IMG/VR virus record: IMGVR_UViG_3300045988_098456
Length of the DNA stretch: 64,000 nucleotides
Origin: a virus
Strand: one strand, 5' to 3'
In this document: positions 1 to 64,000 of the stretch, piece after piece
Layout: each line of letters begins with the position of its first letter
How positions within the stretch are numbered: the first letter of the stretch is position 1
Made by a program: the position numbers and the translations under genes
Notes under the pieces: generated by a model
Seen by the model: the letters and a program-made list of their open reading frames with translations, nothing else
What the model was told of the DNA's origin: nothing
The model's database searches: none

Positions 1-48
1 AACAGCCTTCTAAGCTGTGGGTCTTGGGTTCGAACCCCAACGGAATCA
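1..48 (+). tRNA. tRNA-Arg(TCT), 3' portion only (5' part lies left of the window); probable phage attachment target
   Basis: Anticodon stem acagc/gctgt (2-6/14-18) with 7-nt loop cttctaa (TCT at positions 34-36). 5-nt variable loop. T-arm ttggg-TTCGAAC-cccaa (24-40). Acceptor 3' strand cggaatc plus discriminator a (41-48). Confidence 0.85.
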
Positions 49-66
49 CTATAAAAATAAACAAGA

Positions 67-106
67 AATGGTGAAATAATCGTATAGGTTGTTTCACCAT
101 TTTTCT
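67..106 (+). terminator. Hairpin plus T-run downstream of the tRNA
   Basis: aatggtgaaa (67-76) pairs with tttcaccatt (92-101), followed by tttt. Confidence 0.6.
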
Positions 107-230
107 TTATAAATGGCTATGAAATAGGCGTTTATGGACGTAAAATGAATTTTTGCTTATGAAACAGAAACGATTTATTAGAAGATTTTAAAACTTCACA
201 AGTAGGCTCTAAGTACTACAAGTAAAGTGT

Positions 231-261
231 AAAATTGCCGCAAAATTGCCGCATTTTCCGC
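231..261 (+). repeat. Tandem 11-bp repeats aaaattgccgc x2 plus a degenerate third copy, just upstream of int
   Basis: 231-241 and 242-252 are identical. 253-261 (attttccgc) is related. Confidence 0.8.
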
Positions 262-291
262 AAAATATTGTAAATTTAAAGGAAAAATATT

Positions 292-1491
292 ATGGCTACA
301 ATAACATACGAGCTTGGAAAACCAAAGCAAGACAAGACAAGAAAGGTGTCTATTGTTCTCTCTCATAAGGGACAGAGAAAAAGATTTCCTACCAATATAG
401 TTGTTTCCGACTCAGACTTGTCTAGAGCCGGAAAGATTTCTTCACGTAAGATATTGAAGACGATTGAAGATAAAATGAATGTTATGAAGGATGCACTCTA
501 TGACTTAGAGGTAGACTTGCTAGGTAAAGATGTGGATATTGATTGGATATGTGAGCGTTTGATTGATATAGGCAACAAGACAGAGGATTTAGACTTCTTT
601 TCCTTTACCGAAGAGTGGGTTGAGAAATCCGACAATAAGGGAAAGAAGAATTATCTGATTATGCTCAATTCCCTTGCACGCTATAATGGTTGCCGTAAGC
701 TGCCGTTTTCTCTCATAGACTACAGATTCCTTAACGGATATAAGAAATTCCTAGATGGTCATCCTAGGGCGCAATCCTTATACTTGGGCAATATGCGACA
801 TATCTTCAATGAAGCTATCAAAGAATATAATACGAATGGAAATGATATTATCCAAAGTAATCCTTTTGATAAATTCTCCGTTCCGAGGGATATTCCGCAG
901 ACAAAAGATAGAGTAATCAGTGAAGAGAACCTTGTAAGAGTATTTAATTTCAAGGGGACTAGACGTGTAGGTATGGCAAGGGATTGTTATGTACTCTCGT
1001 TCTTTCTGATGGGAATGAACTCTGTTGACATATATGAATGTGTCAGCTATAATAAGGGCGTACTCGCCTACGATAGAGCTAAAACTAGAGATAGGAGAAA
1101 CGATAATGCCCACATAGAAATTGTCGTACCTGACATCATCAAACCTTTGTTCCGAAAATATAAGGGAACAACAAGGGTCTTTGATTTCTATCAGAAATAT
1201 AGCAATGCAGCCAATTTCAATAAGCATATAAATAAGGGATTGCATTTCATAGCTGACGAACTGGGCATTCCTCGTTTCGATTTCTACTCAGCCCGTCATA
1301 CTTGGGCATCTATAGCAAGAAATAAACTAGGTATTGATAAGTATACCATTCACGAAGCACTCAATCACGTTTCGCAGTTAGATGTTACTGATATTTACAT
1401 TCAAAAGGACTTTACGAATATAAACAAGGCAAATGAAAAGGTAGTTGAATATGTAACGGAATTGATAAAAAAGACGAAGAACGATGCTTGA
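292..1491 (+). CDS. int: Tyrosine recombinase / phage integrase
   Basis: 399 aa. The C-terminal catalytic region has YSARHTWASIA (HxxR) and ALNHVS...TDIYIQ (catalytic Tyr). It is the first gene after the tRNA. Confidence 0.9.
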   Translation: MATITYELGKPKQDKTRKVSIVLSHKGQRKRFPTNIVVSDSDLSRAGKISSRKILKTIEDKMNVMKDALYDLEVDLLGKDVDIDWICERLIDIGNKTEDLDFFSFTEEWVEKSDNKGKKNYLIMLNSLARYNGCRKLPFSLIDYRFLNGYKKFLDGHPRAQSLYLGNMRHIFNEAIKEYNTNGNDIIQSNPFDKFSVPRDIPQTKDRVISEENLVRVFNFKGTRRVGMARDCYVLSFFLMGMNSVDIYECVSYNKGVLAYDRAKTRDRRNDNAHIEIVVPDIIKPLFRKYKGTTRVFDFYQKYSNAANFNKHINKGLHFIADELGIPRFDFYSARHTWASIARNKLGIDKYTIHEALNHVSQLDVTDIYIQKDFTNINKANEKVVEYVTELIKKTKNDA

Positions 1492-1513
1492 TTCTTTAGA
1501 GAGAGGGGAAATA

Positions 1514-1816
1514 TTAATCTTCCCCCTCTTTTTTCTTGTCGTTATCCTTATCCTTTTTGTCCATTTTTGCACCTGTAGCTTTCATAATAGCCTTCAGAGC
1601 ATCTTCGAAGTTCAAGGAGTCCTTACCGCCATTAGGGTGTTTCTCCCACCAGTCAGGGTCAACCCAACGCATAGCCTTGTCATACCAAGTTTGGTCGATG
1701 GATGTTTTCTTGCCATCTTGACTGATTAACAGATACCCACCTTGCCCATCGCTAGCTATTCGCTGAACTTGTTCAAGGTTGACCCACGTCTTTTGTTTTT
1801 CGCTATATACCCACAT
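1514..1816 (-). CDS. Hypothetical protein (Lys/Asp-rich tail)
   Basis: Start trimmed to MWVYSEKQ because a TACTTTTG -7 box lies inside the longer 113-aa ORF. No motif recognised. Confidence 0.45.
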   Translation of the reverse strand: MWVYSEKQKTWVNLEQVQRIASDGQGGYLLISQDGKKTSIDQTWYDKAMRWVDPDWWEKHPNGGKDSLNFEDALKAIMKATGAKMDKKDKDNDKKKEGED

Positions 1817-1934
1817 AATTATATGATTTAAATTATTTTTATTCCTATTGTGCAAAAGTACAGTGAAGTCTTAAAAATACCAAATAAAACCTATTTGTAT
1901 GTTTCAAGTTTGACCAAATGTGAGTTATTTTGTG

Positions 1935-1942
1935 TACCTTTG
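1935..1942 (+). promoter_or_regulatory. Bacteroidota -7 promoter box (tacctttg) upstream of tnpB
   Basis: Matches TAnnTTTG. Confidence 0.45.
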
Positions 1943-2056
1943 CAGAAAATTCTTAAAATACGGAAATCTTTGAGGAAATCATTTCAATGCTTCTCTATGA
2001 AAATGTATTCCAAACGAAGAAGAAAAAACTCGAAATAATAAAGGAGGACTTAAAGA

Positions 2057-3316
2057 ATGAGATTGATATATAAATTTTATGCAAGACATACTGAGCAGCT
2101 TGATGCTTTGTTCAAGGTTTCAAACAATCTTTGGAACCAAGCCTTGTATGTGTTCCGACAGCGGCTTGATAGCGATGGCACTTGGATTTGGTACAATGAT
2201 ATGGACAAGATTATGAAGCAAACATTGAACCTTAATGGTGAATGTAACTATCGCCTATTGAAAGCCCAGTGTTCGCAGCAGATTTTGCGTGTCTTAGACA
2301 AAAGTATCAAGGCATATTGCAAGTCTATCAAAGATTGGAAGAAGAATCCCGAAAAGTACAAAGCAATGCACCGAATGCCAAGTTATCGCAAACGTGGTGG
2401 CATGTTCAACTTGTTTTATACAAAGCAAAGCGCTGCCATCAAGGATGGGCAGATAAGGTTGTCTAAAAACTTGCTTATAGCTGTTCCTCAATGGGAAAAG
2501 TACGGTGGCGAGGTTTCTAAGTTTAACCAAATCCGATTGATACCAGAGCGAGACAAAGTTAAGGTAGAAATTGTATATGAAAAAGAATTGGCATTGTCTG
2601 ATGTCGACAAGAACAAGTATGCCTCTATTGATTTGGGAATTGATAATCTTGCAACGATGGTCACTTCTGATGGTTGCATCATTTGGAGCGGCAAACACTT
2701 GAAGTCGTACAATAGGTATTTCAATAAGGAACTTGCAAGGTTGCAATCCGTTAAGGATTTGCAGGGCATCAAGCGAAGCACGAAACGCATCATGGCTTTG
2801 TATGCAAAGCGAGATAAACATTTCGAGGATGTGTTTCACAAGGTGAGTCGTCAGATAGTTGATGTGCTTGTTGAAAAGAGAATAGGAACGTTGACTGTAG
2901 GCTACAATGTCGGTTGGAAACAGAGTACCGACATGGGCAAGCGGAACAATCAGAAGTTTGTCCAGCTGCCTTTTGCGAGGTTGACATCCTATCTTGGCTA
3001 CAAGTGTAAATTGGCTGGTATCGACTTCATCGAGCATGAAGAAAGTTATACAAGCAAGTGTGATGCTCTTGCCTTGGAGGAGGTTTGCAAGCATGAGGAT
3101 TATTTAGGAAAGCGTGTCAAGCGTGGCTTGTTTCGCTCATCCGTTGGTAAAATAATCAACGCAGACCAAAATGGAGCTTTGAACATATTGAGAAAAGTAG
3201 TCGGTGATTCCGAGTTCGTTCGGATAATCGGTAGTGGGCACTCGTTATGCCCAGTGCGACACTGCAATCCGTTCAACCGGAGTGTAAGAGGCATAGATAA
3301 TGTATTAAAGAAATAG
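2057..3316 (+). CDS. tnpB: TnpB-like RuvC nuclease (IS200/IS605-family accessory protein, OMEGA-type), solo
   Basis: 419 aa. The RuvC triad is in order: IDLGIDNLATM (D), EHEESYTSKCD (E), NADQNGALNILRK (D). The zinc-finger segment between E and D is degenerate (2 Cys only). No tnpA is nearby. Confidence 0.8.
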   Translation: MRLIYKFYARHTEQLDALFKVSNNLWNQALYVFRQRLDSDGTWIWYNDMDKIMKQTLNLNGECNYRLLKAQCSQQILRVLDKSIKAYCKSIKDWKKNPEKYKAMHRMPSYRKRGGMFNLFYTKQSAAIKDGQIRLSKNLLIAVPQWEKYGGEVSKFNQIRLIPERDKVKVEIVYEKELALSDVDKNKYASIDLGIDNLATMVTSDGCIIWSGKHLKSYNRYFNKELARLQSVKDLQGIKRSTKRIMALYAKRDKHFEDVFHKVSRQIVDVLVEKRIGTLTVGYNVGWKQSTDMGKRNNQKFVQLPFARLTSYLGYKCKLAGIDFIEHEESYTSKCDALALEEVCKHEDYLGKRVKRGLFRSSVGKIINADQNGALNILRKVVGDSEFVRIIGSGHSLCPVRHCNPFNRSVRGIDNVLKK

Positions 3317-3350
3317 AATAAAACATAACACTTTTAATATTTTTAATAAC

Positions 3351-3791
3351 GTGATACAAAGATTTACGGAAATGTACTACGATGATGCGGTGCGCTTCGC
3401 TCAGTACATACAAGCTACTGAAGGTGGCGAAATAGAACTTGTAAAAGAAGATGCCGATGGTTTTCCTCTTCCCCCTAAGCATAAGATATTTGGTAACATG
3501 GTTAATTGTCTGAAGGTAAGGAACTTTGAAATTGCTTATTTAGAGCAAAGAAGAAACCCCGATGATGACAAGAAACATCGTAATCGAAATCTCTATCGCT
3601 ATATAATGGGGCAGAAGATTAAAGAGGTTAGAGAACTTAGTGGTATAACATTGGAGGAGCTGGCAGAAAAGTCCGGTTATAAGCCTAACAACATTCGTAA
3701 TATTGAGATGGGGCGTTTTAATGCCGATATTGATACGTTATGTAATATTGTTGAGGCTATGGATGCTCATTTTGAGGTTATGAAGGATTAA
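3351..3791 (+). CDS. XRE/Cro-type HTH protein
   Basis: The C-terminal half, MGQKIKEVRELSGITLEELAEKSGYKPNNIRNIEMG, is a Cro/CI-type helix-turn-helix. Confidence 0.6.
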   Translation: MIQRFTEMYYDDAVRFAQYIQATEGGEIELVKEDADGFPLPPKHKIFGNMVNCLKVRNFEIAYLEQRRNPDDDKKHRNRNLYRYIMGQKIKEVRELSGITLEELAEKSGYKPNNIRNIEMGRFNADIDTLCNIVEAMDAHFEVMKD

Positions 3792-3846
3792 AAGTTCTTT
3801 CGATATATGAAATATGTTTAAATACGGAAACAAAAGCATTAAAAAA

Positions 3847-3878
3847 CTTGCAAAATTAAGGTGTTATTCTTATCTTTG
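3847..3878 (+). promoter_or_regulatory. Promoter (-33 cttgca, -7 tatctttg)
   Basis: TTG-containing element about 20 nt upstream of a TAnnTTTG box. Confidence 0.6.
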
Positions 3879-3894
3879 CATCGTAATATAAAAA

Positions 3895-3907
3895 GGTGAG
3901 ACACACC
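3895..3907 (+). promoter_or_regulatory. Leader motif GGTGAGACACACC, copy 1
   Basis: Exact 13-mer, 20 nt before the ATG at 3927. GGTG/CACC can pair. Confidence 0.6.
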
Positions 3908-3926
3908 GAAACAACTGTATCGGATT

Positions 3927-4280
3927 ATGAATAAAGCATATTTGATTTTCAGCAAGAACACAAGCATTCAAGAATGTTGTACTTGGTTTCGTTATCGTGA
4001 CGAAGCTTTAAGATACAATAAAGAACATTTTGAGAACGTGTTTAAGGTACTGCAACATGAGTTTGATTCTTTGAAAGATGTTGACCCTTGCGAGCCGACA
4101 GAGTTTACGAAGTCTTCAAGATGCGAACATTGCTGGAGAAAGATAAAGAGTGATTATTTAAAACATATAGGAGATATGAATATGAAGAAAGAAGAAAATT
4201 TTGACCCACATGTTATTGATGACAGCGAGTTTGAAGAAGTTAGAAAGTCGTTTGAAGAGAAGTTTGGCGGAAAGAAATAG
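3927..4280 (+). CDS. Hypothetical protein
   Basis: 117-aa ORF directly behind the promoter and leader motif. Confidence 0.5.
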   Translation: MNKAYLIFSKNTSIQECCTWFRYRDEALRYNKEHFENVFKVLQHEFDSLKDVDPCEPTEFTKSSRCEHCWRKIKSDYLKHIGDMNMKKEENFDPHVIDDSEFEEVRKSFEEKFGGKK

Positions 4281-4381
4281 TATTTCACAATTAGCCAAAA
4301 GTGAGTTTAATAACCCGAACGCATTTGTTAGGATGAAAGAATTATGCTATCTTTGCATTGCGTTCCTTGAAATAATTAATT

Positions 4382-4897
4382 ATGAGTAATAACAAAGAAG
4401 ATTTTGATGCACAGGTAAGCGCATTTAAAGAGAAGTATCCCGATTTCAAGCCAGCCAAGGCTATTGAGGTTCTTAACTTGATTATGACAAGAAAGAATGC
4501 CAAGGAGATTCTTGAAGGCAAGAAGAAGGTTGAGTACAGAGCCTATACAGACCATTATATTGGTCGTTTGTTTGACAAGGATGTTTTGGAGTTCCTTAAA
4601 AAGCATGGTGAAGAAGAGGATGTTATCAAAGCGCAGGAGGATGGTATTGTTGACCCATTGCGAGTAGTAAAGACAATCCACTTCCATGATTATAACAACT
4701 CGTGGTATCTCGATTGTGATGTATTAGTAAATGATACTTGTATCGTTATGAAAGAAGATATTGATTTTCTTCACGAAAAGTATGATAGCCATGATTTGGA
4801 TGAAATGTACGAAGCGTTGGAGCTTAAAAAGGAAAAAGAGCGTCCTTTGTTTTTCTTCTTTGTTATTGACAAGGTAACAGAAACGACTCTAAAGTAG
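4382..4897 (+). CDS. Hypothetical protein, possibly ASCH/PUA-like
   Basis: EILEGKKKVEYRAY resembles the ASCH-domain N-terminal signature. Weak call made by eye. Confidence 0.4.
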   Translation: MSNNKEDFDAQVSAFKEKYPDFKPAKAIEVLNLIMTRKNAKEILEGKKKVEYRAYTDHYIGRLFDKDVLEFLKKHGEEEDVIKAQEDGIVDPLRVVKTIHFHDYNNSWYLDCDVLVNDTCIVMKEDIDFLHEKYDSHDLDEMYEALELKKEKERPLFFFFVIDKVTETTLK

Positions 4898-4975
4898 GTG
4901 GGCGTAAGTCCACCGAGCCTAGATAATTCCCCAAGGGGAGTAGTTTATGATTCGTGGACTTAAAACGTTACAACT

Positions 4976-5200
4976 ATGTCAGAGGCATCAAAAGGTTATC
5001 GTTATTCTCAATGGAGAGCGGTAACAAATCGTACAACTGGTCTTAGGGCTGGTGAAAGACGTGAACGTGGCAGAAATGTTGAGTACCGAAACACAGGCGC
5101 ACAAGGAACTACTTATGGTGGTGCTATGCGTACTTTGGCAGCACGTACCGCAGCTAACAATGTCACAGAACGTGTAAACCGCAGACTTAGAAGAGGTTAA
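4976..5200 (+). CDS. Small Arg-rich basic protein (74 aa) or structured RNA
   Basis: The ORF is G+C-richer than its flanks and uses many CGT Arg codons. It is bracketed by a hairpin (aagtccac 4912../gtggactt ..4961) and a strong terminator. Confidence 0.35.
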   Translation: MSEASKGYRYSQWRAVTNRTTGLRAGERRERGRNVEYRNTGAQGTTYGGAMRTLAARTAANNVTERVNRRLRRG

Positions 5201-5207
5201 AAGTCAA

Positions 5208-5248
5208 GAGGGGTAGAATGAATTAACTTTCATTCACCCCTTGTTTTT
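5208..5248 (+). terminator. Intrinsic terminator
   Basis: aggggtagaatga...tcattcacccct followed by tgttttt. Confidence 0.7.
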
Positions 5249-5262
5249 AAGGAGAATAATGT

Positions 5263-5967
5263 ATGCAAGAACTAAAAAGAGCAAGAGAAATCATTGATGA
5301 TGTTTCCAAGGAGACAGATAGTATATTACTTTTCCATTCTCTGAGTGGAAAGGATTCTATCGTATTGCTTGACTTATGCTACAATAAGTTCAAGAGAGTT
5401 GTGGTAGTATTCATGTATCTTGTGAAAGACTTGGAACATGTTATGCGTTACTATAATTACGCTAAAGCCAAATATCCGAACATAGAATTTGTTCAAGTAC
5501 CCCATTATGCTTTATTTAATTATATAAAGACAGGGTATATGGGAATAAAGCAGAACACAAAACAAAGACAATGGACTCTAGCTGATATTACCGAGAAACT
5601 TAGGGAGAAGATAGGTGTTGAGTGGGCTTGTTATGGATTCAAGCAATCGGATTCTTTGAACAGACGCCTTATGCTTAGAAGTTACACGGATGGAAAGGAA
5701 GCCATTAATTGGAAAACGAAGAAGTTTTATCCATTATCTACATATAAGAATAAGGAAATTATGGATTTTATTCTTGACCATCGCTTGAAGAACCCAGAGG
5801 TATGTGGAACGAATAAGCAAAGTTCGGGAGTTGACATTGAGGATATAGAATATCAGAAGTATCTCAAAGAGTTATATCCGTCAGATTTAGAAAAGATATA
5901 TAAGGTATTCCCTATGGCAAGGATAGTCATGTTGAAAGCTAATAGTAATAAGGAGGAACTGAAATGA
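5263..5967 (+). CDS. PAPS-reductase-family PP-loop protein (IbrA/DndC-like), copy 1
   Basis: PP-loop SLSGKDSIVLL. Clear paralog of 6745..7479 (shared FMYLVKDLEH, DSxNRxLMLxSY, IYKVFP). Confidence 0.75.
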   Translation: MQELKRAREIIDDVSKETDSILLFHSLSGKDSIVLLDLCYNKFKRVVVVFMYLVKDLEHVMRYYNYAKAKYPNIEFVQVPHYALFNYIKTGYMGIKQNTKQRQWTLADITEKLREKIGVEWACYGFKQSDSLNRRLMLRSYTDGKEAINWKTKKFYPLSTYKNKEIMDFILDHRLKNPEVCGTNKQSSGVDIEDIEYQKYLKELYPSDLEKIYKVFPMARIVMLKANSNKEELK

Positions 5968-6743
5968 AAAAAGGAAGTGAAACAAAGATAATCAAGAGGT
6001 CTCAGATAAATCTGAACCCTTGTAATCCGAAGGTACATACCGATACAGACATCAAACAGCAGAAAGCTAACATAAAGAAAGTTGGTCTCATTGGTGGCAT
6101 TCAATGGAATGAGACAACAGGTAATCTTATAGACGGACATAAGCGAGTGATGAGTGTTGACCTTATCCAAGGTTATGATGGTACTCCAGAAACCGATTAT
6201 GACATCAAGGTAGAAGCCGTTGACTTTGACGAGAAGACCGAGAAAGAGCAATTGTTGTTTATGGCGAAATCGCAAGACCCGATAGATTACAACTTGGTTG
6301 CCAAGAACTTTAGCATAGATGAAATAGACTTCAAGGCTGCTGGCTTCACGGAACAGGATACTGAACAAATCAAGATGTTGCAAGATGATTTGGAAGCATC
6401 ATTGAAGGATTCGGGCATGGATGACTTTAGCGAGGATTTCTTGAATGAACCTATAACTTCAGTTAATACCCCAACGCCAATGACCGAATTACCAAACATA
6501 GAAAAATCATCTGAAGAGATTGTTGCCGAGCATGCCGCCAAACCAAAGATGACAAAGGAAGAGGTAAAAGAACAGAAGCAACATTGTACTGATGTCGGTA
6601 TGAAAAGACAGGAAGATATTGATAACTTCATTTTTATAGACTTTGAAAGCTTGGAACAGAAACAGCTGTTTTGTGATATGCTGCACATGGTAGCCACTAG
6701 CTCTATGCGTGTTTCCGGAAGTCAAGTCTTAGGCTTATTGTAA
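5964..6743 (+). CDS. ParB/sulfiredoxin-like N-terminal-domain protein (IbrB-like) with acidic C-terminal half
   Basis: KKVGLIGGIQWNETTGNLIDGHKRV. ATGA overlap with the upstream gene. Confidence 0.65.
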   Translation: MKKGSETKIIKRSQINLNPCNPKVHTDTDIKQQKANIKKVGLIGGIQWNETTGNLIDGHKRVMSVDLIQGYDGTPETDYDIKVEAVDFDEKTEKEQLLFMAKSQDPIDYNLVAKNFSIDEIDFKAAGFTEQDTEQIKMLQDDLEASLKDSGMDDFSEDFLNEPITSVNTPTPMTELPNIEKSSEEIVAEHAAKPKMTKEEVKEQKQHCTDVGMKRQEDIDNFIFIDFESLEQKQLFCDMLHMVATSSMRVSGSQVLGLL

Positions 6744-6744
6744 T

Positions 6745-7479
6745 ATGGGACGCAAGCGAGTAAAGCCTCTTGTAGTGAGGAAGAATCCGATAGATGTTGC
6801 CAATATGGTAATTGATATGGCTAGGGAACAGAGTAAGGATTGTATCGTTATGATGTCTCTTGGCAAGGACTCCATTGTTACATTGGACTTATTATATGAT
6901 AAGTTTGAGCGCATAGTATGTGTATTTATGTATCTCGTAAAAGACTTAGAGCATATACAACGATGGATAAACTGGCTGAAGGCTAGATACCCGAAGATAG
7001 AGTTCGAGCAGATACCACATTGGAATACAACATACAATCTTCATTATGGAGTTTATTGCGTTCCGAATCCAAAAGTAAAGGTTCTTAATCTTTCTATGGT
7101 AGTAAAAGCCTTAAAAAAGCGTTTCGGAATAGAATACGTATTCTTTGGTATGAAGAAAGCAGACTCGATGAACCGAAGCCTTATGTTGAAGTCGTATGAG
7201 GATGAAAATTACATTCATGGTGGAAATTGTTATCCTCTTGCTGATTTTACTCAAAAGCAAATCTTGCAATATATGAAACATCGGCATCTGCCTAAGCCGA
7301 TAATGTACTCCAGAGCATTGCGCTCCGAGAATGCAGAGGTTGGGAATGCGTCAGGCGGTTTGTCTTTGGACTTGGATTGTTTTGTATGGCTAAGGGATAA
7401 TGCACCAGAAGACTTAGAACGTATATATAAGGTGTTTCCGCAAAGTAGGGTAATACTTTATAGATATGATAACAGATAA
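6745..7479 (+). CDS. PAPS-reductase-family PP-loop protein, copy 2
   Basis: PP-loop MSLGKDSIVTL. Paralog of 5263..5967. Confidence 0.75.
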   Translation: MGRKRVKPLVVRKNPIDVANMVIDMAREQSKDCIVMMSLGKDSIVTLDLLYDKFERIVCVFMYLVKDLEHIQRWINWLKARYPKIEFEQIPHWNTTYNLHYGVYCVPNPKVKVLNLSMVVKALKKRFGIEYVFFGMKKADSMNRSLMLKSYEDENYIHGGNCYPLADFTQKQILQYMKHRHLPKPIMYSRALRSENAEVGNASGGLSLDLDCFVWLRDNAPEDLERIYKVFPQSRVILYRYDNR

Positions 7480-7628
7480 TGTTCTTTTTAATTTATATAT
7501 AATAATGTATTATCTTCTTTATATGTATTGGCAGGCTTGTGAAAGTCTGCCTTTATTGTTAACGTATGTAACAAATATATTGTTAAATACAAACAAAGGT
7601 TAAATAAAGAAAGAAAAACCATAAAACG

Positions 7629-7660
7629 TTTGCAAATTAGAAAACAAATTCGTATCTTTG
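7629..7660 (+). promoter_or_regulatory. Promoter (-33 tttgca, -7 tatctttg)
   Basis: Canonical spacing of TTTG and TAnnTTTG. Confidence 0.6.
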
Positions 7661-7678
7661 CAATGTCTTTAAGAGATA
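7661..7678 (+). promoter_or_regulatory. Candidate operator caatgtctttaagagata, copy 1
   Basis: Identical 18-mer sits directly after the -7 box both here and at 63109. Confidence 0.45.
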
Positions 7679-7753
7679 CTTGAAGATTTGCCGCAAGACA
7701 AGTTTCTTGCAAGATAGTGCAGAGCGAGCACGTAAAAAACTAGCACAATTGTT

Positions 7754-8008
7754 ATGAAGATGATTACCGAAAAGCAGAAGAAGTTCATCAATGATATTAA
7801 AGGTGTTATTACAGAAAATGGTATTAATGCTATTGATGCATTGGACTTGAATAAGTTTACTTGCTATGATGCATCTAAGCTTATTGGTGGTTTGCTTGGT
7901 CTTAGAGATTGTTACAAGGCGATTTCTAGAGGCGCATGTGTAACTAGTACGGCATATTGCGATGAGGCTTTAGATAATGTCTTTAATACAATTGAAAAGT
8001 ACAAATAA
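7754..8008 (+). CDS. Hypothetical protein
   Basis: 84-aa ORF behind the promoter. Confidence 0.5.
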   Translation: MKMITEKQKKFINDIKGVITENGINAIDALDLNKFTCYDASKLIGGLLGLRDCYKAISRGACVTSTAYCDEALDNVFNTIEKYK

Positions 8009-8015
8009 TAAAAAT

Positions 8016-8028
8016 GGTGAGACACACC
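8016..8028 (+). promoter_or_regulatory. Leader motif GGTGAGACACACC, copy 2 (intercistronic)
   Basis: Exact 13-mer, 20 nt before the ATG at 8048. No promoter box lies upstream. Confidence 0.6.
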
Positions 8029-8047
8029 ACAAAAACTGTCTAAGAGA

Positions 8048-8233
8048 ATGAATAGCAAAGAATTAGTAAGAAATATGATAGCTTTCTTAAATGAGCGTCA
8101 CGATATGGATTGTTTTACGTTACGTCAGCGTTTTGCAGTATGCTATGGTATGAGTGAAGACGAGGCAAAGAAAGTTATTTTGGAGCTGACAATGCTTCAG
8201 ATATTTGCAGAAAGTTTTGGTGTTGAAATTTAA
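8048..8233 (+). CDS. Hypothetical protein
   Basis: 61-aa ORF. Confidence 0.45.
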   Translation: MNSKELVRNMIAFLNERHDMDCFTLRQRFAVCYGMSEDEAKKVILELTMLQIFAESFGVEI

Positions 8234-8245
8234 AACTTTGAGATT

Positions 8246-8731
8246 ATGGATAAGAATACAGCATATCAAGTAATAAGCAAATTTAGGGCAAATAATTGCA
8301 AGAGTGGAGCTTTGGCTAACGCTTTGGATGTAGCATTGAAGGTTTTGAAACCAGTGGCTACAAATAACGTTTATGTTATCAAGTTGGATATATTGGGAAA
8401 ATTGTCTTTTTGTAAATCTCTGACTACGTTATGGCTAGAAACATCTAACGATAAAAAAAAGCTGCAAGCGCATATTGCAGAATGGAAAAGTAAGATAGTA
8501 GAGCGATGTAAGGACGATAACAATTCTTTCGAGTTTGATTTTCATCATGGGAGTCCTTATAATTTCACGGCAAACAAAAAGAATTGCAATGAGTTGCCTT
8601 TTTACTTTGATGGTAAACATTATTGCTTTACGATATTAAAGGGCTATAAAAGTCTTAAAAGCAAATATGAGCAGAGTATCGAAAAAGATATGGATGCCGT
8701 TCAAGATATGATGTCTTATTTAAATTTATAG
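8246..8731 (+). CDS. Hypothetical protein
   Basis: 161-aa ORF. Confidence 0.5.
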   Translation: MDKNTAYQVISKFRANNCKSGALANALDVALKVLKPVATNNVYVIKLDILGKLSFCKSLTTLWLETSNDKKKLQAHIAEWKSKIVERCKDDNNSFEFDFHHGSPYNFTANKKNCNELPFYFDGKHYCFTILKGYKSLKSKYEQSIEKDMDAVQDMMSYLNL

Positions 8732-8734
8732 AGC

Positions 8735-9001
8735 ATGAAGTTATACGAGGTAGGCTGCATCGTCAAAGAGGTGCAGCCAAAGAATGGAGTAAAGATTACT
8801 CTAGAGGAGGCTCAGGCTTTAGTTGGTGGTTATGTCGAGTTGGTTCATCTTGATGATAATAACATATTATTGTGCGATGAAGAAGGACTTCTCAAACATA
8901 AACCTATAAATACTTTGGCTACAATACAAGCGAAGGGGCTTGGCTGGAAAGGTAGTTATTTGGTTGGGAGCGTTTTATTTTTAAAGGACAAGGAGTTTTA
9001 A
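8735..9001 (+). CDS. Hypothetical protein, DUF3846-like
   Basis: ITLEEAQALVGGYVELVHLDDNNILLCDEEGLLKHKPIN resembles that family. Call made from memory only. Confidence 0.4.
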   Translation: MKLYEVGCIVKEVQPKNGVKITLEEAQALVGGYVELVHLDDNNILLCDEEGLLKHKPINTLATIQAKGLGWKGSYLVGSVLFLKDKEF

Positions 9002-9003
9002 AC

Positions 9004-9342
9004 ATGAGTAATGCAAGAAAAAATGATATGAATAAGGATATACCAGAAGAGCGAATAACTCTTAGGGTATTGGAGAATTATTCCAAAATGCAAGAAGAAT
9101 TGTGTCGCCTTCGTAAGAAAACACGTGAACAAGGCTACAAACTTAATGAACTCAACAATCAGCTACAGAGGCTTCACTCGAAAGAAGTTAGATGTGAGTT
9201 AGAGAAGTACAGAAAGTTACTCTTAGAGCGTGATGAGTTGCGTGAGAAGAATAAGGCTTTGGAACAGGTTGTAAATCAATACGATGGGTTAAAAAGGTTT
9301 TTTACTAACGAATTGAATAAGAAAGAGGAGGGAAAAGAATGA
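9004..9342 (+). CDS. Coiled-coil protein
   Basis: Heptad-like, charged sequence. Confidence 0.45.
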   Translation: MSNARKNDMNKDIPEERITLRVLENYSKMQEELCRLRKKTREQGYKLNELNNQLQRLHSKEVRCELEKYRKLLLERDELREKNKALEQVVNQYDGLKRFFTNELNKKEEGKE

Positions 9343-10064
9343 TTATAGGATCTATGACGGGGCGTGAACTTTTTGAGATATTCAAGAAAGATAAGCCTAT
9401 GCTAGAAAAGTTTGCTATCGAAAAAGCAAAGAAACTCATCCGTGAGCTTCGTAAGGGAATGGGACGATACACAACTCAGTGTTATGATTTCAAGACGAAA
9501 GACGCTACCGAGTACAAAGTATGCGTGTTTGTAGATAGAGGGAACATAAGACAATTCTATTTTGACATGTTTATCTATTGCAAGGAAACGAACGATTACG
9601 TATGTGCTACTTCCTTGTTGGACGAAGAGAATAGTGCAGAGCAGTTCAGTTATACGCCTCATTTCTTGCGGAGATATGCCGAGCGAGCATTGGGAATAGA
9701 GAATATGCCAATTAATAGGGTGCTTGCTCACATCGAAAGAGAAGTATGCTATACGGTACTTATTTATAAGAATGATACAAGTAAGGTTGTTGCTACAAGT
9801 ATGGGGCTTTATCTGCAAAAGATTGACAAAAGGCGAGGTATCAATATATGCAAGACTTTTGTTAGTGTTGACATGCTTAAAACCTCCCAAATTAAAGCGT
9901 ATATGGTTGTTGCGGACTTAATTGAAGAGTATTCAGAACGATACAATAAAGTTCAAAGGAATGATAATGTACGAGTAGATTTCGCTAATGATTGTTTGAG
10001 AAGAGGTATTACTGAAAAAGATTTGGTTAATGCATATGGTGAATATTTTAAGAACAAAAAATAA
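9339..10064 (+). CDS. Hypothetical protein
   Basis: 241 aa. ATGA overlap with the upstream gene. Confidence 0.5.
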   Translation: MIIGSMTGRELFEIFKKDKPMLEKFAIEKAKKLIRELRKGMGRYTTQCYDFKTKDATEYKVCVFVDRGNIRQFYFDMFIYCKETNDYVCATSLLDEENSAEQFSYTPHFLRRYAERALGIENMPINRVLAHIEREVCYTVLIYKNDTSKVVATSMGLYLQKIDKRRGINICKTFVSVDMLKTSQIKAYMVVADLIEEYSERYNKVQRNDNVRVDFANDCLRRGITEKDLVNAYGEYFKNKK

Positions 10065-10079
10065 AAGAAAGGGATTCGT

Positions 10080-11078
10080 ATGGAGAGAATGACAAGAAAT
10101 GATGCCGCTGCTTATTTAGGTGTAGACCCTCAGACGATTACGAACTGGGTTAACAAGGGCTTGCTTGGAGGCTACAATGATAAAAGCAGTAAACGCTTTT
10201 GGGTGAATGCCGATGATGTTAAGAAGTATTCCGAGAAATACAAGATGTTATCTGTCTCAGAGGATTTACTTGATAGAGAGCAGAAAGAGTTGTTGGCAAG
10301 TGAGCGCAAGGTAAATGCTAAGATACAAATGTTAATGCATGATGCGTTGAACGTTTCTTCTTTCAGCTATGACAAAATAGGTAGTTCACTTTGTATGTTA
10401 TTGGAGTTAACGGCACAATACGGATTACGAGAGAAAAAGATTATGCAAGCATTTTTCAATGGAGACAGAATTAGTGATATAGCCGACAATTTTGAACTAT
10501 CAAGAGAAAGGGTGCGCCAGATTGTTATTAAGGCTATCCGGAAGTTCAACTATGCGATTGAAGAACTTGTAGACTTGAAGATGGAGAACAATTCCTTGAA
10601 AGAGGAAATTAAGAATGTAAAAATGCAGTTTATTATGCAAGAGGGTGAAAAAGAAGAAGAACAACCTGAAGATGTTCCCCCTTCATTGTTCTCCATCAGA
10701 TTAGTTAATTGTAATTTACCGGTTCGTGTCCTTAATGTGACAAAGGCAGCAGACATAGATACTATTGGAGACTTGGTACAATATTCCAAGCTCGATATGA
10801 TAAAATTCCGAAACTTCGGAAAGAAAAGCCTTATGCAATTGGATGACTTTATTCACGAAATGGGATTGGAATGGGGCATGGATAAGGCTAAGATATACGC
10901 AAGGGGTATTCAGCGGATGAAAGATGACTCTTATATTGAAGAGTTGTTTGGAAAGCATCTTGCTGATATAACAAGCGATATTGAGAAAAAGTATAATCTT
11001 TCTCCTGCTGAGGCTATGAAGAGAGCTTATAGTGAAATGAAAAGATATGTAGGATTTAAAGAGAAGAGTAATGAATGA
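10080..11078 (+). CDS. Three-module DNA/RNAP-binding protein: Xis/MerR-like HTH, sigma70 region-4-like HTH and RNAP alpha-CTD-like domain
   Basis: N-terminus MTRNDAAAYLGVDPQTITNWV. Middle ISDIADNFELSRERVRQIVIKAIRKF. C-terminus LPVRVLNVTKAADIDTIGDLVQYSKLDMIKFRNFGKKSLMQLDDFIHEMGLEWGM aligns with the alpha-CTD helix-hairpin-helix. Confidence 0.65.
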   Translation: MERMTRNDAAAYLGVDPQTITNWVNKGLLGGYNDKSSKRFWVNADDVKKYSEKYKMLSVSEDLLDREQKELLASERKVNAKIQMLMHDALNVSSFSYDKIGSSLCMLLELTAQYGLREKKIMQAFFNGDRISDIADNFELSRERVRQIVIKAIRKFNYAIEELVDLKMENNSLKEEIKNVKMQFIMQEGEKEEEQPEDVPPSLFSIRLVNCNLPVRVLNVTKAADIDTIGDLVQYSKLDMIKFRNFGKKSLMQLDDFIHEMGLEWGMDKAKIYARGIQRMKDDSYIEELFGKHLADITSDIEKKYNLSPAEAMKRAYSEMKRYVGFKEKSNE

Positions 11079-11346
11079 AGTATATAATGATGTTTTAGGT
11101 AAGGCGTTAAGCATTAAATCAACCAATAATATTGTCGTAAAAGTAGAGCAAGGAGCATTAGAAATTAATCTGAAACAATGTAGTGTAAAGCGCATTATGT
11201 GGTTCTCTGTCTTCTTGATTGATGGATTTACTATGCGTCCATGCAGTTATACTTTCTATTCCTCTATGAGTGACGATGAGTTGGATGACACATTTACACA
11301 AGTAGAAGGCAGATTGAGCTTTCTGAAAAACTTAAATTCTAAATAA
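11071..11346 (+). CDS. Hypothetical protein
   Basis: 91-aa ORF overlapping the upstream stop. Confidence 0.4.
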   Translation: MNEVYNDVLGKALSIKSTNNIVVKVEQGALEINLKQCSVKRIMWFSVFLIDGFTMRPCSYTFYSSMSDDELDDTFTQVEGRLSFLKNLNSK

Positions 11347-11347
11347 C

Positions 11348-11770
11348 ATGACGGAACAGGAAAGAAAAGTTGTAAACCATGCAATGAAGATTCTAGAGCA
11401 GAGCCAAGATGATGAGGCTAGGGCGTTGGCTGTCAAGTTGTTGGAACAAGGTACAAAAGTTCCTCTTCAGAAAGTGCAGTTTTATGCCGCATATTGCAAT
11501 GGATTGCGTGATGGGTATTCAAGAATATTCGACCTAATACAAGGTGGTGGGTGGCTTGCGAAAGTGAGCAAGAAGGAAATGCCATACTTCGAAGCAGAGA
11601 AGAAACTTGTAGAGAGCTGTATTGATGCTTGCTACGATTATCATATGGGCAAGTATGATATTAGGTACAAGGATAAAGAATTATCCAAAAGTGGTAAGCT
11701 ATTGGCTTGCAAGGCTGTTTTTGTGAAACAAACGATGATTGGTGTTGAGGTTAAATACAACAAAGATTAA
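11348..11770 (+). CDS. Hypothetical protein
   Basis: 140-aa ORF. Confidence 0.5.
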   Translation: MTEQERKVVNHAMKILEQSQDDEARALAVKLLEQGTKVPLQKVQFYAAYCNGLRDGYSRIFDLIQGGGWLAKVSKKEMPYFEAEKKLVESCIDACYDYHMGKYDIRYKDKELSKSGKLLACKAVFVKQTMIGVEVKYNKD

Positions 11771-11840
11771 GAATGATTGCACAATATAGATAAGTGAAGT
11801 TGTAAACCTTTGATATGTAGGTACTCCCTTGCAAATTTTG

Positions 11841-11848
11841 TATCTTTG
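11841..11848 (+). promoter_or_regulatory. -7 promoter box tatctttg
   Basis: TAnnTTTG, 24 nt before the ATG at 11872. Confidence 0.5.
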
Positions 11849-11871
11849 CAAATAAAAAAGGAGATTTATAT

Positions 11872-12513
11872 ATGGCAGATAGAGGATATAGAGGCAGACC
11901 TCAACGAGGCGAAAGAGCGGATAGGCAAATTAATGCCGGACATAGCCGTGGATTGGATATGGCTTTGTCCGACACAGAAGCTAAGATTAGAAAGTTAAAG
12001 ACAGAACGTATTTATGCTTTCGACCAAAATGGAAAAGAGATAAGCCATTCCACAAGAGGTACTTCTACAAGTACGAAATTGCCAAGTGGTTACAATTACA
12101 AAGATGCGATATTGACGCATAATCACCCAGGAGAAGGGTTGGATAACAACATAGCAGGTAGGATAGGAAGAAGCTTTAGTAGTGCAGATATTGCTACTGC
12201 GGTCATAAATAACGCATCTGAGGTAAGAGCTATAACAAGCACTTATACATACTCTATGAAAAGACCGAAGAATGGTTGGGGAATAAGTACGCAACGTCAA
12301 GCCGTGAATGTTGCAAGAAAGATAAAGGATAGGCGTATGAAATATTTTAATTCATATGTCGCTAAACCAAGTTCCGATTACACTCACGGAAGAATGAGTA
12401 GAGATCAGTTGTCAATTGCTTGGGACAGAGCTGATGTAGTTAGTACTAATAAAGCTCTTCGTGAAGTCGCAAAGGAATTAGGTTGGGATTATACCCGCAA
12501 GCGTACATCTTAA
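11872..12513 (+). CDS. Hypothetical protein with a JAB/RadC-like HNHP...S..D motif
   Basis: AILTHNHPGEG...SFSSADI. The spacing is atypical, so the protease assignment is tentative. Confidence 0.4.
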   Translation: MADRGYRGRPQRGERADRQINAGHSRGLDMALSDTEAKIRKLKTERIYAFDQNGKEISHSTRGTSTSTKLPSGYNYKDAILTHNHPGEGLDNNIAGRIGRSFSSADIATAVINNASEVRAITSTYTYSMKRPKNGWGISTQRQAVNVARKIKDRRMKYFNSYVAKPSSDYTHGRMSRDQLSIAWDRADVVSTNKALREVAKELGWDYTRKRTS

Positions 12514-12983
12514 GGAATATATTCAAAGGATGGGTAGTATTGTCCTTCTTCATGTGGAAAGAACCTTCCCATCATTGACAATGCCGTAGTACATTTTTCA
12601 TATTGCTTTTGAAATCCGTACTTCTTAGCTCTCGATAGGTTGTGATGCAGGTCGTTGATTTTGACTTGTATTGCAACCATATCTTTTGAGTCAATGATTG
12701 ATTGTACGTAGTCAAAATACGGAACACCTTCCTTGTGGGTTAGGACACATACACTATCGGCAATGTCTTTTCTAACACCTAGTGATAACAGCTTGTCGTA
12801 GGTCATATCCGTATCTTCAATCGTATCATGGAGAAATCCGACGCAAATCTCTTCGGTACTATTACCCATTCCCCCAACACGGATAGGGTGCAATATAACA
12901 GGTAATCCAACCTTATCAATCTGTCCTTTGTGTGCTTTGCAAGCAATACCGAGGCACAATTCTATCATTTCAGAATCTTTCAT
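12510..12983 (-). CDS. Small alarmone hydrolase (RelA/SpoT-homolog HD-domain (p)ppGpp/(p)ppApp hydrolase)
   Basis: AHKGQIDKVGLPVILHPIRV, FLHDTIEDT and VKINDLHHNL are RSH hydrolase motifs. Confidence 0.85.
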   Translation of the reverse strand: MKDSEMIELCLGIACKAHKGQIDKVGLPVILHPIRVGGMGNSTEEICVGFLHDTIEDTDMTYDKLLSLGVRKDIADSVCVLTHKEGVPYFDYVQSIIDSKDMVAIQVKINDLHHNLSRAKKYGFQKQYEKCTTALSMMGRFFPHEEGQYYPSFEYIP

Positions 12984-13209
12984 ATTCTTCTTTCGTTATT
13001 AACTCACCTAATTCAAGAGCATCTTGTGCATAGGTGTTCTCATTAAACTTAAACTCTTTTGGCTTACGCCCTTTACCTTTTGGGTAACACATAAGTTCTT
13101 TATTTACATATTGATAACGGACAACGATGTCATCCTCCCAATAGAAAACATAAACCGACTCTCCGTTTTTAAGGAGGTGGCTGATTTTGTTCTTATCTTT
13201 ATTGTTCAT
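12970..13209 (-). CDS. Small protein co-transcribed with the hydrolase (possible antitoxin/adaptor)
   Basis: Start trimmed to MNNKDKNK behind its own promoter. 14-nt overlap with the hydrolase start. Confidence 0.45.
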   Translation of the reverse strand: MNNKDKNKISHLLKNGESVYVFYWEDDIVVRYQYVNKELMCYPKGKGRKPKEFKFNENTYAQDALELGELITKEEYERF

Positions 13210-13233
13210 AGTCTTTATCTCCTTATTACAATG

Positions 13234-13241
13234 CAAAGATA
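13234..13241 (-). promoter_or_regulatory. -7 promoter box (tatctttg on the minus strand)
   Basis: TAnnTTTG with tttgca about 20 nt upstream on the minus strand. Confidence 0.55.
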
Positions 13242-13303
13242 TAAAAAATACATTAATCTTGCAAATAAATTAATGTTTATTATTTGAAATTTAAATATAT
13301 TAA

Positions 13304-13918
13304 TTATTGAAACGTAGCATAGTAAGCTTGTTGCATAGATACCGACCTTTGCTTCTTACCTCCGTTACTCTTGGCGGTTCTACTTTGCTCATATAATGCA
13401 TGTCCCCAACCGGATGGTTTCTTGGTCTCTTTATAGATTTCTCGCATGGTCTTCCCACCCAACAGCTTGTAGGCTATCGAGTAATTCTCTTTGGCGTAAA
13501 TCATCTTGGCGGTGTTAACTTGTATTTCACCAATAAGTCCGGTTTTCTTGTTCCGTATATTGATGATGTTTCCTGAATAGCCAGTATCCAGTTTCTGTTC
13601 CTTGAGTCTAACGAACTCAAAGCCCTTGTATTTGCCTTTAAGGTCTTTTATTATTTTCGGTATTGACCCTTTATCTGCGATGATGGTTGTTCTGTACGAG
13701 TCCTTAATGTCTTTGATACCATTAGCCTCGCCCTTAGCCTTGCGTACAATGGAGTCAACACTCTTGTAATTGATAGGAGTGACCCTTGCTCCATACTTCT
13801 TAGCTATACCTTCAGCTATAGCTTGTAGCTTGTTACCAACCGACTCGGCTTTTCTCCGCATAGAGGTAGCTTGTGCTCTCAGCCTAGCATATGCCCCATT
13901 ATTACCAACGTCTCCCAT
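13304..13918 (-). CDS. RelA/SpoT-like nucleotide pyrophosphokinase (small alarmone synthetase, possibly toxSAS-like)
   Basis: KSVDSIVRK, IKDSYRTTIIAD, GYSGNIINI and GEIQVNTAKMIYA follow the synthetase-domain motif order. Start trimmed to MGDVG because TAATTTTG overlaps the annotated TTG start. Confidence 0.6.
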   Translation of the reverse strand: MGDVGNNGAYARLRAQATSMRRKAESVGNKLQAIAEGIAKKYGARVTPINYKSVDSIVRKAKGEANGIKDIKDSYRTTIIADKGSIPKIIKDLKGKYKGFEFVRLKEQKLDTGYSGNIINIRNKKTGLIGEIQVNTAKMIYAKENYSIAYKLLGGKTMREIYKETKKPSGWGHALYEQSRTAKSNGGKKQRSVSMQQAYYATFQ

Positions 13919-13980
13919 ATCTTTTTTGTGCAAAATTAACCAAAATGCAAGCCAATTAATATGTTGCTGCGATATGTTAT

Positions 13981-14002
13981 TTCACTTAAAAGACAAAGTG
14001 AA
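13981..14002. promoter_or_regulatory. Inverted repeat ttcactt-N8-aagtgaa, copy 1 of a late-promoter-associated motif
   Basis: About 43 nt upstream of the -7 box at 14045. Confidence 0.45.
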
Positions 14003-14044
14003 AAGACACGCAAGTAAACATTTCTCTTAAACAATTATTATTCA

Positions 14045-14052
14045 TACCTTTG
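14045..14052 (+). promoter_or_regulatory. -7 promoter box tacctttg
   Basis: TAnnTTTG, 23 nt before the ATG at 14075. Confidence 0.5.
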
Positions 14053-14074
14053 CAAGAAACAATGAGTTGATAAG

Positions 14075-14881
14075 ATGACGAAACCAAGAGATTATTTCAC
14101 AGGCAAGCAAGAAGAGTTCAGACGCTCAGAAGTGCAGATAGCACCATATAATCCAAGGAAGATTTCACCGCAGCAGAAAGCTACATTGAAACGTTCCATA
14201 AGAAAATTTGGCGTTGTTGGTGGTATAACCGTCAATAAGCCAACAATGACCATCGTAGGCGGCAACCAAAAAGTAACCATCATGGATGAGATTATGGGCT
14301 ATCCCGAAAAGGATTATACTCTTTTGGCTGAGGCTGTAAATGTGGATTACAAGACCGAAGTTGAACTGAACTTCATGCTTAATTCCGAGAATGCTCATGG
14401 AGAATGGGATGACATGAAAGTCCGTGAATTACTGCCGGACATAAACTATATGGATGCCGGATTAACGGAAGAAGACCTGTCCCTGTTCGGCTATGATGCA
14501 ATGGTAAAGACTGAAGGCGAAGACGAGTTAGGCAAAGAACTCAATTCCTTACTAGACCCATTTGACAAAGAAATCGAAAGCAGAAAAGAACCAGTATCAA
14601 AGGATGAGCAAGAAGAGCAGAGACGACAGATAGAACAAAATCAAATTATATCCAATCAGCAGCAAGAGGCTCAATATCAAGCGAATAAAGAACGTATGCA
14701 ACAGGTAAAGAAAGAGGTAAATACCAAGGCAGCGGAAAAAGCTTTAGAAGCCGAGTCTTACGTCATGCTTTCTTTTGATAATATAGAGAACAAGGAACGT
14801 TTTATGAGCACCTTTGGCTTTATCGAAACCGACAAGGTAATCAAGGGAGAAATGCTTATGAAAGTAGCAAAACGAATATAA
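14075..14881 (+). CDS. ParB-like N-terminal-domain protein, copy 2 (degenerate motif), Gln/Glu-rich C-terminus
   Basis: SEVQIAPYNPRKISPQQKATLKRSIRKFGVVGGITVNKPTMTIVGGNQKV is parallel to the 5964..6743 N-terminus. Confidence 0.55.
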   Translation: MTKPRDYFTGKQEEFRRSEVQIAPYNPRKISPQQKATLKRSIRKFGVVGGITVNKPTMTIVGGNQKVTIMDEIMGYPEKDYTLLAEAVNVDYKTEVELNFMLNSENAHGEWDDMKVRELLPDINYMDAGLTEEDLSLFGYDAMVKTEGEDELGKELNSLLDPFDKEIESRKEPVSKDEQEEQRRQIEQNQIISNQQQEAQYQANKERMQQVKKEVNTKAAEKALEAESYVMLSFDNIENKERFMSTFGFIETDKVIKGEMLMKVAKRI

Positions 14882-14892
14882 ACGAATAAGCA

Positions 14893-15075
14893 ATGATAAA
14901 GATTATAAGAATATTACTAGGGTACATAATAGCAGCAATAACAATAGGTATGCTCATTCCATTTATGATTGTTTCTATGTTTCTTGGCAAGAGGAGAAAG
15001 AACGCATTCAATATGTGGGTGTCGTGTCTCTTTACTCCTTTGATAAACAAGGTAGGACAATTTGTCAACTCATAA
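14893..15075 (+). CDS. Small membrane protein
   Basis: 60 aa with two hydrophobic segments. Confidence 0.4.
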   Translation: MIKIIRILLGYIIAAITIGMLIPFMIVSMFLGKRRKNAFNMWVSCLFTPLINKVGQFVNS

Positions 15076-15088
15076 ATATCGAAAGATT

Positions 15089-15214
15089 ATGAAGGAAAAC
15101 GGAAAAAGATTAATGAAGATTGCGAACTTGGCTATAACTATGATATTGGCAATACCGATGTTCTTACTAGCCGTTCCTTTCTATATGTATAACAAAATTA
15201 GAGGCAAGGTATAA
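15089..15214 (+). CDS. Small membrane protein (41 aa, below the ORF-track cutoff)
   Basis: Hand-translated as MKENGKRLMKIANLAITMILAIPMFLLAVPFYMYNKIRGKV. Confidence 0.3.
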   Translation: MKENGKRLMKIANLAITMILAIPMFLLAVPFYMYNKIRGKV

Positions 15215-15260
15215 ATCCCATCTGCCCAATATATAGCGAAACAATAATAAATTCAAGAAT

Positions 15261-15839
15261 ATGGCAAAACCGAAATTTGATTACAATGGCGATGCTTTCT
15301 ACGATGAGATAGAACAGCTTGCAAAGCAAGGTCAGAAGGATTCTGAAATTGCCTACGCCCTTGGTTTGAAGTTTGGGGTTGACCTAAATCCACAGGTCTT
15401 CAACCGAATGAAAAACGGAAAATACGAGAATTGGAATGAAGACGAAAATGTGGAAAGAGGAGAAAGGATAACTCAATCCCTCGTGCGTGGCAGAGAGTTT
15501 ATCAATGCAATCGTGCGTGGAAGATTCCTTAAATGCGCCCTTGGAGGTGTCAAGGTAAAAGGCAAGACAACCACCAAAAGACACATGGTTGTAGATGGAG
15601 TTATGACAGATGATATAGTAGTGGAAACTAGAGAAACCGAGCAGGAGACCCCACCTAACGTACAAGCTCTTTCTACTTGGTTATTCCATTACGATATGAC
15701 TTGGAGAGAGATACAGAGAGGTAAGAAGGATGAAGAGGAAAAGGGCATTCCTTTTGACCCTAAGAAAGGTATATCCGTCAACAAGTGGATAGAAAGAGAG
15801 ATTGAGCAGGAAGCAGAAGAGCAAGGGGAGGGTGAATAA
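15261..15839 (+). CDS. Terminase small subunit candidate
   Basis: The N-terminus is HTH-like (DSEIAYALGL). The stop overlaps the TerL start (ATAATG). Assigned mainly by position. Confidence 0.5.
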   Translation: MAKPKFDYNGDAFYDEIEQLAKQGQKDSEIAYALGLKFGVDLNPQVFNRMKNGKYENWNEDENVERGERITQSLVRGREFINAIVRGRFLKCALGGVKVKGKTTTKRHMVVDGVMTDDIVVETRETEQETPPNVQALSTWLFHYDMTWREIQRGKKDEEEKGIPFDPKKGISVNKWIEREIEQEAEEQGEGE

Positions 15840-18079
15840 TGGCAAAAACACATTCCGTTTATTATCCGTTATATAATGACAAGACGCATTTCATTTACCT
15901 TATAACGGGAAGCCGTGCGTCAGGAAAAAGTTTCTCAGCTTCTCAGTTTATCGAAAGACTTACTTTTGAATACAATGCAGAAAGAAAGATAGCGCATAAG
16001 ATTCTTTATACACGTTATACGATGGTAAGTGCCGCTATTTCCGTAATTCCAGAGGTTAAAGAGAAGATAGAGATTGATGGTACACAGGATTACTTTAAGA
16101 ATACTAAGACAGATATAGTCAACAAAATGACAGGAGCTGAAATCATGTTCCGTGGTATTCATACGGCTAGTGGTAATCAGACTGCGAAGTTAAAGTCAAT
16201 CCATGGTGTGACTACGTTTGTCGTTGATGAGGCTGAGGAATGGACGAGTGAGGAGGATTTTGAGCGCATCATGCTTTCAATCCGTCAGAAAGGCTTGCAC
16301 AACCGAGTAATAATCATTATGAACCCTTGTGATTCAAATCATTGGGTATATAAGCGTTTCATCGAAAAGACACATAAAGAGGTGTATTTTGATGGCGTTC
16401 CCGTCCAGATCAGTACAGACCCTAGAGTACTTCATATACATACGACCTATCTTGATAATATAAAGCATCTTTCACCTGAGTTCCTTAACGAGGTATTAGA
16501 GATGAAGGAGAATGAACCAGAGAAATATGCTCATATAATGATAGGTAGATGGTCTGATGTATCTGAGGGTGCAATATTCAAGCATGTAGGCATCGTTGAC
16601 AAGTTCCCTAGCAATGCAAGGAAAGTAGCCATCGGAGTAGACTGGGGATATTCGAAAGACTATACTGCTATTGTGAAGTGTGGTATCGTAGACAATCGCC
16701 TATACATAGAGGAACTTTGCTATAGAACGGAAATGTTGTCCAGTGATATTATAAAATTCTTGCGCCCTTATGCGGATGATGGCTTGTTTGTGTATGCGGA
16801 TAGTGCTGACCCTAGGCTTATAGATGAGGTAGCTCTTGGTGGAATAGTTATATATGGAGCACAAAAGGGTGCTGGTTCTATATTGGCTGGTATTGACAAG
16901 ATGCAGACATTCGAAATCTTTGCGACTAGACAATCAGTCCATTTACAGAGCGAGTTCCGCAAATATGTGTGGGCAAAGGACAAGGATGGCAATTATATCA
17001 ATGTTCCCGAAGACCATGATAATCATTGCTTTACCGCAGACACATTAATTTTAACGAATCAAGGATATAAGCAGATTAAGGATATAAACATAGGTGATAT
17101 TGTATATAATTCTGACGGATGGCATCGTGTAAGCAAGACCTTTGATAACGGCATTCAAGAGGTGTGGTCTGCCATTATCGAGCTTGGCGACAGAACAATA
17201 GAGATTAATTCAACACCAAGTCATAAATTCAAAACAAAGGAAGGATGGAAACAATTACAAGACTTGACAGAAAAGGACGTACTTTATATATTCAGAAATT
17301 CAACGGACGAGAATATGTTAAATACCCAAAAGAAATGTATTTTAAGAATGGAGCGACAACTACTTGGCTTCATCGAGCAGTGTGGGAATATTATAATGGA
17401 TGTATTCCGAAAGGCTATCATGTACATCACAAAAACGAAAATGTTTTTGACAATGAAATTGATAATCTTGAACTCCTTGAAGGGCATCAGCATCTTTGTA
17501 TGCACATGCAAGAGAAACTACAGGATGCAGAATATATTGAGAAATTGCAAAAGAACATGGATTACGCAAGAGGGTTTGCAAATAAATGGCATGGTTCAGA
17601 AGAAGGAAAGAGATGGCATAGGTTGCATGGAATTGAGGTCTCAAAAAATTTATCTACACAAGAATATAAGTGTCTGTTTTGTGGCAAAACATATCAAGCA
17701 AAGACTAGTGGCAACCATAAATTTTGTTCTAACGCTTGTAAAACAAGGTACAGATACCATTCTAAGGTGGATAATGAAGAAAGGACTTGTAAATATTGTG
17801 GGGCGAAATTCTCTGTTAACAAATACATCAAAAAAGAGTATTGCTCAAACAAATGTTATTGGGAAGATAGACGAGCAAAAAATAAAGAGAATAAAGATAG
17901 TTAGAAAATATAAAGATCATGTGTACAATATGGAGGTTGAAGGAGAGCATGAATATTTTGCTAACAACATATTGGTTTCAAATTGCATTGATGCTGCACG
18001 GTATTATATTCTTGCCGTATTGCTCGGTAAAGTGATGAAGCCAAGAAAAGCATCTAAATCAGACTTAGGAGTGTACTAA
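15839..18079 (+). CDS. terL: Terminase large subunit, interrupted by an intein (exteins 15839..17026 and 17984..18079)
   Basis: Walker A GSRASGKS, Walker B VVDEAEE. The nuclease motif is split by the insertion: EDHDNH|...|CIDAARYY. Confidence 0.9.
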   Translation: MAKTHSVYYPLYNDKTHFIYLITGSRASGKSFSASQFIERLTFEYNAERKIAHKILYTRYTMVSAAISVIPEVKEKIEIDGTQDYFKNTKTDIVNKMTGAEIMFRGIHTASGNQTAKLKSIHGVTTFVVDEAEEWTSEEDFERIMLSIRQKGLHNRVIIIMNPCDSNHWVYKRFIEKTHKEVYFDGVPVQISTDPRVLHIHTTYLDNIKHLSPEFLNEVLEMKENEPEKYAHIMIGRWSDVSEGAIFKHVGIVDKFPSNARKVAIGVDWGYSKDYTAIVKCGIVDNRLYIEELCYRTEMLSSDIIKFLRPYADDGLFVYADSADPRLIDEVALGGIVIYGAQKGAGSILAGIDKMQTFEIFATRQSVHLQSEFRKYVWAKDKDGNYINVPEDHDNHCFTADTLILTNQGYKQIKDINIGDIVYNSDGWHRVSKTFDNGIQEVWSAIIELGDRTIEINSTPSHKFKTKEGWKQLQDLTEKDVLYIFRNSTDENMLNTQKKCILRMERQLLGFIEQCGNIIMDVFRKAIMYITKTKMFLTMKLIILNSLKGISIFVCTCKRNYRMQNILRNCKRTWITQEGLQINGMVQKKERDGIGCMELRSQKIYLHKNISVCFVAKHIKQRLVATINFVLTLVKQGTDTILRWIMKKGLVNIVGRNSLLTNTSKKSIAQTNVIGKIDEQKIKRIKIVRKYKDHVYNMEVEGEHEYFANNILVSNCIDAARYYILAVLLGKVMKPRKASKSDLGVY
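17027..17983 (+). mobile_element. Intein (319 codons) in TerL
   Basis: Block A CFTADTLILT, block B TPSHKF, C-terminal VYNMEVEGEHEYFANNILVSN followed by Cys+1. Coordinates are in frame with terL. Confidence 0.8.
17245..17904 (+). CDS. HNH homing endonuclease encoded in an alternative frame inside the intein
   Basis: HRAVWEYYNGCIPKGYHVHHKNENVFDNEIDNLELLEGHQH, plus two CxxC..(Y/F)CSNxC zinc-ribbon repeats. Its frame differs from terL. Confidence 0.8.
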   Translation: METITRLDRKGRTLYIQKFNGREYVKYPKEMYFKNGATTTWLHRAVWEYYNGCIPKGYHVHHKNENVFDNEIDNLELLEGHQHLCMHMQEKLQDAEYIEKLQKNMDYARGFANKWHGSEEGKRWHRLHGIEVSKNLSTQEYKCLFCGKTYQAKTSGNHKFCSNACKTRYRYHSKVDNEERTCKYCGAKFSVNKYIKKEYCSNKCYWEDRRAKNKENKDS

Positions 18080-18190
18080 ATGACAAATATAATTACTTTT
18101 GTAATAAAAATACAAGTATTTAATTATTAGATTGTTAGTGTAAGTATGCTATAAAGGTAGATAAAAGTCATATGTAAATAAAAAAGATTG

Positions 18191-18232
18191 TTTACTAAAT
18201 AAAAATAGATTCTTTAGTAAATAGTCTTTTTT
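18191..18232 (+). terminator. Terminator after terL
   Basis: tttactaaa/tttagtaaa stem followed by tctttttt. Confidence 0.5.
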
Positions 18233-18233
18233 A

Positions 18234-18254
18234 TTCACTTAAAAACTAAGTGAA
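18234..18254. promoter_or_regulatory. Inverted repeat ttcactta-N5-taagtgaa, copy 2
   Basis: About 43 nt upstream of the -7 box at 18297. Confidence 0.45.
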
Positions 18255-18296
18255 AGGCGTTTGCCCTATATGGTAGGTAGAAACCCTGTTTATTAT

Positions 18297-18304
18297 TACC
18301 TTTG
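18297..18304 (+). promoter_or_regulatory. -7 promoter box tacctttg
   Basis: TAnnTTTG. It lies over the annotated TTG start of the portal ORF, so the ATG at 18323 is preferred. Confidence 0.5.
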
Positions 18305-18322
18305 CTTCAAAAAGTTATAAGG

Positions 18323-19735
18323 ATGTTTGTAGATTCAATTATTCAGATAAAGACATATTTTCGAAACCTCACGCTCAATGCATTGGGTGTGGAGAGAAGC
18401 ATCTTCGAACGTTTGGAAGATAATGATGTTGATTCTGTCGTAAATATGATGGAACAACATGATTTCGATGTGGATAATGCCATTTCGGAATATAATCCAC
18501 AAACCCATAAGGTGATGAGCCGTGAAGATAAATGGGTAAAGGGAGAAAAGCCGTACAGGACGGAGAAGTTGGCAAGAACAAGACAAAGATACATAAATGA
18601 GGTAGAATTGTTCTTCTTGTTAGGCAATCCGATTATGTGGAAGAAGACTGAAGGTGACGATGAAGCCTTTGAACTATATAAAAAATACTTGAAGAATATA
18701 TACTTTAATACCAAGCTACGTCAATGCAAGCGACTTGCCGGAGCAGAAACCGAAAGCGGTTTTGTTTTTAATTTCTCGCAAAAAAACGGAAAAATGCATG
18801 TTGATGTGTATGTTGCAGCTCGCTCAAAGGGACATAAGATGAGAGAGTTGTTTGACCAGTACGGAAACATGCTTGCTTTTGCTGTAGGCTATTCCTTAAA
18901 GCGAGAGTCAAAGACTATCGAATGTTGGGATATATTGACATCCGTTTTTAACTATCATTGTGAACGTGGTGGCTTTGGGTGGAAAGTGTATAAGTATCCT
19001 AATCCGACAGGAAAGATTAACGGCATCTACTTTCGCCAACCTAAAGCATGGGATGGTGCAGAGCCAAGAATGGAACGTGAAGAAATGCTTGATTCCAAGA
19101 TTGGAGATGCTAACAACTACTTTGCTGACCCTATTGCCGCTGCTACTGCTGACGTGATACAATCAATCCCTAAGCGGAACAAGCCAGGTAAACTCATACA
19201 ACTTACAGGCAAGAACTCTAGGTTTGAATATATCAACCCACCTCAGAATTCCGAAATCCGCAAGGCAGAGAAAGAAGACTTGGCTCAGTCTATATTGTTT
19301 GATACGTTTACACCGGATATGTCACCGGAACTGATGAAAGCTATGAGTACGCTTACTAGTGTCGGCATAAAACGAGCGTTGGTATTGGGTTACATCAAGC
19401 GAGCGAACCGAATGGAAATCTATGAAGAACTTGTCGGTAGATTATCGCATGTGATTATAGCCGTAATGAAGGAACTATATCCTGAGATGAGAAGCAAGTT
19501 GGATAAGTTGGAGGTCGAATTCGAATTTGCCGAACCTTTCGAGGATGACAAAAAGGATAAGTGGAAAGTAATAGCGGAACTATATAATCAAGGCGTACTT
19601 TCTTTAGAGACTGCTGTACAAATGCTGGCTCTAACTGACGCTCCTGCTGAAGAAATTGAAAAGATACGCAAGGATGCAGAAGATAAAGTAGCGTTAGCTG
19701 CAAAGGTAAAGGGAAACGAAAATACAACTTCATAA
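18323..19735 (+). CDS. Portal protein (SPP1 Gp6-like)
   Basis: About 470 aa, immediately after terL. The overall pattern (NPQTHKVMSR..., C-terminal ELYNQGVLSLETAVQML) fits the Gp6 portal family by eye. Confidence 0.7.
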   Translation: MFVDSIIQIKTYFRNLTLNALGVERSIFERLEDNDVDSVVNMMEQHDFDVDNAISEYNPQTHKVMSREDKWVKGEKPYRTEKLARTRQRYINEVELFFLLGNPIMWKKTEGDDEAFELYKKYLKNIYFNTKLRQCKRLAGAETESGFVFNFSQKNGKMHVDVYVAARSKGHKMRELFDQYGNMLAFAVGYSLKRESKTIECWDILTSVFNYHCERGGFGWKVYKYPNPTGKINGIYFRQPKAWDGAEPRMEREEMLDSKIGDANNYFADPIAAATADVIQSIPKRNKPGKLIQLTGKNSRFEYINPPQNSEIRKAEKEDLAQSILFDTFTPDMSPELMKAMSTLTSVGIKRALVLGYIKRANRMEIYEELVGRLSHVIIAVMKELYPEMRSKLDKLEVEFEFAEPFEDDKKDKWKVIAELYNQGVLSLETAVQMLALTDAPAEEIEKIRKDAEDKVALAAKVKGNENTTS

Positions 19736-19756
19736 TTTTAAATGCTTATTGTTTTT

Positions 19757-19790
19757 GGGCGCATTTCCTTTTAGGATTTGCGCCCTTTTT
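19757..19790 (+). terminator. Intrinsic terminator after the portal gene
   Basis: gggcgca...tgcgccc followed by ttttt. Confidence 0.7.
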
Positions 19791-19791
19791 G

Positions 19792-19808
19792 CACTTAAAT
19801 TTTAAGTG
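19792..19808. promoter_or_regulatory. Inverted repeat cacttaaa-t-tttaagtg, copy 3
   Basis: About 45 nt upstream of the -7 box at 19853. Confidence 0.45.
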
Positions 19809-19852
19809 AAAGCATTGTGATAATAATATAATATTATTCCTCATTTTGTTTT

Positions 19853-19860
19853 TAACTTTG
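19853..19860 (+). promoter_or_regulatory. -7 promoter box taactttg
   Basis: TAnnTTTG just before the ATG at 19866. Confidence 0.45.
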
Positions 19861-19865
19861 TTGGC

Positions 19866-20351
19866 ATGAACACGAATGAACTTATCATAAACGGAAAAGA
19901 TGCTTGGACTACCTATCGGGTCAAGATGGGGTATGGCTTTTTGGATGCGTTGGAAGCTGACGCAGACAATAAAAGTTATATAACCAATGAAGTAAGGACT
20001 GAGCACGGAACTAGGGTTGTTCCTATCCGTCCTAAAAAGGCAGAAAGAAGCATTACCTTGGAGTTTGTTATTGTCGGCATAGACCATAGCGACTATAATA
20101 AAAGGATAAAAGCCTTTGATGCACTTATGGATAATGGTTTTGTTACGATACAAGTTCCTCGATCAAAGGATGATGTCTATCGTTTGTTTTGTGCGAGGAA
20201 GTCTCCTACCTATTCAAGAGGAAAAGGAGGGGCTATAGGCAAGAAGAGTTTGAAGTTCATAGAATATAATCCAACGAACAGGGGAGCTTTGACTGATGCG
20301 GATATTGATATGTTCACGTTGAAAGAATTTGAAGATATAGAACAGTTATGA
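19866..20351 (+). CDS. Distal-tail-protein (Dit)-like tail component
   Basis: 161 aa with an ATGA overlap to the large tail protein. Assigned by position and size. Confidence 0.4.
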   Translation: MNTNELIINGKDAWTTYRVKMGYGFLDALEADADNKSYITNEVRTEHGTRVVPIRPKKAERSITLEFVIVGIDHSDYNKRIKAFDALMDNGFVTIQVPRSKDDVYRLFCARKSPTYSRGKGGAIGKKSLKFIEYNPTNRGALTDADIDMFTLKEFEDIEQL

Positions 20352-23300
20352 AAACTTACAAGGATATTGATATAAAGTATTACGATAATGACGGAAACAT
20401 ACATGTAAGATGTTCTGTTCCCGTAACACAGGATGCATTGGTTCACTATGAATTAATGCAGTCTCACTATTGTAAGCTTTCCTTTAAGCTTTCTAAACCT
20501 ACATATTTCTTGCTTGGTGATTTTATAGATACACCATATGGACGATTTGAGCTAATAGATTTAACTAAGGCCAAAGATAATGATACTATTGGATATTCCT
20601 ATGAAATCCAATTTGATGCATATTATCGTAAGTTCAAGAACAAAATATTGAAGTATCGCCCGAATACAGGTTCACAAGAAGCGACTTTCTCTCTTACTTC
20701 AAAAATAAGCACCCATGTAGAGGTGATTATGAAAAGCCTAGCTTATTATGCGAAGTTAGACAAGTCTTATCTTTACGACCCTAAATTTGAAGGTGAAGGA
20801 ACGGACTATACTTATGTTATTGATGCGAGCGTAGACGCAAATGCGGCAAAGCTTATAACCTATTCAAACACAAGTATGTTGGATGCTATTGCAAATATAG
20901 CTCAGACGTTTGAATGTGAATGGTGGTTTGAAGGCAATATTCTACATTTCGGTACTTGCGAGAATACAAATGCGATTGTTGATTTCAGACTAAACGACAA
21001 CATCGTTTCTATGTCAAGTTCACAAAGCCAGTCCACTTATGCAAACAGAATATATGCTTTTGGAGCTGCAAGGAACTTGCCTAGTGGATATAAGAATGAT
21101 GCAGATGCGGACATAACAAAAGATGGTGTCGTAGAAAAACGTCTTATGCTTCCTACTTCAGCAGAATGCTCTGACAAAAACAAGCAATTGTTAGCAGAGA
21201 ATGGCTTTGAGCTGAAAAACGGATATATACAAGTCGGTGGACTCCATGAAGACCAGTATGTAGAGGGAGTAACAACAAATGATGATATTTATCCAAGAAA
21301 TCTTATCAAAACGTCTAATGTGACATCATACGAAAAAGATGTAGAGAATGAAAGTACACCCGAAGAGGGTGATTACATCAAACGAACTTTCTATCGTGTA
21401 AATTCGCTTACTATTGTCAATGATGATGGCGAAAAAACAGGTGATATGGCTTTCCGAAAGGCATATATTCTTAGTGGCAAGAACTTACATATAGTATTCC
21501 AAAGCGGTTCTCTTAATGGTATGGACTTCGAATGTGAGTTTAATCCAGATGGAGTTTCTGAAATACTTAAGGACGATGATGGTAATCCGATATTGAAAGA
21601 TGGAAAAGAACAGATAAATCCTAAGTCGCAGGTATTTGAGATTGTTGCTAATGAGGATTATGGTCGTTTTTTGCCGGACACAACTTTGCATCCAAAGGAC
21701 GGAGATACTTTTGTTCTCTATAATTGGGATTCTACCAAATTGGGTGACACATTGGTATCTGCTGCTTCCAATGAGTTGCTGACGGATTCTATTGAGAATT
21801 TGAAGAAGTCTATGATAGACCCTACGACATATACATGTACCGCTGAGGCTAATTATTCATTCAATCAAGGTCGTGGCAACTTGCATGGTGTAGGAGACAG
21901 GGTTAACCTTTACAATAAGGGTTATGAAGACAGCTATAGGTCTTCAAGAATTATCGGCTATGAGTTCTGTCTAGATATTCCTTATGATGGAGCAAAATAT
22001 TATGTTGGAGAAAAACCTTCATATTCACGGCTCAATGCAATGGAGTCTAAAATTGAGGAACTTGTCTATAACGGACAGAGTTATCTTAATAGCAATGGTG
22101 GTGGAGGAAAATCAATTTACGTCATAAAGAGCTATGATAAGACTGCACCTACTGATTATAATGTTTATTCCGCTAAGGCTATTGATGAGCAAAGATTACA
22201 TAAAACGAAAGACGATACCGCACAAGGTACTATTACATTTGAGGTGCTACAAAGATTCCTACAAGGATTTCGTCTTGGTCACACCAATGCCTACAGCATT
22301 GATGGAAACGGAAACGTAACCATTAACTTGCTCAACTCTGCTGATTATGATGATGCAACTCAGTCGGGTTTTGGCTTCTACAGACGTAAGGATGGGAAAA
22401 TTGGTCTGAACGTCACAGACATCAGTGTTTGGGGCAAGGCATACTTCAACAACTTGACGATTCGTGAGACCACCTTCGTAGGTGGTAATCTCGTTTTCTC
22501 ACCTTCTGCTGGTAAGATATTCGAGGTAAGAGAGATTTATAACGACACAAATGAACTGACTGGTTGGAAGTGCTACCTGTTAGCAGACGATGGTACAACC
22601 GCTACAACGAATATGTTTGAGGTTGATGACCAAGTGCGCTGTGAGACGTTCAACATCAAGGCTGGCGTATATGAGAATGTTTCGAATAAGTTCTATTGGC
22701 GTAAGATTACTGATGTGTCTAAGGATAATGAAGAGATAAGGGATGCAAACAACAATATCCTCTATGATGGTAAGAAATACTCATGGATAGTTATCTCTGC
22801 AAGTGATAAGGCAGAAGGTAGTGATAACCCTGCTGCTGGAGACACTATTGTTCTCATGGGTAACAGAACGAACACAAACCGAATGAGCTTCGTGGTTAAA
22901 GAAACCTATGGTGACAACGCTCCTCGGGAAGTTGGTTACACTAACGTACACAGCTATACACTCGGCAATGGTAATCTTGTTTACGAGATAAGCCCTAAGA
23001 AGGTGCGGTTCTATTCTCAGTACTTCGAAATAGTAACCATTGAGGGTTTATCTATTAAGACTATCAACTATCGTGGCGATTGGAAACAAGGCGATACCTA
23101 CGTGTACTACGACCAAGTGACGCACAACGGAACGACTTGGCTCTGTGTTGCACCCGAAGGAACAAATGTAACGAGTGAGCCAGCAAGGGGTAATGATTTC
23201 TGGAAGGCTCAGAATGCAATACTTGATGCTACACTCAATATCACTCAGAGCACAGGAGAATGGATAGATAAGGGCGAGACAAATCATGTAGAATGTTCCG

Positions 23301-23545
23301 TAATACGTGGTTTTGAGAATATTACAGACCAAGTAACATCGTGGAACATCGTGCGTGATAGTGGTGATGCTGTCAATGATGCGGCTTGGCAGAATAAAGA
23401 TAAGGTCAAGAACTTTGATGGAACGATAGATATAGCGTGGACGGACGATGAAGATGACATCGGTGATTCCAATAGCTGTATATTCACCATCACTGCTTTT
23501 TGGGGTAATAAAGTTGAACTAGCAAAAGGAACAATAAGCGTATGA
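20348..23545 (+). CDS. Large tail-tip / baseplate hub protein (Tal-like phage minor structural protein)
   Basis: 1065 aa. The N-terminal approx 250 aa resemble the prophage-tail/minor-structural N-terminal region (...MLDAIANIAQTFECEWWFEGNILHF...). Confidence 0.6.
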   Translation: MKTYKDIDIKYYDNDGNIHVRCSVPVTQDALVHYELMQSHYCKLSFKLSKPTYFLLGDFIDTPYGRFELIDLTKAKDNDTIGYSYEIQFDAYYRKFKNKILKYRPNTGSQEATFSLTSKISTHVEVIMKSLAYYAKLDKSYLYDPKFEGEGTDYTYVIDASVDANAAKLITYSNTSMLDAIANIAQTFECEWWFEGNILHFGTCENTNAIVDFRLNDNIVSMSSSQSQSTYANRIYAFGAARNLPSGYKNDADADITKDGVVEKRLMLPTSAECSDKNKQLLAENGFELKNGYIQVGGLHEDQYVEGVTTNDDIYPRNLIKTSNVTSYEKDVENESTPEEGDYIKRTFYRVNSLTIVNDDGEKTGDMAFRKAYILSGKNLHIVFQSGSLNGMDFECEFNPDGVSEILKDDDGNPILKDGKEQINPKSQVFEIVANEDYGRFLPDTTLHPKDGDTFVLYNWDSTKLGDTLVSAASNELLTDSIENLKKSMIDPTTYTCTAEANYSFNQGRGNLHGVGDRVNLYNKGYEDSYRSSRIIGYEFCLDIPYDGAKYYVGEKPSYSRLNAMESKIEELVYNGQSYLNSNGGGGKSIYVIKSYDKTAPTDYNVYSAKAIDEQRLHKTKDDTAQGTITFEVLQRFLQGFRLGHTNAYSIDGNGNVTINLLNSADYDDATQSGFGFYRRKDGKIGLNVTDISVWGKAYFNNLTIRETTFVGGNLVFSPSAGKIFEVREIYNDTNELTGWKCYLLADDGTTATTNMFEVDDQVRCETFNIKAGVYENVSNKFYWRKITDVSKDNEEIRDANNNILYDGKKYSWIVISASDKAEGSDNPAAGDTIVLMGNRTNTNRMSFVVKETYGDNAPREVGYTNVHSYTLGNGNLVYEISPKKVRFYSQYFEIVTIEGLSIKTINYRGDWKQGDTYVYYDQVTHNGTTWLCVAPEGTNVTSEPARGNDFWKAQNAILDATLNITQSTGEWIDKGETNHVECSVIRGFENITDQVTSWNIVRDSGDAVNDAAWQNKDKVKNFDGTIDIAWTDDEDDIGDSNSCIFTITAFWGNKVELAKGTISV

Positions 23546-23751
23546 TGTATGTAATATTAGACAAGGTGCAAGCGTTGGGTCTCGGATTCAACCTGCACAC
23601 CCATATAACTGCTCACGGCAAGATGATACTCAACGAGAAGGAAGTGTTGATGAGCAGCAATATTCATGGTGATACCTTTGATGAGCGTGTTAAGAATATC
23701 GGTGGCAAAGCTATGACCGAGCAAGAGTTGGAACAATTTAAAAAGGAATAA
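23542..23751 (+). CDS. Hypothetical small tail-module protein
   Basis: 69 aa. ATGATG overlap. Confidence 0.4.
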   Translation: MMYVILDKVQALGLGFNLHTHITAHGKMILNEKEVLMSSNIHGDTFDERVKNIGGKAMTEQELEQFKKE

Positions 23752-23753
23752 AG

Positions 23754-24764
23754 ATGGCAACAAATAATTATTCAGCACAAGGTTGTATACCTGTACGAAG
23801 AGTTCGTAACAACGATTCTTTGTCAATTTCAATCGAGAGTACGCAGCCTCTATTTCAAGGCGTGGATGCCAACAACGACAACGCTACACCATTCCCTAAC
23901 TGGGAGACAGACGATGCGGCTCGACCTATCCTTACTCCTGTGGTTAAGAGTGCGAAAGGTAATATCGTATCTCTCAGCAACCATCAGTGGAAGTATGGTG
24001 ATACTCCGCTTGTGTTCAGCGGAAGTACGAGCGGTACGTTTCAGCTTACAGGAGATGGTAAGTTCGGTATGGATGCTAACGGACGATTGAAGATATTCAA
24101 GAACCTTGCATCAAGCAGCTCTACAAGCTCAGATACACTCACGTATAGCGGTACTGCCACAATAGGTGACAGCAGCACTCAGGACGTTAGTGGATTCGTT
24201 ACTATCCTCATACAGCCGATGGGTAACAATCCATACATGGGATGGATAACGGCTAACCGCTCAATACTGACAGATGCACCGAATGAGAATACGGCTACAC
24301 TTTCTGCAAGGTTGTGGCTATCAACCACGGAACTTACCGACTTCTCTGTAAAGTGGAAGAACTCGGCAGGTGAAGTACTCGGAAGTGATAAGACCCTCAC
24401 GGTTACTCGTGATATGGTGAACGGCTCTACCCTCATTACTTGCGAGTTCTATCACAAGGATGCTCAGAATGCTTGTTTCCGTGCTGGTAAGGTGATGACC
24501 GATAACGCGGACGAATACGTAATTGTAGGTGAAGTTTCAAACCTTATAGGCGATAATGCTGCAACGATAACAGGACGTATCAAGAACACAAGAACAAATG
24601 CTATTGTAACGCCAACCAACGTTGCGTGGAACGCTAAAGCCTATAAGGACAACAACGAGCTTATCAAACAAGTAAGCTTTAACGTTATCACAATATCAAA
24701 ATCTGAGAGTGATTATGGCGGTACAGAGCATGATGCTTATGTTCTGTTTACGGCAACTTGGTAA
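23754..24764 (+). CDS. Tail-fibre-module structural protein (beta-rich, Ser/Thr-rich)
   Basis: Assigned by composition and position. Confidence 0.45.
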   Translation: MATNNYSAQGCIPVRRVRNNDSLSISIESTQPLFQGVDANNDNATPFPNWETDDAARPILTPVVKSAKGNIVSLSNHQWKYGDTPLVFSGSTSGTFQLTGDGKFGMDANGRLKIFKNLASSSSTSSDTLTYSGTATIGDSSTQDVSGFVTILIQPMGNNPYMGWITANRSILTDAPNENTATLSARLWLSTTELTDFSVKWKNSAGEVLGSDKTLTVTRDMVNGSTLITCEFYHKDAQNACFRAGKVMTDNADEYVIVGEVSNLIGDNAATITGRIKNTRTNAIVTPTNVAWNAKAYKDNNELIKQVSFNVITISKSESDYGGTEHDAYVLFTATW

Positions 24765-24781
24765 AATAGGAGGAATGAACT

Positions 24782-25987
24782 ATGGCAACAAACAGCGCAG
24801 TAAGAATAAGAAGGTCTTTCTCACCGCTCAATACGGCACAATCAATCGTGTGCGTATCGGGTGGCTCTCCTACCACGCAGGTATATAACGTGGCTAACAG
24901 CAGCTACGAGCCTAACCGAGCCAACACACCTTGCGTATTACACCCAGACATTACCGCTTACGCAAGCGATGGTACGTGGAAGTATCAGCAAGCCAATGCG
25001 GTACTTGCAAACATGGTGTGGCTCGTTAATGGCAAGGATATAAGCAAGGTGTGGGCATCATCAGACTATTCCATCAATCAGGATGGTGCTACACGTGGAG
25101 ACCTTACCATATTCCGTAATGTAGCAGTAGCAGAACGATTTGCATTGAGGTTCAAGGCTGACATCGTAGACTATCGAACCAACGTCAATGTTCCTGTCCT
25201 TACCGATGAGGTGGTTCTGAACACGGTATCTAAGAGTGATGATGCTTACTCAATGGCATTGGATGATGATGAAACTATTATCTACAATCCGATGTTAGAC
25301 AGATTGCTTCTGTACGACTACAAGGTAGCTCATGGCATGATAGCTGCATCCGATTCTGTTAGGAACGCTTGCATTGATGAAAAGGCTTATCTGAGAAAGA
25401 TACCTCTCCACATCTACAAGGGTGCAAAGAGTATTACTTCTGGCTACACTATCAAGCTCTACAAGATGAGCGGTTCTCAGATGACACAGATAAGCGTAGG
25501 AATGAATGAGGTGGTCGCAATCAGTAATAACTATATCACGCTAGACCTTAGACTGATTTATTCGGCATCATACGTTATCAAAGCTTATGTAGGCAATGAG
25601 GAAGTATGCAACAAGCAAATCTCTGTTTCCCGAACCTATCCTAAGTATAGCGTATCGGCAGGACAGAATGTTGATATATCTCCTGGAGTTGATAACCGAC
25701 AGCAGATAGCTCTTGTCAATTCAGAAGGTAACATCGTGGAATGCCCTGCCAACGTTCTGAAATTGAATTGGAGCACGATTGCACAGAATGCTGGTGCAAC
25801 AACGACAAGACAATGGCAAGAGGGCGATACGGCAATATTCAATATCTCTGATACAGGCTTAGGCGAAACTGCTGATGATGAGCTGGAGATAAGATGCGAT
25901 GCTGAATACAAGCCAAGCTTCGACTTCTTCTCTGATGGCTCTGAACCTCTCGTTAATGAGAACGGAGAATACTTAATTGGTAACTGA
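24782..25987 (+). CDS. Tail-fibre-module structural protein
   Basis: Assigned by composition and position. Confidence 0.45.
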   Translation: MATNSAVRIRRSFSPLNTAQSIVCVSGGSPTTQVYNVANSSYEPNRANTPCVLHPDITAYASDGTWKYQQANAVLANMVWLVNGKDISKVWASSDYSINQDGATRGDLTIFRNVAVAERFALRFKADIVDYRTNVNVPVLTDEVVLNTVSKSDDAYSMALDDDETIIYNPMLDRLLLYDYKVAHGMIAASDSVRNACIDEKAYLRKIPLHIYKGAKSITSGYTIKLYKMSGSQMTQISVGMNEVVAISNNYITLDLRLIYSASYVIKAYVGNEEVCNKQISVSRTYPKYSVSAGQNVDISPGVDNRQQIALVNSEGNIVECPANVLKLNWSTIAQNAGATTTRQWQEGDTAIFNISDTGLGETADDELEIRCDAEYKPSFDFFSDGSEPLVNENGEYLIGN

Positions 25988-26012
25988 TTTAGTAACATAA
26001 AAATAGAAAAAT

Positions 26013-27281
26013 ATGAAAAATCTTGCAACAGTAGCAGCGGTATCATCAATGGTTAAGAATGATACTTTATTGATAGAGGTTGGTGGTTCGCTCAGACGTA
26101 TCAAGCTGTCCGACTTGGCTAAGTCTATTCAGACTAACCAACTTGACCTCTCGCTTATAGCGTGGGGTACTTACCTTAAAGAAACAAGTGATACGCAATG
26201 GGGAGTCTGCGGAAACCAGACGAAGTGGAATGAGTTCAAATCTTCGCTCGGTCGATACTTGCTCACTAACGATGGAAGAATGGCTAAATTATCTCGCAGC
26301 AACTCTTCTGTATTCGAGGATGGTACAACCGTTGATGAGAGCAAAGGTCATATTATGTTCCATACCCCTCATCGTCTTTACTATCTTGTGAAGTACGATG
26401 CGTCAGCAGGATGCAATATTCTGTGGGGTTCTACTTATCCTATCTCTGAGCATTATATCGACCATCCTACCTTTGGCGCATATATGGGTAGTATTGTTAG
26501 CAATAAGCTTGTAAGCCGTAGTGGACTTGGTGTATCGAATAATATATCAATCAGTGATTTCTTTACTTATGCCCATAATAACGGAAAGAATTTCGGTCTG
26601 CTCGACTATGAGACATTGAAGATTATTCCTATGCTCGTTTTGTGGGAAAGCGGAAACAGCAACTCACAGGCTAAGTTTGGTTGTGGTCCTACTGGTAGTA
26701 CCAATACATGGGATAAGGTTAATGGTCTTACAACGGGTGCGACAAAGAGCCTTGGAGATAACAATGGTAAAATCAGCTTGGCAGCATTGACAGGAAACGC
26801 TGACGCATGCTATGTGAACTTCTTCGGTATCGAGAACCCTTGGGGATGGTACTGGCATATGATACAAGGCATCTACTTCGGTAATAGCGGTAATAGCGGT
26901 CAGACTGGTTCAGAAGCATTTGTATACAAAGGCAACAGAATGCCTTCTGCTTCCGAGCTTACAGGTCATCCTGTCGGAGATTATCGCACATTCACACGAA
27001 ATATAAATAGTGGATGGGTATTGAGCCTTGTCCTTGGAGACTTCTTCGACATCATGCCAAAAAATGTTGGTGGTGATAATAGCGCAAACTACTATTGTGA
27101 CTACTCATGGGCAAGCAGCACTGGGCAGTTGCTCCTCTTTGGTGGTGACGCCTGGGATGCGCTTCGCTGCGGCTCGTTCTACGTCCATTCGAATTACGAC
27201 TTCGGCCATCGCGGTGCGAGCTACGGTGTGCGTCTCGCTTTTTACGGAAATCCGACATACGTAAACGGCGCAGACCTGTAG
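26013..27281 (+). CDS. DGR target: receptor-binding tail fibre protein with a C-type-lectin/FGE-like variable C-terminus
   Basis: FGIENPWGWYWHMIQG...NYYCDYSW...LLLFGGDAWDALRCGSFYVHSNYDFGHRGASYGVRLAFYG. VR occupies the last approx 38 codons. Confidence 0.8.
   Translation: MKNLATVAAVSSMVKNDTLLIEVGGSLRRIKLSDLAKSIQTNQLDLSLIAWGTYLKETSDTQWGVCGNQTKWNEFKSSLGRYLLTNDGRMAKLSRSNSSVFEDGTTVDESKGHIMFHTPHRLYYLVKYDASAGCNILWGSTYPISEHYIDHPTFGAYMGSIVSNKLVSRSGLGVSNNISISDFFTYAHNNGKNFGLLDYETLKIIPMLVLWESGNSNSQAKFGCGPTGSTNTWDKVNGLTTGATKSLGDNNGKISLAALTGNADACYVNFFGIENPWGWYWHMIQGIYFGNSGNSGQTGSEAFVYKGNRMPSASELTGHPVGDYRTFTRNINSGWVLSLVLGDFFDIMPKNVGGDNSANYYCDYSWASSTGQLLLFGGDAWDALRCGSFYVHSNYDFGHRGASYGVRLAFYGNPTYVNGADL
27129..27243 (+). 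repeat. DGR variable repeat (VR)
   Basis: 115-nt match to 27370..27484 with 14 mismatches, all opposite A in the TR. Confidence 0.9.
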
Positions 27282-27290
27282 GGTCTGCGC
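27268..27290 (+). promoter_or_regulatory. GC hairpin directly after VR (DGR homing-associated hairpin type)
   Basis: gcgcagacc/ggtctgcgc with loop tgtag. The stop codon lies in the loop. A second hairpin gtggagc/gctccac is at 27299..27314. Confidence 0.6.
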
Positions 27291-27369
27291 TACCCGATGT
27301 GGAGCTTGCTCCACCGACGCAAAAATGGTGATAAGAAAAAATATAAAATAAAAGGTGGCGAGAGACATT

Positions 27370-27484
27370 TTGCTCCTCTTTGGTGGTAACGCCAGGAATG
27401 CGCTTAACTGCGGCTCGTTCTACGTCAATTCGAATAACGACTTCGGCAATCGCAATACGAACTACGGTGTGCGTCTCACTTATT
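27370..27484 (+). repeat. DGR template repeat (TR)
   Basis: Non-coding copy of VR. It is rich in AAC/AAT triplets in the VR reading frame. Confidence 0.9.
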
Positions 27485-27709
27485 TATAATCGCTGAATCA
27501 ATAATCTGTCGTGTATGGATATATGAAGAAGTGAGTCTCTCAAACCTTGACGTGGGCTTTTAGCCTAGTCAGAAAATAACAGCGGAAAGGCTCTCTGTAT
27601 TCGCTGAATGGAGAGCAAGCGTGGTGAAGTAATCGGCTCAGTTGTACGAGCAGAACAAAGTCACGGGCAAAGCGGCAAAAAAGCAATAGGCTTTAAATTA
27701 TAAAACACA

Positions 27710-29191
27710 ATGACAGCAAAGGTAAAGAATCTGATGAACGAACTCGTAAAGAGGGAAACATTGGAGCAAGGCGGTGATGATGCCTACAATGCGTTAGATG
27801 ATAAGAATACGTGGTTTGCAAGGAGATATATCCGAGATAAGGACAATATTATCGACTGCATACAGAATATGCTCATCCTCGGCATTTATCCTAAGAAGGA
27901 ATATAAAGAGGTTGATATAGTATCAGAGAATAAGGCAAGAAAGATATGCCCTATGCACTTCGACCCTTGGAACGTTCTATTCCATGCCATAAAGATAGTG
28001 CTAGAACCTATAGTAGAGCGAGTGCTCATATATGATTCAAGTGCTGGCAGAAAAGGCAAAGGTCAGGTATTCGGAGCATTGAGAACCCAACGGGCTATCA
28101 GAAGGCATCCGAAATGGGCTTATTATGGGAAAGGAGACCTCAGAAAGTACTATCTGACAATACCTCATCCTGTTCTGCTTATGATACTCAGACGATATGT
28201 AGACGATGATTTGTTCATCGAGCTTATAGATAAGACTATGTTGGACTATTCTGTAGATATAGAACCTCTGATGCTTGAAGAATATGAGCGCAAGAAGAAG
28301 TACTGCATTTGGGCAGACAAAAGTGAAATAAAGTATCTCGGGTGTAAGCGTGGTGTAACGCTCGGTAATCCTATCGGTCAGATGTTAGGTAATCTTGCTT
28401 TAAGTCTTGTAGACTATGCTATGGTTCATATCGAGCATGCTAAAGGTTATCATCGGCATTGTGACGATATTACCTTCTTCGCTGAAACAAAGGAAGAAGC
28501 TGTTCGGTTGCTTGGAAGATTGGACTACTGGTGTAACCAATATGGTCTCTGTCTGAAGGCGAGCGGTCATGTAGCAGAACTGCATAACGAAGAGACAGGT
28601 GTAAAAGGAAGATGCTTAGACTTTGTAGGTTATGTATATTCTCGCAAGAACATGAGGATGCGCAGACGTACAAAGGTTAAGGCTGCAAAGGCTTTCGGTA
28701 GAGTTAAGAGCCGTAAAAGGCGGCAGGAACTTATCGGAGCTTATTGGGGAATAGCAAGATGGGGAAAGTGTAAGCATCTTTGGAAGAAGATTGTCGGAGA
28801 TTACCCAGAAAATTATAAACAAGAATTTAAAAGGAAAAAGAACATGAGTTTCAAGGATATAGGAATCGTATCACCGAAATACTCGGTCGATAAAAACGGA
28901 AAACGTATATTTTCCGTACAGGAATACAATCAAGCTCTTCTCTGTCAGAATCACACCATCATCAACATATTAGACTTTGAAGATGATGTAGAGGTTAATG
29001 GCAAGGGCGGTCGATGCTGGGTTCTGTACGAAATGAAAGATAGCCCAGGAACAGAGTATAAGTTCTGCACTTCATCAAAACTCATAAGGCAGAAACTTAT
29101 TGAAGTAAGGGAGAAGAATCTTCTGCCAGTCAATGACACTTTCCTGTTCAGAGTAGACAAAGGTGGCAGATATACTTATGATTTAGATTAA
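27710..29191 (+). CDS. DGR-type reverse transcriptase with a C-terminal extension
   Basis: FHAIKIVLEPIVERV, SSAGRKGKGQVFGA, GDLRKYYLTIPH, GVTLGNPIGQMLGNLAL, YHRHCDDITFFA. About 130 additional C-terminal residues have no recognised motif. Confidence 0.85.
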   Translation: MTAKVKNLMNELVKRETLEQGGDDAYNALDDKNTWFARRYIRDKDNIIDCIQNMLILGIYPKKEYKEVDIVSENKARKICPMHFDPWNVLFHAIKIVLEPIVERVLIYDSSAGRKGKGQVFGALRTQRAIRRHPKWAYYGKGDLRKYYLTIPHPVLLMILRRYVDDDLFIELIDKTMLDYSVDIEPLMLEEYERKKKYCIWADKSEIKYLGCKRGVTLGNPIGQMLGNLALSLVDYAMVHIEHAKGYHRHCDDITFFAETKEEAVRLLGRLDYWCNQYGLCLKASGHVAELHNEETGVKGRCLDFVGYVYSRKNMRMRRRTKVKAAKAFGRVKSRKRRQELIGAYWGIARWGKCKHLWKKIVGDYPENYKQEFKRKKNMSFKDIGIVSPKYSVDKNGKRIFSVQEYNQALLCQNHTIINILDFEDDVEVNGKGGRCWVLYEMKDSPGTEYKFCTSSKLIRQKLIEVREKNLLPVNDTFLFRVDKGGRYTYDLD

Positions 29192-29211
29192 CAATTTTAA
29201 AATATCAGATT

Positions 29212-29637
29212 ATGAAGATACAATGCACAATGGCAGTATTGCCAAAGGATAATGTGAAGGTTTATGTTTCGGGTAACTACCTTCAAGTAGCTTATGATTT
29301 TGTTCGTATTGAGCAGAAAGAAGAAGATGAGAGTGATAGTATGCACATGGTGGTAGAGAACTCTTGCCAAGGCGAATACATCGAGCTTCGTGGAGGCATC
29401 CGCAGCTATGATGCAATAGCGTCAGCCATCATCGAAGACAAATACCCATCTGACAAGATGGATGCCATTCGTCTTAACTTTGAGTTGGCTCAGAACAGTG
29501 ATGTGGCATCTATTTCCTTGGATGACAGCAAGCGTAAGGAGTATATTGCAGAGTATAAGGCGATGCAAGAGTGGCGCATTCACGCCAAGGATATAGCTCG
29601 AAAGGCTGTTGACTTAATTAACAAGGAATTGAAATAA
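29212..29637 (+). CDS. Hypothetical protein downstream of the RT
   Basis: 141 aa and acidic, unlike basic four-helix Avd proteins. Confidence 0.45.
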   Translation: MKIQCTMAVLPKDNVKVYVSGNYLQVAYDFVRIEQKEEDESDSMHMVVENSCQGEYIELRGGIRSYDAIASAIIEDKYPSDKMDAIRLNFELAQNSDVASISLDDSKRKEYIAEYKAMQEWRIHAKDIARKAVDLINKELK

Positions 29638-29656
29638 TCAAGAAAGGAGGTATACT

Positions 29657-30805
29657 ATGGCTGGACATAGTGCGCAAGGTGTTGTAAGGGTAAGCCGCAA
29701 GCCAAAGACAGCTAGTGAGACGGAGATTGTCCGTCTCATTACTGCTACTAATATGAGTACGCCTATCGGTAACTTCTCTCAGTTGGTTAAGGATTTGGCT
29801 TCGGCAGGTATTGTTATTAGCGGAAATCAAGTTGTTATTAAGGCGAAGCAGACGAGCATTATGGGTAGTGATGGCATCCCCATTGCCCTATTTGATACCG
29901 ATGGCAAGAAGCTCAATGCTAACCTGATTGATGCTGATAAAATCGAGGTTAAGCACCTTTGGGCGAAGTCTGAGGATGGAACGAACAAGGTTGGTTATTT
30001 CGGCAACTACGAGATTGACGCGTGCAAGGTGAATAATTCCAATGCTCCGTTGTTTGTTGGTGCTGATACGGCAGCTAAATCTCCATTCTATGTTACCAAT
30101 AACGGGCACATGGTATCTACAAGTGCCACGCTTGGCTGTTTCTCGTTGGATAAAATGAGTCTCAGATATATATCTGGATACGATGATGAGGAGCCTGGTT
30201 TCGCCTTATACAACAACTATATGCTATTTCGTGAATATAGCAGAACTTTTAATCAAGATACGCATACATGGAAATCGGAAAGAAAAAGGACGGTTTGGCT
30301 TGGTGAGTTTAAGACTACTCACCAAGTACCAGCATTATTGAGTAATCTTTTAATAGATGATAGCTTTTCCGTAAATGGTGAAACTCTGAAGTCTGGTATA
30401 CGCATTTCTGTAACAGGGTGCGATGATTCTCAGCAGTACGATAATCCTATATATAATCTGAATAATGCAGTGTATGGTAACTTTGCAATATATGCAGAAC
30501 ATGGCATGTATGGAGGATTAAGACCGATGACCAGGAAAATAAACAGAAGTATGGAGTTGACGGATATGGATTGTTTCGTTATAGTAACAAAAGCCGTAAC
30601 GCTAACACTCCCAGCGAAACCTCAGAGAGGTCAATATTATAAGTTTCTACAAGTTGGTGACAACTTTGTTATTAAATCATCACTTAATAATATGTTGTGG
30701 TACGGAGTTGTTAAAAATAGCTTCACTTCGGGTGCACTCAATCAGACAACAGAATTAATATATGATGGTAGTAATTGGAACGTAAATTGGTTTATAGGAA
30801 AATAG
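29657..30805 (+). CDS. Putative tail fibre / structural protein
   Basis: 382 aa. NLIDADKIEVKHLWAK-type fibre-like segment. Assigned partly by position. Confidence 0.45.
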   Translation: MAGHSAQGVVRVSRKPKTASETEIVRLITATNMSTPIGNFSQLVKDLASAGIVISGNQVVIKAKQTSIMGSDGIPIALFDTDGKKLNANLIDADKIEVKHLWAKSEDGTNKVGYFGNYEIDACKVNNSNAPLFVGADTAAKSPFYVTNNGHMVSTSATLGCFSLDKMSLRYISGYDDEEPGFALYNNYMLFREYSRTFNQDTHTWKSERKRTVWLGEFKTTHQVPALLSNLLIDDSFSVNGETLKSGIRISVTGCDDSQQYDNPIYNLNNAVYGNFAIYAEHGMYGGLRPMTRKINRSMELTDMDCFVIVTKAVTLTLPAKPQRGQYYKFLQVGDNFVIKSSLNNMLWYGVVKNSFTSGALNQTTELIYDGSNWNVNWFIGK

Positions 30806-30832
30806 CAGTATAATTATTAAAAAGTAAGAAAT

Positions 30833-31159
30833 ATGAAAAAGAATTTTAATGTACCTTTCAGGAATTGGAAGGGTGAGGTGATAGTATCACCAGTTAAGAA
30901 CGAGAATGGAGAGGAAACCTACAAGCCACAGATTATTGGCGATATTGTAGGTAAGGTGCTCTTCGAGGTGATAGACAGTCAGAGTATGCAGCTATCGGGT
31001 GAAGAAAAGCTGCGTGCTTATCGGGTAGCTTGCAAGATAGGCAAGGATGCCGAAAACGTGGAACTCGAAGCCGAGGATATTATCCTTATCAAGAAGATAC
31101 TCTGCCCTGTAATGGCAGTAGGAGGCTATGGTCAGATAGTTGATTTGCTCGAAGGATAG
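30833..31159 (+). CDS. Hypothetical protein
   Basis: 108-aa ORF, the last of the plus-strand late block. Confidence 0.45.
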   Translation: MKKNFNVPFRNWKGEVIVSPVKNENGEETYKPQIIGDIVGKVLFEVIDSQSMQLSGEEKLRAYRVACKIGKDAENVELEAEDIILIKKILCPVMAVGGYGQIVDLLEG

Positions 31160-31165
31160 GAACAG

Positions 31166-31205
31166 ATAAGGCGGTTCGCTACACAGTGACCGCCTTATTC
31201 TTTTA
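31166..31205. terminator. Bidirectional terminator between convergent genes
   Basis: ataaggcgg/ccgccttat with T-runs on both sides. Confidence 0.6.
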
Positions 31206-31208
31206 TCG

Positions 31209-31538
31209 TCAGTCATGGAAGTGTGTTGCATCGAACTTCTCTATATGTTCTAATATCATGTCAGCGAAATATGGAGCATCATAGCCACCGAAAGATGGAA
31301 TTAAATCACTAAGATAGCCATATCTACCTTTCCTTCGTTCCTCCTCTGCTTGTGTTACTAGACCTTTCTGCATTATAACAGAGAAAGGAAGTTTGTTGAA
31401 ATCATAGATGCAATCTATCCAGTCGTTAGGGTGCGGATTACACTTGTGCTCCAACTCTCGCTCTCCAGGAGTTGATGGCAACCTACTGCCATCTACTAGG
31501 TACATTATTTGATTTTCGTATGGTTCTAATTTTTTCAT
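31209..31538 (-). CDS. Hypothetical protein
   Basis: 109-aa ORF with its own promoter. Confidence 0.5.
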   Translation of the reverse strand: MKKLEPYENQIMYLVDGSRLPSTPGERELEHKCNPHPNDWIDCIYDFNKLPFSVIMQKGLVTQAEEERRKGRYGYLSDLIPSFGGYDAPYFADMILEHIEKFDATHFHD

Positions 31539-31563
31539 AATCTTAATATTTTGATTTCTTCTG

Positions 31564-31571
31564 CAAAGTTA
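31564..31571 (-). promoter_or_regulatory. -7 box (taactttg on the minus strand)
   Basis: cgtaactttgcag, the same form as at 36906. Confidence 0.5.
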
Positions 31572-31719
31572 CGAAAATAATCTGAAAGAGCAATGTTTCT
31601 GTTACCATTTTATTCAATTTTTGTAACAAAAAATCGGTAACACAACTTTCAGATTGTTACTATTTATAAAGTTTAACACAAAAATATTCTCATTTTCGCT
31701 TGTTTTGTGCAAAAAAGTG

Positions 31720-31727
31720 TATCTTTG
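31720..31727 (+). promoter_or_regulatory. -7 promoter box tatctttg
   Basis: TAnnTTTG, 30 nt before the ATG at 31757. Confidence 0.5.
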
Positions 31728-31756
31728 CACTATCATTTAATTTAAATCAACGAATT

Positions 31757-32263
31757 ATGACAAAAGAAGACGAAGAAAACCTATTAAAGTGGTTAAAAGA
31801 CAAAGATGTTAGCGAGGTGATGTCCTTGCTTATGAAGCATGGTAATCGGTATAGCAGAAGAATTTTGAAGTTCTTCCGCTGGTTCTGCAAGTATGTACCA
31901 ATTACGATTATGCTATTTCACGCTTATGGTATGTGGAATTTTAGTCAGCATCCTAGAGAAATGTTTATCCCATACGCAGAGAATGCACCATGCTACATAT
32001 TCATTTACTTTATGGTTTATATTTTTCCAATGGTTTTGATATTGGCGAGCCGATTCTTCTTCCTATGTTGGAGATACAGAATACCATTCTTCTATTTCTT
32101 TGGTGTGAATGCGGCTCACATTGTAGAATGGAGTTGGTACACAACCAATGACATGATAGATTTCTGCTTTACAGTTATGGTAGTTACGGCAATATTCTAT
32201 CTGTACTCTTTTGTGGATTTGTTTATCAGCAGAACTAGATTAGGACGTAAAATATTCGCATAA
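31757..32263 (+). CDS. Multi-pass membrane protein
   Basis: Start trimmed to MTKEDEEN. At least 4 hydrophobic segments. Confidence 0.5.
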   Translation: MTKEDEENLLKWLKDKDVSEVMSLLMKHGNRYSRRILKFFRWFCKYVPITIMLFHAYGMWNFSQHPREMFIPYAENAPCYIFIYFMVYIFPMVLILASRFFFLCWRYRIPFFYFFGVNAAHIVEWSWYTTNDMIDFCFTVMVVTAIFYLYSFVDLFISRTRLGRKIFA

Positions 32264-32302
32264 AAGCGATTTTTGAGAATTTTTCGTAAAAACAAATGTA
32301 AT

Positions 32303-32641
32303 ATGGCTAAGATATTGAATTATAAGATACTCGGTACGGCTCTAAAGTCACTAAGCGATGCTTGCTTTAAAGCAGACGAGCAACAGAGAAATGGTGAAAA
32401 GGTCACCGCTTGCGGAATGAGTGATGATGATTTGGATAGATTGTGTGACATCATTCCAAATATGCTCAATCCGATGATGAGCACAGAGGAAGTTAAGGAA
32501 AAGCTTCACGTTTCTGATGCTACCTTAAACAGAATGGTTGCTAGAGGTGACATTCCGAATGGAGAATGCAAGAAGCGAGGGCATACCCGATATTTTAAGA
32601 AGTGGGATATTCTGCACTTCATAAAGAGCAAGAGAAAATAA
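32303..32641 (+). CDS. Xis/MerR-like HTH protein (excisionase or regulator candidate)
   Basis: KLHVSDATLNRMVARGDIPNGECKKRGHTRYFKKWDILHF. Confidence 0.55.
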   Translation: MAKILNYKILGTALKSLSDACFKADEQQRNGEKVTACGMSDDDLDRLCDIIPNMLNPMMSTEEVKEKLHVSDATLNRMVARGDIPNGECKKRGHTRYFKKWDILHFIKSKRK

Positions 32642-32678
32642 TAGTTGAACATGTAAGTGTTCCTTACAAGTTGAGTAA

Positions 32679-32708
32679 GAGAGGTAAGTGATTGCCTCTC
32701 TTTTTTTG
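32679..32708 (+). terminator. Intrinsic terminator
   Basis: gagagg/cctctc followed by ttttttt. Confidence 0.7.
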
Positions 32709-32776
32709 TTTCAGTTTTCGTGAGTGACTGTTGCAATTTTTGCAACTGTCACTCTGACTTCCCCTTTTTTTTGTTT

Positions 32777-33286
32777 TTACATTTTCAAAAAGTCTTCTAT
32801 ATCTATGTACTCAATACCGAAATTCTCCGCACATTGTTTGTCGGAGTCCGAGAAGTCACCTTCTTTTCCGCTAGCATCACCTATCATTATCAGCTCACTT
32901 TTCTTCCAAGAAGAATACGACTCAAGCATTCCTGTATTTGGCTTTCTCATTCCTATCTCTGCATGCGATGGGCAATACATAGAGTTGACGAAGATATTTC
33001 GTCCGGTATGATTGCGAAGATATTTTTGCATAAAGCTTTCAATAGCCTTTATCTTTCCGATGAAATCCTGTTCGTCAACAAATTGAGGGATTCCTCCTTG
33101 GTTTGAGACTATTTCCACATAGTAAAGAGTAGGGAATGCATCTACAATCTTATCCAAAACCTCTTTACGGATTTTGAAATCTGTTACATCTGTAGGAAAG
33201 GTGTTTCCTGATATAGTTGTAATAATCGTGTCGTCTAAATCAATGAATAATACTTTTTTCTTGATTAAATATCCTTTTTCTGTCAT
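32777..33286 (-). CDS. HAD-IIIA phosphatase, polynucleotide 3'-phosphatase (PNKP phosphatase-domain)-like
   Basis: FIDLDDTI (DxDxT), SNQGG, RKPNTGM, IGDASGKEGDFSDSDKQCAENFGIEY. Confidence 0.7.
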   Translation of the reverse strand: MTEKGYLIKKKVLFIDLDDTIITTISGNTFPTDVTDFKIRKEVLDKIVDAFPTLYYVEIVSNQGGIPQFVDEQDFIGKIKAIESFMQKYLRNHTGRNIFVNSMYCPSHAEIGMRKPNTGMLESYSSWKKSELIMIGDASGKEGDFSDSDKQCAENFGIEYIDIEDFLKM

Positions 33287-33361
33287 AATTTTGCTTTTTT
33301 CTATATTGATATATTAATATCTTTATCTACGAAAATTAAGTTTGTAAAACACAGTTGTTCC

Positions 33362-33374
33362 GGTGTGTCTCACC
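33362..33374 (-). promoter_or_regulatory. Leader motif GGTGAGACACACC, copy 3 (minus strand)
   Basis: Exact reverse complement, downstream of the -7 box at 33390. Confidence 0.55.
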
Positions 33375-33389
33375 ATTTTTATTACAATG

Positions 33390-33397
33390 CAAAGATA
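33390..33397 (-). promoter_or_regulatory. -7 box (tatctttg on the minus strand)
   Basis: TAnnTTTG. Confidence 0.5.
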
Positions 33398-33445
33398 CGA
33401 CAAAAAAGATGGCCTTGCAAATAAATTAATGCAAATTTTAAAACG

Positions 33446-33790
33446 TTATCTGTTTTTAATGAAATCATTAACAATTCTCTCTATGGTGTCTTGCTTGATA
33501 GCTATAGGGGCATCACCTTGATATTCTATCACTTGGTTGCCGCATTCCTTCCAAAATAGGTTGCTATTGATGCGTTCGCCATCTACCAAGATCCAATCCG
33601 GATGATGTTCAAACGAATGCATATTAGTTAGCGGAACGAAAATGAATAATTTATTCTCCATCTTGTTTACGAGTACCGACAAGTCATTATCATCAAATGT
33701 AATGATAACTCGATTTTCATTCTCAGATAGAACGTTAAAATCCTCATTAAAACGTTCATAAAGGTAATTTTTGATTTTCGAACAACTCAT
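33446..33790 (-). CDS. Hypothetical protein
   Basis: 114 aa, last gene of the minus-strand operon. Confidence 0.45.
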   Translation of the reverse strand: MSCSKIKNYLYERFNEDFNVLSENENRVIITFDDNDLSVLVNKMENKLFIFVPLTNMHSFEHHPDWILVDGERINSNLFWKECGNQVIEYQGDAPIAIKQDTIERIVNDFIKNR

Positions 33791-33866
33791 ATTCTTGTAA
33801 TTTTATAGGAGGGCAGATGGAAAAATCCAAGGTCTGCCCACCAAGTTAAACTTATAAGGAAATCTT

Positions 33867-34235
33867 CTATAATATCGACTGACAGAGCCATCCCATAAGA
33901 TAGCATGGTTCTTCGCCTTGCATATCTATTCCCAGATGGTTGCATATATGTGCTACTACATGAAACATTTCATGTGTGAAACTATTTATATACTCACCTT
34001 CAGAAGTAGATTTGCAAATGAGCACAACACTTGTTTTCTTTGAAACATTTGTGTATGTCAATCCTTTGTTTGAAGAATCGGTTGAAATGTGGTCGTATGC
34101 ATCCAATAATGGTTGCCCCTTACAATCAATGGAACTTAGTAAGTCCATAGCTTCGTCAACCTCTTCTTGATTAGCTACATGACATACAATCACATTCCAA
34201 TCGTATTTCTCCAAGTAAATTTCTTGTTTAATCAT
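33867..34235 (-). CDS. Small HEXXH protein (putative zinc metallopeptidase)
   Basis: FTHEMFHVVAH. Confidence 0.45.
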   Translation of the reverse strand: MIKQEIYLEKYDWNVIVCHVANQEEVDEAMDLLSSIDCKGQPLLDAYDHISTDSSNKGLTYTNVSKKTSVVLICKSTSEGEYINSFTHEMFHVVAHICNHLGIDMQGEEPCYLMGWLCQSIL

Positions 34236-34660
34236 AATACATCATCCCATGGAATGCCGATACCATTATGGTTGCAATCGGCATAAAATCTATTAAAAAT
34301 AAATCCGTCCGCTTGGTCTGGGTCATCCACCATATCCTTAATGAATTGAGCCAAAGCAGCTTCGTCCTTTAAAGAGGACTTAAAGAAATCGGCTCTAGCC
34401 ATGTTTGCGACATAGACGAAATCGTAATTGTCGGCATTCTCCAACTTTACGTTATTGACTTTAAGAAGTTCCTCGACTGTATCTTTTTCTGTCGGTTCAA
34501 CTTTTTCGAGCTTACCAGTCGTTGCGTTTGTCTTGCGAATTAAGGTAATAGCCCAATCGCACATCTTTTTATTGAAGTGCCAGCCATTGTAGCGAAGGTA
34601 TGCAATCATCCCTTCAGGCTTCATATCGTATGCGTCAAGTGGTATTTTGTATCTTCCCAT
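34232..34660 (-). CDS. Hypothetical protein
   Basis: 142 aa. ATGA-type overlap with the downstream gene. Confidence 0.45.
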   Translation of the reverse strand: MGRYKIPLDAYDMKPEGMIAYLRYNGWHFNKKMCDWAITLIRKTNATTGKLEKVEPTEKDTVEELLKVNNVKLENADNYDFVYVANMARADFFKSSLKDEAALAQFIKDMVDDPDQADGFIFNRFYADCNHNGIGIPWDDVL

Positions 34661-34712
34661 AATAAAAGCTTTTAAAGGAGGTGGAGATTTCTCCCCACCT
34701 CAAAGTGTAATA

Positions 34713-34952
34713 CTAATAGCGATAACCGCCACCTCTGCGACCACCATGTCTTTCACCATAGCGGTCATCATCGTCATCATCCCAATTGTCTCGGTAATCC
34801 GGCATTGGGCTTCTGTGACCCATTCGTCCATACTTGTCATCCCCCATTTCATCAATGCAGTGCATGAGTTTACCACCATACTTAAGCATCTTCTCTACAA
34901 GTTCCGACATTTCATTTACCTTGTTTTCGGTAATTTCTATCATGTATCCCAT
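34713..34952 (-). CDS. Small protein with a poly-Asp and Gly/Arg/Tyr tail
   Basis: ...NWDDDDDDRYGERHGGRRGGGYRY. Confidence 0.4.
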   Translation of the reverse strand: MGYMIEITENKVNEMSELVEKMLKYGGKLMHCIDEMGDDKYGRMGHRSPMPDYRDNWDDDDDDRYGERHGGRRGGGYRY

Positions 34953-34958
34953 AATGAT

Positions 34959-35477
34959 TTACTTTTTTGTATTAACTTTTTCCAAAGCCACTGACAACAT
35001 AGACTTAATATCGGTCAAAGTTCCCTTCATTCCGCTAACCTCGCTTTTGAGATTATTGATGTCTTCTTCCTGTTGTCTGTCTTTGGCTATTTGTGGATTC
35101 AATACGGCACGCATCTTTGCGCACTCTTCCATAACCTTTTTGTGGTATGGCTCGCTTTCCACAATCTCCTTAGAATGCCGATACATAGCCTCAACTTCCG
35201 CATCCATAGCTTCACGGCTTTCAGAAACCACGAGGTTTTCCGAATTTGCAATTTGCATATTGGATGGGAGTTGTTTGAACTCCATTTGTTCATTAGGCAA
35301 TTTTACGACAACATCAACGGTAGTCTCCATTGGTTGTGGGTTGAATTGCCCAGGAGTATATGTCGGGAACTTAGGTTGTGGGTTACTGACCGACACAACC
35401 TGTCCGATTTTAAGACTTGGGTTTTCACCCTTGTCAAGCACATAAAATATGCTGTTAGGTCGAAGTCCTTGAAACAT
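34959..35477 (-). CDS. Hypothetical protein with a C-terminal coiled coil
   Basis: 172 aa. Confidence 0.45.
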   Translation of the reverse strand: MFQGLRPNSIFYVLDKGENPSLKIGQVVSVSNPQPKFPTYTPGQFNPQPMETTVDVVVKLPNEQMEFKQLPSNMQIANSENLVVSESREAMDAEVEAMYRHSKEIVESEPYHKKVMEECAKMRAVLNPQIAKDRQQEEDINNLKSEVSGMKGTLTDIKSMLSVALEKVNTKK

Positions 35478-35496
35478 AGCTTTGTAATGTTAATTG

Positions 35497-35841
35497 TTAA
35501 ACAATACCCGTCATTAGCTGAAGGGTGTTAGTATCTCGCTCGAACCAAAACTGATAAACTCCAGTTCCTGCAATGTCGGCTACCGTCAAAGGATTGCCGT
35601 TGAACTTAGTTACAGCTTGGGTTACGCCATTGGTCTCGAAAAGGATTGGCAGCGTATTTGTCGTACCAGTCGGAATAGCTTGATGTAGGTTCACAAAGAT
35701 AGTTCCCCTATAGTTAGCATTCACGAAGGCGTGGTTTCTGAACGAGAAAACGACATTTTCGGTGTTCACCACCACGCCTGTAGATGCGATAGCTGCCGAG
35801 CCGTTACGATTAACCCATGCAAAAGGTCTCATCCATAACAT
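35497..35841 (-). CDS. Small beta-rich protein (possibly C1q/TNF-like jelly roll)
   Basis: 114 aa. PILFETNG...GTGVYQFWFE pattern. Weak call. Confidence 0.4.
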   Translation of the reverse strand: MLWMRPFAWVNRNGSAAIASTGVVVNTENVVFSFRNHAFVNANYRGTIFVNLHQAIPTGTTNTLPILFETNGVTQAVTKFNGNPLTVADIAGTGVYQFWFERDTNTLQLMTGIV

Positions 35842-35859
35842 AGCAGCCTCCTTTCCTAA

Positions 35860-36846
35860 TTAACCCCAAAAGCTTGCATTGTTGACACCATTAAGACCAT
35901 ATAAGCCTGTTTGCCAAGCAACGCAATTTGGAACAGCAGTAAATGGACTGTAGCTGGTTGTAACAGTTGATGGAAGCTTACACTTGATACCATCTACCTC
36001 TTTTTGCAAGCCAGCCAACATAGCGTTGACAGGTGCTATAGCTTGACCTACAATCTGCGAAGTCATGGCAGAAGACTTATAAGTTCCATTCTCTTCACGA
36101 AGATGGTCTATCTTGTCTTGCATATCTCTGAGTTCTGCTTGGCGTTGGCCATTAACTACGGTCTGAGTACTATCTTTAATAGCATTCAAAATGTCGCATG
36201 TCTGACCCTTGGTTTCGAAAGCAACATTAGAAAAACCTCGTTCCTGACTTACGGCTACATTGTTGATGGCATTCTGCAAAGTGCCAGTCTGCTGACACAT
36301 AGCCAACTTGACGTTTCCGTCCATAGCCGTAATATTGTTATTTACACGGCAGCAGCAATCAGCGAGTTGTGATGCAATCTGCATGTTACCTTGCTGAAGA
36401 GCGTTGATGGTTTGCATTCCGCTCATGCCTACTTGGTTGCCCACGTTCTGAACTTGGGTTGTCAAGGCAGAGATTGCTTGTTGAATCTGTCCTTCAGTGC
36501 AATTGAGCTGAGTAGCGAGATTACTGAGTGCATTACGATTGCCACCGATAGCATCCATAAGCAAGGAACGACCATAGTCATTGTTGATTTCATTGGCAAG
36601 ACCTGCGCCATTGCCACGACCACCAAAGCCGAAGCCATTACCGCCCCAACCACAGAAGCAAAGGATAAAGAGCAGCCAAATGAACCAAGAACCATCGCCA
36701 TTGCCGAATCCGTTATTACCCTTCATCGCAAGAAGGACGTTTGGGTCAACGCCTCTCTGTTGGAGCAAAGGAGCTATTAAGCTCATCATTCCTCCATTGT
36801 TACCTGAACCCTCTGGATTAAAAACATAAGTTTTTGATGTCTCCAT
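35860..36846 (-). CDS. Membrane-anchored Gly-rich / Gln-Asn-rich protein of unknown function
   Basis: GNGDGSWFIWLLFILCFCGWGGNGFGFGGRGNGAG, followed by approx 200 aa of Q/N-rich helical repeats containing Cys clusters. Confidence 0.5.
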   Translation of the reverse strand: METSKTYVFNPEGSGNNGGMMSLIAPLLQQRGVDPNVLLAMKGNNGFGNGDGSWFIWLLFILCFCGWGGNGFGFGGRGNGAGLANEINNDYGRSLLMDAIGGNRNALSNLATQLNCTEGQIQQAISALTTQVQNVGNQVGMSGMQTINALQQGNMQIASQLADCCCRVNNNITAMDGNVKLAMCQQTGTLQNAINNVAVSQERGFSNVAFETKGQTCDILNAIKDSTQTVVNGQRQAELRDMQDKIDHLREENGTYKSSAMTSQIVGQAIAPVNAMLAGLQKEVDGIKCKLPSTVTTSYSPFTAVPNCVAWQTGLYGLNGVNNASFWG

Positions 36847-36905
36847 AAGAATAATCTTTTTGTGTTAAACCTTAATTAAACTAACTCTATGTAACGTTAC
36901 GGCTG

Positions 36906-36913
36906 CAAAGTTA
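36906..36913 (-). promoter_or_regulatory. -7 box (taactttg on the minus strand) for the 36846..33446 operon
   Basis: cgtaactttgcag. Confidence 0.5.
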
Positions 36914-37087
36914 CGAATAATAAGGATAAGATAAGATAACTCTATCAAACTTTCTTTTAATCACTAATAATCAAGTAGTTAAGGTGATAGGAGGTAATGT
37001 CATACTTCCGGATGCATGAAATCAAATGCTTGTTTGCAAATTCCGTTTGCAGAAAACGAAAAATGCAAACGGAACTGCAAACGGAAA

Positions 37088-37705
37088 TTAAGCACGCACA
37101 AACTTGAAACCAAATTTTTCAGTATAGTATTCCTCTTTAGGGTGTCTTTTTGTCTCGGAGTCATAGCAGAGAATAAACGGCTCACCCTTAGAGTAGAAAT
37201 AGTTATAAGACTTTCGCAAATACATCTTTGCATTCAAAGCCTTTGGGGAGAGCTTTCTTATTCTTAACCTAGTTTCTTGAGGCTTACCCGACAACACTCT
37301 AAGTTCATCCATTTTATATTGCATATGCAGCTTTCTGCCTTTACTAGCATACTTTTCTTTATTCCAATATCTTCTCAAAGACCTGTTACGCTCTTTACGA
37401 ATCCTATTTATCGTTTCTACATCGTGTTTCAAGCCAAGCTTACTGACTTGTCCTAATATTGTAGACTGAGGAATATTCGTTACTTCTGAGATTTCTCTCG
37501 CTGTCATCGTTTTGTACATGTCGGAGATTTTGCGGATAGTCTCATTATTCAATTTATTGTCTATTTTCGTACCACCTAAAATAGTGATATACTTGTATAA
37601 TGTATGTAAGGTTACACCAGCAGCCTTGGCTACTTCCTTTCGTGGGTAGTCATTGATGTGGACTTTGATATAGTCCATCTGTTCTTGTGTTAATCTTCTT
37701 GGCAT
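37088..37705 (-). CDS. Dual-HTH regulator, paralog A
   Basis: Two HTH-like segments (EVAKAAGVTLHTLYKYI; AREISEVTNIPQSTILGQV). Paralogous to 37690..38331. Confidence 0.55.
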   Translation of the reverse strand: MPRRLTQEQMDYIKVHINDYPRKEVAKAAGVTLHTLYKYITILGGTKIDNKLNNETIRKISDMYKTMTAREISEVTNIPQSTILGQVSKLGLKHDVETINRIRKERNRSLRRYWNKEKYASKGRKLHMQYKMDELRVLSGKPQETRLRIRKLSPKALNAKMYLRKSYNYFYSKGEPFILCYDSETKRHPKEEYYTEKFGFKFVRA

Positions 37706-38331
37706 TCTTCGTCCTCCTCAAAAGAAAATCCGTATTTGTTCTTGTAGAATTCTTCATCCATTCTGCGAGTATTCCGGTCATAACCTAAGATGTATGGTTC
37801 ACCTTCAAACGCAAAATACCCATACTTATTTATAAGATGGTACTTGGCATGATATGATTTTATCGGCATTTCTGAAAATTTGAATTTCGTCTGCTGCGGA
37901 ATACAAGATATAACTCGGAATTTCTCCATCTGTATAGTTCTTTTCCAGCTTTTCACCCTTTTGCCAATAGTTGCTTTATCATATGCTTTTTTTAAGTTAG
38001 CCAAACTATTCTTTTTAAGTCTTTCGATAGTTTCTTCTGAATGAGTAAGCTTTAGCCTTTTAGCAGCCTTGCCTACAGTAGACGGATGGCAACCTACAAT
38101 TACTGCAATCTCTCTGACCGAATGGTCAGGATATAGTTTTGTGATTTGTTCATCACGTTTCTTGTCGGGTTGTGGAACAAGTCTTTTTTGCTCGAACTTA
38201 CAATCGCATTCGTGCATTATTTTATACAAGAATTTAACGCTGACACCCATTCTTTCAGCCAACTTGTACCTTGGACGCTCATTAATATGAGCTTTGATGT
38301 AATCTATTGTTTCCTGTTCTATAATTCTCAT
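37690..38331 (-). CDS. Dual-HTH regulator, paralog B
   Basis: KLAERMGVSVKFLYKIM and VREIAVIVGCHPSTVGKAA. Shares the C-terminal GEP(F/Y)IL.YD..T.R motif with paralog A. Confidence 0.55.
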   Translation of the reverse strand: MRIIEQETIDYIKAHINERPRYKLAERMGVSVKFLYKIMHECDCKFEQKRLVPQPDKKRDEQITKLYPDHSVREIAVIVGCHPSTVGKAAKRLKLTHSEETIERLKKNSLANLKKAYDKATIGKRVKSWKRTIQMEKFRVISCIPQQTKFKFSEMPIKSYHAKYHLINKYGYFAFEGEPYILGYDRNTRRMDEEFYKNKYGFSFEEDEECQED

Positions 38332-38347
38332 GTATATTCAGTTTTAT

Positions 38348-38360
38348 GGTGTGACTCACC
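38348..38360 (-). promoter_or_regulatory. Leader motif variant GGTGAGTCACACC, copy 4 (minus strand)
   Basis: One mismatch to the consensus. 16 nt before the start at 38331. Confidence 0.5.
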
Positions 38361-38368
38361 TTTTTCTG

Positions 38369-38376
38369 CAAAGTTA
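38369..38376 (-). promoter_or_regulatory. -7 box (taactttg on the minus strand)
   Basis: TAnnTTTG. Confidence 0.5.
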
Positions 38377-38509
38377 AGGAAAAATTCTTGGTTGAGCAAA
38401 TGATTTAGTTTGTTATAACTTTGTTTAAAGAAATATTTGATTATTTGCACAATAATTAATTGTGTAGTTATCCGGTTAGACTGTTTACACATTATTATAT
38501 ATAAATTGC

Positions 38510-38517
38510 TATCTTTG
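38510..38517 (+). promoter_or_regulatory. -7 promoter box tatctttg for the lysis cassette
   Basis: TAnnTTTG, 19 nt before the ATG at 38536. Confidence 0.5.
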
Positions 38518-38535
38518 CAACAAAAACACGAGAAA

Positions 38536-38964
38536 ATGACAGCGGAAACTATTCAATTGATACAGACAGGAATTAATCTTCTTTGTGCGTCAGGTGTAAT
38601 CTCTACGCTGCTATATTATAATAGTAGAAAACGAAAGGAGGCTGCACTCGCATCACAGGAAGAGAATAAGACGATTTCATCGTATGCCGATGAGTGGAAG
38701 GCTCTCTATGAACGTTCCAACGAGTCGGTCGTTAATCTTAATAGTAAAGTAGATGAATTGTATGAAGAAATCAACCAATACAGAATTACGATACGCAATC
38801 TTAGGGACGAGAAGAACGATTTGAAGCTTGTCTTGCATGAGGCACAATGGAATAGATGCATCAAGGATGGATGTCAACTTAGAACACCACCAAGAAAACG
38901 AGATTCTTTAGAAGCATTTGTTGAAAAAGAAGAGAGTGCGATATATCTTGATAGGGAGGATTAA
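38536..38964 (+). CDS. Membrane-anchored coiled-coil protein (lysis-cassette component)
   Basis: Start trimmed to MTAETIQ. One N-terminal TM segment followed by a coiled coil. Confidence 0.45.
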   Translation: MTAETIQLIQTGINLLCASGVISTLLYYNSRKRKEAALASQEENKTISSYADEWKALYERSNESVVNLNSKVDELYEEINQYRITIRNLRDEKNDLKLVLHEAQWNRCIKDGCQLRTPPRKRDSLEAFVEKEESAIYLDRED

Positions 38965-38967
38965 GTT

Positions 38968-39237
38968 ATGATAAAGTATCTGAAATTACTCATACAAGTT
39001 AATAGCGGACATTCAAGCAAGGCATTCTTTTTAGTGTCCGTTACTTTGATAGGTTTCTTGATGCTCCTGGTTGTTTGCTTTATCTTAGTGTGGGAAGTGG
39101 TAACTTATGGGACTATCAAGACCGATTTGATGGGGTTAAGTGCATTTGTTGGTAGTGTGGCTAGTTTGTTCGTCACGGCTGGCATTACCAAGACTATAGG
39201 GGAACGTGGCGAACATCAATGCGAAAACGATAAATAG
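38968..39237 (+). CDS. Holin candidate
   Basis: 89 aa, two TM segments and a charged C-terminus, directly upstream of the endolysin. Confidence 0.5.
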   Translation: MIKYLKLLIQVNSGHSSKAFFLVSVTLIGFLMLLVVCFILVWEVVTYGTIKTDLMGLSAFVGSVASLFVTAGITKTIGERGEHQCENDK

Positions 39238-39240
39238 ACT

Positions 39241-39789
39241 ATGGCAGATTCAAGTATTTTAAAACCATTCATTCTCTCATTCGAGGGTGGATATTCTAAC
39301 AAAAAGAGTGACAGGGGAGGCGCAACAATGAAAGGCGTGACTCTAGAGACGTTCCGTAAAGTTTATGGTGCTAGTAAAACCGCATCGGACTTGAAGAAGA
39401 TAACCGATGAACAATGGCATCACATATTCAAGAAATATTATTGGGATGCTTGCAAGGCTGACCAAATCAACAACCAGTCTGTGGCTAATCTCTTGGTTGA
39501 CTTTGCTTATAATAGTGGAGTAAGCAGAGCCGTACAAAAGATTCAAACTATCGTAGGAACAAAAGCTGATGGCATCATGGGTAATATGACCTTAGCTGCT
39601 ATCAATTCATACAAACAAGGTCAATGGGCGTTGTTCGATAAGCTGAAGGTGTCACGAATTGCCTTTCTCAATGCGATTGTGAACAATGACCCAAAGCAAA
39701 GTGTGAACCTGCATGGATGGCTTCGCAGGGTTGGAAATATACAATACGGAAAGCTCGTATGTAATAACGGAAAGACAATCACTTGGTAA
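39241..39789 (+). CDS. Endolysin, GH108-type N-acetylmuramidase with a PG-binding C-terminal domain
   Basis: ILSFEGGYSNKKSDRGGATMKGVT. Confidence 0.8.
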   Translation: MADSSILKPFILSFEGGYSNKKSDRGGATMKGVTLETFRKVYGASKTASDLKKITDEQWHHIFKKYYWDACKADQINNQSVANLLVDFAYNSGVSRAVQKIQTIVGTKADGIMGNMTLAAINSYKQGQWALFDKLKVSRIAFLNAIVNNDPKQSVNLHGWLRRVGNIQYGKLVCNNGKTITW

Positions 39790-39922
39790 TCTTACGAGTC
39801 ACAGGCTCAACTAAAGCATTAGTAAGACCATCATTCTTAATTGGGTGGTGGTTTTTTCTTCACTTTTGAAATTTTGAAAAAGAAAGAATGGGCGAAGAAA
39901 TCGTTCCTTTTGGTTTTATTTG

Positions 39923-39930
39923 TACCTTTG
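39923..39930 (+). promoter_or_regulatory. -7 box tacctttg
   Basis: TAnnTTTG, 21 nt before the ATG at 39951. Confidence 0.4.
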
Positions 39931-39950
39931 CACTCAAAAAGGAGGTTGAT

Positions 39951-40544
39951 ATGGAGCTTAGATTTGACTGGTGGCGTTGGCTCGTTACCATATTGGTAGG
40001 TTTCTTCATCATGCTGATGATGTACGGATGCCGGACAACAAGATATGTAGAAGTGGAAAAGGTGGTGCGAGACACTACTACTTACGCCCATTGGGACTCA
40101 ATTATCAACGAAAGGGTCAATCTTATTCGGGACAGCTTGCTATCTTATCATTGGGAGCAGACCGAAAAACAGGTTAAGGATTCCACATACATCAAGGATG
40201 ATGTCAAGACAAGGGTAGATGAGAGTGGTAAGGTGCTAGGTAAGGATTCTACTCATATAGAGATTAGATACAGGGACAGCAAGGAACTATCCAAGGTTCG
40301 TGATAGCCTTATTCATTATAAGGAGATAGCAGAGCGAGCGAGTATATATAAGGCTCAGAGGGATAGCCTAAATAGAGAATTGAGTATCGCCCAGACCAAA
40401 AAGGAATATATTGAGAAAGACTTGGAGGGATGGGATTTGTTCTATTGGAAATTCGGTATGATTTCCTTTTGGGTCGTTTCCTTAATGCTGGTTACAATGA
40501 TTTTCTTTCTCACGGTAAAATATAAGAAAAAGTTATTTTATTAG
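39951..40544 (+). CDS. Unimolecular-spanin-like protein
   Basis: N-terminal signal ending in MMYGC (lipobox-like) plus a C-terminal TM (ISFWVVSLMLVTMIFFLTV). Confidence 0.45.
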   Translation: MELRFDWWRWLVTILVGFFIMLMMYGCRTTRYVEVEKVVRDTTTYAHWDSIINERVNLIRDSLLSYHWEQTEKQVKDSTYIKDDVKTRVDESGKVLGKDSTHIEIRYRDSKELSKVRDSLIHYKEIAERASIYKAQRDSLNRELSIAQTKKEYIEKDLEGWDLFYWKFGMISFWVVSLMLVTMIFFLTVKYKKKLFY

Positions 40545-40600
40545 GTTGGTTTTTAGTTATTAAGGTTTTAGATTGGTTTAAGGTAACAACTTATGGAGAA

Positions 40601-40630
40601 GGGGAATGCGTGAGTATTCCCCTTTGTTTT
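40601..40630 (+). terminator. Intrinsic terminator after the lysis cassette
   Basis: ggggaat/attcccc followed by tttgtttt. Confidence 0.7.
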
Positions 40631-40931
40631 GCAGCTGAGAATATACTTCGGCAGAGCATTGCCGAATTGGGGAGTGGTAGCAAGTCACCCAAGCACTCGC
40701 AAGGGCGCAGCCACGTTAGTCACCCAACAATTCCTTGCAAGTAGCAAGGAAATATGCCAAGGTTGCTCTTTTTTTGTCTTGAAAATGCCTTAGAGTGTAA
40801 AATGTTAAAATTGCAAGCGGATTAATGTATTTATAGTTTTGTATACGTAACTAAAATTGTGTTATCTGTTAAAAATACGCAATCAGAGTAGAATAACACA
40901 TTAAATCCCTTGCAGTTTGAAAATAAATTAG

Positions 40932-40939
40932 TATCTTTG
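40932..40939 (+). promoter_or_regulatory. -7 promoter box tatctttg
   Basis: TAnnTTTG. Confidence 0.5.
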
Positions 40940-40945
40940 CAGCGT

Positions 40946-41065
40946 GCTTTGTTGGTGCTGACACGCTTACAAGAATCAATAAGATTTTCCGTGGCGAAAG
41001 CCATACCACGATAATCCTTACCTAGATTTCGGTGTCAGACGAATGAAGGGTAAGGATTTCTTTTT
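40946..41065 (+). ncRNA. Candidate approx 120-nt small RNA or attenuating leader
   Basis: Starts just after the -7 box. Contains a GNRA hairpin ggc-gaaa-gcc (40993..41002). Ends in a 10-bp stem aatccttacc/ggtaaggatt (41013..41058) followed by tcttttt. There is no ORF. Confidence 0.35.
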
Positions 41066-41172
41066 AGAATCCTTGTTTTGAGTCGAAACATTCTTAGATT
41101 GCTCTAGGTTAGCAATGGGCAATAATTGTTGGAGTAGGCGAAACACAGATAAGTTAAACAAATAAGGAATTT

Positions 41173-42009
41173 ATGGGAAAGCATTATTTACATATACGTA
41201 TGGACTTGGTAAAGAAGTATACCTATGGTGCGTCATCGCAAGAAGTGAAAGCGCACAAGGAGACTCTTTGCTTTGCCATTTGGTGTAAGATGCAACGCAG
41301 AAATTCTGTAATATTTAACTTAACCATCAAGGATGTAAAGAAAAAACTCGGTGTAGGCTATCCAAAGGCAAGAAAATTGCTAAAGGATGTCAAGGAGGAT
41401 GGACTCTTTACAGAACTTGGTAACGGGCGATTTATCGTGAATACGTTCCGTGATAAAGAAAAGAAGCCCAATAAAAAGGGCGGTCGCTTCCAAGGGGCTT
41501 ACGTTTGTCGTATTCCTATTAGCAAGGACTATAAGCTAAAGGAGTTATATTCTATAGTCAACAATATTTTGTACACATCGGTTATTAGTGGTGCTCGTCA
41601 AGACTGTTTTAACGTTGGAAACAATAATTGTGCTTGGCATCAACTAACTACTAACTCGTTTGCAAAGGTTGTGAATATGGGACATGGCTCTATATGCAGA
41701 ATCAAGAAGAATCTTATCAGCAAAGGTAAGATTAAGTCCACGTATGCGGAAATGCACATGGCAGATGATAGAAACGAGGGAGAGGTGGAGCGAACATTGC
41801 AAAGGTTTGGTCGTAGGAACTTTACGTTTAACGTAGGCAACCTGCACTATTTAATCATACCTTGCTCTTACTCTTTTGGAGACCGAGAGACTTCTGTTGC
41901 TATCAAGCACAGAATCTATGGTTATAAATTGAAGGGACATGGTGCTTTTAAAAAAGGCACGAACAAATACTATAATGGATCAATAGGATTAACCAATATA
42001 CCTGATTAA
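41173..42009 (+). CDS. Hypothetical protein, possibly winged-helix DNA-binding (replication/regulation)
   Basis: KKKLGVGYPKARKLLKDVKEDGLFTELGNGRFIV. Confidence 0.45.
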   Translation: MGKHYLHIRMDLVKKYTYGASSQEVKAHKETLCFAIWCKMQRRNSVIFNLTIKDVKKKLGVGYPKARKLLKDVKEDGLFTELGNGRFIVNTFRDKEKKPNKKGGRFQGAYVCRIPISKDYKLKELYSIVNNILYTSVISGARQDCFNVGNNNCAWHQLTTNSFAKVVNMGHGSICRIKKNLISKGKIKSTYAEMHMADDRNEGEVERTLQRFGRRNFTFNVGNLHYLIIPCSYSFGDRETSVAIKHRIYGYKLKGHGAFKKGTNKYYNGSIGLTNIPD

Positions 42010-42131
42010 AGGTCGAGTTCTATTTTGGACATTTTCATATTAGTAGTTAGTTGGAATATATATTTAGGGAGTCTTTAATAGGCTAACGTGTTCCTTATTA
42101 TATTACGTGTTATTATTATATATACGAGATT

Positions 42132-43124
42132 ATGAAGAAGTATGAATGTTATATAAGTTTAGCTGGTAATGTGTGTGGAGACAAAGGAAGTTATTATTAT
42201 GCGTTTGCCACATTTGAAGGAGAAAAAATGATTGATAGTGTCGCAACAAGTCGGAGTATTTTGGTATATCCTAAAAGTCGTTTTGTCCCGATTTTGACTA
42301 AGGCATTAAGAAAATGCAGAGGTGAGTTCCATGTGTATGTGTACTTACCAAAAGGCTATGATTTTGTAGAATTACCTAATGGTGAATACCAAATATCAGC
42401 TTCGTACTCCTGTTCCGAGATAACTGAGTACACTTATAAGTGCAGCGACAAAATAACAATAAAGAAGTTTGATGAAAAGAGTAAAAGATGTTTGGATATA
42501 CAACAAAAAGCAGAAGAAATAAGAGAAATTAACGAAAATAAAAAATTACACAAGTCAATAGCCAAAGAAATGAAGGCGAAAGATAAAAATAGCAAGAAAG
42601 ACTTGCGTAGGGAAAGATTAGTTCCGAACTATATTTGCTATACCGATGGAAGCTGCGATAATTATTCCACTCATAAGGCTGGCGGTTCGGCTTATATCGT
42701 TGTGAACACGGCTACTGGTGAGTTGGAAAAGGTTAAGACACATCATTGCTTGCATACGACCTCCAACAGAATGGAGATGTTGGCGATAATATCAGCCGTT
42801 AATTATTGCCCGAAAGGTTCTGTCGTCGAGGTTCGAAGTGATTCTAAGTACGCATTAAAGATGTTCCGCTATACAGATTGGGAAATAGGCGCAGATATAA
42901 AGAATCCAGACTTAATTAAGTTGTATCGTAAGTGTGCAAAGGATAAGCTTGTTGTTTTGACTTGGGTAAAGGGGCATAATGGTGATGATTTGAACGAGCA
43001 AGCGGATTGCTTGGCTTTTGGTGCATATGAGAAAGCATTAAAAGAGAATGGCTTACCAATGGCTCCTGAGAAGTATCTTGCTATGAGACGAGGCAAGCAG
43101 ACGGTGTTTGAAACAGATAATTAA
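42132..43124 (+). CDS. RNase H (type 1) domain fused to an approx 170-aa N-terminal domain of unknown function
   Basis: YTDGSCD (D), NRMEMLAI (E), RSDSKYA (D), KGHNGDDLNEQADCLA (H..D). Confidence 0.8.
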   Translation: MKKYECYISLAGNVCGDKGSYYYAFATFEGEKMIDSVATSRSILVYPKSRFVPILTKALRKCRGEFHVYVYLPKGYDFVELPNGEYQISASYSCSEITEYTYKCSDKITIKKFDEKSKRCLDIQQKAEEIREINENKKLHKSIAKEMKAKDKNSKKDLRRERLVPNYICYTDGSCDNYSTHKAGGSAYIVVNTATGELEKVKTHHCLHTTSNRMEMLAIISAVNYCPKGSVVEVRSDSKYALKMFRYTDWEIGADIKNPDLIKLYRKCAKDKLVVLTWVKGHNGDDLNEQADCLAFGAYEKALKENGLPMAPEKYLAMRRGKQTVFETDN

Positions 43125-43142
43125 AGATAAATTTGATTTATT

Positions 43143-43496
43143 ATGAAAGAGTTAGGTTTTGATAAGCTATACGTAAAGTTTAGCAATTTATATTGTGAGT
43201 ATCGTAGTAGAAAGCAATTCTTGAAGTGGTTGAAATCCGCAAAGAATCTTTCTGAAGATTTGTTTGAAGTAACGCCAAGTGGAGGTGGTTCGTTTTATGT
43301 TGTGTTGTCTTTTGAAGAGATAAAGGATTTATTTCCGATTATGGAAAACTCATTGCCTAAGTATGAAAACGATATAAAGCAAGTTTTGTTGGCCATAAAG
43401 GAAATGGGACAGCTTGAAGTTGCAAAGATATGGCATGAGGATGATTGGGGTGACGGCTTTGTAGAGGATTTTTGTAAAACCCATGATATTTCATGA
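43143..43496 (+). CDS. Hypothetical protein
   Basis: 117 aa. ATGA overlap with dcm. Confidence 0.45.
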   Translation: MKELGFDKLYVKFSNLYCEYRSRKQFLKWLKSAKNLSEDLFEVTPSGGGSFYVVLSFEEIKDLFPIMENSLPKYENDIKQVLLAIKEMGQLEVAKIWHEDDWGDGFVEDFCKTHDIS

Positions 43497-44542
43497 AGAT
43501 ACAGACATTTGAACTATGTGCCGGATATGATTCTCAACTGATGGCTTTGGAACGACTGAAGAAGAAACATTCTGATTTCGATTACGAGTGCATCGGATGG
43601 TCTGAGATAGAGCCAAGCGCAATAACCTTGCATAACGCTTGTTTTCCTAGTCTGTCCGGTAAGAACTTTGGTGATATGACCAAGATAGATTGGAGCAAGG
43701 TTGCTGATTTTGACTTGCTGACATATTCAACACCTTGCCAGTCTGTTTCGCAAGCTGGAAAGCAGGAAGGAATAGAGGAGGGAAGTAACACCCGTTCTTC
43801 TATCCTTTGGTTCACAAGAAACGCCATTATTACCAAGAGACCGAAATACCTATTGATGGAGAATGTTGAGGCTTTGGTTCAAACAAAGTTCATTGGGTTC
43901 TTTAATAAGTGGCGCAAGGAATTAGAATCCTACGGATATGTTAACTATGCTAAGGTGGTAAATGCAGCCGACTGCGGTGTTCCTCAGAACAGAAAGCGTG
44001 TCTTCATGCTCTCTATACGAAATGATGGTGATAAGATAGATTATCATTTTCCGAGAAAGACAAAGCTGAAGAAACATTTGGTAGATGTCTTGGAGGAAAA
44101 TGTGGACGAAAAGTACTTTATGAGCGATGCTCTGCTATGTAAAGAGAAATTTGTGTCAAATGAATGGAAAGAGCCTATGAGTGCAGCTATAAGAACTCGT
44201 TCTGAAGGGAAGTGGATAAAAGGCGAAAAGCATAGTCCAAATGTCGAGCTTGGAAAGAATATAGCCAATACCATTACATCTGCGAGCAAGGACTCCTTGG
44301 TTGTGCTTGGAGAGACAAGGTTGTGCATTAGGCGTTTGACTCCGAGAGAACTCTTCCGTTTGATGGACGTTGACGAAGAATACATAGACAAGATGCTTGA
44401 AAGTGGAGTGTCGAAGTCAAGTCTTCAAAAGGCTGCTGGAAATTCGATTGTTGTAGCTTGCATGGAGAGGATATTGGAGGAACTTTGGTTTTCTGAGAGT
44501 AATGTTAAGGTCGCTGATGATGGTCAGCTATGCTTATTTTAA
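43493..44542 (+). CDS. dcm: DNA cytosine-5 methyltransferase
   Basis: Motif I FELCAGYDS, motif IV STPCQSVSQAGK, ENV, QNRKRVF, GNSIVV. Confidence 0.9.
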   Translation: MKIQTFELCAGYDSQLMALERLKKKHSDFDYECIGWSEIEPSAITLHNACFPSLSGKNFGDMTKIDWSKVADFDLLTYSTPCQSVSQAGKQEGIEEGSNTRSSILWFTRNAIITKRPKYLLMENVEALVQTKFIGFFNKWRKELESYGYVNYAKVVNAADCGVPQNRKRVFMLSIRNDGDKIDYHFPRKTKLKKHLVDVLEENVDEKYFMSDALLCKEKFVSNEWKEPMSAAIRTRSEGKWIKGEKHSPNVELGKNIANTITSASKDSLVVLGETRLCIRRLTPRELFRLMDVDEEYIDKMLESGVSKSSLQKAAGNSIVVACMERILEELWFSESNVKVADDGQLCLF

Positions 44543-44823
44543 ATATTGACGATATGATGTTTTTAAATAGTAACGAGAAAAAGGAGAAAGCAAATGCTAT
44601 CTCATACAAGATAGATGAGTACATCTGGGGACGAAAGGATTTTGTTACCGATTGCCCCTATGGTGAGAAAGGCAGATACACCAATGCAATTAATAAAGTT
44701 GGTGATTTGGGGTGTAACACTTGCGAATGGCAGGAAAGACACAACCCAAGTGCGCAAGTTGTGATGTGCTCCCATCCAAAGGTGGAGAAGAGCGAAGTTA
44801 AGAAACTTTTTAAGGATTTATGA
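44530..44823 (+). CDS. Small Cys-containing protein
   Basis: 97-aa ORF. CPYGEKG...CNTCEW...C. Confidence 0.4.
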   Translation: MLILNIDDMMFLNSNEKKEKANAISYKIDEYIWGRKDFVTDCPYGEKGRYTNAINKVGDLGCNTCEWQERHNPSAQVVMCSHPKVEKSEVKKLFKDL

Positions 44824-45218
44824 TTATGGATAGGGAAAAATTAAAGAAAGATTACGAGAATGCTTGCAATGCTTACTTGGAGGCATTTTGTGAGAAGCAT
44901 GAGTTTTACGGATTGGATAATCCGGAGACATATTGGATTGATACAGGTGGAATAGCCAATTGCGGTGATTTAACTTTCGATATGGCTACTATTGTAACTG
45001 ATATTGACAAGGATGCTCCAGAAGAAGAGTTGTTGAAGTGGTACGATTATACTATTGAAGCTAGTGAGTTCAATTTGCCTGTTCCAAACTTCGACCATTG
45101 GCTTATGGGGTGTCCTATAACACCAAGTAAATGGTTCGAGAATATGCGAGCAAAGCGCAAGGAGTTTGAGGACTTGTTGAAACAAGAAAATGAAAGGCTG
45201 AAAAATGGAAAGAAGTAA
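44820..45218 (+). CDS. Hypothetical protein
   Basis: 132-aa ORF. Confidence 0.45.
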   Translation: MIMDREKLKKDYENACNAYLEAFCEKHEFYGLDNPETYWIDTGGIANCGDLTFDMATIVTDIDKDAPEEELLKWYDYTIEASEFNLPVPNFDHWLMGCPITPSKWFENMRAKRKEFEDLLKQENERLKNGKK

Positions 45219-45483
45219 TCTTTTTAATCATTTGTTGAGGATATATGATGAAGGTCTCAGTATGAAGACTACCGAGCTTGAATATGGTACACTTGAAGTT
45301 ACTGTAGAGAATCGAAGCCAAGACAAGAAAATTACATTCTTAGCAAAGGGCATGGAGGATGCCAAGCAGAAAGCAGCGGAATGGCATGTTGGACAAATGC
45401 TCTTGAATTGCGATGATTTCGAGGAGATTGTTATGTTTTTGGCTCAAAGAAAGAAACTTAAAAAGGAAATGTCAAATGGATAA
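45205..45483 (+). CDS. Hypothetical protein
   Basis: 92-aa ORF. Confidence 0.45.
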   Translation: MERSNLFNHLLRIYDEGLSMKTTELEYGTLEVTVENRSQDKKITFLAKGMEDAKQKAAEWHVGQMLLNCDDFEEIVMFLAQRKKLKKEMSNG

Positions 45484-45820
45484 GAATTTTAGAAGTTGTT
45501 TTTGTTGCGTCCATTTCTTGGTAATACAAAATACAAGTATAGGAAATATTTTGAAATGCAAGAAAGGTAGCACTACGAAAGTATAAGGGAAGAGAGTGAC
45601 AGAAATTGCTGCAATGTGCAAAAACTACAAAGCGTGTGGCACACGTTAAAGAACATGGTAAGACGAATTTAAGGATACAGGTGATAGTATCAAGAGTGTT
45701 TGAGAAAGAGAAAAATGTAAAAACTTTAAAATAAATGGTAGAAATCATATTAAATAATTAAAATACATTAATAAAATAAAGAAACACATTAAAACGCTTG
45801 CATGTTTCAAATATTCTTTG

Positions 45821-45828
45821 TATCTTTG
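45821..45828 (+). promoter_or_regulatory. -7 promoter box tatctttg (within the approx 110-bp repeated promoter/leader module)
   Basis: tttgca -33-like element upstream. The module is repeated at 52.5 kb. Confidence 0.6.
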
Positions 45829-45865
45829 CATTGTAATTAAGAAATAAAGGTTATTAATTTGAAAA

Positions 45866-45878
45866 GGTGAGACACACC
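45866..45878 (+). promoter_or_regulatory. Leader motif GGTGAGACACACC, copy 5
   Basis: Exact 13-mer, 16 nt before the ATG at 45895. Confidence 0.6.
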
Positions 45879-45894
45879 ATAAAAACTGGTGATA

Positions 45895-46227
45895 ATGACA
45901 AAGAAAGAAATTTTAAAACAATGGCTTGATGAGCCGAAAGTGAAATATTGTGGCAGTTCAAATTTTACGTTAGGTTATGGTGATGGCTGGGATTGGGTTA
46001 AAGATACTCTACGACCAGCTATCACGAAGAATGCGATGTTCCTCAGATTCTTGGAGCATGGCTTCCGTGAGATAGAAGAGTTTCTGAAATCCAAGTCCGG
46101 AAAACCTAGCGAGGATGATTGCACATTATATTCCGTTGGGTACAAAGATGGAGTCAAGGATGCTATGATAGCAATAAAGAATAGATTTGAAAATTTAAAA
46201 TTCAAGTTTCAGAAGCCATTAGGTTAG
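45895..46227 (+). CDS. Hypothetical protein
   Basis: Start trimmed to MTKKEIL. Confidence 0.45.
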   Translation: MTKKEILKQWLDEPKVKYCGSSNFTLGYGDGWDWVKDTLRPAITKNAMFLRFLEHGFREIEEFLKSKSGKPSEDDCTLYSVGYKDGVKDAMIAIKNRFENLKFKFQKPLG

Positions 46228-46231
46228 AACG

Positions 46232-46462
46232 ATTATCCATTCAATCGTCCGGAGCGGATTACCCTCAGCCTCGAATGGAATTGGGAGCTACGTTAGGGAT
46301 GAATGTATAGGCACGTCAGGATGTCCGTCCAAGTTCTGTCCTCTGCGGTTCGTGGTTAAAAGTGGCGAAAGCTGCGGTGCTGCGGACAAGAAACCACCCC
46401 ATAACATTGGCGATGGGCGCACAACCCCACTTTGGTGGGAGATTTATTTATTAATTTAAATT
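46232..46462 (+). ncRNA. Candidate IscB omega RNA (HEARO-type), boundaries approximate
   Basis: A G+C-rich, ORF-free, helix-dense 230 nt lies directly upstream of iscB (e.g. acgatt/aatcgt, ctgcgg...ccgcag-type pairings, cccac-tttg-gtggg at the 3' end). AT-rich DNA lies on both sides. Confidence 0.6.
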
Positions 46463-46470
46463 GATTTTTT

Positions 46471-47718
46471 ATGATTTACGTAAGGAGCAAGGATGGTAAG
46501 GCATTGATGCCAAGCGAGCGTGGAGGGAGGATAGGCTATCTTCTTCGCCACGGCAAGGCTCATGTAGTCAGCCGTGTTCCGTTTGTCGTTCAGTTGGATT
46601 ATGAGAGCACCACCTATACGCAGGAAGTGAGCCTTGGCATTGATGCTGGTTCAAAGCATATTGGCGTTTCAGCTAGTTCCGAGAAGAAGGAGCTGCTTGC
46701 AGCGCAGGTTGAGTTAAGAATTGATGTTGTGAACTTGCTATCTACTCGCAGGGAGTTGAGACGAACAAGGCGAAACCGCAAGACACGTTATCGCAAGTCT
46801 CGTTTTGACAATCGAAAGCGAAAGGATGGTTGGCTAGCACCCAGTGTTGAACAAAAGATTGAGAGTCACTTGAAGGTTATCCGCTTGGTTCATAAGTTAC
46901 TTCCAATTACGAAGACCACAATCGAGGTTGCTCAGTTTGATGCTCAGAAAATCAAGAATCCAGACATCAATGGTGAGGAGTATCAGCAGGGTGAACAAAT
47001 GGGATTTTGGAACGTGAGGGAGTACGTCTTGGCTAGGGATGGGAACAAGTGTGTTCATTGCAAGGGTAAGAGTAAAGACCCAATCTTGAATGTTCACCAC
47101 TTGGAGAGCCGGAAGACAGGTGGCAATTCCCCTAGTAATCTCGTTACTCTATGTGAGACTTGTCACAAGGCTTACCATCGTGGGGAGTTCGAGTTGAAAA
47201 TCAAGCGTAGAAATTCCTTGCGTGATGCAGCCGTTATGAATATTATGCGTTGGGCGGTCTATGAGCGAGCGAAGGAAGAATTTGAGAACGTTCACTTGAC
47301 TTATGGTTATGTAACCAAGCATACTCGCATAGAGAATGGTATTGCCAAGACCCATGCAGCCGATGCTTTCTGTATTGCTAAGAATATTAACGCAATGAGG
47401 TTGAGTACTTTCTTTATGTGCCGTTGTGTTCCTAGCCATACGAGAAGGTTGCACGTTGCCAACCCTAAGAAGGGCGGCATCCGCAGAAGCACGATAGCCT
47501 CTCATAAGATAGGTAAGTCCCGCTTTCAGCGTTTCGACATGGTGCGTTGGAAGGGTAAGGAATGCTTTATCTTTGGCAGCACGCATGGTAATGTTGTTTT
47601 GCGTAAAATTAATGGCGTAAAGGTGCATGAAACGCAAGCTGTGAGTGCCAAAACGATAAAGTTTTTAAAAAGAATTAGAAATAACATTTTAGTGGAAGTA
47701 AGGGCTTCCGAAAATTGA
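46471..47718 (+). CDS. iscB: IscB RNA-guided nuclease (OMEGA system; RuvC plus HNH)
   Basis: PLMP motif (KALMPS), RuvC-I LGIDAGSKHIGVS, Arg-rich bridge helix RRELRRTRRNRKTRYRKSRF, RuvC-II IEVAQFD, HNH CVHCKG...NVHHLESR...LVTLCETCHKAYH, RuvC-III THAADAF. Confidence 0.85.
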   Translation: MIYVRSKDGKALMPSERGGRIGYLLRHGKAHVVSRVPFVVQLDYESTTYTQEVSLGIDAGSKHIGVSASSEKKELLAAQVELRIDVVNLLSTRRELRRTRRNRKTRYRKSRFDNRKRKDGWLAPSVEQKIESHLKVIRLVHKLLPITKTTIEVAQFDAQKIKNPDINGEEYQQGEQMGFWNVREYVLARDGNKCVHCKGKSKDPILNVHHLESRKTGGNSPSNLVTLCETCHKAYHRGEFELKIKRRNSLRDAAVMNIMRWAVYERAKEEFENVHLTYGYVTKHTRIENGIAKTHAADAFCIAKNINAMRLSTFFMCRCVPSHTRRLHVANPKKGGIRRSTIASHKIGKSRFQRFDMVRWKGKECFIFGSTHGNVVLRKINGVKVHETQAVSAKTIKFLKRIRNNILVEVRASEN

Positions 47719-47724
47719 ATTATT

Positions 47725-48015
47725 ATGGATTTAGGAAAGGCGATTAAGACAATGAGGGTAAGCAAGGGCTTGACCCAACGACAACTTGGTAAGGCTATCG
47801 GTTGTAGTGAGACAAATATGTTGTTTATGGAGACTGGAAGAACGTTTCCACGTAAGAGTAAGATTGATGCAATATGCAAGGTATTGGAGATTCCGATGTC
47901 ATATTTGTTGATGTTCTCTATTACACCGGATGATATTCCGGAAGATAAGCAGAGTTTGTACACAAGCATCGTTGAGCCGATGCGTAACGAATTTATTAGG
48001 GAGTTATTGCGATGA
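47725..48015 (+). CDS. XRE-type HTH protein
   Basis: IKTMRVSKGLTQRQLGKAIGCSETNMLFMETG. Confidence 0.65.
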   Translation: MDLGKAIKTMRVSKGLTQRQLGKAIGCSETNMLFMETGRTFPRKSKIDAICKVLEIPMSYLLMFSITPDDIPEDKQSLYTSIVEPMRNEFIRELLR

Positions 48016-48224
48016 AGAAATGCTATTATTTTGTGGCTAAGTATGTCAAGAAAGGCATAACACGAACATGTACTGGTACACAAGAGACGATTGATGGCTA
48101 TTTTGATTTCGTCAGTGCTGGAAATTTTATAGCACAGAAACATAATGTTGATTCAAAAGACGTAATTGTAACTTTTTGGTCTGAGATTAATTCAGTAATG
48201 TTAGATAAATATAAAAAGTATTAG
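48012..48224 (+). CDS. Hypothetical small protein coupled to the HTH gene
   Basis: ATGA overlap. Confidence 0.45.
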   Translation: MKKCYYFVAKYVKKGITRTCTGTQETIDGYFDFVSAGNFIAQKHNVDSKDVIVTFWSEINSVMLDKYKKY

Positions 48225-48235
48225 AAAGCATAAAA

Positions 48236-48415
48236 ATGGTTGAATTTGAGTATGAAGGCAGTATCATTTGGAAAAATTACGATTTCCATTTTTTGCCTTG
48301 TGTAGGAGATAAAGTTGTGATTAACAACCTTACATATAAGATTAAGTCTCGTGTGTTCAAGTGTGATGGGAAGATAGTTAAAGTGGTTTTAAAAAAGGTA
48401 GATAATGAAAGTTAG
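48236..48415 (+). CDS. Hypothetical 59-aa protein (below the ORF-track cutoff)
   Basis: Hand-translated as MVEFEYEGSIIWKNYDF...; fills an otherwise empty gap. Confidence 0.3.
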   Translation: MVEFEYEGSIIWKNYDFHFLPCVGDKVVINNLTYKIKSRVFKCDGKIVKVVLKKVDNES

Positions 48416-48746
48416 AATAGTTAAACATGTTTGTGCCGATGGAGTAGAAAGAGGTATCTTGGAGTACCGTAACCATTGGTGGGAGAAGTGGAAGCCATTG
48501 CATCAGGACGGAAAGCTGGCTTATGTTTCATATATGGGAACGAAACCATATAAGTCATTGCAGGAAGAGTGCTTTGATGTACTTGGATTGAATGAAGAAC
48601 AGATAAAGGTTCGTGAACAGATGTTCCGTTATATCTTGGATGCTGAAGAGGTATACATTGGTGCAAGAATTGGTAACGAATATCATATCGGCTATGATGT
48701 TGATAATGATGAGAGTCTTGAAACGCTTAGAAATTTGGAGGAATAG
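48405..48746 (+). CDS. Hypothetical protein
   Basis: 113-aa ORF. Confidence 0.45.
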   Translation: MKVRIVKHVCADGVERGILEYRNHWWEKWKPLHQDGKLAYVSYMGTKPYKSLQEECFDVLGLNEEQIKVREQMFRYILDAEEVYIGARIGNEYHIGYDVDNDESLETLRNLEE

Positions 48747-48748
48747 TT

Positions 48749-49045
48749 ATGATCGGAAAGATTTTTTCGGTTAATACCGATATTGTATATCGTAGAGAGG
48801 AGAGTTTGAATCTCTTCGAAGGCAAGAAAAAACTTGATAAGGTGGTGTCCGGTCGGGTATTCAAGGAACAAATCAAGTTGCTTGGTTTTACCATCAGGAC
48901 AAAGTATTTTTATCAGATTTGCTGTCCACAAGTCAATATGAATGATACCCATGATGTTATTGTATTGAATAAGGTCGAGGATTTGGTAAGGACAGAGTGC
49001 TATAACAAGGTTGTTGAATATTCTAATAGAAAACATCATGCCTAG
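48749..49045 (+). CDS. Hypothetical protein
   Basis: 98-aa ORF. Confidence 0.4.
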   Translation: MIGKIFSVNTDIVYRREESLNLFEGKKKLDKVVSGRVFKEQIKLLGFTIRTKYFYQICCPQVNMNDTHDVIVLNKVEDLVRTECYNKVVEYSNRKHHA

Positions 49046-49862
49046 TGTTAATTGTTTCAGAAGAGTCTTGTTGAACGTAGGTGGCAAGAAGATAATTATC
49101 AGTGTGCCGCATGGAATGACCGAAACCGAAGTAAACAAGGTTATGATTGTTACTAGAGGTTATCTTCAGCAATATGTCTATGTTGAAATGGTGTTGGCAG
49201 AGTGCTTCATGCAGAAAATCGAAAAGAGTATTCTGAAGAAGAAATGCGTTAGGTTTGAAGTTAAGAAGAAGTGGGTGGACTGTAAGAAGAACCTTCGCAA
49301 GGTGGTTAAGTATTATGACGCTTATGTTCCTAATGCAGATTTCAATAACGAATTCGCAATGACGTTTTATGACAAGATCAGTGGAGACTTGTATAAATTG
49401 CGAGATAAGATTGCGGTGAGGTTACAGAACTTAGGAATTGGTGAAAAATCGGGAGTCTATGCGAATGCAATCATCCTTTATAATCTCACCAACCTTTGTC
49501 TGGGAACTTATGAGAATATCATCCGTAAGCTGTTTGAAGAATTGCACGTTAACTTAATGCAAGCGTTCAAGGATTTTGCCCCAATACTTGCTTTTGAAAA
49601 CTCCTATGACTTCATGGCGTTAGTGATGGATAAGGATTTCGAGAGACTGGCAGACCATTTGATGACCAAAGAAATTCTTTCTTATTTCGACAAGGTGAGA
49701 AAAGGTGTCTTTGACGAACAGACATTGAATGAGGCTGCTATCAATGCAACGGAAGACTTGAAAGACGATGAGAAGGATTTGCAGCGGACATATATAGGAA
49801 TTAATGATTTTATGAAGAGTGACTTTCCTTTGGAGAGAACAACATCAAAGAAAGCAAGCTGA
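49011..49862 (+). CDS. Hypothetical protein
   Basis: 283-aa ORF. The start is uncertain. Confidence 0.45.
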   Translation: MLNILIENIMPSVNCFRRVLLNVGGKKIIISVPHGMTETEVNKVMIVTRGYLQQYVYVEMVLAECFMQKIEKSILKKKCVRFEVKKKWVDCKKNLRKVVKYYDAYVPNADFNNEFAMTFYDKISGDLYKLRDKIAVRLQNLGIGEKSGVYANAIILYNLTNLCLGTYENIIRKLFEELHVNLMQAFKDFAPILAFENSYDFMALVMDKDFERLADHLMTKEILSYFDKVRKGVFDEQTLNEAAINATEDLKDDEKDLQRTYIGINDFMKSDFPLERTTSKKAS

Positions 49863-50119
49863 TGAGAATAGAACCTAGTGAGTTCTTGCCGATAGGTAAC
49901 GAATTTCAGAAAATCTTCGGTGTAAGCTTTGGAAAGTTTATAGATATGCGGTTTCTTTTGGCAAGAAAAGAACTGGTCTTCAACTTGCTGAAGTTCACAG
50001 ATTGGCTTGAAGAGTGCTATCCGGATGAGTGTTCCATAGATGGAGTGAGTTATAATGCTGTTGTCGAGCGAAAGTTTGGTAAGCGAGGTGTTAAAATGAT
50101 AAAGAAGATGATAGGATGA
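49862..50119 (+). CDS. Hypothetical protein
   Basis: 85-aa ORF. Confidence 0.45.
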   Translation: MRIEPSEFLPIGNEFQKIFGVSFGKFIDMRFLLARKELVFNLLKFTDWLEECYPDECSIDGVSYNAVVERKFGKRGVKMIKKMIG

Positions 50120-50820
50120 AGTATATGGGTAGTAAGGCTAGAATCGTGCATGAAATATTGCCGATTATGCTGGACAAAGAGCATGATACGTTTGTAGATG
50201 CTTTCTGTGGCGGCTGTAGCGTTATAGAGAATGTTCCGAACACGTATCGAAGGATTGCCAACGATAAGAATAGGTATCTTATCGAAATGTGGAAGTATCT
50301 TCAGAATGATGGGTTTGTCTTCAACCATATTAGTAAGACGTTGTATAACTTTGCACGAGACTGCTATCACGGAAAGAATAATTTCTTCACAGAGGCTGGT
50401 GTCGGACTAATTGGCTTTATGGCGAGCTTTAATGGTCGCTTCTTTGATGGTGGCTATAGCGGACATAATGTTGTCGGCAAGAACGGAAAGGCAAGAGATT
50501 ACATAAGGGAACAGATAGAAAACACAATGCGTGATGTGCCTCTCATCAAAGGTGTTGAGTTCTATAGTGGTAGCTATGATGAACTTGTGATACCGGATAA
50601 TAGTATAGTATATTGCGATTTGCCTTACAAAGCTACGAAAAAGTATGATGTATCAAAGAATTTCGATTACGAAAGATTCTATATATGGTGCATGGAAATG
50701 GCTAGAAGAGGTCATAAGGTATTTATCAGCGAATACCAGATGCCACAGGAGGTCAGATGTGTTTGGGAAAAGGAAGTAACCAATTCCCTTAACCCGAATA
50801 TTACAAACCAATTCCCTTAA
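50116..50820 (+). CDS. dam: DNA N6-adenine methyltransferase (Dam/D12 class), C-terminus altered by a 28-bp duplication
   Basis: MKYMGSKARIV, FVDAFCGGCSV, YCDLPY. Confidence 0.85.
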   Translation: MKYMGSKARIVHEILPIMLDKEHDTFVDAFCGGCSVIENVPNTYRRIANDKNRYLIEMWKYLQNDGFVFNHISKTLYNFARDCYHGKNNFFTEAGVGLIGFMASFNGRFFDGGYSGHNVVGKNGKARDYIREQIENTMRDVPLIKGVEFYSGSYDELVIPDNSIVYCDLPYKATKKYDVSKNFDYERFYIWCMEMARRGHKVFISEYQMPQEVRCVWEKEVTNSLNPNITNQFP

Positions 50821-50835
50821 CCCGAATATTACAAA
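50780..50835 (+). repeat. Perfect 28-bp tandem duplication (ccaattcccttaacccgaatattacaaa x2)
   Basis: 50780..50807 is identical to 50808..50835, checked base by base. Confidence 0.95.
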
Positions 50836-50876
50836 GAGACCTATTGAAAGGTTGTTTACTATTGATTAGGATTAGG

Positions 50877-51035
50877 ATGAAAGAAACTTATTGTTTAGAA
50901 GATACGCTTTACAATACAAAGCGCTACTTCACTATGGAGAATGGAGTGGTGTCAGGAACAGAACTTGCACAAGAATACTTTAACGTGTTCCTTGATCTTG
51001 CAAGTCGGCTTGGTTATAATGTAGTGAAATTATGA
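50877..51035 (+). CDS. Hypothetical small protein
   Basis: Start trimmed to MKETYCLED. Confidence 0.35.
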   Translation: MKETYCLEDTLYNTKRYFTMENGVVSGTELAQEYFNVFLDLASRLGYNVVKL

Positions 51036-51193
51036 CTAGGCGAGTACACAAGGATTGTCCGTTCACGGCAGAAGAATTGGATGAGTTCAGAGCAGCTTTG
51101 TATAATGTGAATACATCTTTTCACTGCTGTAATGCAGCTCCGGTAGACTGGTCGGCAGGATGGCAGCGGAATGATATAAGAAAGACGAGGTAG
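51032..51193 (+). CDS. Hypothetical 53-aa protein (below the ORF-track cutoff)
   Basis: Hand-translated as MTRRVHKDCPFTAEELDEF...; ATGA overlap. Confidence 0.3.
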   Translation: MTRRVHKDCPFTAEELDEFRAALYNVNTSFHCCNAAPVDWSAGWQRNDIRKTR

Positions 51194-51194
51194 G

Positions 51195-51630
51195 ATTTCC
51201 ATAATCGACCAAATACCCACGTGTCAAAGCCGTGTGATGCCCAGCGTGGGGGCGGGATTGTAAACTTAGGAGTCACACGGCTTTATTTTGAAGTTTCATA
51301 ACTACAAATAGCCTATCGCTAATGGTTGTTCCCTTGGGCAGGGAGATAGTTAATACCGCATCGTAAGATGTGAACACTTAAAATTTGCCGACAACCATTG
51401 GCAAATGCCTATTAGTCAGCGGCAGAAACCCTTGGGCAAGGTTGGGAATGGTGCGCAATCTTCAACTTCGCATCTGTCGCTGACAAACGGATGAGTGGCA
51501 TTGGCAACTGAAAGCAATGCGACCCTCGCAAACTTGGAGCGGATTTTCTGATTAAACATTCCGTGTACTGAGTCACTGGGGAGGAATTGGCCCAACAAGG
51601 GTTTAAATCCCTTGTCATCCACTAATTTTA
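51195..51630 (+). ncRNA. Unassigned structured non-coding region (approx 430 nt); strand not established
   Basis: There is no plus-strand ORF and the region is G+C-richer than its flanks. Many long complementary segments are present (12-bp 51226/51273, 9-bp 51321/51391, 7-bp 51383/51400, 11-bp 51415/51474, 6-bp 51498/51515, 6-bp 51596/51609, 6-bp 51489/51615). Confidence 0.45.
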
Positions 51631-51642
51631 AAAGGTATAATT

Positions 51643-51870
51643 ATGAACGAGTATTGTAAGAATTTGATTTCAAATGGAGTTCCTAGCTGGATAGTAGAGG
51701 AGGCTTATAAATTTACAATTGAGCCTTTGAAACCAACAGAAGGCTTGGTAGGAATTGATAAGGAAAATAGTGAGCTATATAGAAATGTCATTATCGCAGC
51801 CTACATTGAGGGTGCTAGTGCTACATTGGAAAAAGTGAAAAGATATTATGGCGATGAGGAACATAGTTAG
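51643..51870 (+). CDS. Hypothetical protein
   Basis: 75-aa ORF. Confidence 0.45.
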   Translation: MNEYCKNLISNGVPSWIVEEAYKFTIEPLKPTEGLVGIDKENSELYRNVIIAAYIEGASATLEKVKRYYGDEEHS

Positions 51871-52087
51871 ACAATGGAACGAGGCAACAGAAGGATATTC
51901 GTACCGCTTCAAAGGTGGAGATATTTTCCTCCGGTTGGTTAAGGCTGAAGGTAGTTATGAATTGCGTAACCCTATAGGTTATGGTGTTCAAGTAGTCATA
52001 TGCAAAGACTTGGATGAAGCAGATGCAAAAGCCAAGGAAGTGCTAGAAGTGTTTTTTGAAGACAAAGTTAACATAAAAGTTATTTGA
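51848..52087 (+). CDS. Hypothetical protein
   Basis: 79-aa ORF. Confidence 0.45.
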   Translation: MAMRNIVRQWNEATEGYSYRFKGGDIFLRLVKAEGSYELRNPIGYGVQVVICKDLDEADAKAKEVLEVFFEDKVNIKVI

Positions 52088-52089
52088 TT

Positions 52090-52359
52090 ATGGACTTAGA
52101 ATTGTTGATTGATAAGATAGACTTTAGTCAAGGTGCAAGGCAGATAGCCAAGCAAGCCTTGGAGTTGGGAATGAAATATCAAAAGGAAGGTGCTTGGCAT
52201 TCGGTTGAAGAATTGCCGGAGTACAACAGACGCATTGTCGGTCTGACTAAGGCTCGTAAGCGTTTCAAGCATCTGAATTTCTTGGGCGAAGAATGGTGGA
52301 AGAAGTTCACCGAGTCTAATACCATCTACAAATGGGCTTATGTGGACGATTTAGTTTGA
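52090..52359 (+). CDS. Hypothetical protein with a DUF551-like C-terminal module
   Basis: GAWHSVEELPEYNRRIV...IYKWAYVDDL. The same tail type occurs in 53621.., 54132.. and 60947... Confidence 0.4.
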   Translation: MDLELLIDKIDFSQGARQIAKQALELGMKYQKEGAWHSVEELPEYNRRIVGLTKARKRFKHLNFLGEEWWKKFTESNTIYKWAYVDDLV

Positions 52360-52540
52360 TAGTAATCGTAGAAATCCATAATGCTATTTTGTTTTAAATG
52401 TTTACCCCATCACTATATATAATAATGTAGTGGTGGGGATTTTTGTGTTAACGTCAGTAAATTATCGGTGTTATATGTTATGATATATTAAAGAATAAAA
52501 GAAACACATTAAAAAGTTTGCATATTTCAGATATTCTTTG

Positions 52541-52548
52541 TATCTTTG
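52541..52548 (+). promoter_or_regulatory. -7 promoter box tatctttg (second copy of the repeated module)
   Basis: Same context as at 45821. Confidence 0.6.
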
Positions 52549-52585
52549 CATTGTAATTAAGAAACAAGGTTACTAATTTTAAAAA

Positions 52586-52598
52586 GGTGAGACACACC
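52586..52598 (+). promoter_or_regulatory. Leader motif GGTGAGACACACC, copy 6
   Basis: Exact 13-mer, 20 nt before the GTG at 52619. Confidence 0.6.
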
Positions 52599-52618
52599 AC
52601 AAAAACTGTAAGAAGAAA

Positions 52619-52879
52619 GTGGAAAAGAATAATGTTTATGTAGAGGTGTTGTCAAAGATTGCCAGCATCATGGGTAGAACAAAGGAGTCTATCCAGATGT
52701 CGTCTTCAAATACTCATACGAGTATTACGATGTTTGCCGAAAATAATAGCAAGATTATTGGAAATTGGTATTTTGATGCTTCCGATAGCAAGGAGTTGGT
52801 GGATGCTACATTCAATGGTCTGAAGGCTTTGGTTGAGTCTCTTGAGCACAATAAGAGCAATGACGGACAAGCAGCGTAA
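52619..52879 (+). CDS. Hypothetical protein (GTG start)
   Basis: 86-aa ORF. Confidence 0.4.
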   Translation: MEKNNVYVEVLSKIASIMGRTKESIQMSSSNTHTSITMFAENNSKIIGNWYFDASDSKELVDATFNGLKALVESLEHNKSNDGQAA

Positions 52880-53108
52880 GTACATAGAAAGTCTTATCAA
52901 GAAAGTGTTTCGTAATGCAGATTCGCAGAGCGAAATACTTTCCAGATTGGATATGGTTAAGATTTCAAGCCATCAAGCTTCAGTAATGATACATGCATTG
53001 AAGTTAGAGTGCAACATCGGTCGTTCCGTTCCGTCATATATGTTAATGGCAAACAATCTAAATCCAAAAATGGATGAGTTCTTTAGTATATTAGGGTACG
53101 ATGAATGA
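52860..53108 (+). CDS. Hypothetical protein
   Basis: Start trimmed to MTDKQRKYIESL. Confidence 0.4.
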   Translation: MTDKQRKYIESLIKKVFRNADSQSEILSRLDMVKISSHQASVMIHALKLECNIGRSVPSYMLMANNLNPKMDEFFSILGYDE

Positions 53109-53137
53109 CGTATTCTTCAAGAAGAAAAGAAGTTGAT

Positions 53138-53413
53138 ATGAAAAAGGTAATTATGATAATAGCCGTTGCCTCCATTTTGGTAGGTTGCAAAGGTAAGGGT
53201 ACAAGAGTCCAAATCTCGGATTCTGTTGACAAATTCAAGGTCGAGAAATTGTTTGTTGTAGATAGTATAACAGTATACAGGTTCTATGACCAAGGAAATG
53301 CTATCTATTTCACTAACCGGAAAGGCAGGGTAGATGCAACACATTCTGAGTACAATCCGGTTACTCATACATACAATGACGATGTTAACGAAACTTTATG
53401 TGAAGGAGATTGA
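53138..53413 (+). CDS. Lipoprotein (superinfection-exclusion-type candidate)
   Basis: MKKVIMIIAVASILVGC is a lipoprotein signal peptide with a lipobox. Confidence 0.5.
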   Translation: MKKVIMIIAVASILVGCKGKGTRVQISDSVDKFKVEKLFVVDSITVYRFYDQGNAIYFTNRKGRVDATHSEYNPVTHTYNDDVNETLCEGD

Positions 53414-53628
53414 AAATGAATAAACGAAAATGCAAGAAGTTATTCTACAAGGAGAGTGCTAAATGGCTTTTGAAAAGAGGTTGGACTGACGGTTATATAA
53501 GTCCTAATACTATAAAATATGTAGTAAGAAAGTTAGAAAAACTCACAAAGTTAAAACTTTTATACTACTTACATAATAAAGTTGAAGAAGATTGCTTTGT
53601 GATAAGGAAGGAGGTGAACAATGACTAA
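53410..53628 (+). CDS. Hypothetical protein
   Basis: 72-aa ORF. Confidence 0.4.
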   Translation: MKMNKRKCKKLFYKESAKWLLKRGWTDGYISPNTIKYVVRKLEKLTKLKLLYYLHNKVEEDCFVIRKEVNND

Positions 53629-53809
53629 ATGGTACTCTGCAAAAGAAGCTCCAAAATACGAAGAATGGATTCTTACAGAATGGTATGATGGAGACGATGG
53701 ATGTATTAAGTACGATGCTGATTATCTTTACTGTTTTGTTTATTGGAAAGATTATGTAAGGAGAAACAACATCACAAAGTGGTGTTATATTAAAGATATA
53801 AAAGATTAG
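53621..53809 (+). CDS. Hypothetical protein, DUF551-like
   Basis: WYSAKEAPKYEEWIL...ITKWCYIKDI. Confidence 0.4.
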   Translation: MTKWYSAKEAPKYEEWILTEWYDGDDGCIKYDADYLYCFVYWKDYVRRNNITKWCYIKDIKD

Positions 53810-54131
53810 GTATATGAAAGTACTTAAGAAGATTTTTTGTGATCATGTTTTCGATAATCGAAATAAAGGCTTGTAGTGTTAGTCCGAATTTAAAGAGGAG
53901 GTTTGATTATGAAATTATCTGAAATAGAATTAGATTTTTTGTATGAGAAATCTGCCGAGTTGTTTAGAGATAAAGTAAAACAACGAGGGGAAGATTATGA
54001 ACATGATAATAGATGCGCTTGACCTGAAGCAGTTCGCAGAACTCATCTACGAACTCTTGCAAGAGAATCTATAGAAGATGTTAAGATTTTAATTGAAGAA
54101 CTACGTAATAATGGTTATGAAGCTTAATAAA

Positions 54132-54500
54132 ATGGTTTTTGACGATAAGAAAATAGAAGCTGCTGCTAATAAGCATATTGAGACAGAGTATGCTAGATAC
54201 AATAGTGGCGAGGTTGAGGAAGAAATGATTTGTCTTATGGGCAAAGATAGCTTCAAGGCTGGCGCTAAGTGGGCTATCAATGAGTTGATGAAGAATTTAT
54301 GGCATCCAAATACAAAAGAGCCAGATAAGAGCAAGAGCGATATTATTACCCTTGGTTTTGATAACGATGCTTATCTACAATTTAAAGAATCCATTCTTTG
54401 GAATGAGGAATCTTGGAGACATTCGATTAGCAGATGCCAAATCATCAAGTGGGCTTATTTATCTGACATACTGCCAAAGCAGGAAGGAGGTGAGCAATGA
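54132..54500 (+). CDS. Hypothetical protein, paralog of 60947..61264
   Basis: The two share DDKKIE.AA, GA.WAIN..(M/L)KNLWH, KEP and a W.Y..D(I/L) tail. Confidence 0.45.
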   Translation: MVFDDKKIEAAANKHIETEYARYNSGEVEEEMICLMGKDSFKAGAKWAINELMKNLWHPNTKEPDKSKSDIITLGFDNDAYLQFKESILWNEESWRHSISRCQIIKWAYLSDILPKQEGGEQ

Positions 54501-54658
54501 AGACTTTTATTTTTGATGTTATGCTCGACGGAAGATTCATCTGCACGTTAAAGTATAAATATTGTGCGCTCTTCCCGATAGATTTTGAAGATTTAGAGAA
54601 GTTCATTATAAGTAAGAAATCTTATCTGAAAGGAAAGGACTATAGAATTGCGTTTTAA
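54497..54658 (+). CDS. Hypothetical 53-aa protein
   Basis: Hand-translated as MKTFIFDVMLDGRF...; ATGA overlap. Confidence 0.3.
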   Translation: MKTFIFDVMLDGRFICTLKYKYCALFPIDFEDLEKFIISKKSYLKGKDYRIAF

Positions 54659-54886
54659 GAAGTAAAGCATATGGCACTGAAATATATTGTGTACAAAGCA
54701 ATACTTTGTTTGGAATTCCTTGCTGGTGGAGTACAATGACAATATTAACAGATAGCGGTGTGTCTACATCTGCTGAGTTTAGTTCTTTGGAGGCTGCACG
54801 AAACTTTCTAGGAAAAAGCAGAGCTGTTGTTAGTCGAAAAGTGATTGAATGATTGTTTAACGCCTTCAAGCATAAATAATAGCAGT

Positions 54887-55063
54887 ATGGATAAAAATGT
54901 TGTGTTATCCAACGAAGAGTTGGAATTACTCATAACAGGCTTACATTGTGTAGATGAACGTAGTTATAATTTTTATACTACAACATATACACCTTGGAGT
55001 GAAGCTAAAAAGATAAAAGAAAATTTGCGAATAAAGCTCAAAAGATTATTGTTAAATGTTTAA
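54887..55063 (+). CDS. Hypothetical small protein
   Basis: Start trimmed to MDKNVVLS, behind a junction motif. Confidence 0.35.
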   Translation: MDKNVVLSNEELELLITGLHCVDERSYNFYTTTYTPWSEAKKIKENLRIKLKRLLLNV

Positions 55064-55088
55064 CGCATCTGGGCATAAAAAATAGAAT

Positions 55089-55247
55089 ATGCAAGGACAA
55101 TTAGTTGATTTACGTTATGCGTATAAAGCCATTTGCAAAGCTTTGTTTGTCAAACAGGGGCAAGGTAATGAGTGGATGCAAAGAGATAGACAAGAAGCCT
55201 TAAAATTGTTGCGTCAAATACAACGTATTTTAAGCTATACTTATTAA
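55089..55247 (+). CDS. Hypothetical 52-aa protein
   Basis: Hand-translated as MQGQLVDLRYAYK..., behind a junction motif. Confidence 0.3.
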   Translation: MQGQLVDLRYAYKAICKALFVKQGQGNEWMQRDRQEALKLLRQIQRILSYTY

Positions 55248-55273
55248 CGCCTTCGGGCATAAAAGATATTAGT

Positions 55274-55501
55274 ATGAAAATAAGTGATTTAGTTAAAAGC
55301 TTAGAGAAAATCAAGGCAAAACACGGAGACTTGCCTATTGCTTTTGAGGTAAGTGATGATGATTGTTGTCCTATAGTCAAAATACACGTCACAAAGATAT
55401 ATGACGATGATAGCACAATTTTAGAAGCAGGTTTCTGTGAGGTAAGAAACTTAGGTGATGGAGAGAAGTATTTAAACATTAGCGATATGTTAGGTGGTTA
55501 A
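55274..55501 (+). CDS. Hypothetical small protein (paralog of 55672..55824)
   Basis: MKISDLVKSLEKIKAKHGDLPI compared with MKASELIEHLKSYIDITGGDSEV. Confidence 0.4.
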   Translation: MKISDLVKSLEKIKAKHGDLPIAFEVSDDDCCPIVKIHVTKIYDDDSTILEAGFCEVRNLGDGEKYLNISDMLGG

Positions 55502-55528
55502 CTCCTTCAGACATAAATAAATAGTAAT

Positions 55529-55660
55529 ATGAATGCAACAGAAGCAAAGAAGACGCTATTTGAGATTAGAAAAAATCTTATTGACGATAAGCAGAAGCAT
55601 GCTATTTGGTTAGCAATCAAAGCTATTGATTATTGTATAAGATTGAGAAAAGGATATTAA
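55529..55660 (+). CDS. Hypothetical 43-aa protein
   Basis: Hand-translated, behind a junction motif. Confidence 0.3.
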   Translation: MNATEAKKTLFEIRKNLIDDKQKHAIWLAIKAIDYCIRLRKGY

Positions 55661-55671
55661 CAGATAGTAAT

Positions 55672-55824
55672 ATGAAAGCAAGTGAGTTGATAGAGCATTT
55701 AAAATCTTACATTGACATCACGGGTGGAGATAGTGAAGTACTTGTATTTGATAAAGCAGATATTTCTTGTGATATTAAGAATACTTCTACAGATGGTGAT
55801 TATATATTTCTACACATCATCTGA
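55672..55824 (+). CDS. Hypothetical small protein
   Basis: Start trimmed to MKASELIEHL. Confidence 0.35.
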   Translation: MKASELIEHLKSYIDITGGDSEVLVFDKADISCDIKNTSTDGDYIFLHII

Positions 55825-55887
55825 TAAATATACAACGAAGATACCAGAGTAAATAACTATCCCTTATGGGATATAAATATAAGTAAT

Positions 55888-56067
55888 ATGGTAGTATTGT
55901 TAACGATTTTAGGAACTATCTTTCTGATAGTTAGTGCAATATTTTGGTCAGAAACGCCAAAGTTGAGAACAGTAAGTATTGTAATTGCGACAGTGGCAGC
56001 AATACTTATGACCTTATGTTATGTAGGCTCTGTGCTTGCACAATATATTATAGAATTTACGAAATAA
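55888..56067 (+). CDS. Small two-TM membrane protein (59 aa)
   Basis: Hand-translated as MVVLLTILGTIFLIVSAIFW... Confidence 0.35.
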   Translation: MVVLLTILGTIFLIVSAIFWSETPKLRTVSIVIATVAAILMTLCYVGSVLAQYIIEFTK

Positions 56068-56119
56068 TTAACTAACCACCCTCTTCTTGGCAACAGGGAG
56101 AGGGTAAAAAGAAGAGAAT

Positions 56120-56368
56120 ATGAGATTAAGTGAATATAAAGCAGGTACTATCTTAGTTGATGGTGATGGCAAAGTGTTTATCCATGATGGCTTTATTAAC
56201 GCTGATGGATATGGTGTGATTATTGGTGCGGACTCTGATGGAATGATTCAAAAATCAAATGGCATTGGTAACTGGATGAAGGAAGGATGCTGTAGAGAAG
56301 CAACTCCACAAGAAGTCATGGAGTTCTTTGCCAAGGTGCGCAAAACACAGAAGATTATCAATTACTAA
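56120..56368 (+). CDS. Hypothetical protein
   Basis: 82-aa ORF. Confidence 0.45.
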   Translation: MRLSEYKAGTILVDGDGKVFIHDGFINADGYGVIIGADSDGMIQKSNGIGNWMKEGCCREATPQEVMEFFAKVRKTQKIINY

Positions 56369-56380
56369 GGAGGATAAGCA

Positions 56381-56515
56381 ATGACTATAACAATACCAAT
56401 GTGGCTACTATATGTCGTAGGATGCATTGTAGCAATCGTATTATTATTTTGTTCGTATGTTGGAATAATTTTTCTGTGGGGTTTTTATGACCCTTTAAAA
56501 AAATTTAGAAAATGA
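56381..56515 (+). CDS. Small membrane protein (44 aa)
   Basis: Hand-translated as MTITIPMWLLYVVGCIVAIVLLF...; ATGA overlap. Confidence 0.3.
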   Translation: MTITIPMWLLYVVGCIVAIVLLFCSYVGIIFLWGFYDPLKKFRK

Positions 56516-56865
56516 GCAAAATGAACGTCAAAAAGTCTCTTCTAGATGTTGTTAAAAGCAATAACTTAGAGATACTAAAAATAGATTTATTCAATGATTT
56601 TGAGTTGTTCGTAAGGGAAGGAACTAGGGAACGTAATGAGTATTGCAAGATTTATGCAACATTAGACGATTTGGATTTTGATGTAGAGGCTTTCTTGCTT
56701 AATGATGAAGTACGTGGAATTGTATACTGCCAAGATAAAGACACAAAAGAACCAGTGTGGATTGAACCTTGGAGTGACGAATGCTGTTCTTGGTGGCAGA
56801 TTAGTAGAGTTCCTTCCTTCTATAAGGATAGACTTAAAGATTTAAATATGAAAAAATATGAGTAA
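56512..56865 (+). CDS. Hypothetical protein
   Basis: 117-aa ORF. Confidence 0.45.
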   Translation: MSKMNVKKSLLDVVKSNNLEILKIDLFNDFELFVREGTRERNEYCKIYATLDDLDFDVEAFLLNDEVRGIVYCQDKDTKEPVWIEPWSDECCSWWQISRVPSFYKDRLKDLNMKKYE

Positions 56866-57007
56866 AGTATCGGCACTAACAATTATTGATGATATGATTG
56901 AAAACTATACTAGAATGATGAACGCAGGAAATAAGAAAGTTCTTGTTGTTCACGCTAGAAGTTTTCTAAAACTAATCAAGCAAGAGTTAGAACTTAAAGA
57001 AGAATAG
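56858..57007 (+). CDS. Hypothetical 49-aa protein
   Basis: Hand-translated. Overlaps the upstream stop. Confidence 0.3.
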   Translation: MSKVSALTIIDDMIENYTRMMNAGNKKVLVVHARSFLKLIKQELELKEE

Positions 57008-57009
57008 TT

Positions 57010-57189
57010 ATGGAAAGAATATTCGAAGTAAATATTAGAGTTACTATTGATTCTAAGTGCAATGATAGTGACGATAATATTATAGAAGAACTTATGTATG
57101 GAGCAGATAAATATTTCTATCCATATTGTTGTAATAACGAACATATAGAGCATACTAATAGTGTTGCTTATAAAGTTAAAAATAAATGA
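57010..57189 (+). CDS. Hypothetical 59-aa protein
   Basis: Hand-translated. ATGA overlap with the YopX gene. Confidence 0.3.
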   Translation: MERIFEVNIRVTIDSKCNDSDDNIIEELMYGADKYFYPYCCNNEHIEHTNSVAYKVKNK

Positions 57190-57551
57190 GAACAATTTTA
57201 TTCAAGGCAAAGAAACTGAGTGATGACGAATGGGTAAAAGGTTATTTGGTAAAGTCACCTTTCGGAACATTCATCGAGTGGTATGATGATTCTATCTGCA
57301 ACAAAGAAGAAGTCGACCCCTCTACCGTCTGTCAATATACTGGACTGAAAGATAAGAATGGAGTTGAAGTTTACGAAAATGACATTGTGAAAACAGACGA
57401 TTGGGAAGAGACAATTTGTAATGTTGAATACAAAGATTATGGATTCTGCTTGTGTGGAAAATGTTTTATTGATGGCATAATGCCTTTGTATATTGCTGTA
57501 GATATTTGCGACTTGTATGTTCTTGGAAACAAATTCGATAATGAGAAGTAG
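57186..57551 (+). CDS. YopX-family protein
   Basis: ILFKAKKL...VCQYTGLKDKNGVEVYENDIV. Confidence 0.8.
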   Translation: MRTILFKAKKLSDDEWVKGYLVKSPFGTFIEWYDDSICNKEEVDPSTVCQYTGLKDKNGVEVYENDIVKTDDWEETICNVEYKDYGFCLCGKCFIDGIMPLYIAVDICDLYVLGNKFDNEK

Positions 57552-57554
57552 CAT

Positions 57555-57818
57555 ATGATAGAAAAGATATTAGAAATAGTAGCTCAAAGACTGAATGCTT
57601 TAGCCACAAAGATTTTTAAGGAAGAGTCTTATCCTTATCTTCCTCCTCTTTCAAGAAGAGAACGAAGAAAGTTTGAACGTGACAACCAAAAAGCTGAGAA
57701 GAATATAGCATTATGTCGTAGATGCATGAAGAACTCTCCTAGTTGGTGGTGTCCAGGAGAACGTTGCTATTTCTTCCCTTATCGAAGACACGTATTATTT
57801 GGAGATAAAAATAAGTAG
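57555..57818 (+). CDS. Hypothetical basic, Cys-containing protein
   Basis: 87-aa ORF. Confidence 0.4.
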   Translation: MIEKILEIVAQRLNALATKIFKEESYPYLPPLSRRERRKFERDNQKAEKNIALCRRCMKNSPSWWCPGERCYFFPYRRHVLFGDKNK

Positions 57819-57821
57819 CAT

Positions 57822-58208
57822 ATGGAAATTGTAATTTTATATATAAGTGTTAGTCTTATTTATATATTACTTGCTTGCTTGGATGGAGAAGATGTAAAAC
57901 CGAAATGGAAACAATGGCTAGCTGACAAACTAGGCATCAAGCCAAAGATAGAAGTTAGATACATAAAGCCACAAGTTATTAAGCTTCATTCAAGAGTTGC
58001 AATGTCAAGCTTTGAAATGCAATATTATTGCCGTGACAAATCTGGCATGGAGCAATTGAAGAGAAGAGCAATAGAAAGTGTGTATGATGGCATTCTTCGG
58101 GAAATGAAGGTAAATGGATTAATTTCTATTTCGCAATATAATGACATTTATAGTAATAACACTATTTATGAGGGGGCATGTGAAATTTATAAAACAAGTA
58201 ATGTATGA
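57822..58208 (+). CDS. Hypothetical protein with an N-terminal TM segment
   Basis: 128-aa ORF. Confidence 0.4.
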   Translation: MEIVILYISVSLIYILLACLDGEDVKPKWKQWLADKLGIKPKIEVRYIKPQVIKLHSRVAMSSFEMQYYCRDKSGMEQLKRRAIESVYDGILREMKVNGLISISQYNDIYSNNTIYEGACEIYKTSNV

Positions 58209-58528
58209 AGATAAGACAAGCTAAGAAAATTTTGAATATGATGGAGAGAGGAACGGACACACGTTACTTCGATTCCAAATATACATTTAAGGGAGAGAGT
58301 AGATTCATTCCTAGATTAAAGAATCTCTATCAGAAAGCAACTATCAGATGGAATAAGGTAAATATGCCGAGTGCCAACGTTAGTTTGTTTCGTTCAATTT
58401 TGAGAACTTCAAAGGAATGCGGTCGTTGTAAACATTTCAATGGTATGTTCGCAGGAAGATGTACTAAACTACATGAGTATGTTGAAAGCAGCGATTGGTG
58501 TCATGGAACGTTTTTCCATAGAAAGTGA
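58205..58528 (+). CDS. Hypothetical protein (MKIRQAKKI family, copy 1)
   Basis: Shares its N-terminus with 58536... Confidence 0.4.
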   Translation: MKIRQAKKILNMMERGTDTRYFDSKYTFKGESRFIPRLKNLYQKATIRWNKVNMPSANVSLFRSILRTSKECGRCKHFNGMFAGRCTKLHEYVESSDWCHGTFFHRK

Positions 58529-58535
58529 GGTTGAT

Positions 58536-58805
58536 ATGAAAATAAGACAAGCTAAGAAGATAATGAAGCAAGTCTATAAGACTAGATATTGGGCTTATAG
58601 GCAAGGCTATTATTGTGGCAAGAAAGATGCTGGAAAGCTAGCCGGAGACCATCGTTTGTTAAAGGCTATGCGTCTTACAAAGAAGTGGAAAAGCCGCAAG
58701 ATACGAAACGAAGCGAATAAAATGTTGAAGAAAAATCCGTTAAAACCGAGTGATCTTCAACGTAGTGATTTAAGATTAATGAGATATGGATGTAGCAAAG
58801 CTTAA
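58536..58805 (+). CDS. Hypothetical protein (MKIRQAKKI family, copy 2)
   Basis: Start trimmed to MKIRQAKKIMKQ. Confidence 0.4.
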   Translation: MKIRQAKKIMKQVYKTRYWAYRQGYYCGKKDAGKLAGDHRLLKAMRLTKKWKSRKIRNEANKMLKKNPLKPSDLQRSDLRLMRYGCSKA

Positions 58806-59121
58806 TCGGGAAATTTTAGGCGTAGATTTGGAATACAAAAACGTCTATATTGATGCGGAGAACACAAGAATGATACGTGCCAAATTACTTGATGGGTATT
58901 GCGATTTGGTTCGCACAGATGTGTGGACTGGTCGTGTGAATCATCCGGAAGAGCATGATATTGTAAAATATACGGCAATCTCTTGGTATAGAGAAGAATT
59001 TGTCGGTGGAGTTGATTTAGGTCGAAACTATATGCATGCTAAATATAAGTTCTTCGAGTTGGTTGTGAATAAAAAATATATTTTGGAAATGAAACATAAG
59101 AAAAATGAAAATGCTAGATAA
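58786..59121 (+). CDS. Hypothetical protein
   Basis: 111-aa ORF. Confidence 0.4.
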   Translation: MDVAKLNREILGVDLEYKNVYIDAENTRMIRAKLLDGYCDLVRTDVWTGRVNHPEEHDIVKYTAISWYREEFVGGVDLGRNYMHAKYKFFELVVNKKYILEMKHKKNENAR

Positions 59122-59533
59122 TAAGTTAATCATAGATATTCCTAAAGGAATGGAAGTGGATATTGAAAAAAGTGACTTGAAAGCGGGCATTATAGCATTC
59201 AAGAAGAGACCCTTCAGCTATGAGGATGTTATATCTACTTTAATAGACCGTGGTCTTGGCCCTGTCGTTGCTAATGTTACTAATAGCAATGTAGAGAAAA
59301 TTGTTGCATTGGATAAGTTAATGGATATAGCTAAGTGTTATAATGGAGATTGGAAACCGGATTGGAATTCTAAAGAATATAAGCATAATATTATGCGAAC
59401 CAGCGAATATGGTATTACTTCTAGTATTGATTATAACGAAGGTGCTATTTACTTCAAGAACAAAGAAGATGCCCAAGCCGTTATTGATAATCCGAATTTC
59501 AGAAGCATTCTTGATGCAATCTATAAGGACTAA
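59105..59533 (+). CDS. Hypothetical protein
   Basis: 142-aa ORF. Confidence 0.45.
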   Translation: MKMLDNKLIIDIPKGMEVDIEKSDLKAGIIAFKKRPFSYEDVISTLIDRGLGPVVANVTNSNVEKIVALDKLMDIAKCYNGDWKPDWNSKEYKHNIMRTSEYGITSSIDYNEGAIYFKNKEDAQAVIDNPNFRSILDAIYKD

Positions 59534-59538
59534 GGCTT

Positions 59539-59778
59539 ATGAAGGAAATGTTCTTTAAGAGTGTAGAGTTCCGTGAAGTCCAGCATTTGGCTTTCTCGGA
59601 TGAATACATAACCGCATATGTATCTGTGAATAATGTTCCGAAGATATACATGAGTGTTAATACACCTCGTGACGAATATGGGTTTGTGAAAGGCAAGGCA
59701 AAACGTTACTTTAGAGTAGGGTTAGGGAAATGGCTCACCGAACGAGCGTTTGTTAAGAAATATTTTAGTGAAGAATAA
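59539..59778 (+). CDS. Hypothetical protein
   Basis: 79-aa ORF. Confidence 0.4.
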   Translation: MKEMFFKSVEFREVQHLAFSDEYITAYVSVNNVPKIYMSVNTPRDEYGFVKGKAKRYFRVGLGKWLTERAFVKKYFSEE

Positions 59779-60783
59779 ATGAATATAAAAAAGTCAGATA
59801 TGGGAAATAAGATTAATGTAGCGGTAATCCTTAAGGATAAGACTCAAGGAACTAAGTTGTATAATTGGTTATATAATACAAATGTAGAGTTAGATTCAAT
59901 CAGTACAACGGATAAAGAAACAGCTATATGGTGTACAAAGCAAAAAGATATTAATACCACCACTCATTTTTGTTTTTCCAAATTAGGAACTATGAAAGGA
60001 TGTCTTGATGGTTTACAGATTCTTCTTCCTTCAAAAGAAATGCGTGATTGGCGCAAGTTCGCCTGGAAGAAGGGCGATTTGCTTGTCAATAGTTGTGGAT
60101 TTCAGTGCATTTTCAAAGAATGGGCATCTGATGATTATACAAAGTTCAACGGATGCTATTCTAATAGCAGGGATGGTTACGAAGATGTATCAAATGCAGA
60201 AACAGCTAAGTTTGACAAGTTAGATAACAATACTGCCTATGGTTATATAAGAGAGATTGAGAAAAGATGTGGTGGTAAGTTAAACCTTGAAACTTTGGAG
60301 ATTGAAAAGCCTGAGTTCAAGAATGGGGATATTATCAAAATGGCTTGGGATAAATATTCAGCTATAGTAATATTTTGGGAGTATAGTAATTTTGGGAAAG
60401 GCTTTGATTCCCATGTCTTTTTTAATATTAAGACAAAAATTATAGAATATAATATTCATGGTCATATTCTCCAAGATACGATTTTAAGATTAGCCACAGA
60501 AGAAGAGAAAAAACAGCTCTTCTCTGCTCTCGAAAAGAGAGGCAAGGCTTGGGATGCTGAGAAGAAACAGATTGTTGATTTGAAGCCAAAGTTTGATGAG
60601 CTGAAACCATTTGATAAGGTTGTAGTAAGATGTAGCGAAGCAGATAGATGGTCTATAGATTTCTTTAGTTATAAAGTACATAACGGATATATATGTACAG
60701 GAGACGCTTGGTTTGGATATTGTCTTCCTTACAATGAGGAGACTGCAAAGTTAATAGGTACAACTAAAGATATGGAGGTTTAA
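59779..60783 (+). CDS. Hypothetical protein
   Basis: 334-aa ORF. Confidence 0.5.
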   Translation: MNIKKSDMGNKINVAVILKDKTQGTKLYNWLYNTNVELDSISTTDKETAIWCTKQKDINTTTHFCFSKLGTMKGCLDGLQILLPSKEMRDWRKFAWKKGDLLVNSCGFQCIFKEWASDDYTKFNGCYSNSRDGYEDVSNAETAKFDKLDNNTAYGYIREIEKRCGGKLNLETLEIEKPEFKNGDIIKMAWDKYSAIVIFWEYSNFGKGFDSHVFFNIKTKIIEYNIHGHILQDTILRLATEEEKKQLFSALEKRGKAWDAEKKQIVDLKPKFDELKPFDKVVVRCSEADRWSIDFFSYKVHNGYICTGDAWFGYCLPYNEETAKLIGTTKDMEV

Positions 60784-60786
60784 GAT

Positions 60787-60933
60787 ATGGACGAAGCTTT
60801 TAAGAAAGAACTTATAGGGCATTGTAAAAGGCAAATGCAACGCTTTGAGAGAATGGGAAGAACAGATTCTTTTGCATATAAAGAACATGCTGTTTTACTT
60901 AGTTTTCTTGAACGTCCATATTTACATTTTTAA
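60787..60933 (+). CDS. Hypothetical 48-aa protein
   Basis: Hand-translated as MDEAFKKELIGHCKRQ... Confidence 0.3.
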   Translation: MDEAFKKELIGHCKRQMQRFERMGRTDSFAYKEHAVLLSFLERPYLHF

Positions 60934-60946
60934 TATAACAATAGTT

Positions 60947-61264
60947 ATGATAGACGATAAGAAAATAGAAGGAGCCGCAAGAAGATACAGCAAAGTGACG
61001 GATTGTGATAATGAAGAAGCCTTATTAATTGAAGAAGGCTTTAAGGAAGGTGCTGAGTGGGCTATCAATGATTTCTTGAAGAACTTGTGGCATCAAACAA
61101 ATAAGGAGCCAGAAGGATATGATGAATGGATATTGCTGCACTATAATGTAGGCAACTATTATTCATTAGCTCAAGTCAAAGAATTCAAGTCTTGGAAAGG
61201 ATTTGTTGAGAATATGCCTATAGACGGGTGGCTCTATATTGATGATTTATTCTCAAAGGAATGA
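60947..61264 (+). CDS. Hypothetical protein, paralog of 54132..54500
   Basis: Start trimmed to MIDDKKIEGAARRY. Confidence 0.45.
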   Translation: MIDDKKIEGAARRYSKVTDCDNEEALLIEEGFKEGAEWAINDFLKNLWHQTNKEPEGYDEWILLHYNVGNYYSLAQVKEFKSWKGFVENMPIDGWLYIDDLFSKE

Positions 61265-61275
61265 GGTGAATGCAA

Positions 61276-61449
61276 ATGACCGATGCAGAATTTAATAAGT
61301 TTGTGCTTATGCTAGAGAACGAAGCGTTTCGGTTTTCGAGAAGCCAAAACGAATTTAAGGAACATCGAGTAGTGATAGAACAGTCTTTCAAGATAGGAGG
61401 GATGTTCATTCTTCGAGAGTTGGAAAAGTATTTTAATCAAAAGAAGTAA
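61276..61449 (+). CDS. Hypothetical 57-aa protein
   Basis: Hand-translated. Confidence 0.3.
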   Translation: MTDAEFNKFVLMLENEAFRFSRSQNEFKEHRVVIEQSFKIGGMFILRELEKYFNQKK

Positions 61450-61453
61450 GCGT

Positions 61454-61591
61454 ATGATATTATATGATAATCAATGTTTTGAGCTTTTAAAAGCTCTGTG
61501 TTATAGTGTTCCACAGAATCCAAATGTCGGTAGGTTTGAGATTGCAAACGTTATACTTGACACATTACAAAAAATAAAAGATGCGGATTAA
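61454..61591 (+). CDS. Hypothetical 45-aa protein
   Basis: Hand-translated. Confidence 0.3.
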   Translation: MILYDNQCFELLKALCYSVPQNPNVGRFEIANVILDTLQKIKDAD

Positions 61592-61618
61592 CAGCTTTCG
61601 GGCACAAATTTAAAGATA

Positions 61619-61795
61619 ATGACAAAGGAAGAAATATTGGAAAAGGCATCTGATTTTGAGGATGAAGATGAGTTTGTGAAGTGTGATAGATTGCCGTTCA
61701 CTGAAGAATTGTGGCTTTTACATCAGCTAGTGTATATCGGCTTGTCTTGCACCTATACAGGTCGTGGCTATATAATTGAAAAACTTAAAGATTAG
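61619..61795 (+). CDS. Hypothetical 58-aa protein
   Basis: Hand-translated, behind a junction motif. Confidence 0.3.
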   Translation: MTKEEILEKASDFEDEDEFVKCDRLPFTEELWLLHQLVYIGLSCTYTGRGYIIEKLKD

Positions 61796-61799
61796 TAAA

Positions 61800-62576
61800 A
61801 TGGAAGCGAATGATTATTTGAAGGCTATGCAAGCTATGGACGAATTGGATAGACTTGTAACTAGTGTTTATCCGGATAAGTTCAAGTTGGTCTGCAAGAA
61901 GCATGGAATAGATGAATGCGAGGCGATGAACATGTATTCGTACTTGCAAAAGATGCATAAAGGTCAGTCTTGGTTAGTTAGATACAAGCCATTGGAATAT
62001 CTAGAGCGTGTGTTAACACTAGCCAAAGAAGCTTATGCGTCTTACATGAACAACGGCTTGATTCTAAGTATGGTCAATTTTGGTGATAAGTATACAAGAA
62101 TACTTGTAATATTTGAGAAAGATGGCGTAAGAAGCCAACAAGAATTTGACCTTAGAGAGCAAAGAACATATGTTGATATAGCGGACTTTATTGGAAATGG
62201 TTACTCCATCGTATCTGTTATCCGTCAGTCTGACAATGTTGATAGCGAAAAGTTTGTTGGAGAAAAGGATGAGCGAAGTCATCGTATTCCTATTTACGAT
62301 GGTGACGTAATGCTTTGTTACGTGAATAAACCGGAATTTTGGAGTTCAGATTGGCGTAATAGCGGACTTTATATTTGCGAGAGCGGCTCATATCATAGAT
62401 TGCTATACACCCCGAATAAGGGGTACGTAAGACATGGAGAGCCTGATGTAGATGAAGACTTCACCCTTGATATTGGGGAAGAATCCTTCAGTAGTTATGT
62501 TATGACTTTGAGTCAGTCTTGGTATAAGTTGGGTAATGTTCATGCAGGTATAGGCTTTTTGAAGGAGAAAGAATAG
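61800..62576 (+). CDS. Hypothetical protein
   Basis: Start trimmed to MEANDYLKAM. Confidence 0.5.
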   Translation: MEANDYLKAMQAMDELDRLVTSVYPDKFKLVCKKHGIDECEAMNMYSYLQKMHKGQSWLVRYKPLEYLERVLTLAKEAYASYMNNGLILSMVNFGDKYTRILVIFEKDGVRSQQEFDLREQRTYVDIADFIGNGYSIVSVIRQSDNVDSEKFVGEKDERSHRIPIYDGDVMLCYVNKPEFWSSDWRNSGLYICESGSYHRLLYTPNKGYVRHGEPDVDEDFTLDIGEESFSSYVMTLSQSWYKLGNVHAGIGFLKEKE

Positions 62577-62597
62577 AAGAGTAAAAGGAGAGGAATA

Positions 62598-62939
62598 TCA
62601 TTTCCCCTCCTTTGCCTTAATCTCCAGCTCGATAGGCTTGCCGCAATGAGGGCAGATGATAGCCGGAGATTGCGGAATGGATGGCTGCTCTGGTTGAACC
62701 TTTTGCAATGGCTCATCTGTAAGAAGTTGCCAATCCTCTACATTTAATGCAATAGCAATTTGATGCAAAGAATCTATGCTAGGAGTTGTTTTTCCATTTA
62801 CTATAAGTGAAATAGCATTAGCGGTTACTCCTATTGCATCTGCTAATGATTTAGCCTTCATTTGTCGTAAATCTAGATAATACTTAATGCGTTTACTTAT
62901 ATTAATAAGGTATTCGCTTTTAATGTTGCTTTTTATCAT
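62598..62939 (-). CDS. CI-like repressor: XRE HTH plus C-terminal zinc ribbon
   Basis: MKAKSLADAIGVTANAISLIVNGKTTPSIDSL and ICPHCGKPIELE. Divergent from the promoter at 63101. Confidence 0.7.
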   Translation of the reverse strand: MIKSNIKSEYLINISKRIKYYLDLRQMKAKSLADAIGVTANAISLIVNGKTTPSIDSLHQIAIALNVEDWQLLTDEPLQKVQPEQPSIPQSPAIICPHCGKPIELEIKAKEGK

Positions 62940-63100
62940 AAAGTAATATTTTGATTATTTAGGCGCAAAGGTACAAAGAAATAAAGTAATAATGTGCTAA
63001 AATCTGTAAAAAGTAAGTAATAATTAGATAACAAAGGTTAAAAATAAAGTAAAATATTGATTTTTCTCTCAAAACATTTGGTTATTATCCAAAAATTACT

Positions 63101-63108
63101 TACCTTTG
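63101..63108 (+). promoter_or_regulatory. -7 promoter box tacctttg (early promoter next to the repressor gene)
   Basis: TAnnTTTG. Confidence 0.55.
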
Positions 63109-63126
63109 CAATGTCTTTAAGAGATA
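63109..63126 (+). promoter_or_regulatory. Candidate operator caatgtctttaagagata, copy 2
   Basis: Identical to 7661..7678. Confidence 0.45.
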
Positions 63127-63196
63127 AAGGCTTTAAAGTTTAACTATTAATTGCTGTTATACAGCCGAGTCGGCACTCGTAAAACGGTTTGAGGAT

Positions 63197-63535
63197 ATGA
63201 CTACTTCAATTAAGAACAAGATGAGAAAGGTAATGCAGTTGGCACATAGAGCCTATCAGTTGAAATCAAGTTCAATGTCTTGGGTTGAGTGCTTGAAACA
63301 GGCTTGGCAGGTCGTAAAGCTTGAGGCAGCGATGAAGACCAAGGTAGTAGAGTTCTTTTTTATGAAGATGAATGGTGAGGTAAGACAAGCCTTTGGTACT
63401 CTCCTTCAGAGCCACATTGACTACACTCCAAATGGTACTGGTCATGCAGCATCAAGAGATTGCATCCGATATTGGGATGAAGAAAAGGGCGCATGGAGAC
63501 AATTCAAGGCTTACAACTTCTTGCGAGTTGCATAA
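63197..63535 (+). CDS. Hypothetical protein, DUF2693/SH3-like
   Basis: VVEFFFMKMNGEVRQAFGTL...IRYWDEEKGAWRQFKAYNF. Call made from memory only. Confidence 0.4.
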   Translation: MTTSIKNKMRKVMQLAHRAYQLKSSSMSWVECLKQAWQVVKLEAAMKTKVVEFFFMKMNGEVRQAFGTLLQSHIDYTPNGTGHAASRDCIRYWDEEKGAWRQFKAYNFLRVA

Positions 63536-63629
63536 AGATATATACACGTTCTAAGATGTTTGGCGAGGCTTTAATAGGGGTGAGCCTTTAATCACCCCTT
63601 TAGTTAAGGACTTTTAAAGTATTTGAGAT

Positions 63630-63878
63630 ATGGAGACAATCGCTAAGTGTTTGAAAGAAGTGTTCTACAAAGGGCATCATATAACCAAGGTGGAGGACGT
63701 TTTTGGTCAGGTTGCCGTTCGCATTGATAATGTAGTTGAACCGGACTACATAAGCATAGCAGAGGCGAAACGAGTAATCAATGGTAAAGCCCCAAAGTGG
63801 TTTAATGATGGCTATATGTGGGACGAAGCCAGCAAGAAGGTAGTAAAAGACCCTAACGCTTTCCGATGGGAGGAGTAA
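63630..63878 (+). CDS. Hypothetical protein
   Basis: 82-aa ORF. Confidence 0.45.
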   Translation: METIAKCLKEVFYKGHHITKVEDVFGQVAVRIDNVVEPDYISIAEAKRVINGKAPKWFNDGYMWDEASKKVVKDPNAFRWEE

Positions 63879-63913
63879 GAAAAGATAAGGTAAAGAACTT
63901 AATACAATTGGTT

Positions 63914-64000
63914 ATGGAAAAGTTTATCAATGATGGTGGTTATGTCTTCGAGAAAACAAATGAGTTTCCGGATGGCTATGAGATTTGGGCGATTGGTCGA
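63914..64000 (+). CDS. Hypothetical protein, 5' fragment (runs off the window)
   Basis: ATG at 63914. The frame is open to the end of the window. Confidence 0.3.
   Translation, partial: MEKFINDGGYVFEKTNEFPDGYEIWAIGR

Follow-up and report, generated by a model that had tools for sequence, protein, structure and literature searches.

How can a terminase gene remain open from end to end while carrying a complete nuclease gene in another reading frame, and what would such an arrangement be for? The question is raised by terL, the gene for the terminase large subunit (TerL), in a 64,000-nt stretch of viral DNA (IMG/VR record IMGVR_UViG_3300045988_098456), referred to here as the window. A sequence-only reading of the window had proposed that this terL contains an intein and that the homing endonuclease of the intein is encoded out of frame.

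An intein in the TerL nuclease motif and an HNH gene in a second frame

As that reading stated, terL is a single uninterrupted ORF with no internal stop codon (Table 1). The N-extein matches Pfam families Terminase_3 (residues 17–236) and Terminase_3C (residues 268–400) and is colinear with an intein-less allele, L001. The intein limits proposed earlier proved exact: the segment is precisely the 957 nt absent from the terL gene of MT835636.1, to which the window gene aligns in two pieces at 94.9% identity. Insertion is within the conserved nuclease motif of TerL, DHDNH·(L/C)IDAARYY, where the empty site in MT835636.1 reads GAAGACCATGATAACCAT·TTGATAGATGCTGC (the dot marks the point of insertion) and the +1 codon is TTG (Leu) rather than the TGC (Cys) of the window.

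The inserted segment bears the class 1 signature: C1, a TxxH block B, and blocks F/G ending in HEYFANNILVS-N319, followed by C+1. Pfam Intein_splicing is matched marginally in the terL frame (36.3 bits, the cut-off being 35.8; the match is divided between parts of residues 427–715), Hint_2, Hint and PT-HINT score under their cut-offs, and relatives reach 39–59 bits by profile. The N-terminal Hint half (residues 1–90) is modelled by AF2 as beta-strands with pLDDT 66–79 and is kept in a natural mini-intein, L088. The penultimate residue of an intein is usually His; in the window it is Ser, and TJE1 and phiCDHM19, both viable isolates, have the identical SN·C junction. The insertion is a class 1 intein with a Hint fold, placed in the TerL nuclease motif. 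That it undergoes protein splicing we infer because TerL is essential and isolate phages carrying the same element are viable.

The HNH enzyme that the sequence-only reading had placed in a different frame between the Hint halves is indeed there, at an offset of (17245-15839) mod 3 = 2. The ORF matches HNH_3 at 46.7 bits (cut-off 24.8; E 2.4e-12), its sole Pfam family, and PHROG 15471 'HNH endonuclease' at 5.9e-35, and the AF2 model of the protein has a mean pLDDT of 94.4. Residues H43, H61, H62, N70, N74, H83 and H87 do not vary among relatives, and the zinc-ribbon Cys columns are invariant; the ribbons, with weak YacG-like structural matches to 1lv3 and 4tma, are presumed to be DNA-binding modules. 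The profile match to I-HmuI (1u3e) is weak (E=0.0046), and Foldseek returned only weak matches to the PDB (I-HmuI, E=0.17), a consequence of the model being extended and made up of several domains. By these matches, the product is a predicted homing endonuclease that combines an I-HmuI-like HNH_3 core with two zinc ribbons, and its cleavage target is probably the region of the terL nuclease motif.

Table 1. Features of the terL locus in window coordinates
Feature	Coordinates	Strand	Description
terL ORF	15839..18079	+	746 aa
terL N-extein	15839..17026	+	ATPase domain and most of the RNase H-like nuclease domain; terminates ...PEDHDNH
Intein	17027..17983	+	957 nt / 319 aa, terL frame, Cys1 ... 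Ser318-Asn319
Hint N-terminal half	17027..17299	+	Block A CFTADTLILT, block B T63-P-S-H66, then KFKTKEGWKQLQDL
Intein Gly73-Trp74 codons, GGA TGG	17243..17248	+	Bases 3-5 are the HNH start ATG, 17245-17247
HNH homing-endonuclease ORF (predicted)	17245..17904	+	219 aa and TAG; -1 frame of terL
terL-frame filler	17300..17875	+	About 192 codons, stop-free, protein sequence unconserved; +1-frame read-through of the HNH gene
HNH catalytic core	17365..17505	+	HNH residues 41-87: LHRAVWE...GYHVHHKN...NLELL...HxxxH; Pfam HNH_3 stretch 41-78
Two zinc-ribbon repeats	17671..17856	+	C143/C146/C161/C165 and C182/C185/C200/C204
Hint C-terminal half	17876..17983	+	Blocks F and G, VYNMEVEGEHEYFANNILVSN; conserved in relatives; AF2 strands at residues 286-318
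terL C-extein	17984..18079	+	CIDAARYY... to stop; first codon, 17984-17986, encodes the +1 Cys nucleophile

Constraint on the overlapping frames

Across the HNH ORF the terL frame contains no stop codon, the third frame contains 28, and the reverse frames contain 6–11. Only the first ~18 and the last ~9 HNH codons overlap genuine Hint sequence; the remainder of the terL frame is filler, in which a Pfam search found no significant domain and for which AF2 (residues 92–283; alignment of only 6 sequences) gave pLDDT below 50. The earlier description of this frame as open but featureless is upheld, as is the proposition that TerL can be made only by reading through it.

Whether such openness could arise by chance depends on how the expectation is set. 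The +1 frame of the genes in the window has a stop rate of 0.065 per codon, corresponding to ~14 stops in 219 codons. When the HNH protein was held fixed and synonymous codons were randomised, the mean fell at 4.4 terL-frame stops, with P(0)=0.004 for this locus. The argument from stop frequency that had been advanced for selection was right in its conclusion; its single-locus form is weaker than had been assumed. The comparison among loci carries the case. Where 4.4 stops would be expected, each of the 33 distinct nested viral loci has 0, whereas non-nested homologs have 6.1 observed against 5.9 expected; the nested loci share ancestry, and their per-locus probabilities are not to be simply multiplied. 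In general, the +1 frame of an HNH gene has about 4–6 stops versus 20–30 in the other frame. A universal offset of 2 dictated by this minimum of +1-frame stops was considered and rejected; it is a tendency only, and Brucella phage Tb uses the other offset.

Among relatives, dN/dS is 0.07–0.19 in the HNH frame and 0.76–1.41 in the terL-frame filler, a value of about 1 on the test that the sequence-only reading had named for the filler, and substitutions at HNH codon positions 1, 2 and 3 number 100, 71 and 238. Since the filler has a dN/dS near 1 and no confidently predicted fold, only its openness is selected. Judged by these comparisons, the open terL frame over the HNH gene is maintained by selection, as had been proposed, and purifying selection acts on the HNH frame only.

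The start of the HNH gene is built into the intein sequence. Gly occupies position 73 in 16 of 18 subfamily representatives, always as GGA, and the remaining two have AAA and GAA, likewise ending in A; overall, 34% of the Gly codons of these genes are GGA. In the window an HNH-frame stop lies upstream at 17224–17226, and most subfamily members have one 1–6 codons before the ATG. The stretch around the start is A-rich and unstructured (fold z-score 0.31). A sigma-70 promoter scan found none upstream of 17245, and its total matches were no more than in shuffled sequence. Translation of the HNH gene most likely proceeds by internal initiation at ATG 17245. How initiation occurs is uncertain, because the purine-rich run 5' of the ATG is too close for a classical Shine-Dalgarno role and only 13 of the 52 genes in the window (~25%, against a background of 12%) have Shine-Dalgarno-like motifs.

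Relatives, mobility and rival explanations

The same HNH family, with the same frame offset and no terL-frame stop, was found at 71 distinct loci: 33 distinct IMG/VR viral contigs, 37 GTDB genome loci and Rhodobacteraceae phage LS06. These relatives, to which the sequence-only reading had looked for a check on the filler frame, all have the HNH gene out of frame. Besides LS06, three isolates, all in the viral set, have the nested layout: Tetrasphaera phage TJE1, Clostridium phage phiCDHM19 and Acinetobacter phage Highwayman. Of ten enveloping ORFs examined, every one is TerL and nine have Intein_splicing and/or Hint_2 matches; the tenth (L074) matched terminase domains only. The HNH_3 TerL-intein family spans many phyla, and the nearest nested relatives of the window lie on Bacteroides and Prevotella MAG contigs. 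In some records terL is truncated or the HNH gene alone is called.

The element shows presence/absence polymorphism. The closest extein to that of the window (91–96% identity) is without an intein, and one relative has exteins 78–83% identical to those of the window and an intein 93–94% identical; the greater conservation of the intein indicates recent homing. On these sequence comparisons, the HNH element is sporadically distributed and appears to have been transferred horizontally, with discordance at its flanks. Deletion derivatives also occur: mini-intein L088 has lost the filler with the terL frame preserved, and L089 has a 351-nt in-frame deletion in HNH that removes part of the filler and likewise preserves the reading frame. 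Both came to light through a search of 5.8 billion proteins with the intein-frame sequence, which gave 5 matches, mostly fragments, because gene callers split such loci. About 30 homologs of the window HNH lie between split-intein halves in fractured terL genes, and there the filler accumulates stops at the neutral rate; fractured terL genes with split inteins are exemplified by Lactobacillus phage CL2 and Staphylococcus prophages. In the window itself, terL is neither fractured nor the carrier of a split intein, being one unbroken ORF.

Four other accounts of the locus have to be weighed. An assembly or sequencing artefact, in which the HNH domain is truly in frame with the Hint halves and two compensating indels have displaced it, is exceedingly improbable. 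The window is known from a single assembly, and frame switches are seen in two metagenomic relatives, P0014 (the same as L087, about 4x coverage) and P0015; however, the identical offset recurs at 71 distinct loci, including four independently sequenced isolate phages, and at none of 160 collection loci (80 viral, 80 genomic) is HNH in frame with both Hint halves. Nor would two indels leave the wrong frame stop-free, given the 4.4 stops expected and P(0)=0.004, and the HNH ORF is delimited by a start and a stop of its own and preceded by an in-frame stop. A programmed -1 frameshift near 17230–17245, yielding either a fusion of TerL-N, Hint-N and HNH or, if the frame then shifts back, a canonical in-frame intein, is improbable to a lesser degree and is the most credible of the four. 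It would fit the -1 frame of HNH, the A-rich sequence upstream and the AAAAAA runs of a few relatives (L041, L044), but there is no X_XXY_YYZ heptamer in 17227–17245, the interval from the upstream HNH-frame stop to the ATG, no slippery motif conserved in the 18 subfamily representatives, and no stable structure. The invariant third-base A that forms the ATG favours initiation, and a double shift would free the zero frame from staying open, yet it is open at all nested loci. A frameshift fusion may still be a minor product.

Slightly less credible than frameshifting, and likewise improbable, is the reading of the HNH ORF as a decaying relic, the intein around it now passing vertically with a long linker and the frame staying open only because TerL is essential. 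Decay is a predicted part of the homing cycle, and deletion derivatives of this very intein exist. Against this stand the low dN/dS of the HNH frame, the intact catalytic His/Asn and all eight zinc-ligand Cys residues, the pLDDT of 94, and the signs of recent transfer, namely an intein more conserved than its exteins and a closest extein that is empty. A functional filler, dual-coding over 190 codons and serving, for example, as a regulator of splicing or packaging, is very improbable. Such a segment would always be translated with the TerL precursor, and it has a match (E=8e-7) to phrog_30251, a PHROG profile labelled 'terminase large subunit'. That match is explained by TerL entries containing the same alternate-frame read-through, and the neutral dN/dS, the low pLDDT and lack of a Pfam domain, the absence of the filler from the natural mini-intein and its neutral accumulation of stops in split relatives all argue against function.

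A probable mobile composite element in terL: proposed mechanism, precedents and implications

The reading we favour, with a probability of roughly 85%, is that the locus is a mobile composite element in terL, an intein whose homing endonuclease is encoded in the -1 frame by a gene of its own and translated separately. In ordinary inteins the endonuclease is an in-frame domain in this loop of the Hint fold; here, the same loop is occupied by a complete HNH gene. Ribosomes in the terL frame would pass through the nuclease gene and produce a filler of ~190 residues, probably unstructured, which protein splicing would discard together with the Hint domain, so that the sole demand on the filler would be the absence of a stop codon. 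The nuclease would most likely be made by internal initiation at the ATG built from GGA·TGG, and would most likely cut intein-less terL alleles during co-infection, after which the whole intein and its nuclease gene would be copied into the empty allele, that is, homing.

The claim that this architecture had not been described was overstated, given the Brucella phage Tb case (2015) and a 2025 actinophage preprint; the layout is of a known, rare kind, previously noted in Brucella phages and actinobacteriophages. For phages Tb and Pr, an out-of-frame HNH gene in the TerL intein was discussed in 2015 (PMC4422536), and RefSeq NC_019446 is annotated with 'terminase large subunit, intein present' overlapping 'putative HNH endonuclease'. 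Like the window, Tb has its HNH gene out of frame inside a TerL intein with terL continuous. However, its intein lies in the ATPase half of TerL (residues ~181–506) and not in the nuclease motif, its HNH belongs to PF01844 and has the zinc ribbons on the N-terminal side of the HNH, and its frame offset is 1 rather than 2; BLASTP of the Tb HNH against the window HNH gave no significant similarity (E=0.035). Gosselin, Arsenault and Gogarten described inteins of actinobacteriophages in which 'reading frame 3' encodes an endonuclease-VII-like nuclease, and proposed that a free-standing nuclease gene invades the intein (bioRxiv 10.1101/2025.01.02.630785). These share with the window a same-strand nuclease ORF between the splicing blocks, an offset of 2 and an open host frame, and some are in TerL. 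Their survey covered PhagesDB only, whereas the family of the window extends across many phyla. The ORF of actinophage Keitabear has the Endonuclease_7 motif DHDHETGRVRGLLCNDCN, in contrast to the HNH_3 core and two zinc ribbons of the window, and on this ground we rejected a common family for the two nucleases. A tblastn search with the TJE1 HNH returned no actinophage besides TJE1 among the best 60 of 455 matching records. By these comparisons, the nuclease lineage of the window differs from those of both described out-of-frame cases.

Three other systems share part of the arrangement. The ShiLan insertion in mycobacteriophage DNA methylases has a hidden, out-of-frame and actively homing HNH (Arsenault et al. 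2025, PMC11855218) over which, as in the window, the host-gene frame stays stop-free; it has no Hint or splicing domain, however, and its read-through stays in the mature protein, whereas the Hint halves of the window would excise it. In the fractured genes described by Dassa et al. (2009, PMC2677866), a free-standing nuclease gene separates the two parts of a split intein; the nucleases there are GIY-YIG or Vsr-like, and genes with inteins fractured by an HNH nuclease were no more than a prediction. The order N-extein/IntN, nuclease gene, IntC/C-extein is that of the window, although terL here is unbroken, and the locus resembles the contiguous intermediate in the gene-breaking model of Dassa et al. 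In-frame Hint + HNH inteins, reported in 1997, carry an HNH nuclease at the same Hint loop, but as part of the excised polypeptide and not as a separate one.

A wider reading, for which we see an even chance, is that the locus is the contiguous member of a very widespread and apparently undescribed TerL-intein/HNH_3 family, in which one nuclease lineage occupies one site near the terL 3' end in three states: free-standing immediately 3' of an intact terL, out of frame (-1) within a cis-splicing intein whose own frame must stay open, and between split-intein halves in a fractured terL. If true, the series would make the model in which a free-standing nuclease invades an intein and then breaks the gene directly testable, and new natural split inteins could be drawn from the family. 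The locus is also a case of overprinting under minimal constraint, in which one frame encodes a folded nuclease under purifying selection and the other, whose product protein splicing would discard, needs only to be free of stops. Such loci are handled poorly by gene callers and databases; one PHROG terminase profile incorporates the filler. For biotechnology, the split relatives are candidate natural trans-splicing inteins; for evolution, the mini-intein, deletion, free-standing and split relatives document steps in the gain of nucleases by inteins and in the origin of split inteins.

An HNH gene out of frame within the terL intein

In the window, terL is interrupted by an intein (17027–17983) that carries an HNH_3/zinc-ribbon nuclease gene in another frame. 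Across the HNH ORF the terL frame is stop-free, against 28 stops in the third frame and 6–11 in the reverse frames. In the terL frame Pfam identifies Terminase_3 and Terminase_3C along with Intein_splicing, whose match is split, and the alternate frame matches HNH_3; the intein motifs are C1 ... T63-P-S-H66 ... HEYFANNILVS-N319/C. The terL of a human faecal phage contig (MT835636.1) is 94.9% identical and lacks exactly 17027–17983, with TTG (Leu) at the +1 position of this empty allele versus TGC (Cys) in the window. Together, these data bear out the sequence-only reading of a TerL intein with an out-of-frame HNH gene, all of whose coordinates were correct. Elsewhere, 34834–35477 holds a long antisense ORF pair, the + strand member of which is probably a shadow ORF.

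Features of the window and of related loci
Feature	Coordinates	Strand	Description
terL ORF	15839–18079	+	continuous, 746 aa
HNH ORF	17245–17904	+	219 aa, offset 2 from terL start (−1 frame)
Antisense pair, first ORF	within 34834–35477	+	203 aa, Ser/Leu/Ile-rich
Antisense pair, second ORF	34959–35477	−	172 aa, plausible ORF opposite the + ORF
L088 (P0057)	lacks window 17299–17859		derivative of the window's intein; mini-intein, HNH deleted
L089 (P0055)	lacks window 17310–17660 (351 nt)		derivative of the window's intein; catalytic half removed
L174 (Brucella phage Tb)	terL 2347–4893, HNH 3170–3856		PF01844, offset 1, intein in ATPase half
L002 (Lactobacillus phage CL2)	terL 506–1954, HNH 1967–2590, IntC ORF within 2487–2774		fractured terL
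L102, L104, L050			fractured terL, Staphylococcus prophages and viral contig
L093 (Brochothrix phage BL3)	gp2/gp3		fractured terL
L057, L098, L106, L115, L148, L156, L160, L165			homologous HNH directly downstream of intact intein-less terL

In all 18 representatives of the window's subfamily, the HNH ATG overlaps the conserved intein Gly-Trp after block B, such that the codons GGA TGG are read as A-TG G.. (Met-Glu) in the HNH frame. The Gly codon is GGA in 16/16 cases, although these genes use GGA for only 34% of their Gly residues, and in the two non-Gly cases the codon likewise ends in A. Most subfamily members have an HNH-frame stop 1–6 codons upstream of the ATG, the RNA flanking the start is rich in A and lacks structure, and no promoter-like site was found upstream of it. 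The best reading is that the nuclease is probably made by internal initiation on the terL message. A minor product may arise by frameshift fusion; no slippery heptamer is conserved across the subfamily representatives.

Selection on the two reading frames

The stop-free filler, the terL-frame translation of the HNH gene, had been considered selected on the expectation of a stop every 15–20 codons in an unselected frame. The measured +1-frame rate in the window's genes agrees (0.065 per codon, approximately one per 15 codons), but with the HNH amino acid sequence fixed and synonymous codons randomised only 4.4 stops are expected on average at the window locus (P(0)=0.004). At one locus alone the open frame is therefore suggestive, not overwhelming, and it is the comparative data that decide the question of chance. 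Under synonymous randomisation with codon usage specific to each locus, nested loci (n=33), in which HNH lies in another frame within the intein of a continuous terL, had 0 stops versus 4.4 expected, whereas non-nested homologs (n=17, same protein family) had 6.1 versus 5.9. Selection, as had been proposed, therefore keeps the frame open, and does so only at loci where terL has to be translated across it.

For four pairs of related nested loci, Nei–Gojobori dN/dS was 0.19, 0.12 and 0.07 in the HNH frame (the fourth pair being saturated at synonymous sites) versus 1.41, 0.76, 1.26 and 1.08 in the terL frame of the same nucleotides, and substitutions per HNH codon position were 100/71/238. Purifying selection therefore acts on the HNH protein, whereas for the filler the sole constraint is to stay open; in relatives, where the earlier reading had looked for a test, the filler is thus stop-free in nested loci with dN/dS of 0.76–1.41. 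Structure predictions agree, with a mean pLDDT of 94.4 for HNH and, for the terL-frame intein (shallow alignment), 66–79 in the Hint halves and <50 at residues 92–283. The filler (17297–17881, terL frame) matches phrog_30251, a PHROG profile labelled "terminase large subunit" (E=8e-7), since this read-through is already part of TerL entries in public databases; this public family profile thus contains alternate-frame translation of an HNH gene. Only the short ends of the HNH gene that overlap real Hint sequence (5′, ~18 codons; 3′, ~9 codons) are truly dual-coding.

Nested, split and free-standing relatives

HNH tblastn matches fell within annotated terL genes of three isolates, Tetrasphaera phage TJE1, Clostridium phage phiCDHM19 and Acinetobacter phage Highwayman, each with a continuous terL, an intein of the form C...SN/C or HN/C, and HNH at offset 2; Rhodobacteraceae phage LS06 shares this arrangement. 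An IMG/VR scan yielded 80 loci, in 69 of which the frame +1 to HNH is stop-free and forms part of an ORF spanning ≥280 codons (fewer for ORFs cut off by a contig end); these 69 represent 33 distinct sequences (95% nucleotide identity or less). GTDB genomes contributed 37 further nested loci, on contigs assigned to Bacteroides, Prevotella, Corynebacterium, Frankia, Nocardiopsis, Chloroflexota, Acidobacteria, Nitrospiraceae, Myxococcota, candidate phyla and three archaeal MAGs, assignments that rest on MAG binning and may be unreliable. Enveloping ORFs were TerL in 10/10 tested; nine matched Intein_splicing and/or Hint_2, mostly split by a gap of ~250 residues, and one (L074) matched terminase domains only. 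The insertion site is homologous in all, ...(D/N)H/C-x-D-A-x-R-Y, with a few ~3–4 residues downstream. Consistent with the out-of-frame layout claimed from the sequence, HNH was in frame with both Hint halves in 0/160 collection loci (80 viral, 80 genomic).

Most non-nested homologs are not simply free-standing. At ~30 loci, including Lactobacillus phage CL2, Brochothrix phage BL3 and Staphylococcus, Aerococcus and Peptoniphilus prophages, an ORF of TerL-N plus the N-terminal intein half (IntN) ends in a stop and is followed by the HNH gene and a small ORF of the C-terminal half (IntC) plus C-extein (...VYNMEVE.HHN..V.GG.I.HN/CIDATRY). The IntC ORF still overlaps the HNH 3′ end in the +1 frame in 30/35 loci where it was found. 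At these loci terL is fractured, and the nuclease gene is flanked by what look like natural split inteins, which the records examined do not annotate. At roughly a dozen other loci terL is intact and has no intein, and HNH follows it closely, no more than a few hundred nt from the site occupied by the intein elsewhere, an arrangement that fits a free-standing nuclease targeting the terL 3′ end.

Two inteins occur in L007 (1054–4323), whose 1090-aa stop-free terL frame is limited by the contig at its 5′ end: the ATPase half holds a canonical LAGLIDADG intein and the nuclease motif an HNH-overprinted one. The nested-type locus on a Methanimicrococcus MAG contig (L097) has a single terL-frame stop across HNH and an IntC ORF downstream, which may mark either a recent transition from cis to split or an error. 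Two ORFs (L087, P0014, gene 252–1289; and P0015) begin as HNH and switch to the terL frame, continuing through filler, Hint-C and C-extein, reflecting either low-coverage (~4x) indel errors or real frameshifts; the latter would create a split arrangement whose translation begins at the HNH ATG. In Clostridium phage phiCD119 (L091, 778–2610) terL is annotated as truncated and the frames are broken relative to near-identical phiCDHM19, through either errors in the older sequence or degradation of the element. A distant HNH match (24% identity; H54–H58) in Vibrio phages 1.245.O, 1.238.A and 1.238.B falls under features annotated "hedgehog/hint domain protein" and "terminase large subunit", and is probably a further nested or split case.

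Mobility and precedents

Exteins of the window and contig L089 are 78–83% identical, whereas the intein parts are 93–94% identical; the closest extein (L001, MT835636.1; 91–96%) belongs to the empty allele. Aligned to window 16900–18100, the deletion derivatives L088 and L089 both keep the reading frame. The identity contrast, empty allele and deletion derivatives together indicate the classical homing cycle. L089 also has a TAG within the terL N-extein (GAQ*GAGS), which may reflect either a terL pseudogene or an error of assembly.

The sequence-only reading was right in its observation and biological interpretation, including selection on the open filler frame, but the layout it did not recognise as described is preceded by the Brucella phage Tb annotation and by Gosselin et al. 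In RefSeq the Tb terL is labelled "intein present" and overlaps a "putative HNH endonuclease", an arrangement also discussed in print in 2015 (PMC4422536); this independent case shares the out-of-frame HNH within a TerL intein but differs from the window in site, HNH family and offset. In actinophage inteins, Gosselin et al. (bioRxiv 10.1101/2025.01.02.630785) report a nuclease resembling endonuclease VII in "frame 3", and they propose that free-standing nucleases invaded inteins; their Keitabear sequence, when translated, shows an Endonuclease VII motif, with an offset equal to that in the window. Arsenault et al. 2025 (PMC11855218) report a hidden out-of-frame HNH with no intein, Dassa et al. 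2009 (PMC2677866) present fractured genes whose nucleases are GIY-YIG or Vsr-like and predict that HNH cases exist, and the title of a 2026 preprint refers to an out-of-frame nuclease in a cyanobacterial dnaX intein. Our literature search found no description of the HNH_3/zinc-ribbon TerL-intein family and no discussion of TJE1 in an intein context. The architecture is thus of a rare but already recognised kind, of which the window is a new member whose nuclease lineage differs from the described cases. The most valuable leads are the breadth of the family and the occurrence in it of free-standing, nested, split and mini forms as a natural series.

Follow-up and report, generated by a model that had tools for sequence, protein, structure and literature searches.

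Layout of the cassette and its repeat pair

The window, by which we mean the whole 64,000-nucleotide stretch of viral DNA analysed here, contains phage genes for terminase, portal, tail proteins and an integrase, together with a DGR cassette in which a target gene ending in VR is followed by TR, a spacer (Sp) and the gene for a reverse transcriptase (RT). The target and RT reading frames, 26013-27281 (422 aa) and 27710-29191 (493 aa), are as the first-pass annotation had placed them. The genes and repeats of the cassette are the following:

26013..27281, plus strand: DGR target gene, an ORF of 422 aa whose product is a putative receptor-binding tail protein ending in a C-type-lectin-like variable domain
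27129..27243, plus strand: VR, residues 373-411 of the 422-aa target
27147-27223, plus strand: diversified tract of VR, with 23 TR-adenine positions in 14 codons
27224..27243, plus strand: IMH-like VR 3' end, the G/C-rich invariant CGGTGTGCGTCTC (27224-27236) and then the edge of homology
27370..27484, plus strand: TR, 25 adenines in all; the mutagenic tract 27388-27464 contains 23
27710..28840, plus strand: RT proper (aa 1-377), with N-terminal extension, fingers/palm (LGNPIGQ, HCDD), thumb and basic linker
28841..29191, plus strand: RT C-terminal domain, 116 aa (aa 378-493), predicted beta1-3/alpha/beta4-5 (OB-like), a candidate accessory module
29212..29637, plus strand: acidic ORF of 141 aa (pI 5.0), directly 3' of RT

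Base-by-base comparison of VR (27129-27243) with TR (27370-27484), at an offset of 241, aligns 115 positions and yields 14 mismatches (27147, 27153, 27156, 27165, 27166, 27186, 27195, 27207, 27213, 27214, 27216, 27220, 27237 and 27241). At all 14 the TR base is A, replaced in VR by G (eight), T (three) or C (three); 11 of the 25 TR adenines are the same in VR, and no non-A position of TR differs anywhere in the 115-position alignment, so that the counts of the first-pass annotation are reproduced exactly. Its placing of the variable adenines at codon positions 1 and 2 of the target frame likewise holds for every mismatch. The probability that 14 random mismatch positions would all hit the 25 adenines among 115 is 1.25e-11. 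Used as a pattern with every A changed to N, TR matches only VR and itself in the 64-kb window (expected matches, 0), which means that the window holds a single VR and a single TR. TR had been called non-coding; a mechanical 44-aa ORF (27355-27489) does overlie it, as an artefact that arises because TR copies coding sequence, and the description otherwise stands.

The 23 mutable adenines give about 3e13 possible proteins varied at 14 residues, and the mutable set includes nine AAY codons, with no stop codon reachable. At the edge of homology VR reads GCTTTTT and TR reads ACTTATT. Among the 17 VRs of related phages described below, position 27241 is T in all 17, with A retained in TR, and position 27237 is G in 15 and A in two. 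Hence, one or two of the 14 mismatches are probably fixed edge-of-homology or selected differences and not freely mutagenised ones, and that at 27241 probably marks the edge of homology itself. By analogy, the VR 3' end may correspond to the IMH/IMH* of BPP-1.

Variation and RNA structure among related phages

The comparison with related phages covered 15 loci with both repeats, and 17 VRs, and concerns between-genome variation in assembled genomes. Over the 15 loci, 238 of 240 VR/TR mismatches lie at TR adenines and two at non-A positions. Twelve of the 15 loci share one and the same TR, and no two of the 17 VRs are alike; each of the 23 adenine positions at offsets 18-94 is polymorphic among these VRs, and their non-A columns are essentially invariant. 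Where TR itself is polymorphic, the change reappears in the cognate VR (G>T in L011, T>A in L012 and five sites in L015). Moreover, phages with identical TRs and flanking DNA that is 91-97% identical carry 17 different VRs, which argues that diversification outpaces ordinary divergence. The population signature that the first-pass annotation had proposed to look for, an invariant TR beside a VR polymorphic only at TR adenines, is therefore seen across 15-17 related phages (238 A against 2 non-A), and its wording of a clean and apparently active system agrees with A-only differences and with a constant TR and variable VR across relatives. Judging from these differences among related assembled genomes, the DGR would have been active recently. 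In the wider RT family, the order target-VR-TR-Sp-RT and A-only mismatches recur in 46 of 46 loci.

The non-coding parts of the cassette contain further conserved elements:

27268..27290, plus strand: GC-rich 9-bp inverted repeat GCGCAGACC-TGTAG-GGTCTGCGC, 24 nt past VR, a candidate DGR target-recognition hairpin/cruciform
27299..27314, plus strand: second hairpin, GTGGAG-CTTG-CTCCAC, with conserved CTTG loop and covarying stem
27353..27366, plus strand: TR 5' flank, AGGTGGCGAGAGAC, 5' strand of the long-range duplex P1 bracketing TR
27485..27709, plus strand: Sp, separating TR from the RT gene; alignments indicate a conserved structured RNA
27535-27547, plus strand: P1 3' strand, pairing with 27353-27366
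27548-27571, plus strand: hairpin P2 of the spacer
27572-27590, plus strand: conserved spacer segment GAAAATAACAGCGGAAAGG
27590-27616, plus strand: hairpin P3 of the spacer
27620-27624 with 27661-27665, plus strand: long-range pairing P4 of the spacer
27633-27654, plus strand: hairpin P5, judged by eye only

The GC hairpin that had been noticed after VR is present and conserved by compensatory changes. Seven of its nine base pairs are G/C, the target stop codon (27279-27281) sits in its 5-nt TGTAG loop, and its stem covaries between the window (GCGCAGACC/GGTCTGCGC), L018 (GGGCAAACC/GGTTTGCCC) and L038 (GCTGACCT/AGGTCAGC), with additional variants in L042 (GCTGACTT/AAGTCAGC) and L046 (GCTGACC/GGTCAGC); in L021, L024 and L056 no perfect stem of at least 6 bp was found at this site. 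The GC-rich DGR hairpin/cruciform described by Guo et al. 2011 lies 4-34 bp after VR and has a stem of 7-10 bp and a 4-nt GRNA loop, the sequence of which is critical in BPP-1 (PMC3240598). The window hairpin agrees with this in stem, distance and covariation, but its loop is 5 nt (TGTAG) and not GRNA; it may mark the recipient. The stem of the second hairpin varies in the same manner (GCGGAG/CTCCGC in L036, GGAGGG/CCCTCC in L038 and L040). This second hairpin, at 27299..27314, has no T-run behind it and might serve the target mRNA as a terminator or 3' end element.

Pairing of the TR 5' flank with the spacer is also conserved. In P1, 99.3% of cells are paired over 13 distinct sequence variants, against 20-54% in slid controls, and six of the seven inner-helix pairs have changed on both strands; pairing in the arms of P2, P3 and P4, as defined by anchors, reaches 94.9% of cells (slid controls 20-43%), with compensatory changes at 8 of 13 pairs. 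The spacer RNA has no Rfam match, and neither intron RNA nor retron ncRNA was detected. RNAs of the BPP-1 type have a cis-priming adenosine in Sp that is paired beside the 3' end of TR. Candidate pairings between the TR 3' end and Sp can be drawn in the window (AAGUGAG:CUCACUU) and, by RNAfold, in L038 and L046, and these do not covary across lineages. An avd:Sp duplex has been described in BPP-1 (bioRxiv 10.1101/2023.10.23.563531); P1 resembles it, and by analogy the two may be functionally equivalent.

The reverse transcriptase, the target protein and their neighbours

The RT matches RVT_1 (30.8 bits) and phrog_1423 (E 5e-46), and UniProt already holds an RT 97% identical to it. Its best PDB match is bRT, the RT of BPP-1 (8ub7_A; E 1.8e-7 with the single sequence, 7.8e-22 with the family profile). 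With the profile, the second-best solved RT has E 3e-9, and values for retron-type, DRT2 and group II RTs are near 5e-7; bRT is 13 orders of magnitude ahead of other solved RTs. Equivalents of bRT K72, R74, D138, I181 and Q187 are conserved, the counterparts of R74 and I181, which promote A-mutagenesis, being R77 and L218. DGR RTs bear the signature [I/V/L]GxxxSQ, as opposed to QGxxxSP in group II and retroviral RTs (PMC7826257). The family consensus IGxxISQ agrees with it; the window RT and its closest clade read LGNPIGQ, in which L, G and Q are retained and S has become G, and the catalytic motif is HCDD in place of YxDD. The earlier attribution of DGR-type motifs thus stands as to kinship, bRT being the nearest solved relative, and needs amending as to the motifs, which are variant.

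These results bear on the reading that VR and TR are an ordinary duplication beside the RT of a group II intron, a retron or a defence system (DRT/Abi). Group II, DRT and retron models do pick up the RT weakly, below threshold, but it reaches none of the curated cut-offs for these classes and misses them widely (with the group II model it scores 50.5 bits, where 300 are required). Taken with the lack of any detected intron RNA or retron ncRNA, the lead of bRT by 13 orders of magnitude and the A-specificity of the mismatches (P = 1e-11 in the window, 238 of 240 among relatives), this refutes a non-DGR origin, to which we attach next to no probability. The placement of the RT in a retron or group II clade, which the first-pass annotation had named as fatal to its case, is contradicted by the profile search, where the nearest solved relative is the Bordetella DGR RT, and from its sequence the enzyme appears to belong with DGR RTs.

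The gene avd is found in about 74% of DGRs, other accessories being HRDC, MSL and CH1. Among the cassette-flanking ORFs and ten small ORFs within ~12 kb, none codes for Avd, HRDC or MSL and none matches Avd/PF05635, HRDC or MutS, and besides the TR-overlapping artefact no ORF lies between target and RT. The cassette had been called complete: target, TR and RT are all there, and since an avd or HRDC gene is absent the term is true only of an accessory-less target-TR-RT architecture. In the survey of Wu et al. 2018, 29% of curated DGRs lack accessory genes (PMC5758913), and bRT is inactive without Avd (bioRxiv 10.1101/2023.10.23.563531).

The C-terminal domain of the RT is conserved throughout the RT family. 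In L018 it forms a separate 115-aa ORF overlapping the RT stop (40% identity, E 8e-26), other viral RTs in BFVD bear it, and fused and free forms are both present among 1.8e9 representatives. Its model (pLDDT 83) is mostly beta with one helix, and its pI is 6.8. Fold matches in the PDB are all non-significant, the best being OB-like proteins, and there is no match in Pfam, NCBIfam or PADLOC. Avd is basic, forms a four-helix bundle and belongs to the 23S rRNA intervening-sequence protein family; a domain predicted to be mostly beta, of pI 6.8 and with no family match, does not fit this description, and its identification with Avd was rejected. The domain possibly stands in for the missing Avd. 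Homologs of the 141-aa ORF also lie directly 3' of the RT or of the C-domain ORF in L018 (43% identity), L021 (35%) and L065; it has no family match in Pfam, PHROG, NCBIfam or PADLOC, and may be either DGR-associated or merely a syntenic phage gene.

The absence of Avd and the variant catalytic and signature motifs could be taken to mean that VR was diversified in the past and that the cassette is now inactive here, its HCDD/LGNPIGQ RT being impaired or its Avd lost. The comparison was made on assembled consensus sequences, and decay does occur within the RT family, where L041 has a TR without its adenines and L065 a broken RT. Such a relic is nevertheless very improbable: HCDD and the Avd-less layout are common to 46 loci, all with diversified VRs, the 17 VRs differ in spite of identical TRs and 91-97% identical flanks, and the window retains an intact RT ORF, hairpin and P1-P4 as well as the TR adenines.

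The target protein matches phrog_5302, annotated as 'tail protein' (E 2.5e-41), and has 391 homologs of about 430 aa; it matches no Pfam or NCBIfam family. Its AlphaFold model (pLDDT 90.4) finds TaqVP as the best Foldseek match in the PDB (5vf4; E 2e-8, prob 1.0), followed by Mtd (1yu0-1yu4), TvpA (2y3c) and FGE (6xtp). The C-type-lectin/FGE fold named by the first-pass annotation thus reappears, the best matches of the predicted structure being C-type-lectin variable proteins of DGRs, and a C-type-lectin fold is predicted from the model for the C-terminus, with VR at the 3' end of the ORF. Like the target, TaqVP (5vf4), Mtd (1yu0) and TvpA (2y3c) have a C-terminal VR enriched in AAY codons, whereas the N-terminal two-thirds of the target is unlike all three; there is no family match to them at the sequence level, identity being just 10-15%, and whole-chain TM-scores to TaqVP and Mtd are 0.2-0.47.

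The target is encoded in the late structural block, downstream of terminase, portal and two further proteins, of which one matches a PHROG 'tail protein'; no tail tube, sheath or baseplate genes are recognised near it. The PHROG match, the gene position and the predicted fold agree with the earlier designation as a tail-fibre tip and suggest a receptor-binding protein, although the location at the tip is inferred only. A functional DGR might instead diversify another virion protein or a surface protein expressed in lysogeny, acting on the host cell or other ligands. The absence of a Pfam or NCBIfam family, a 'tail protein' label drawn from one PHROG, the lack of recognised tail genes nearby and the low whole-chain TM-scores would fit such a target. 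We consider it unlikely, given the late structural block with its 'tail protein' neighbour, the presence among the top structural matches of Mtd, the paradigm of phage receptor binding, and the report that phage DGRs mainly target receptor-binding tail proteins (PMC10743442).

Proposed mechanism and comparison with known systems

The locus is very probably a functional, accessory-less target-VR/TR/RT DGR. It sits in the structural module of a temperate phage of the human gut; relatives of the RT occur in Prevotellaceae genomes, and the phage is probably one of Prevotella. The DGR reading of the first-pass annotation is upheld in each of its testable parts. Sequence comparison shows A-specific VR/TR differences, an invariant TR with a hypervariable VR and the transfer of TR polymorphisms into VR, and likewise the affinity of the RT to bRT, the lectin fold predicted for the target and the covariation of P1-P4 and of the VR hairpin. 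A transcript would run from just upstream of TR through the spacer, its TR 5' flank pairing with the spacer (P1) beside a multi-helix spacer RNA. The RT would copy TR into cDNA with misincorporation opposite the 23 template adenines, and the cDNA would replace VR in the target gene, the recipient being marked by the invariant G/C-rich VR 3' end and by the GC-rich hairpin 24 nt downstream. Up to ~3e13 variants would result, differing at 14 residues of the face with which a tail protein of C-type-lectin fold binds its ligand, and the phage would presumably be retargeted to variable host surface receptors. The mode of priming, the roles of the hairpin and of the RT C-terminal domain, and receptor binding are inferred.

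As a more tentative proposal, which we hold to be possible but doubtful, this Prevotella-phage lineage may retrohome mutagenically without Avd, the 116-aa beta-rich domain acting as Avd's functional replacement by binding the P1-bracketed TR-Sp RNA and licensing the RT. If true, it would add to Avd another class of DGR accessory factor, unrelated in structure, and define a compact two-component system of one protein and one RNA. If a single polypeptide and an RNA do suffice, they would make a more compact chassis for DGR-based targeted mutagenesis than bRT plus Avd.

Gut-phage DGRs have been catalogued by the thousands, and save for the absent Avd helper and the extra RT domain this is an ordinary example of a well-known system. 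Avd-less DGRs from relatives of Bacteroides and RTs with C-terminal extensions have been catalogued before, and as a DGR the window cassette adds little. Its value lies in representing the Avd-less class very cleanly and with a well-populated family; the mechanism of that class, to our knowledge, has not been studied. Testable parts of the family are the RT and its separable C-terminal domain, the P1-P4 RNA that brackets TR and is defined by covariation, and the covarying target hairpin.

A comparable setting is that of the DGRs of hankyphage (PMC6199706), of Bacteroides uniformis siphophages (PMC8143477) and of Bacteroides ICEs and pili (bioRxiv 10.1101/2024.11.15.621889), which share with the window human-gut Bacteroidales, variable proteins of lectin fold and, in metagenomes, VR diversity specific to A. 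No sequence similarity to hankyphage or the B. uniformis siphophages was seen in the phage collection, the sole match being an unannotated faecal contig. The five experimentally studied Bacteroides DGRs all have an Avd-like protein and some also Msl (bioRxiv 10.1101/2024.11.15.621889), whereas the window cassette has neither.

In architecture, the window is like the Avd-less DGRs of Architecture A1 and Lineage 3/3A, with their target-TR-RT order and no accessory gene (Wu et al. 2018, PMC5758913). That survey reports the lineage from Bacteroides and relatives only, and describes C-terminal extensions, lacking motifs and reaching ~150 aa, in about 20% of DGR RTs; the likeness to Lineage 3 is one of architecture and host group. 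An extension forming a separable ORF in a sister lineage and a P1-structured spacer RNA are not found in the passages of it consulted here.

The DGR of Bordetella phage BPP-1 (mtd-VR/avd/TR/Sp/brt) differs from that of the window in several respects. The window has no avd and only a short non-coding flank upstream of TR; its RT has 493 aa against 328 aa, with the extra 116-aa C-terminal domain and an insertion of ~40 aa, and the motifs HCDD and LGNPIGQ against YMDD and IGSLTSQ; its hairpin loop is the 5-nt TGTAG against GAAA; and its host group is Bacteroidota against Proteobacteria. On the other hand, both systems are phage-borne and diversify the C-terminal C-type-lectin domain of a tail protein, from a TR of ~115-135 nt in which 23 adenines, most of them in AAY codons, are mutable. 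Both have a G/C-rich invariant VR 3' end and, right after VR, a GC-rich hairpin around the target stop codon; in both, a structured spacer RNA separates TR from the RT gene and forms a duplex with sequence upstream of TR; and bRT is the closest solved relative of the window RT.

Adenine-specific variation of the repeats

When the variable repeat (VR, 27129-27243) and the template repeat (TR, 27370-27484) of the diversity-generating retroelement (DGR) were compared base by base at their fixed offset of 241, 14 mismatches were found in 115 positions, and the TR base was adenine at every one of them. VR carries G at eight of these positions, T at three and C at three, 11 of the 25 TR adenines are unchanged and no difference falls on a non-A base, which confirms the adenine-only divergence claimed in the first-pass annotation (P = 1.25e-11 for all 14 mismatches landing on the 25 adenines by chance). 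All 14 lie on codon position 1 or 2 of the 422-aa target ORF (26013-27281), and a search of the 64-kb window with a TR pattern in which every A was replaced by N matched only VR and TR (expected matches, 0). The mutable adenines number 23 and are spread over 14 codons (nine AAY, AGG, two TAC, GAC and ACG), which allows 7e13 variants at the DNA level and about 3e13 at the protein level, none of the reachable codons being a stop; the number of adenines is by coincidence the same as in the DGR of Bordetella phage BPP-1. A mechanical 44-aa GTG-initiated ORF (27355-27489, + strand) overlies TR in the VR reading frame and is almost certainly not a gene, though gene callers could annotate one.

As an approximation to population data, the repeats were compared among assembled genomes of related phages. 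A target 77-96% identical to that of the window is encoded at sixteen IMG/VR loci. MT835773.1, an unannotated human-faecal contig that is 95% identical over the gene body and the only related contig in the phage collection, ends before TR and carries a VR differing from the window VR at other TR-A positions. Across the 15 loci with both repeats, window included, TR adenines account for 238 VR/TR mismatches and non-A bases for 2. Twelve of these 15 loci share an identical TR, while the 17 available VRs are all mutually different. Each of the 23 adenines at TR offsets 18-94 varies among the VRs, and columns with another TR base show next to no variation; the replacements observed, as counted after selection, are 137 A>G, 63 A>T and 38 A>C. 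The pattern anticipated in the first-pass annotation, of a constant TR and a VR variable only at TR adenines, is thus borne out between assembled genomes. Private TR substitutions also recur as the same base in the cognate VR (G>T at offset 76 in locus L011, T>A at offset 35 in L012 and five sites in L015), as would be expected if information passes from TR to VR. The observation is real and its interpretation as a DGR is right and, to judge from the sequences compared, the element has recently been active in the window's phage group.

At the 3' end of VR, all 17 VRs have T at position 27241, and at position 27237 there are 15 with G and 2 with A. Hence, the last one or two VR/TR differences suggest a boundary that is fixed or under strong selection, similar to the IMH/IMH* elements of BPP-1, and not free mutagenesis. 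They are directly preceded by the following segment:

27224-27236, invariant G/C-rich segment CGGTGTGCGTCTC

In a related locus, L041 (2195-2320; IMGVR_UViG_3300045988_101601), most adenines of the sister TRs (L039:2194, L042:2194) are missing from the 3' half of TR, through changes of the AA>TC, AA>TG, AA>GC and A>T kinds, and VR differs from its own TR at non-A positions. Mutagenised cDNA or VR-to-TR conversion seems to have overwritten this TR, which would leave a corrupted template.

Target protein and phage setting

The only sequence family matching the target is PHROG 5302 ('tail protein'), searches of Pfam, NCBIfam and PDB sequences having returned nothing useful, unlike the fold comparison, and the target has 391 homologues of about 430 aa. 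Its AlphaFold model (pLDDT 90.4, pTM 0.90) is matched best in the PDB by TaqVP, a DGR variable protein (E 2e-8, probability 1.0), followed by five Mtd variants (E 0.016-0.09), TvpA and a formylglycine-generating enzyme; owing to the differing N-terminal parts, TM-scores over the whole chain are modest, at 0.2-0.47. These matches of the predicted model agree with the C-type-lectin/FGE fold originally proposed for the protein and support a lectin fold, and we infer that the target is a tail-fibre tip.

The window is a temperate phage or prophage, and related loci adjoin integrases and bacterial genes. Its main landmarks are:

1-48, tRNA 3' fragment at the window start
292-1491, integrase
2057-3316, transposase
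5964-6743 and 14075-14881, phrog_9353 paralogues (unknown function) with weaker ParB-like and DNA-methyltransferase matches
15839-18079, large terminase
18302-19735, portal
20348-23545, + strand, 1065-aa protein of phrog_17422 (unknown function), between portal and tail-like genes
43493-44542 and 50116-50820, further methyltransferases
46471-47718, HNH endonuclease

The tRNA fragment, integrase and transposase probably mark a prophage end at a tRNA attachment site. The portal is followed by the 1065-aa protein, two further structural proteins and then the DGR; the ORFs scanned in the structural block included none recognisable as a major capsid or tail-tube gene.

Reverse transcriptase and its C-terminal domain

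Downstream of TR lie the reverse transcriptase (RT) and a small ORF:

27710-29191, RT ORF, 493 aa, weak RVT_1 match and strong PHROG RT match over residues 3-371
29212-29637, + strand, ORF141, acidic, 141 aa, pI 5.0, directly after RT

The best solved relative of the RT is chain 8ub7_A, which we identify as the Bordetella DGR RT (bRT), since its 328-aa length, YMDD at 213-216 and D138 fit the active-site residues in the bRT cryo-EM paper. A family profile built from 13 members matches bRT with E 7.8e-22, N-terminal extension included, against 3e-9 for the next solved RT and about 5e-7 for retron-type, DRT2 and group II enzymes, and the curated group II, retron and DRT models all score far below their cut-offs. 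The assignment of the RT to the DGR type, rather than to retrons or group II introns, is upheld by this difference. The family consensus of motif B, IGxxISQ, matches the DGR signature [I/V/L]GxxxSQ (PMC7826257) and reads LGNPIGQ (S>G) in the window's clade (28361-28381). Motif C is HCDD throughout the family (28451-28462 in the window) instead of the canonical YxDD. Two bRT residues that promote adenine mutagenesis, R74 and I181, correspond to an invariant R77 and to L218, and an insertion of ~40 aa precedes motif B relative to the most distant family members. A genome scan with the 13-sequence RT alignment located relatives in an uncultured Prevotellaceae MAG and in Prevotella sp. UBA2756. 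A distant member (L020; 1-5576, 5411-5811; 27-28% identity, 434 aa, C-terminal domain present), in a prophage beside bacterial genes, has as its target the end of a giant protein (>2200 aa), not a tail protein of 430 aa, implying that the same RT/RNA module serves different targets.

The C-terminal domain of the RT (C-domain, residues 378-493) is conserved across the family and is separable. In the lineage of proteins P0013 and P0016 the RT ends before it, and at the P0013 locus (L018) it is encoded by a 115-aa ORF overlapping the RT stop (40% identity, E 8e-26). Among 1.8 billion representatives it forms a small family of 15 hits, with free (108-128 aa) and fused (480-523 aa) forms; not all stand-alone ORFs are trustworthy, as that of L065 follows a broken RT. 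The giant repeat proteins P0176, P0177 and P0181, also hit by phmmer, were discarded as sums of weak repeat scores; of the three, P0176 was inspected and proved to be built of tandem repeats, with no relation to RTs. The same domain is found in BFVD on other viral RTs, including UniProt A0A8S5RML5 (97% identical). Its AlphaFold model (pLDDT 83) has the order beta1-beta2-beta3-alpha-beta4-beta5, a predicted topology reminiscent of an OB-fold, and a PDB fold search with this model gave non-significant OB-like matches only. Being beta-rich and of pI 6.8, the C-domain was rejected as a protein resembling Avd, the usual DGR accessory protein; as a hypothesis, it might substitute for Avd.

Homologues of ORF141 follow the RT or the C-domain ORF in L018 (43% identity), L021 (35%) and L065, and the position is taken by an unrelated acidic 160-aa ORF in the distant L020. 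ORF141 has no family match. Its small size and acidity recall the CH1 accessory proteins (160-169 aa) described by Wu et al. 2018, which makes an accessory role in the DGR conceivable; alternatively, its position may reflect plain synteny.

Conserved hairpins, RNA elements and comparison with known DGRs

Two hairpins lie between VR and TR, and two strands bracketing TR form a helix, P1:

27268-27290, hairpin GCGCAGACC-TGTAG-GGTCTGCGC, 9-bp stem, 24 nt after VR, target stop codon in loop
27299-27314, second hairpin GTGGAG-CTTG-CTCCAC, after the target gene
27353-27366, P1 5' strand, 14 nt just upstream of TR, AGGUGGCGAGAGAC
27535-27547, P1 3' strand, block of the TR-RT spacer (Sp) 50 nt after TR, GUCUCUCAAACCU

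The first of these, a candidate target-recognition element, is the GC hairpin previously noted after VR, and it is confirmed at that position. At least five lineages preserve its pairing with differing sequences, its 5' arm being coding (…GADL) and the stop codon lying in or beside the loop, and a few RT-family members are without a perfect stem at this site. Stem length, G/C content and distance from VR fit the BPP-1-type element, in which stem structure and not stem sequence is required (PMC3240598); the loop is unlike its 4-nt GRNA consensus. The second hairpin has a conserved CTTG loop and a stem that covaries in relatives (GCGGAG/CTCCGC, GGAGGG/CCCTCC). It was rejected as a canonical intrinsic terminator, no T-run following it; scanning the surroundings of the cassette for sigma-70 promoters and intrinsic terminators gave no useful information.

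Sp is conserved in blocks across lineages sharing only 42-60% RT identity. The inner 7-bp helix of P1 stays paired while its sequence changes almost completely between lineages (GAGAGAC/GUCUCUC, GAGGGAC/GUCCCUC, ACGAAAC/GUUUCGU, GGAAAAC/GUUUUCC, GGGGAAC/GUUCCCC, GGAUUCC/GGAGUCC). Pairing holds in 99.3% of cells, a figure slightly biased towards pairing by the choice of arms as the best-pairing candidate between fixed anchors, which put P1 0-6 nt before TR except in two loci with truncated automatic TR detection. Both sides change in six of the seven inner pairs (13 distinct variants), the covariation score is higher than in any shuffle and slid controls are paired at 20-54%. Hairpin P2, right after the P1 block, hairpin P3, after GCGGAAAGG, and the long-range helix P4, with arms defined by sequence anchors alone, show pairing in 94.9% of cells and compensatory changes in 8 of 13 pairs, against 20-43% pairing in slid controls. 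RNAalifold on a plain MAFFT alignment of Sp found next to no structure, the variable hairpins being misaligned. Pairings of the TR 3' end with an Sp block (RNAfold, L038 and L046) and with GGGC (RNAalifold) were rejected as conserved features for lack of covariation across lineages, and no cis-priming site was identified among such TR-3':Sp candidates. The upstream:Sp duplex bracketing TR and the multi-helix Sp parallel the avd:Sp duplex and structured Sp of BPP-1, which position cis-priming and stop polymerisation (bioRxiv 10.1101/2023.10.23.563531).

The gaps of the cassette (VR-TR, 126 nt; TR-RT gene, 225 nt) contain only the artefactual ORF over TR and thus leave no room for avd, which is likewise absent from all 46 RT-family loci, and no Avd, HRDC or MutS-like match was found among nearby small ORFs. 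Gut-phage DGRs are abundant and well described in the literature. For specialists, the interest of this one lies in the separable C-domain and the covariation-defined RNA, which make an unstudied Avd-independent mechanism experimentally approachable. In Wu et al. 2018 (PMC5758913), DGRs without an accessory gene make up 29% (Architecture A), about 20% of DGR RTs carry a motif-less C-terminal extension and an Avd-less Lineage 3 is described, with sub-lineage 3A confined to Bacteroides and relatives. Accessory-less and with a C-terminally extended RT, the window DGR agrees with these descriptions, and it belongs to the already catalogued Avd-less class.

Follow-up and report, generated by a model that had tools for sequence, protein, structure and literature searches.

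How does a gene for an RNA-guided nuclease persist in phage genomes and move among them when no transposase accompanies it? The question is raised by a unit lying in a viral contig of 64,000 nucleotides (IMG/VR record IMGVR_UViG_3300045988_098456, hereafter the window), which an initial annotation had described as a phage-borne IscB nuclease with a candidate omega RNA. IscB is an RNA-guided nuclease ancestral to Cas9. Comparison with relatives, with and without the unit, leads us to consider it likely that this is a non-autonomous element of the ISC/IS200-IS605 type, whose RNA-guided nuclease cuts element-free joints and thereby preserves and spreads the element. All features described below are on the + strand.

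The phage and its iscB gene

The window encodes an integrase adjoining a tRNA fragment, as well as terminase, portal and tail genes, in keeping with the temperate context initially proposed. The host of the element is a temperate gut phage, and the insertion lies in its early region. Upstream of the element, the phage gene 45889..46227 is preceded by an AT-rich, promoter-like module (45731..45895). The repetition of this module had been rightly noticed: it recurs at 52483-52608 with 88% identity, and further weaker copies are present in the window. Within the module, TATCTTTG (45821-45828) resembles a Bacteroidota -7 box, and the module is the likely source of a read-through transcript carrying guide and omega RNA. 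Downstream, the XRE-type HTH gene recognized earlier (47725..48015, Pfam HTH_31, E 3.9e-10) is outside the element, with its start codon 5 nt past the element end, and is also found in phages devoid of the element. The window has a tnpB as well, for which an Rfam search found no omega RNA.

The iscB gene (46471..47718) encodes a 415 aa protein with, in order, PLMP, RuvC-I, bridge helix, RuvC-II, HNH, RuvC-III and a putative C-terminal, TAM-interacting domain. Pfam families RRXRR (PF14239, E 4.4e-60, residues 2-174) and HNH (PF01844, E 8.6e-8, residues 194-237) were matched, as were the solved structures 11hr, 7utn and 7xht (OgeuIscB), with E about 1e-47. With a profile of the family, the match to solved IscB structures reached E 2.7e-72, over an alignment extending to position ~350-389 of 416, the last ~65 residues having no confident alignment. 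Residues 2-111 align to residues 4-115 of OgeuIscB. In the PLMP domain, K-A-L-M-P is found at positions 10-14, and L12, M13 and P14 are invariant or nearly so among 30 distinct copies. The RuvC residues D58 (I), E152 (II) and H295/D298 (III), and the CxxC...HH...CxxC residues of the HNH domain (C194/C197, H209-H210, C228/C231), are invariant in the same copies, and the Arg-rich bridge helix segment spans residues 93-118. The HNH domain is inserted in RuvC, and the protein is thus an IscB, as distinct from an IsrB. Taken together, Pfam, structure matches and residue conservation confirm the full ordered motif set of the initial annotation, without any inactivating catalytic substitution, and confirm ORF 46471..47718 as an intact IscB with all catalytic residues present.

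A close point of comparison is OgeuIscB (PDB 7UTN, 7XHT, 8CSZ), also from human-gut material. It shares the domain order, its RuvC and HNH residues align with D58, E152, H209-210 and D298, and its guide RNA is likewise encoded directly upstream. It differs in being 496 rather than 415 aa long; the aligned core is about 40% identical, and the C-terminal ~65-100 residues align weakly. The RNAs differ too, the P1 domain being much shorter here.

As judged by dN/dS (median 0.098 over 410 pairs of copies, with dS reaching more than 1), iscB is under strong purifying selection. Metagenomes contain more than 120 clusters of this IscB (90%-identity clustering), at least 88% identical and nearly all of 415 aa. 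On these sequence comparisons, the lineage is evidently functional.

An omega RNA that falls below the Rfam threshold

Upstream of iscB, at 46200-46470, the GC content is 0.45-0.50, versus 0.22-0.40 in the flanks. A local scan of 2.4 kb gave a match to the HEARO model RF02033 at 46247..46425 over model positions 1-211 (62.7 bits, E 1e-11). The covariance-model search called for initially returned a full-length match, one that falls short of the gathering score of 83 bits; at this threshold, a scan of the whole window reported no HEARO. Canonical HEARO RNAs at distant phage IscB loci score 105-150 bits.

Evidence independent of the threshold came from an alignment of 31 family sequences, in which pairing is kept in 99.1% of the cells of 65 pairs, with changes on both sides in 15 of these pairs. 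The covariation score was 0.229, compared with 0.132 for shuffled alignments (0 of 500 shuffles equalled it) and at most 0.069 in slid controls. Model match and covariation together confirm the G+C-rich upstream DNA as encoding the omega (HEARO) RNA of this IscB, on the same strand, where the initial annotation had placed it. The genuine omega RNAs of an entire lineage thus go unreported when the Rfam HEARO gathering threshold is applied.

The scaffold is ~250 nt long (46201..46456, from RF02033 and covariation). A 7-bp P1 stem (46206-46212 with 46249-46255) encloses two hairpins (46214-46225 and 46230-46247), and is followed by the Rfam-matched core (46247-46425), a terminal hairpin (46425-46439) and a U-rich tail. 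Compared with RF02033, pseudoknot strands and core helices are conserved; the P1 domain is compacted to the 7-bp stem and two small hairpins, and is mis-aligned by the model. The extra 3' hairpin lies outside the model, as was also noted for other IscB RNAs (Meers et al., bioRxiv 10.1101/2023.03.14.532601). P1 begins 5 nt from the left end of the element, as it does in the canonical HEARO RNAs encoded beside distant phage IscBs. Covariation places the start of the scaffold at the left edge of the insert.

A different reading of the same region would place a fixed internal guide at the invariant positions 46231-46246, 5' of the P1 defined by Rfam, with 46201-46230 an unrelated transposon-end sequence. 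Position 1 of the Rfam model is indeed placed at 46247, the 17 nt ahead of it are nearly invariant across all copies, and the two arms of a small hairpin, GUCCG/CGGAU, can pair in 98.7% of cases. Covariation favours the other P1, columns 6-12 with 55-61: at the pair 9-58, CG, UA and UG exchange (16, 11 and 4 sequences) and there is no mismatch, whereas no pair of the small Rfam hairpin changes on both sides. The covarying P1, enclosing two hairpins, has the topology of the canonical HEARO P1 domain, and the candidate guide forms the stem of hairpin b. In addition, a scan of 596 Gb of genomes with the 17-mer found no true target other than element copies, its matches being chance ones and one true copy (L089). 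The internal guide was rejected on these two grounds, and we regard it as highly improbable.

Could the unit be a decaying, inactive relic? The absence of TnpA, the sub-threshold Rfam score and one A.C mismatch in the P1 of the window's copy, the last two of which also count against our preferred explanation, would fit, as would the truncation seen in some relatives (L015, 388 aa; L014, 404 aa; L124, a 176-bp remnant). Against this stand the low dN/dS and the invariant catalytic residues, the abundance of clusters of constant length, and the compensatory changes maintaining the RNA pairs. We give this possibility hardly any credit.

A discrete element inserted at many sites

The related phage MT835610.1 lacks the unit at the same locus, and so do 107 IMG/VR alleles at the window's site, named site A. 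These element-free alleles define a discrete insert of 1519 bp (46201..47719), and the same ends are found at other sites. The limits initially given, 46228..47718, are corrected accordingly: the scaffold starts inside the end of ORF 45889..46227, whose last 9 codons are element sequence. Contigs of related human-gut phages carry the same ~1.52-kb unit at no fewer than 20 different sites, and over these sites more than 60 copies share its sharp ends. Mini derivatives of ~330 bp, made of the omega RNA and the ends without iscB, were also detected, in 4 contigs together with a full copy. At the junctions that we read, the flanking phage ORFs are on the same strand as the element; a preference for the orientation of the upstream gene is known for IscB elements (Meers et al., bioRxiv 10.1101/2023.03.14.532601). 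Copies at the same site have diverged with dS of about 0.3-0.4, similar to their flanks.

The extreme ends form an imperfect inverted repeat (TTCAAGTTTCAGAAGC at 46201-46216 versus GCTTCCGAAAATTGAA at 47704-47719), with 14-16 of 16 positions matching. Near the right end, inside the end of iscB, a subterminal hairpin (GGAAG-TAAGGG-CTTCC, 47694..47709), kept in the copies, sits 5 nt from the terminal TTGAA and is read as a transposon-end hairpin. It is unlike the left subterminal hairpin (46214-46225).

TTGAA (47715..47719), within which lies the iscB stop TGA (47716-47718), or a close variant of it, marks the right boundary in every copy. The variants (TTAAA, TCGAA and xxGGA) go with particular sites, at one of which full-length units and minis have xxGGA in common. 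OgeuIscB recognizes a different TAM, NWRRNA. TTGAA agrees with the TAM of DtIsrB (NTGA/TTGA, PMC9581776), and also with that of GstIscB, TTCAT, when the latter is read as its reverse complement (Meers et al., bioRxiv 10.1101/2023.03.14.532601). From these comparisons, the TTGA-type motif is the probable TAM of this IscB. The left end, TTCAA(G), has one central base different from TTGAA, and this difference agrees with the published TEM/TAM logic of self-avoidance. TTGAA might be a purely target-derived motif, as suggested by the site-specific variants common to full and mini copies, and by site T, whose homologous position has a diverged TTAAG; the empty allele of site D speaks against it, with ATGC at that position.

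The predicted guide and a proposed mechanism of retention

In IsrB and IscB systems, the guide directly precedes the scaffold (PMC9581776). Since the scaffold begins at the left edge, 46201, the predicted guide is the preceding 16 nt, ATTTGAAAATTTAAAA (46185..46200), i.e. the final phage bases before the sharp left end, in the 3' part of ORF 45889..46227. A length of 16 nt was adopted within a range of about 14-20 nt. The initial annotation had looked for the guide around the stop codon of this ORF; that stop (46225-46227) falls within the scaffold, and the guide would lie ~30 nt further upstream. In the window, the sole perfect match of the guide is itself, and there is neither a second target nor a second element copy. 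Being copied from the phage's own flank, it has as its expected target the element-free version of the same locus. Among the roles envisaged initially, homing or retention, possibly against co-infecting relatives, is thus kept, and targeting of host or plasmids is not.

The preferred explanation would operate as follows. Transcription would enter from the upstream phage gene and yield an RNA with ~16 nt of phage flank (46185-46200) at its 5' end as guide, followed by the ~250-nt omega RNA body (46201-46456). Bound to this RNA, the 415-aa IscB would cut double-stranded DNA where a TTGA-type TAM comes after a match to the guide. Such a joint, left flank followed by TTGAA, would exist where the element is absent or has been lost by excision; a precise excision joint would read left flank + TTGAATTATT. 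Repair of the break by homologous recombination from an element-bearing sister genome, or from a co-infecting relative, would then restore or spread the element. Moves to new sites would need a transposase acting in trans.

Replaced DNA and the mode of movement

Some sites could be set against an element-free allele or a second variant of the junction. At each of these (A, A5, B, D, H, J, T), between 7 nt and ~1 kb of phage DNA has given way to the element. A simple insertion 5' of the TAM on the iscB strand would leave an empty site reading left flank + TAM + right flank; this pattern was not seen at sites A, B, D, H, J and T, and site I alone comes close to it. A single right junction is associated with 2-3 different left junctions in two cases (A/A5/L002 and B/O). 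At site A, TAGGAGGTTAA stands in the common empty allele at the place taken in the filled one by the element followed by TTATT; extant empty alleles therefore lack TTGA beside the guide match, and by their sequence they may not be cleavable. A search for precise excision or short linkers in IMG/VR found none at site A, where 107 of 107 alleles carry the TAGGAGGTTAA or TAGGAGGTTTTA linker, and none at site B; neither site gave any in JGI metagenomes. The non-simple insertions, the site A empty alleles and the missing donor joint weigh against the explanation that we prefer. Present-day empty alleles may differ from the ancestral ones.

Replacement of phage DNA would also fit an element working mainly as a gene drive, or as a competitor-exclusion weapon, between co-infecting phages. 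The guide would match the intact alleles of relatives, and cutting would convert these alleles, replacing neighbouring accessory genes, or destroy them, while flush deletions next to the guide would repeatedly create new guides. Besides the replaced segments and the multiple left junctions, this is suggested by the T that follows the left junction in empty alleles at 6 of 7 sites, by a register giving the TAM-like ATGA (site H) or ATGG (site B), and by the lack of any surviving cleavable empty allele at site A; homing into co-infecting phages is named as a conceivable mode in a review (PMC13565253). No drive is visible at site A, however, where 107 empty alleles face about 8 filled ones and where the guide match is followed by TAGG, not TTGA. 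The same-site dS values, similar to those of the flanks, suggest a long vertical residence, and the T after the junction is equally explicable as 1-2 nt of end-joining microhomology. On balance we find this unlikely, while worth keeping in mind. A more elaborate form, which we put forward only as a doubtful speculation, would have the element spread without any transposase of its own: breaks exactly at the element end next to the guide would be repaired through 1-2 nt of microhomology, adjacent accessory DNA would be lost, and a new guide would be taken from further upstream. Variants matching a relative's intact allele next to a TAM-like motif would convert relatives in co-infection, replacing accessory genes, and the minis reduced to the omega RNA would provide extra guides for the one IscB of a genome.

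The mobilizing enzyme itself is a separate matter. No Y1 TnpA or serine recombinase is encoded among the window's 80 ORFs of 95-260 aa, which bears out the initial remark on TnpA, and the annotated neighbourhoods of the examined loci contain neither a Y1 TnpA nor any candidate transposase linked to the element. About 98% of iscB genes have no adjacent tnpA (Meers et al., bioRxiv 10.1101/2023.03.14.532601). No direct repeat, i.e. target-site duplication, surrounds the unit, which is preceded by A and followed by T at nearly all sites, positions -2 and +2 being complementary at 10 of 13 sites. A DDE-type transposon duplicating a TA or AT target was rejected, given the A...T flanks without direct repeat and the complementary, not identical, -2/+2 positions.

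IscB might also be a mere passenger or retention module of a unit that owes its mobility not to an IS200/IS605 Y1 transposase but, for example, to a dsDNA transposase or recombinase recognizing the 16-bp inverted ends and a target with A before and T after the insertion, or to break-induced copying. The inverted ends and dissimilar subterminal hairpins, atypical of Y1-TnpA substrates, point in this direction and away from our explanation, as do the A and T flanks with their complementary neighbours, the missing simple-insertion footprint at the sites compared, and the window's lack of TnpA. The inverted look, however, stems largely from P1 and from the reverse complementarity of TEM (TTCAA) and TAM (TTGAA), and G.U pairs in the left hairpin are consistent with an RNA of the same strand as iscB. 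Neither a target-site duplication nor a linked transposase candidate was seen at the loci examined, and the architecture is otherwise like that of published IscB elements (Meers et al., bioRxiv 10.1101/2023.03.14.532601). We judge such a mobilizer to be rather improbable.

Discussion

A non-autonomous element of the ISC/IS200-IS605 type, kept by its RNA-guided nuclease, remains our preferred reading, and the ISGst IscB elements of Geobacillus stearothermophilus (Meers et al. 2023, bioRxiv 10.1101/2023.03.14.532601), in which a homing role of IscB is already published, are a close parallel. The comparisons made here show the identity and intactness of protein and RNA, the boundaries and mobility of the element, and the purifying selection on iscB, while guide use, the TAM, cleavage, homing and the mobilizing enzyme are inferred. 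Both elements are non-autonomous, with the omega RNA abutting one transposon end, a guide from the flank (here predicted), an element-internal motif that resembles the TAM yet differs from it, an orientation following the upstream gene, and protein-less derivatives, called PATEs in ISGst. The TAM of ISGst, beyond the other end, is TTCAT (reverse complement ATGAA), compared with TTGAA here. ISGst resides in a bacterial chromosome, whereas a phage family is involved here, and unlike ISGst, the present element has no cognate TnpA found, inverted-repeat ends, and empty alleles without simple insertion.

There is also a likeness to the free-standing homing endonucleases of phages (T4 Seg/Mob; intronless homing), where a nuclease gene lies between conserved phage genes, is present or absent among relatives, and replaces neighbouring DNA (for the concept, PMC13565253). 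In T4 Seg/Mob, the protein recognizes the target; here an RNA copied from the flank would do so, and the unit has transposon-like ends and many sites.

Phage-borne IscB is less novel than the initial annotation implied. Goltsman et al. (2022, PMC9755519) already reported it, with more than 16% of HEARO/IscB contigs being viral or prophage. Beyond the association described there, one phage family is resolved here, with ends, at least 20 insertion sites, empty alleles and mini derivatives. The element is a well-supported, ordinary member of the IscB kind, notable mainly because it has moved to at least 20 locations among related gut phages. Compact (415 aa), abundant in the human gut, and combining a shorter P1 domain of the omega RNA with a probable TTGA TAM, this IscB may interest genome editing. 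For a single IscB lineage, the data set comprises at least 20 sites, more than 100 empty alleles, minis with only the guide RNA and a recurrent 'replacement' footprint, and it offers natural material on how the ~98% of iscB genes without a transposase persist and move. As phages meet by co-infection, RNA-guided homing could act between genomes, beyond sister chromosomes.

The iscB unit and its ends

A phage of human faeces, MT835610.1, runs collinear with the window to either side of the iscB region (window 45082-46201 corresponds to its positions 376-1467, and window 47725-50107 to 1478-3861) and lacks window 46202-47724. We found 107 more empty alleles at the window's site in IMG/VR, bounded by ...TTTAAAA and ATGGATTTAGG, with the linker TAGGAGGTTAA in 94 and TAGGAGGTTTTA in 13. 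The upstream ORF usually ends in ...RFENLK*; in the window, its last 9 codons and stop are insert sequence. The unit (46201..47719) is thereby a discrete insert. By BLAST and end-anchored extraction it has sharp ends; the left one reads TTCAAGTTYCGGAAGCC..., the right one ...GGAAG-loop-CTTCCGAAAGTTGAA. At the right end, a hairpin (47694-47709) is followed by GAAAA and then TTGAA (47715-47719), within which the iscB stop lies. The left end, TTCAAG, is like TTGAA except for the third base, a difference that agrees with the published escape of the RNA-producing locus from self-cleavage (Meers et al.). Known target-adjacent motifs (TAM) are TTGA/NTGA for DtIsrB (PMC9581776) and TTCAT for GstIscB, which is ATGAA when read on the iscB strand (Meers et al., bioRxiv 10.1101/2023.03.14.532601).

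Conservation of the IscB protein

The ORF 46471..47718 (+) encodes 415 aa, with Pfam domains RRXRR (PF14239, residues 2-174, E 4.4e-60) and HNH (PF01844, residues 194-237, E 8.6e-8), and its top PDB-sequence matches are the IscB structures 11hr, 7utn and 7xht (OgeuIscB), with E about 1e-47. A profile of the window's IscB family and distant phage relatives matched IscB structures at E 2.7e-72. Alignment to these structures places D58 in RuvC-I, E152 in RuvC-II, H209/H210 in HNH and H295/D298 in RuvC-III; neither these residues nor LMP 12-14 and the CxxC pairs vary in 30 distinct copies. Domains, structure matches and invariant catalytic residues thus confirm the IscB motif set read in the initial annotation. 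Between copies, dS goes up to more than 1, and dN/dS has a median of 0.098 (range 0.03-0.20, 410 pairs with dS >0.1), a value that shows iscB to be under purifying selection, its function being kept up. Metagenomes hold more than 120 clusters (90% identity) of IscB protein at at least 88% identity, almost all of 415 aa.

The omega RNA and its predicted guide

The region 46200-46470 has a GC content of 0.45-0.50, versus 0.22-0.40 in its surroundings. An omega RNA had been proposed there, and a local Rfam scan gave a full-length match to HEARO (RF02033) at 46247..46425 (62.7 bits, E 1e-11), below the gathering score of 83. At gathering thresholds, the scan of the whole window returned the tRNA fragment 1-48 as sole match, and no HEARO. 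The omega RNA is thus upheld by the local match, and whether a covariance-model hit is absent, which had been named as counting against it, is set by the threshold.

From an alignment of 31 sequences of the element RNA, a structure of 65 pairs was derived with RNAalifold; 99.1% are paired, 15 pairs are changed on both sides, and the covariation score is 0.229, versus 0.132 in shuffled alignments (0/500 shuffles as high) and at most 0.069 in slid ones. P1 joins columns 6-12 (GUUYCGG) with columns 55-61 (CCGRAGC), and its pair 9-58 is CG in 16 sequences, UA in 11 and UG in 4, with no mismatch. It encloses two hairpins, the first with exchanges AGCC/GGCU, AGUC/GACU, AACC/GGUU and AGCC/GGUU. This topology is that of the canonical HEARO P1 domain, as in distant phage IscB loci (105-150 bits). 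Rfam places P1 at 46247, which would leave 46 conserved nt unaccounted for and would suggest an internal fixed guide; we rejected this reading, as Rfam's small hairpin has 0 pairs changed on both sides, while the P1 of columns 6-12/55-61 covaries. The compacted P1 takes the window-family RNA under the Rfam threshold, and is a secondary point of interest. The G.U pairs fit a structure lying on the iscB strand, and this points to an RNA. In published omega RNAs the guide is directly 5' of the scaffold (PMC9581776). With the P1/hairpin structure at the element's edge, the scaffold therefore starts with the element's first bases (46201), and for the guide we predict the flanking phage bases 46185-46200, ATTTGAAAATTTAAAA, not the surroundings of the upstream ORF's stop, where it had initially been put.

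Among distant IscB-bearing viral contigs, one has a Twister-P5 ribozyme match (L037:6778-6827, 44.8 bits), one a Fusobacteriales-1 RNA (L041:4938-5056, 96.6 bits), and one two HEARO copies at one locus (L048, 633-875 and 2656-2895).

Spread among gut phages

On 34 IMG/VR contigs there are proteins closely related to the window's IscB (82-95% identity), and a 17-mer scan for the RNA gave 52 stretches. One unit of ~1.52 kb is conserved across copies and flanks vary from copy to copy; on the left, about 20 different ones were counted (sites A to T, the window's being A). Site B is occupied in MT835610.1 itself, site T (window 10080..11078) in an ENA contig (L154), and the window's site is empty in several phages with the element elsewhere. 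Such a distribution is that of a mobile element. Species-representative genomes (596 Gb) yielded 1 true copy, the other 46 17-mer matches being at chance level. Copies at the window's site are mutually closest relatives (dS 0.32-0.42), with flanks similarly identical; long residence at one site, without a recent burst, is suggested.

Twelve copies without iscB (~330 bp) were found, made of the first ~250 nt (omega RNA), a strong, terminator-like hairpin (CATCCC-CTTC-GGGGATG) followed by a T-rich tail, and the element's right end. These mini elements include L096:303-640, L098:3135-3470, L102 (- strand), L126, L133, L138 and L145, and shorter forms in L106 and L125; one 176-bp remnant of the element was also seen. 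Sites B, F, H, O and R hold mini elements in some phages and full copies in others. In four contigs a full copy and a mini copy occur together, each at its own site, so that one nuclease gene is predicted to go with two flank-derived guides. Mini elements parallel the protein-less PATEs of Meers et al., and such guide-only elements in phages are a secondary point of interest.

Replacement of phage DNA

Comparison with empty alleles shows the element standing in place of phage DNA at sites A (11 nt), J (12-16 nt), H (147 nt, a 59-aa ORF), B (224 nt), D (~790 nt, two thirds of the C5 methyltransferase) and T (~1 kb). Insertion is near-simple at site I alone (2-nt AT overlap). This footprint is a secondary point of interest. 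At site D, the left junction (L007/L013/L018 ~2726; window 43739-43780) falls within the gene for the C5 cytosine methyltransferase, immediately past the PCQ catalytic motif, and the right one (window 44533) just beyond the gene's end.

Several left junctions share one right junction (A/A5/L002; B/O), the left junction of A5 lying ~250 nt farther upstream than A's. No donor-joint allele was found in the IMG/VR or JGI metagenome collections searched. At 6 of 7 sites the empty allele has a T directly 3' of the left junction; this is either microhomology (1-2 nt) with TTCAAG, or a T-R-R resembling a TAM. Variants of the TTGAA pentamer go with the site, not with the element body. Site H has xxGGA in full and mini copies alike, site T a diverged TTAAG at the homologous position in the window's empty allele, and site D ATGC at the pentamer's place in the empty allele; given the variants of H and T versus the ATGC of D, TTGAA may be either target-derived or element-carried. 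At 9 sites the right junction precedes the ATG of the next gene by 4-8 nt, and flank positions -2/+2 are complementary at 10 of 13. The replacement and these junction features possibly stem from flush deletions at the guide-proximal end, which would reset the guide, from recombination between two nearby copies, from survival of cleavage-resistant empty alleles only, or from mobilisation by an enzyme that is not a Y1 TnpA. At sites J (L023/L027), L (L028), R (L106/L125) and T (L154), the genes directly 3' start with an HTH_17/excisionase-like M..TR.EAA.YLG; these 4 independent cases may come from a preference for such targets, from recombination between paralogous genes, or from chance.

Phage context

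By gene content, the window is a prophage or temperate phage, with a tRNA 3' fragment (1-48), a tyrosine integrase (292-1491), large terminase (15839-18079), portal (18302-19735), tail proteins and two DNA methyltransferases. A reverse transcriptase (27710..29191, +; PHROG 1423 E 5e-46, Pfam RVT_1) adjoins tail-protein genes, which suggests a diversity-generating retroelement. The AT-rich promoter-like module 45731-45895, described earlier as repeated, does recur at 52483-52608 (~125 nt, 88% identity), with weaker partial copies near 3828-3917, 7600-7678, 8012-8038 and 13205-13311, and the gene next after the unit is, as annotated, of XRE-type HTH. Segment 50108..51210, carrying a Dam-like N6-adenine methyltransferase (50116..50820), is absent from MT835610.1 between 3861 and 3873, a second presence/absence difference.

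Neither a Y1 transposase nor a serine recombinase domain was found in the window's 80 ORFs of 95-260 aa, in keeping with the reported lack of TnpA. One of these ORFs matches Pfam HNH_3 (E 2.4e-12), and the phage may have a free-standing protein-only HNH endonuclease as well. Right after the integrase lies a second OMEGA-type nuclease, a TnpB of 419 aa (2057..3316, +; Pfam OrfB_IS605 E 2.8e-23, Cas12f1-like TNB E 3.2e-10), with no Y1 TnpA next to it; Rfam gave no RNA match between 1400 and 3900.

A proposed mode of maintenance

IscB, the omega/HEARO RNA and a homing role are already established, and a 2022 report describes HEARO systems as viral/prophage-associated, in >16% of contigs (PMC9755519). 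We propose to class the unit as a non-autonomous element of the ISC/IS200-IS605 type. In this scheme, whose guide, TAM and cleavage we infer from family knowledge, read-through transcription would give an RNA of guide and scaffold, with which IscB would cut the element-free joint, where a guide match is followed by TTGA. The element would then be restored or spread by recombination with a copy that carries it (Meers et al.; PMC13565253).
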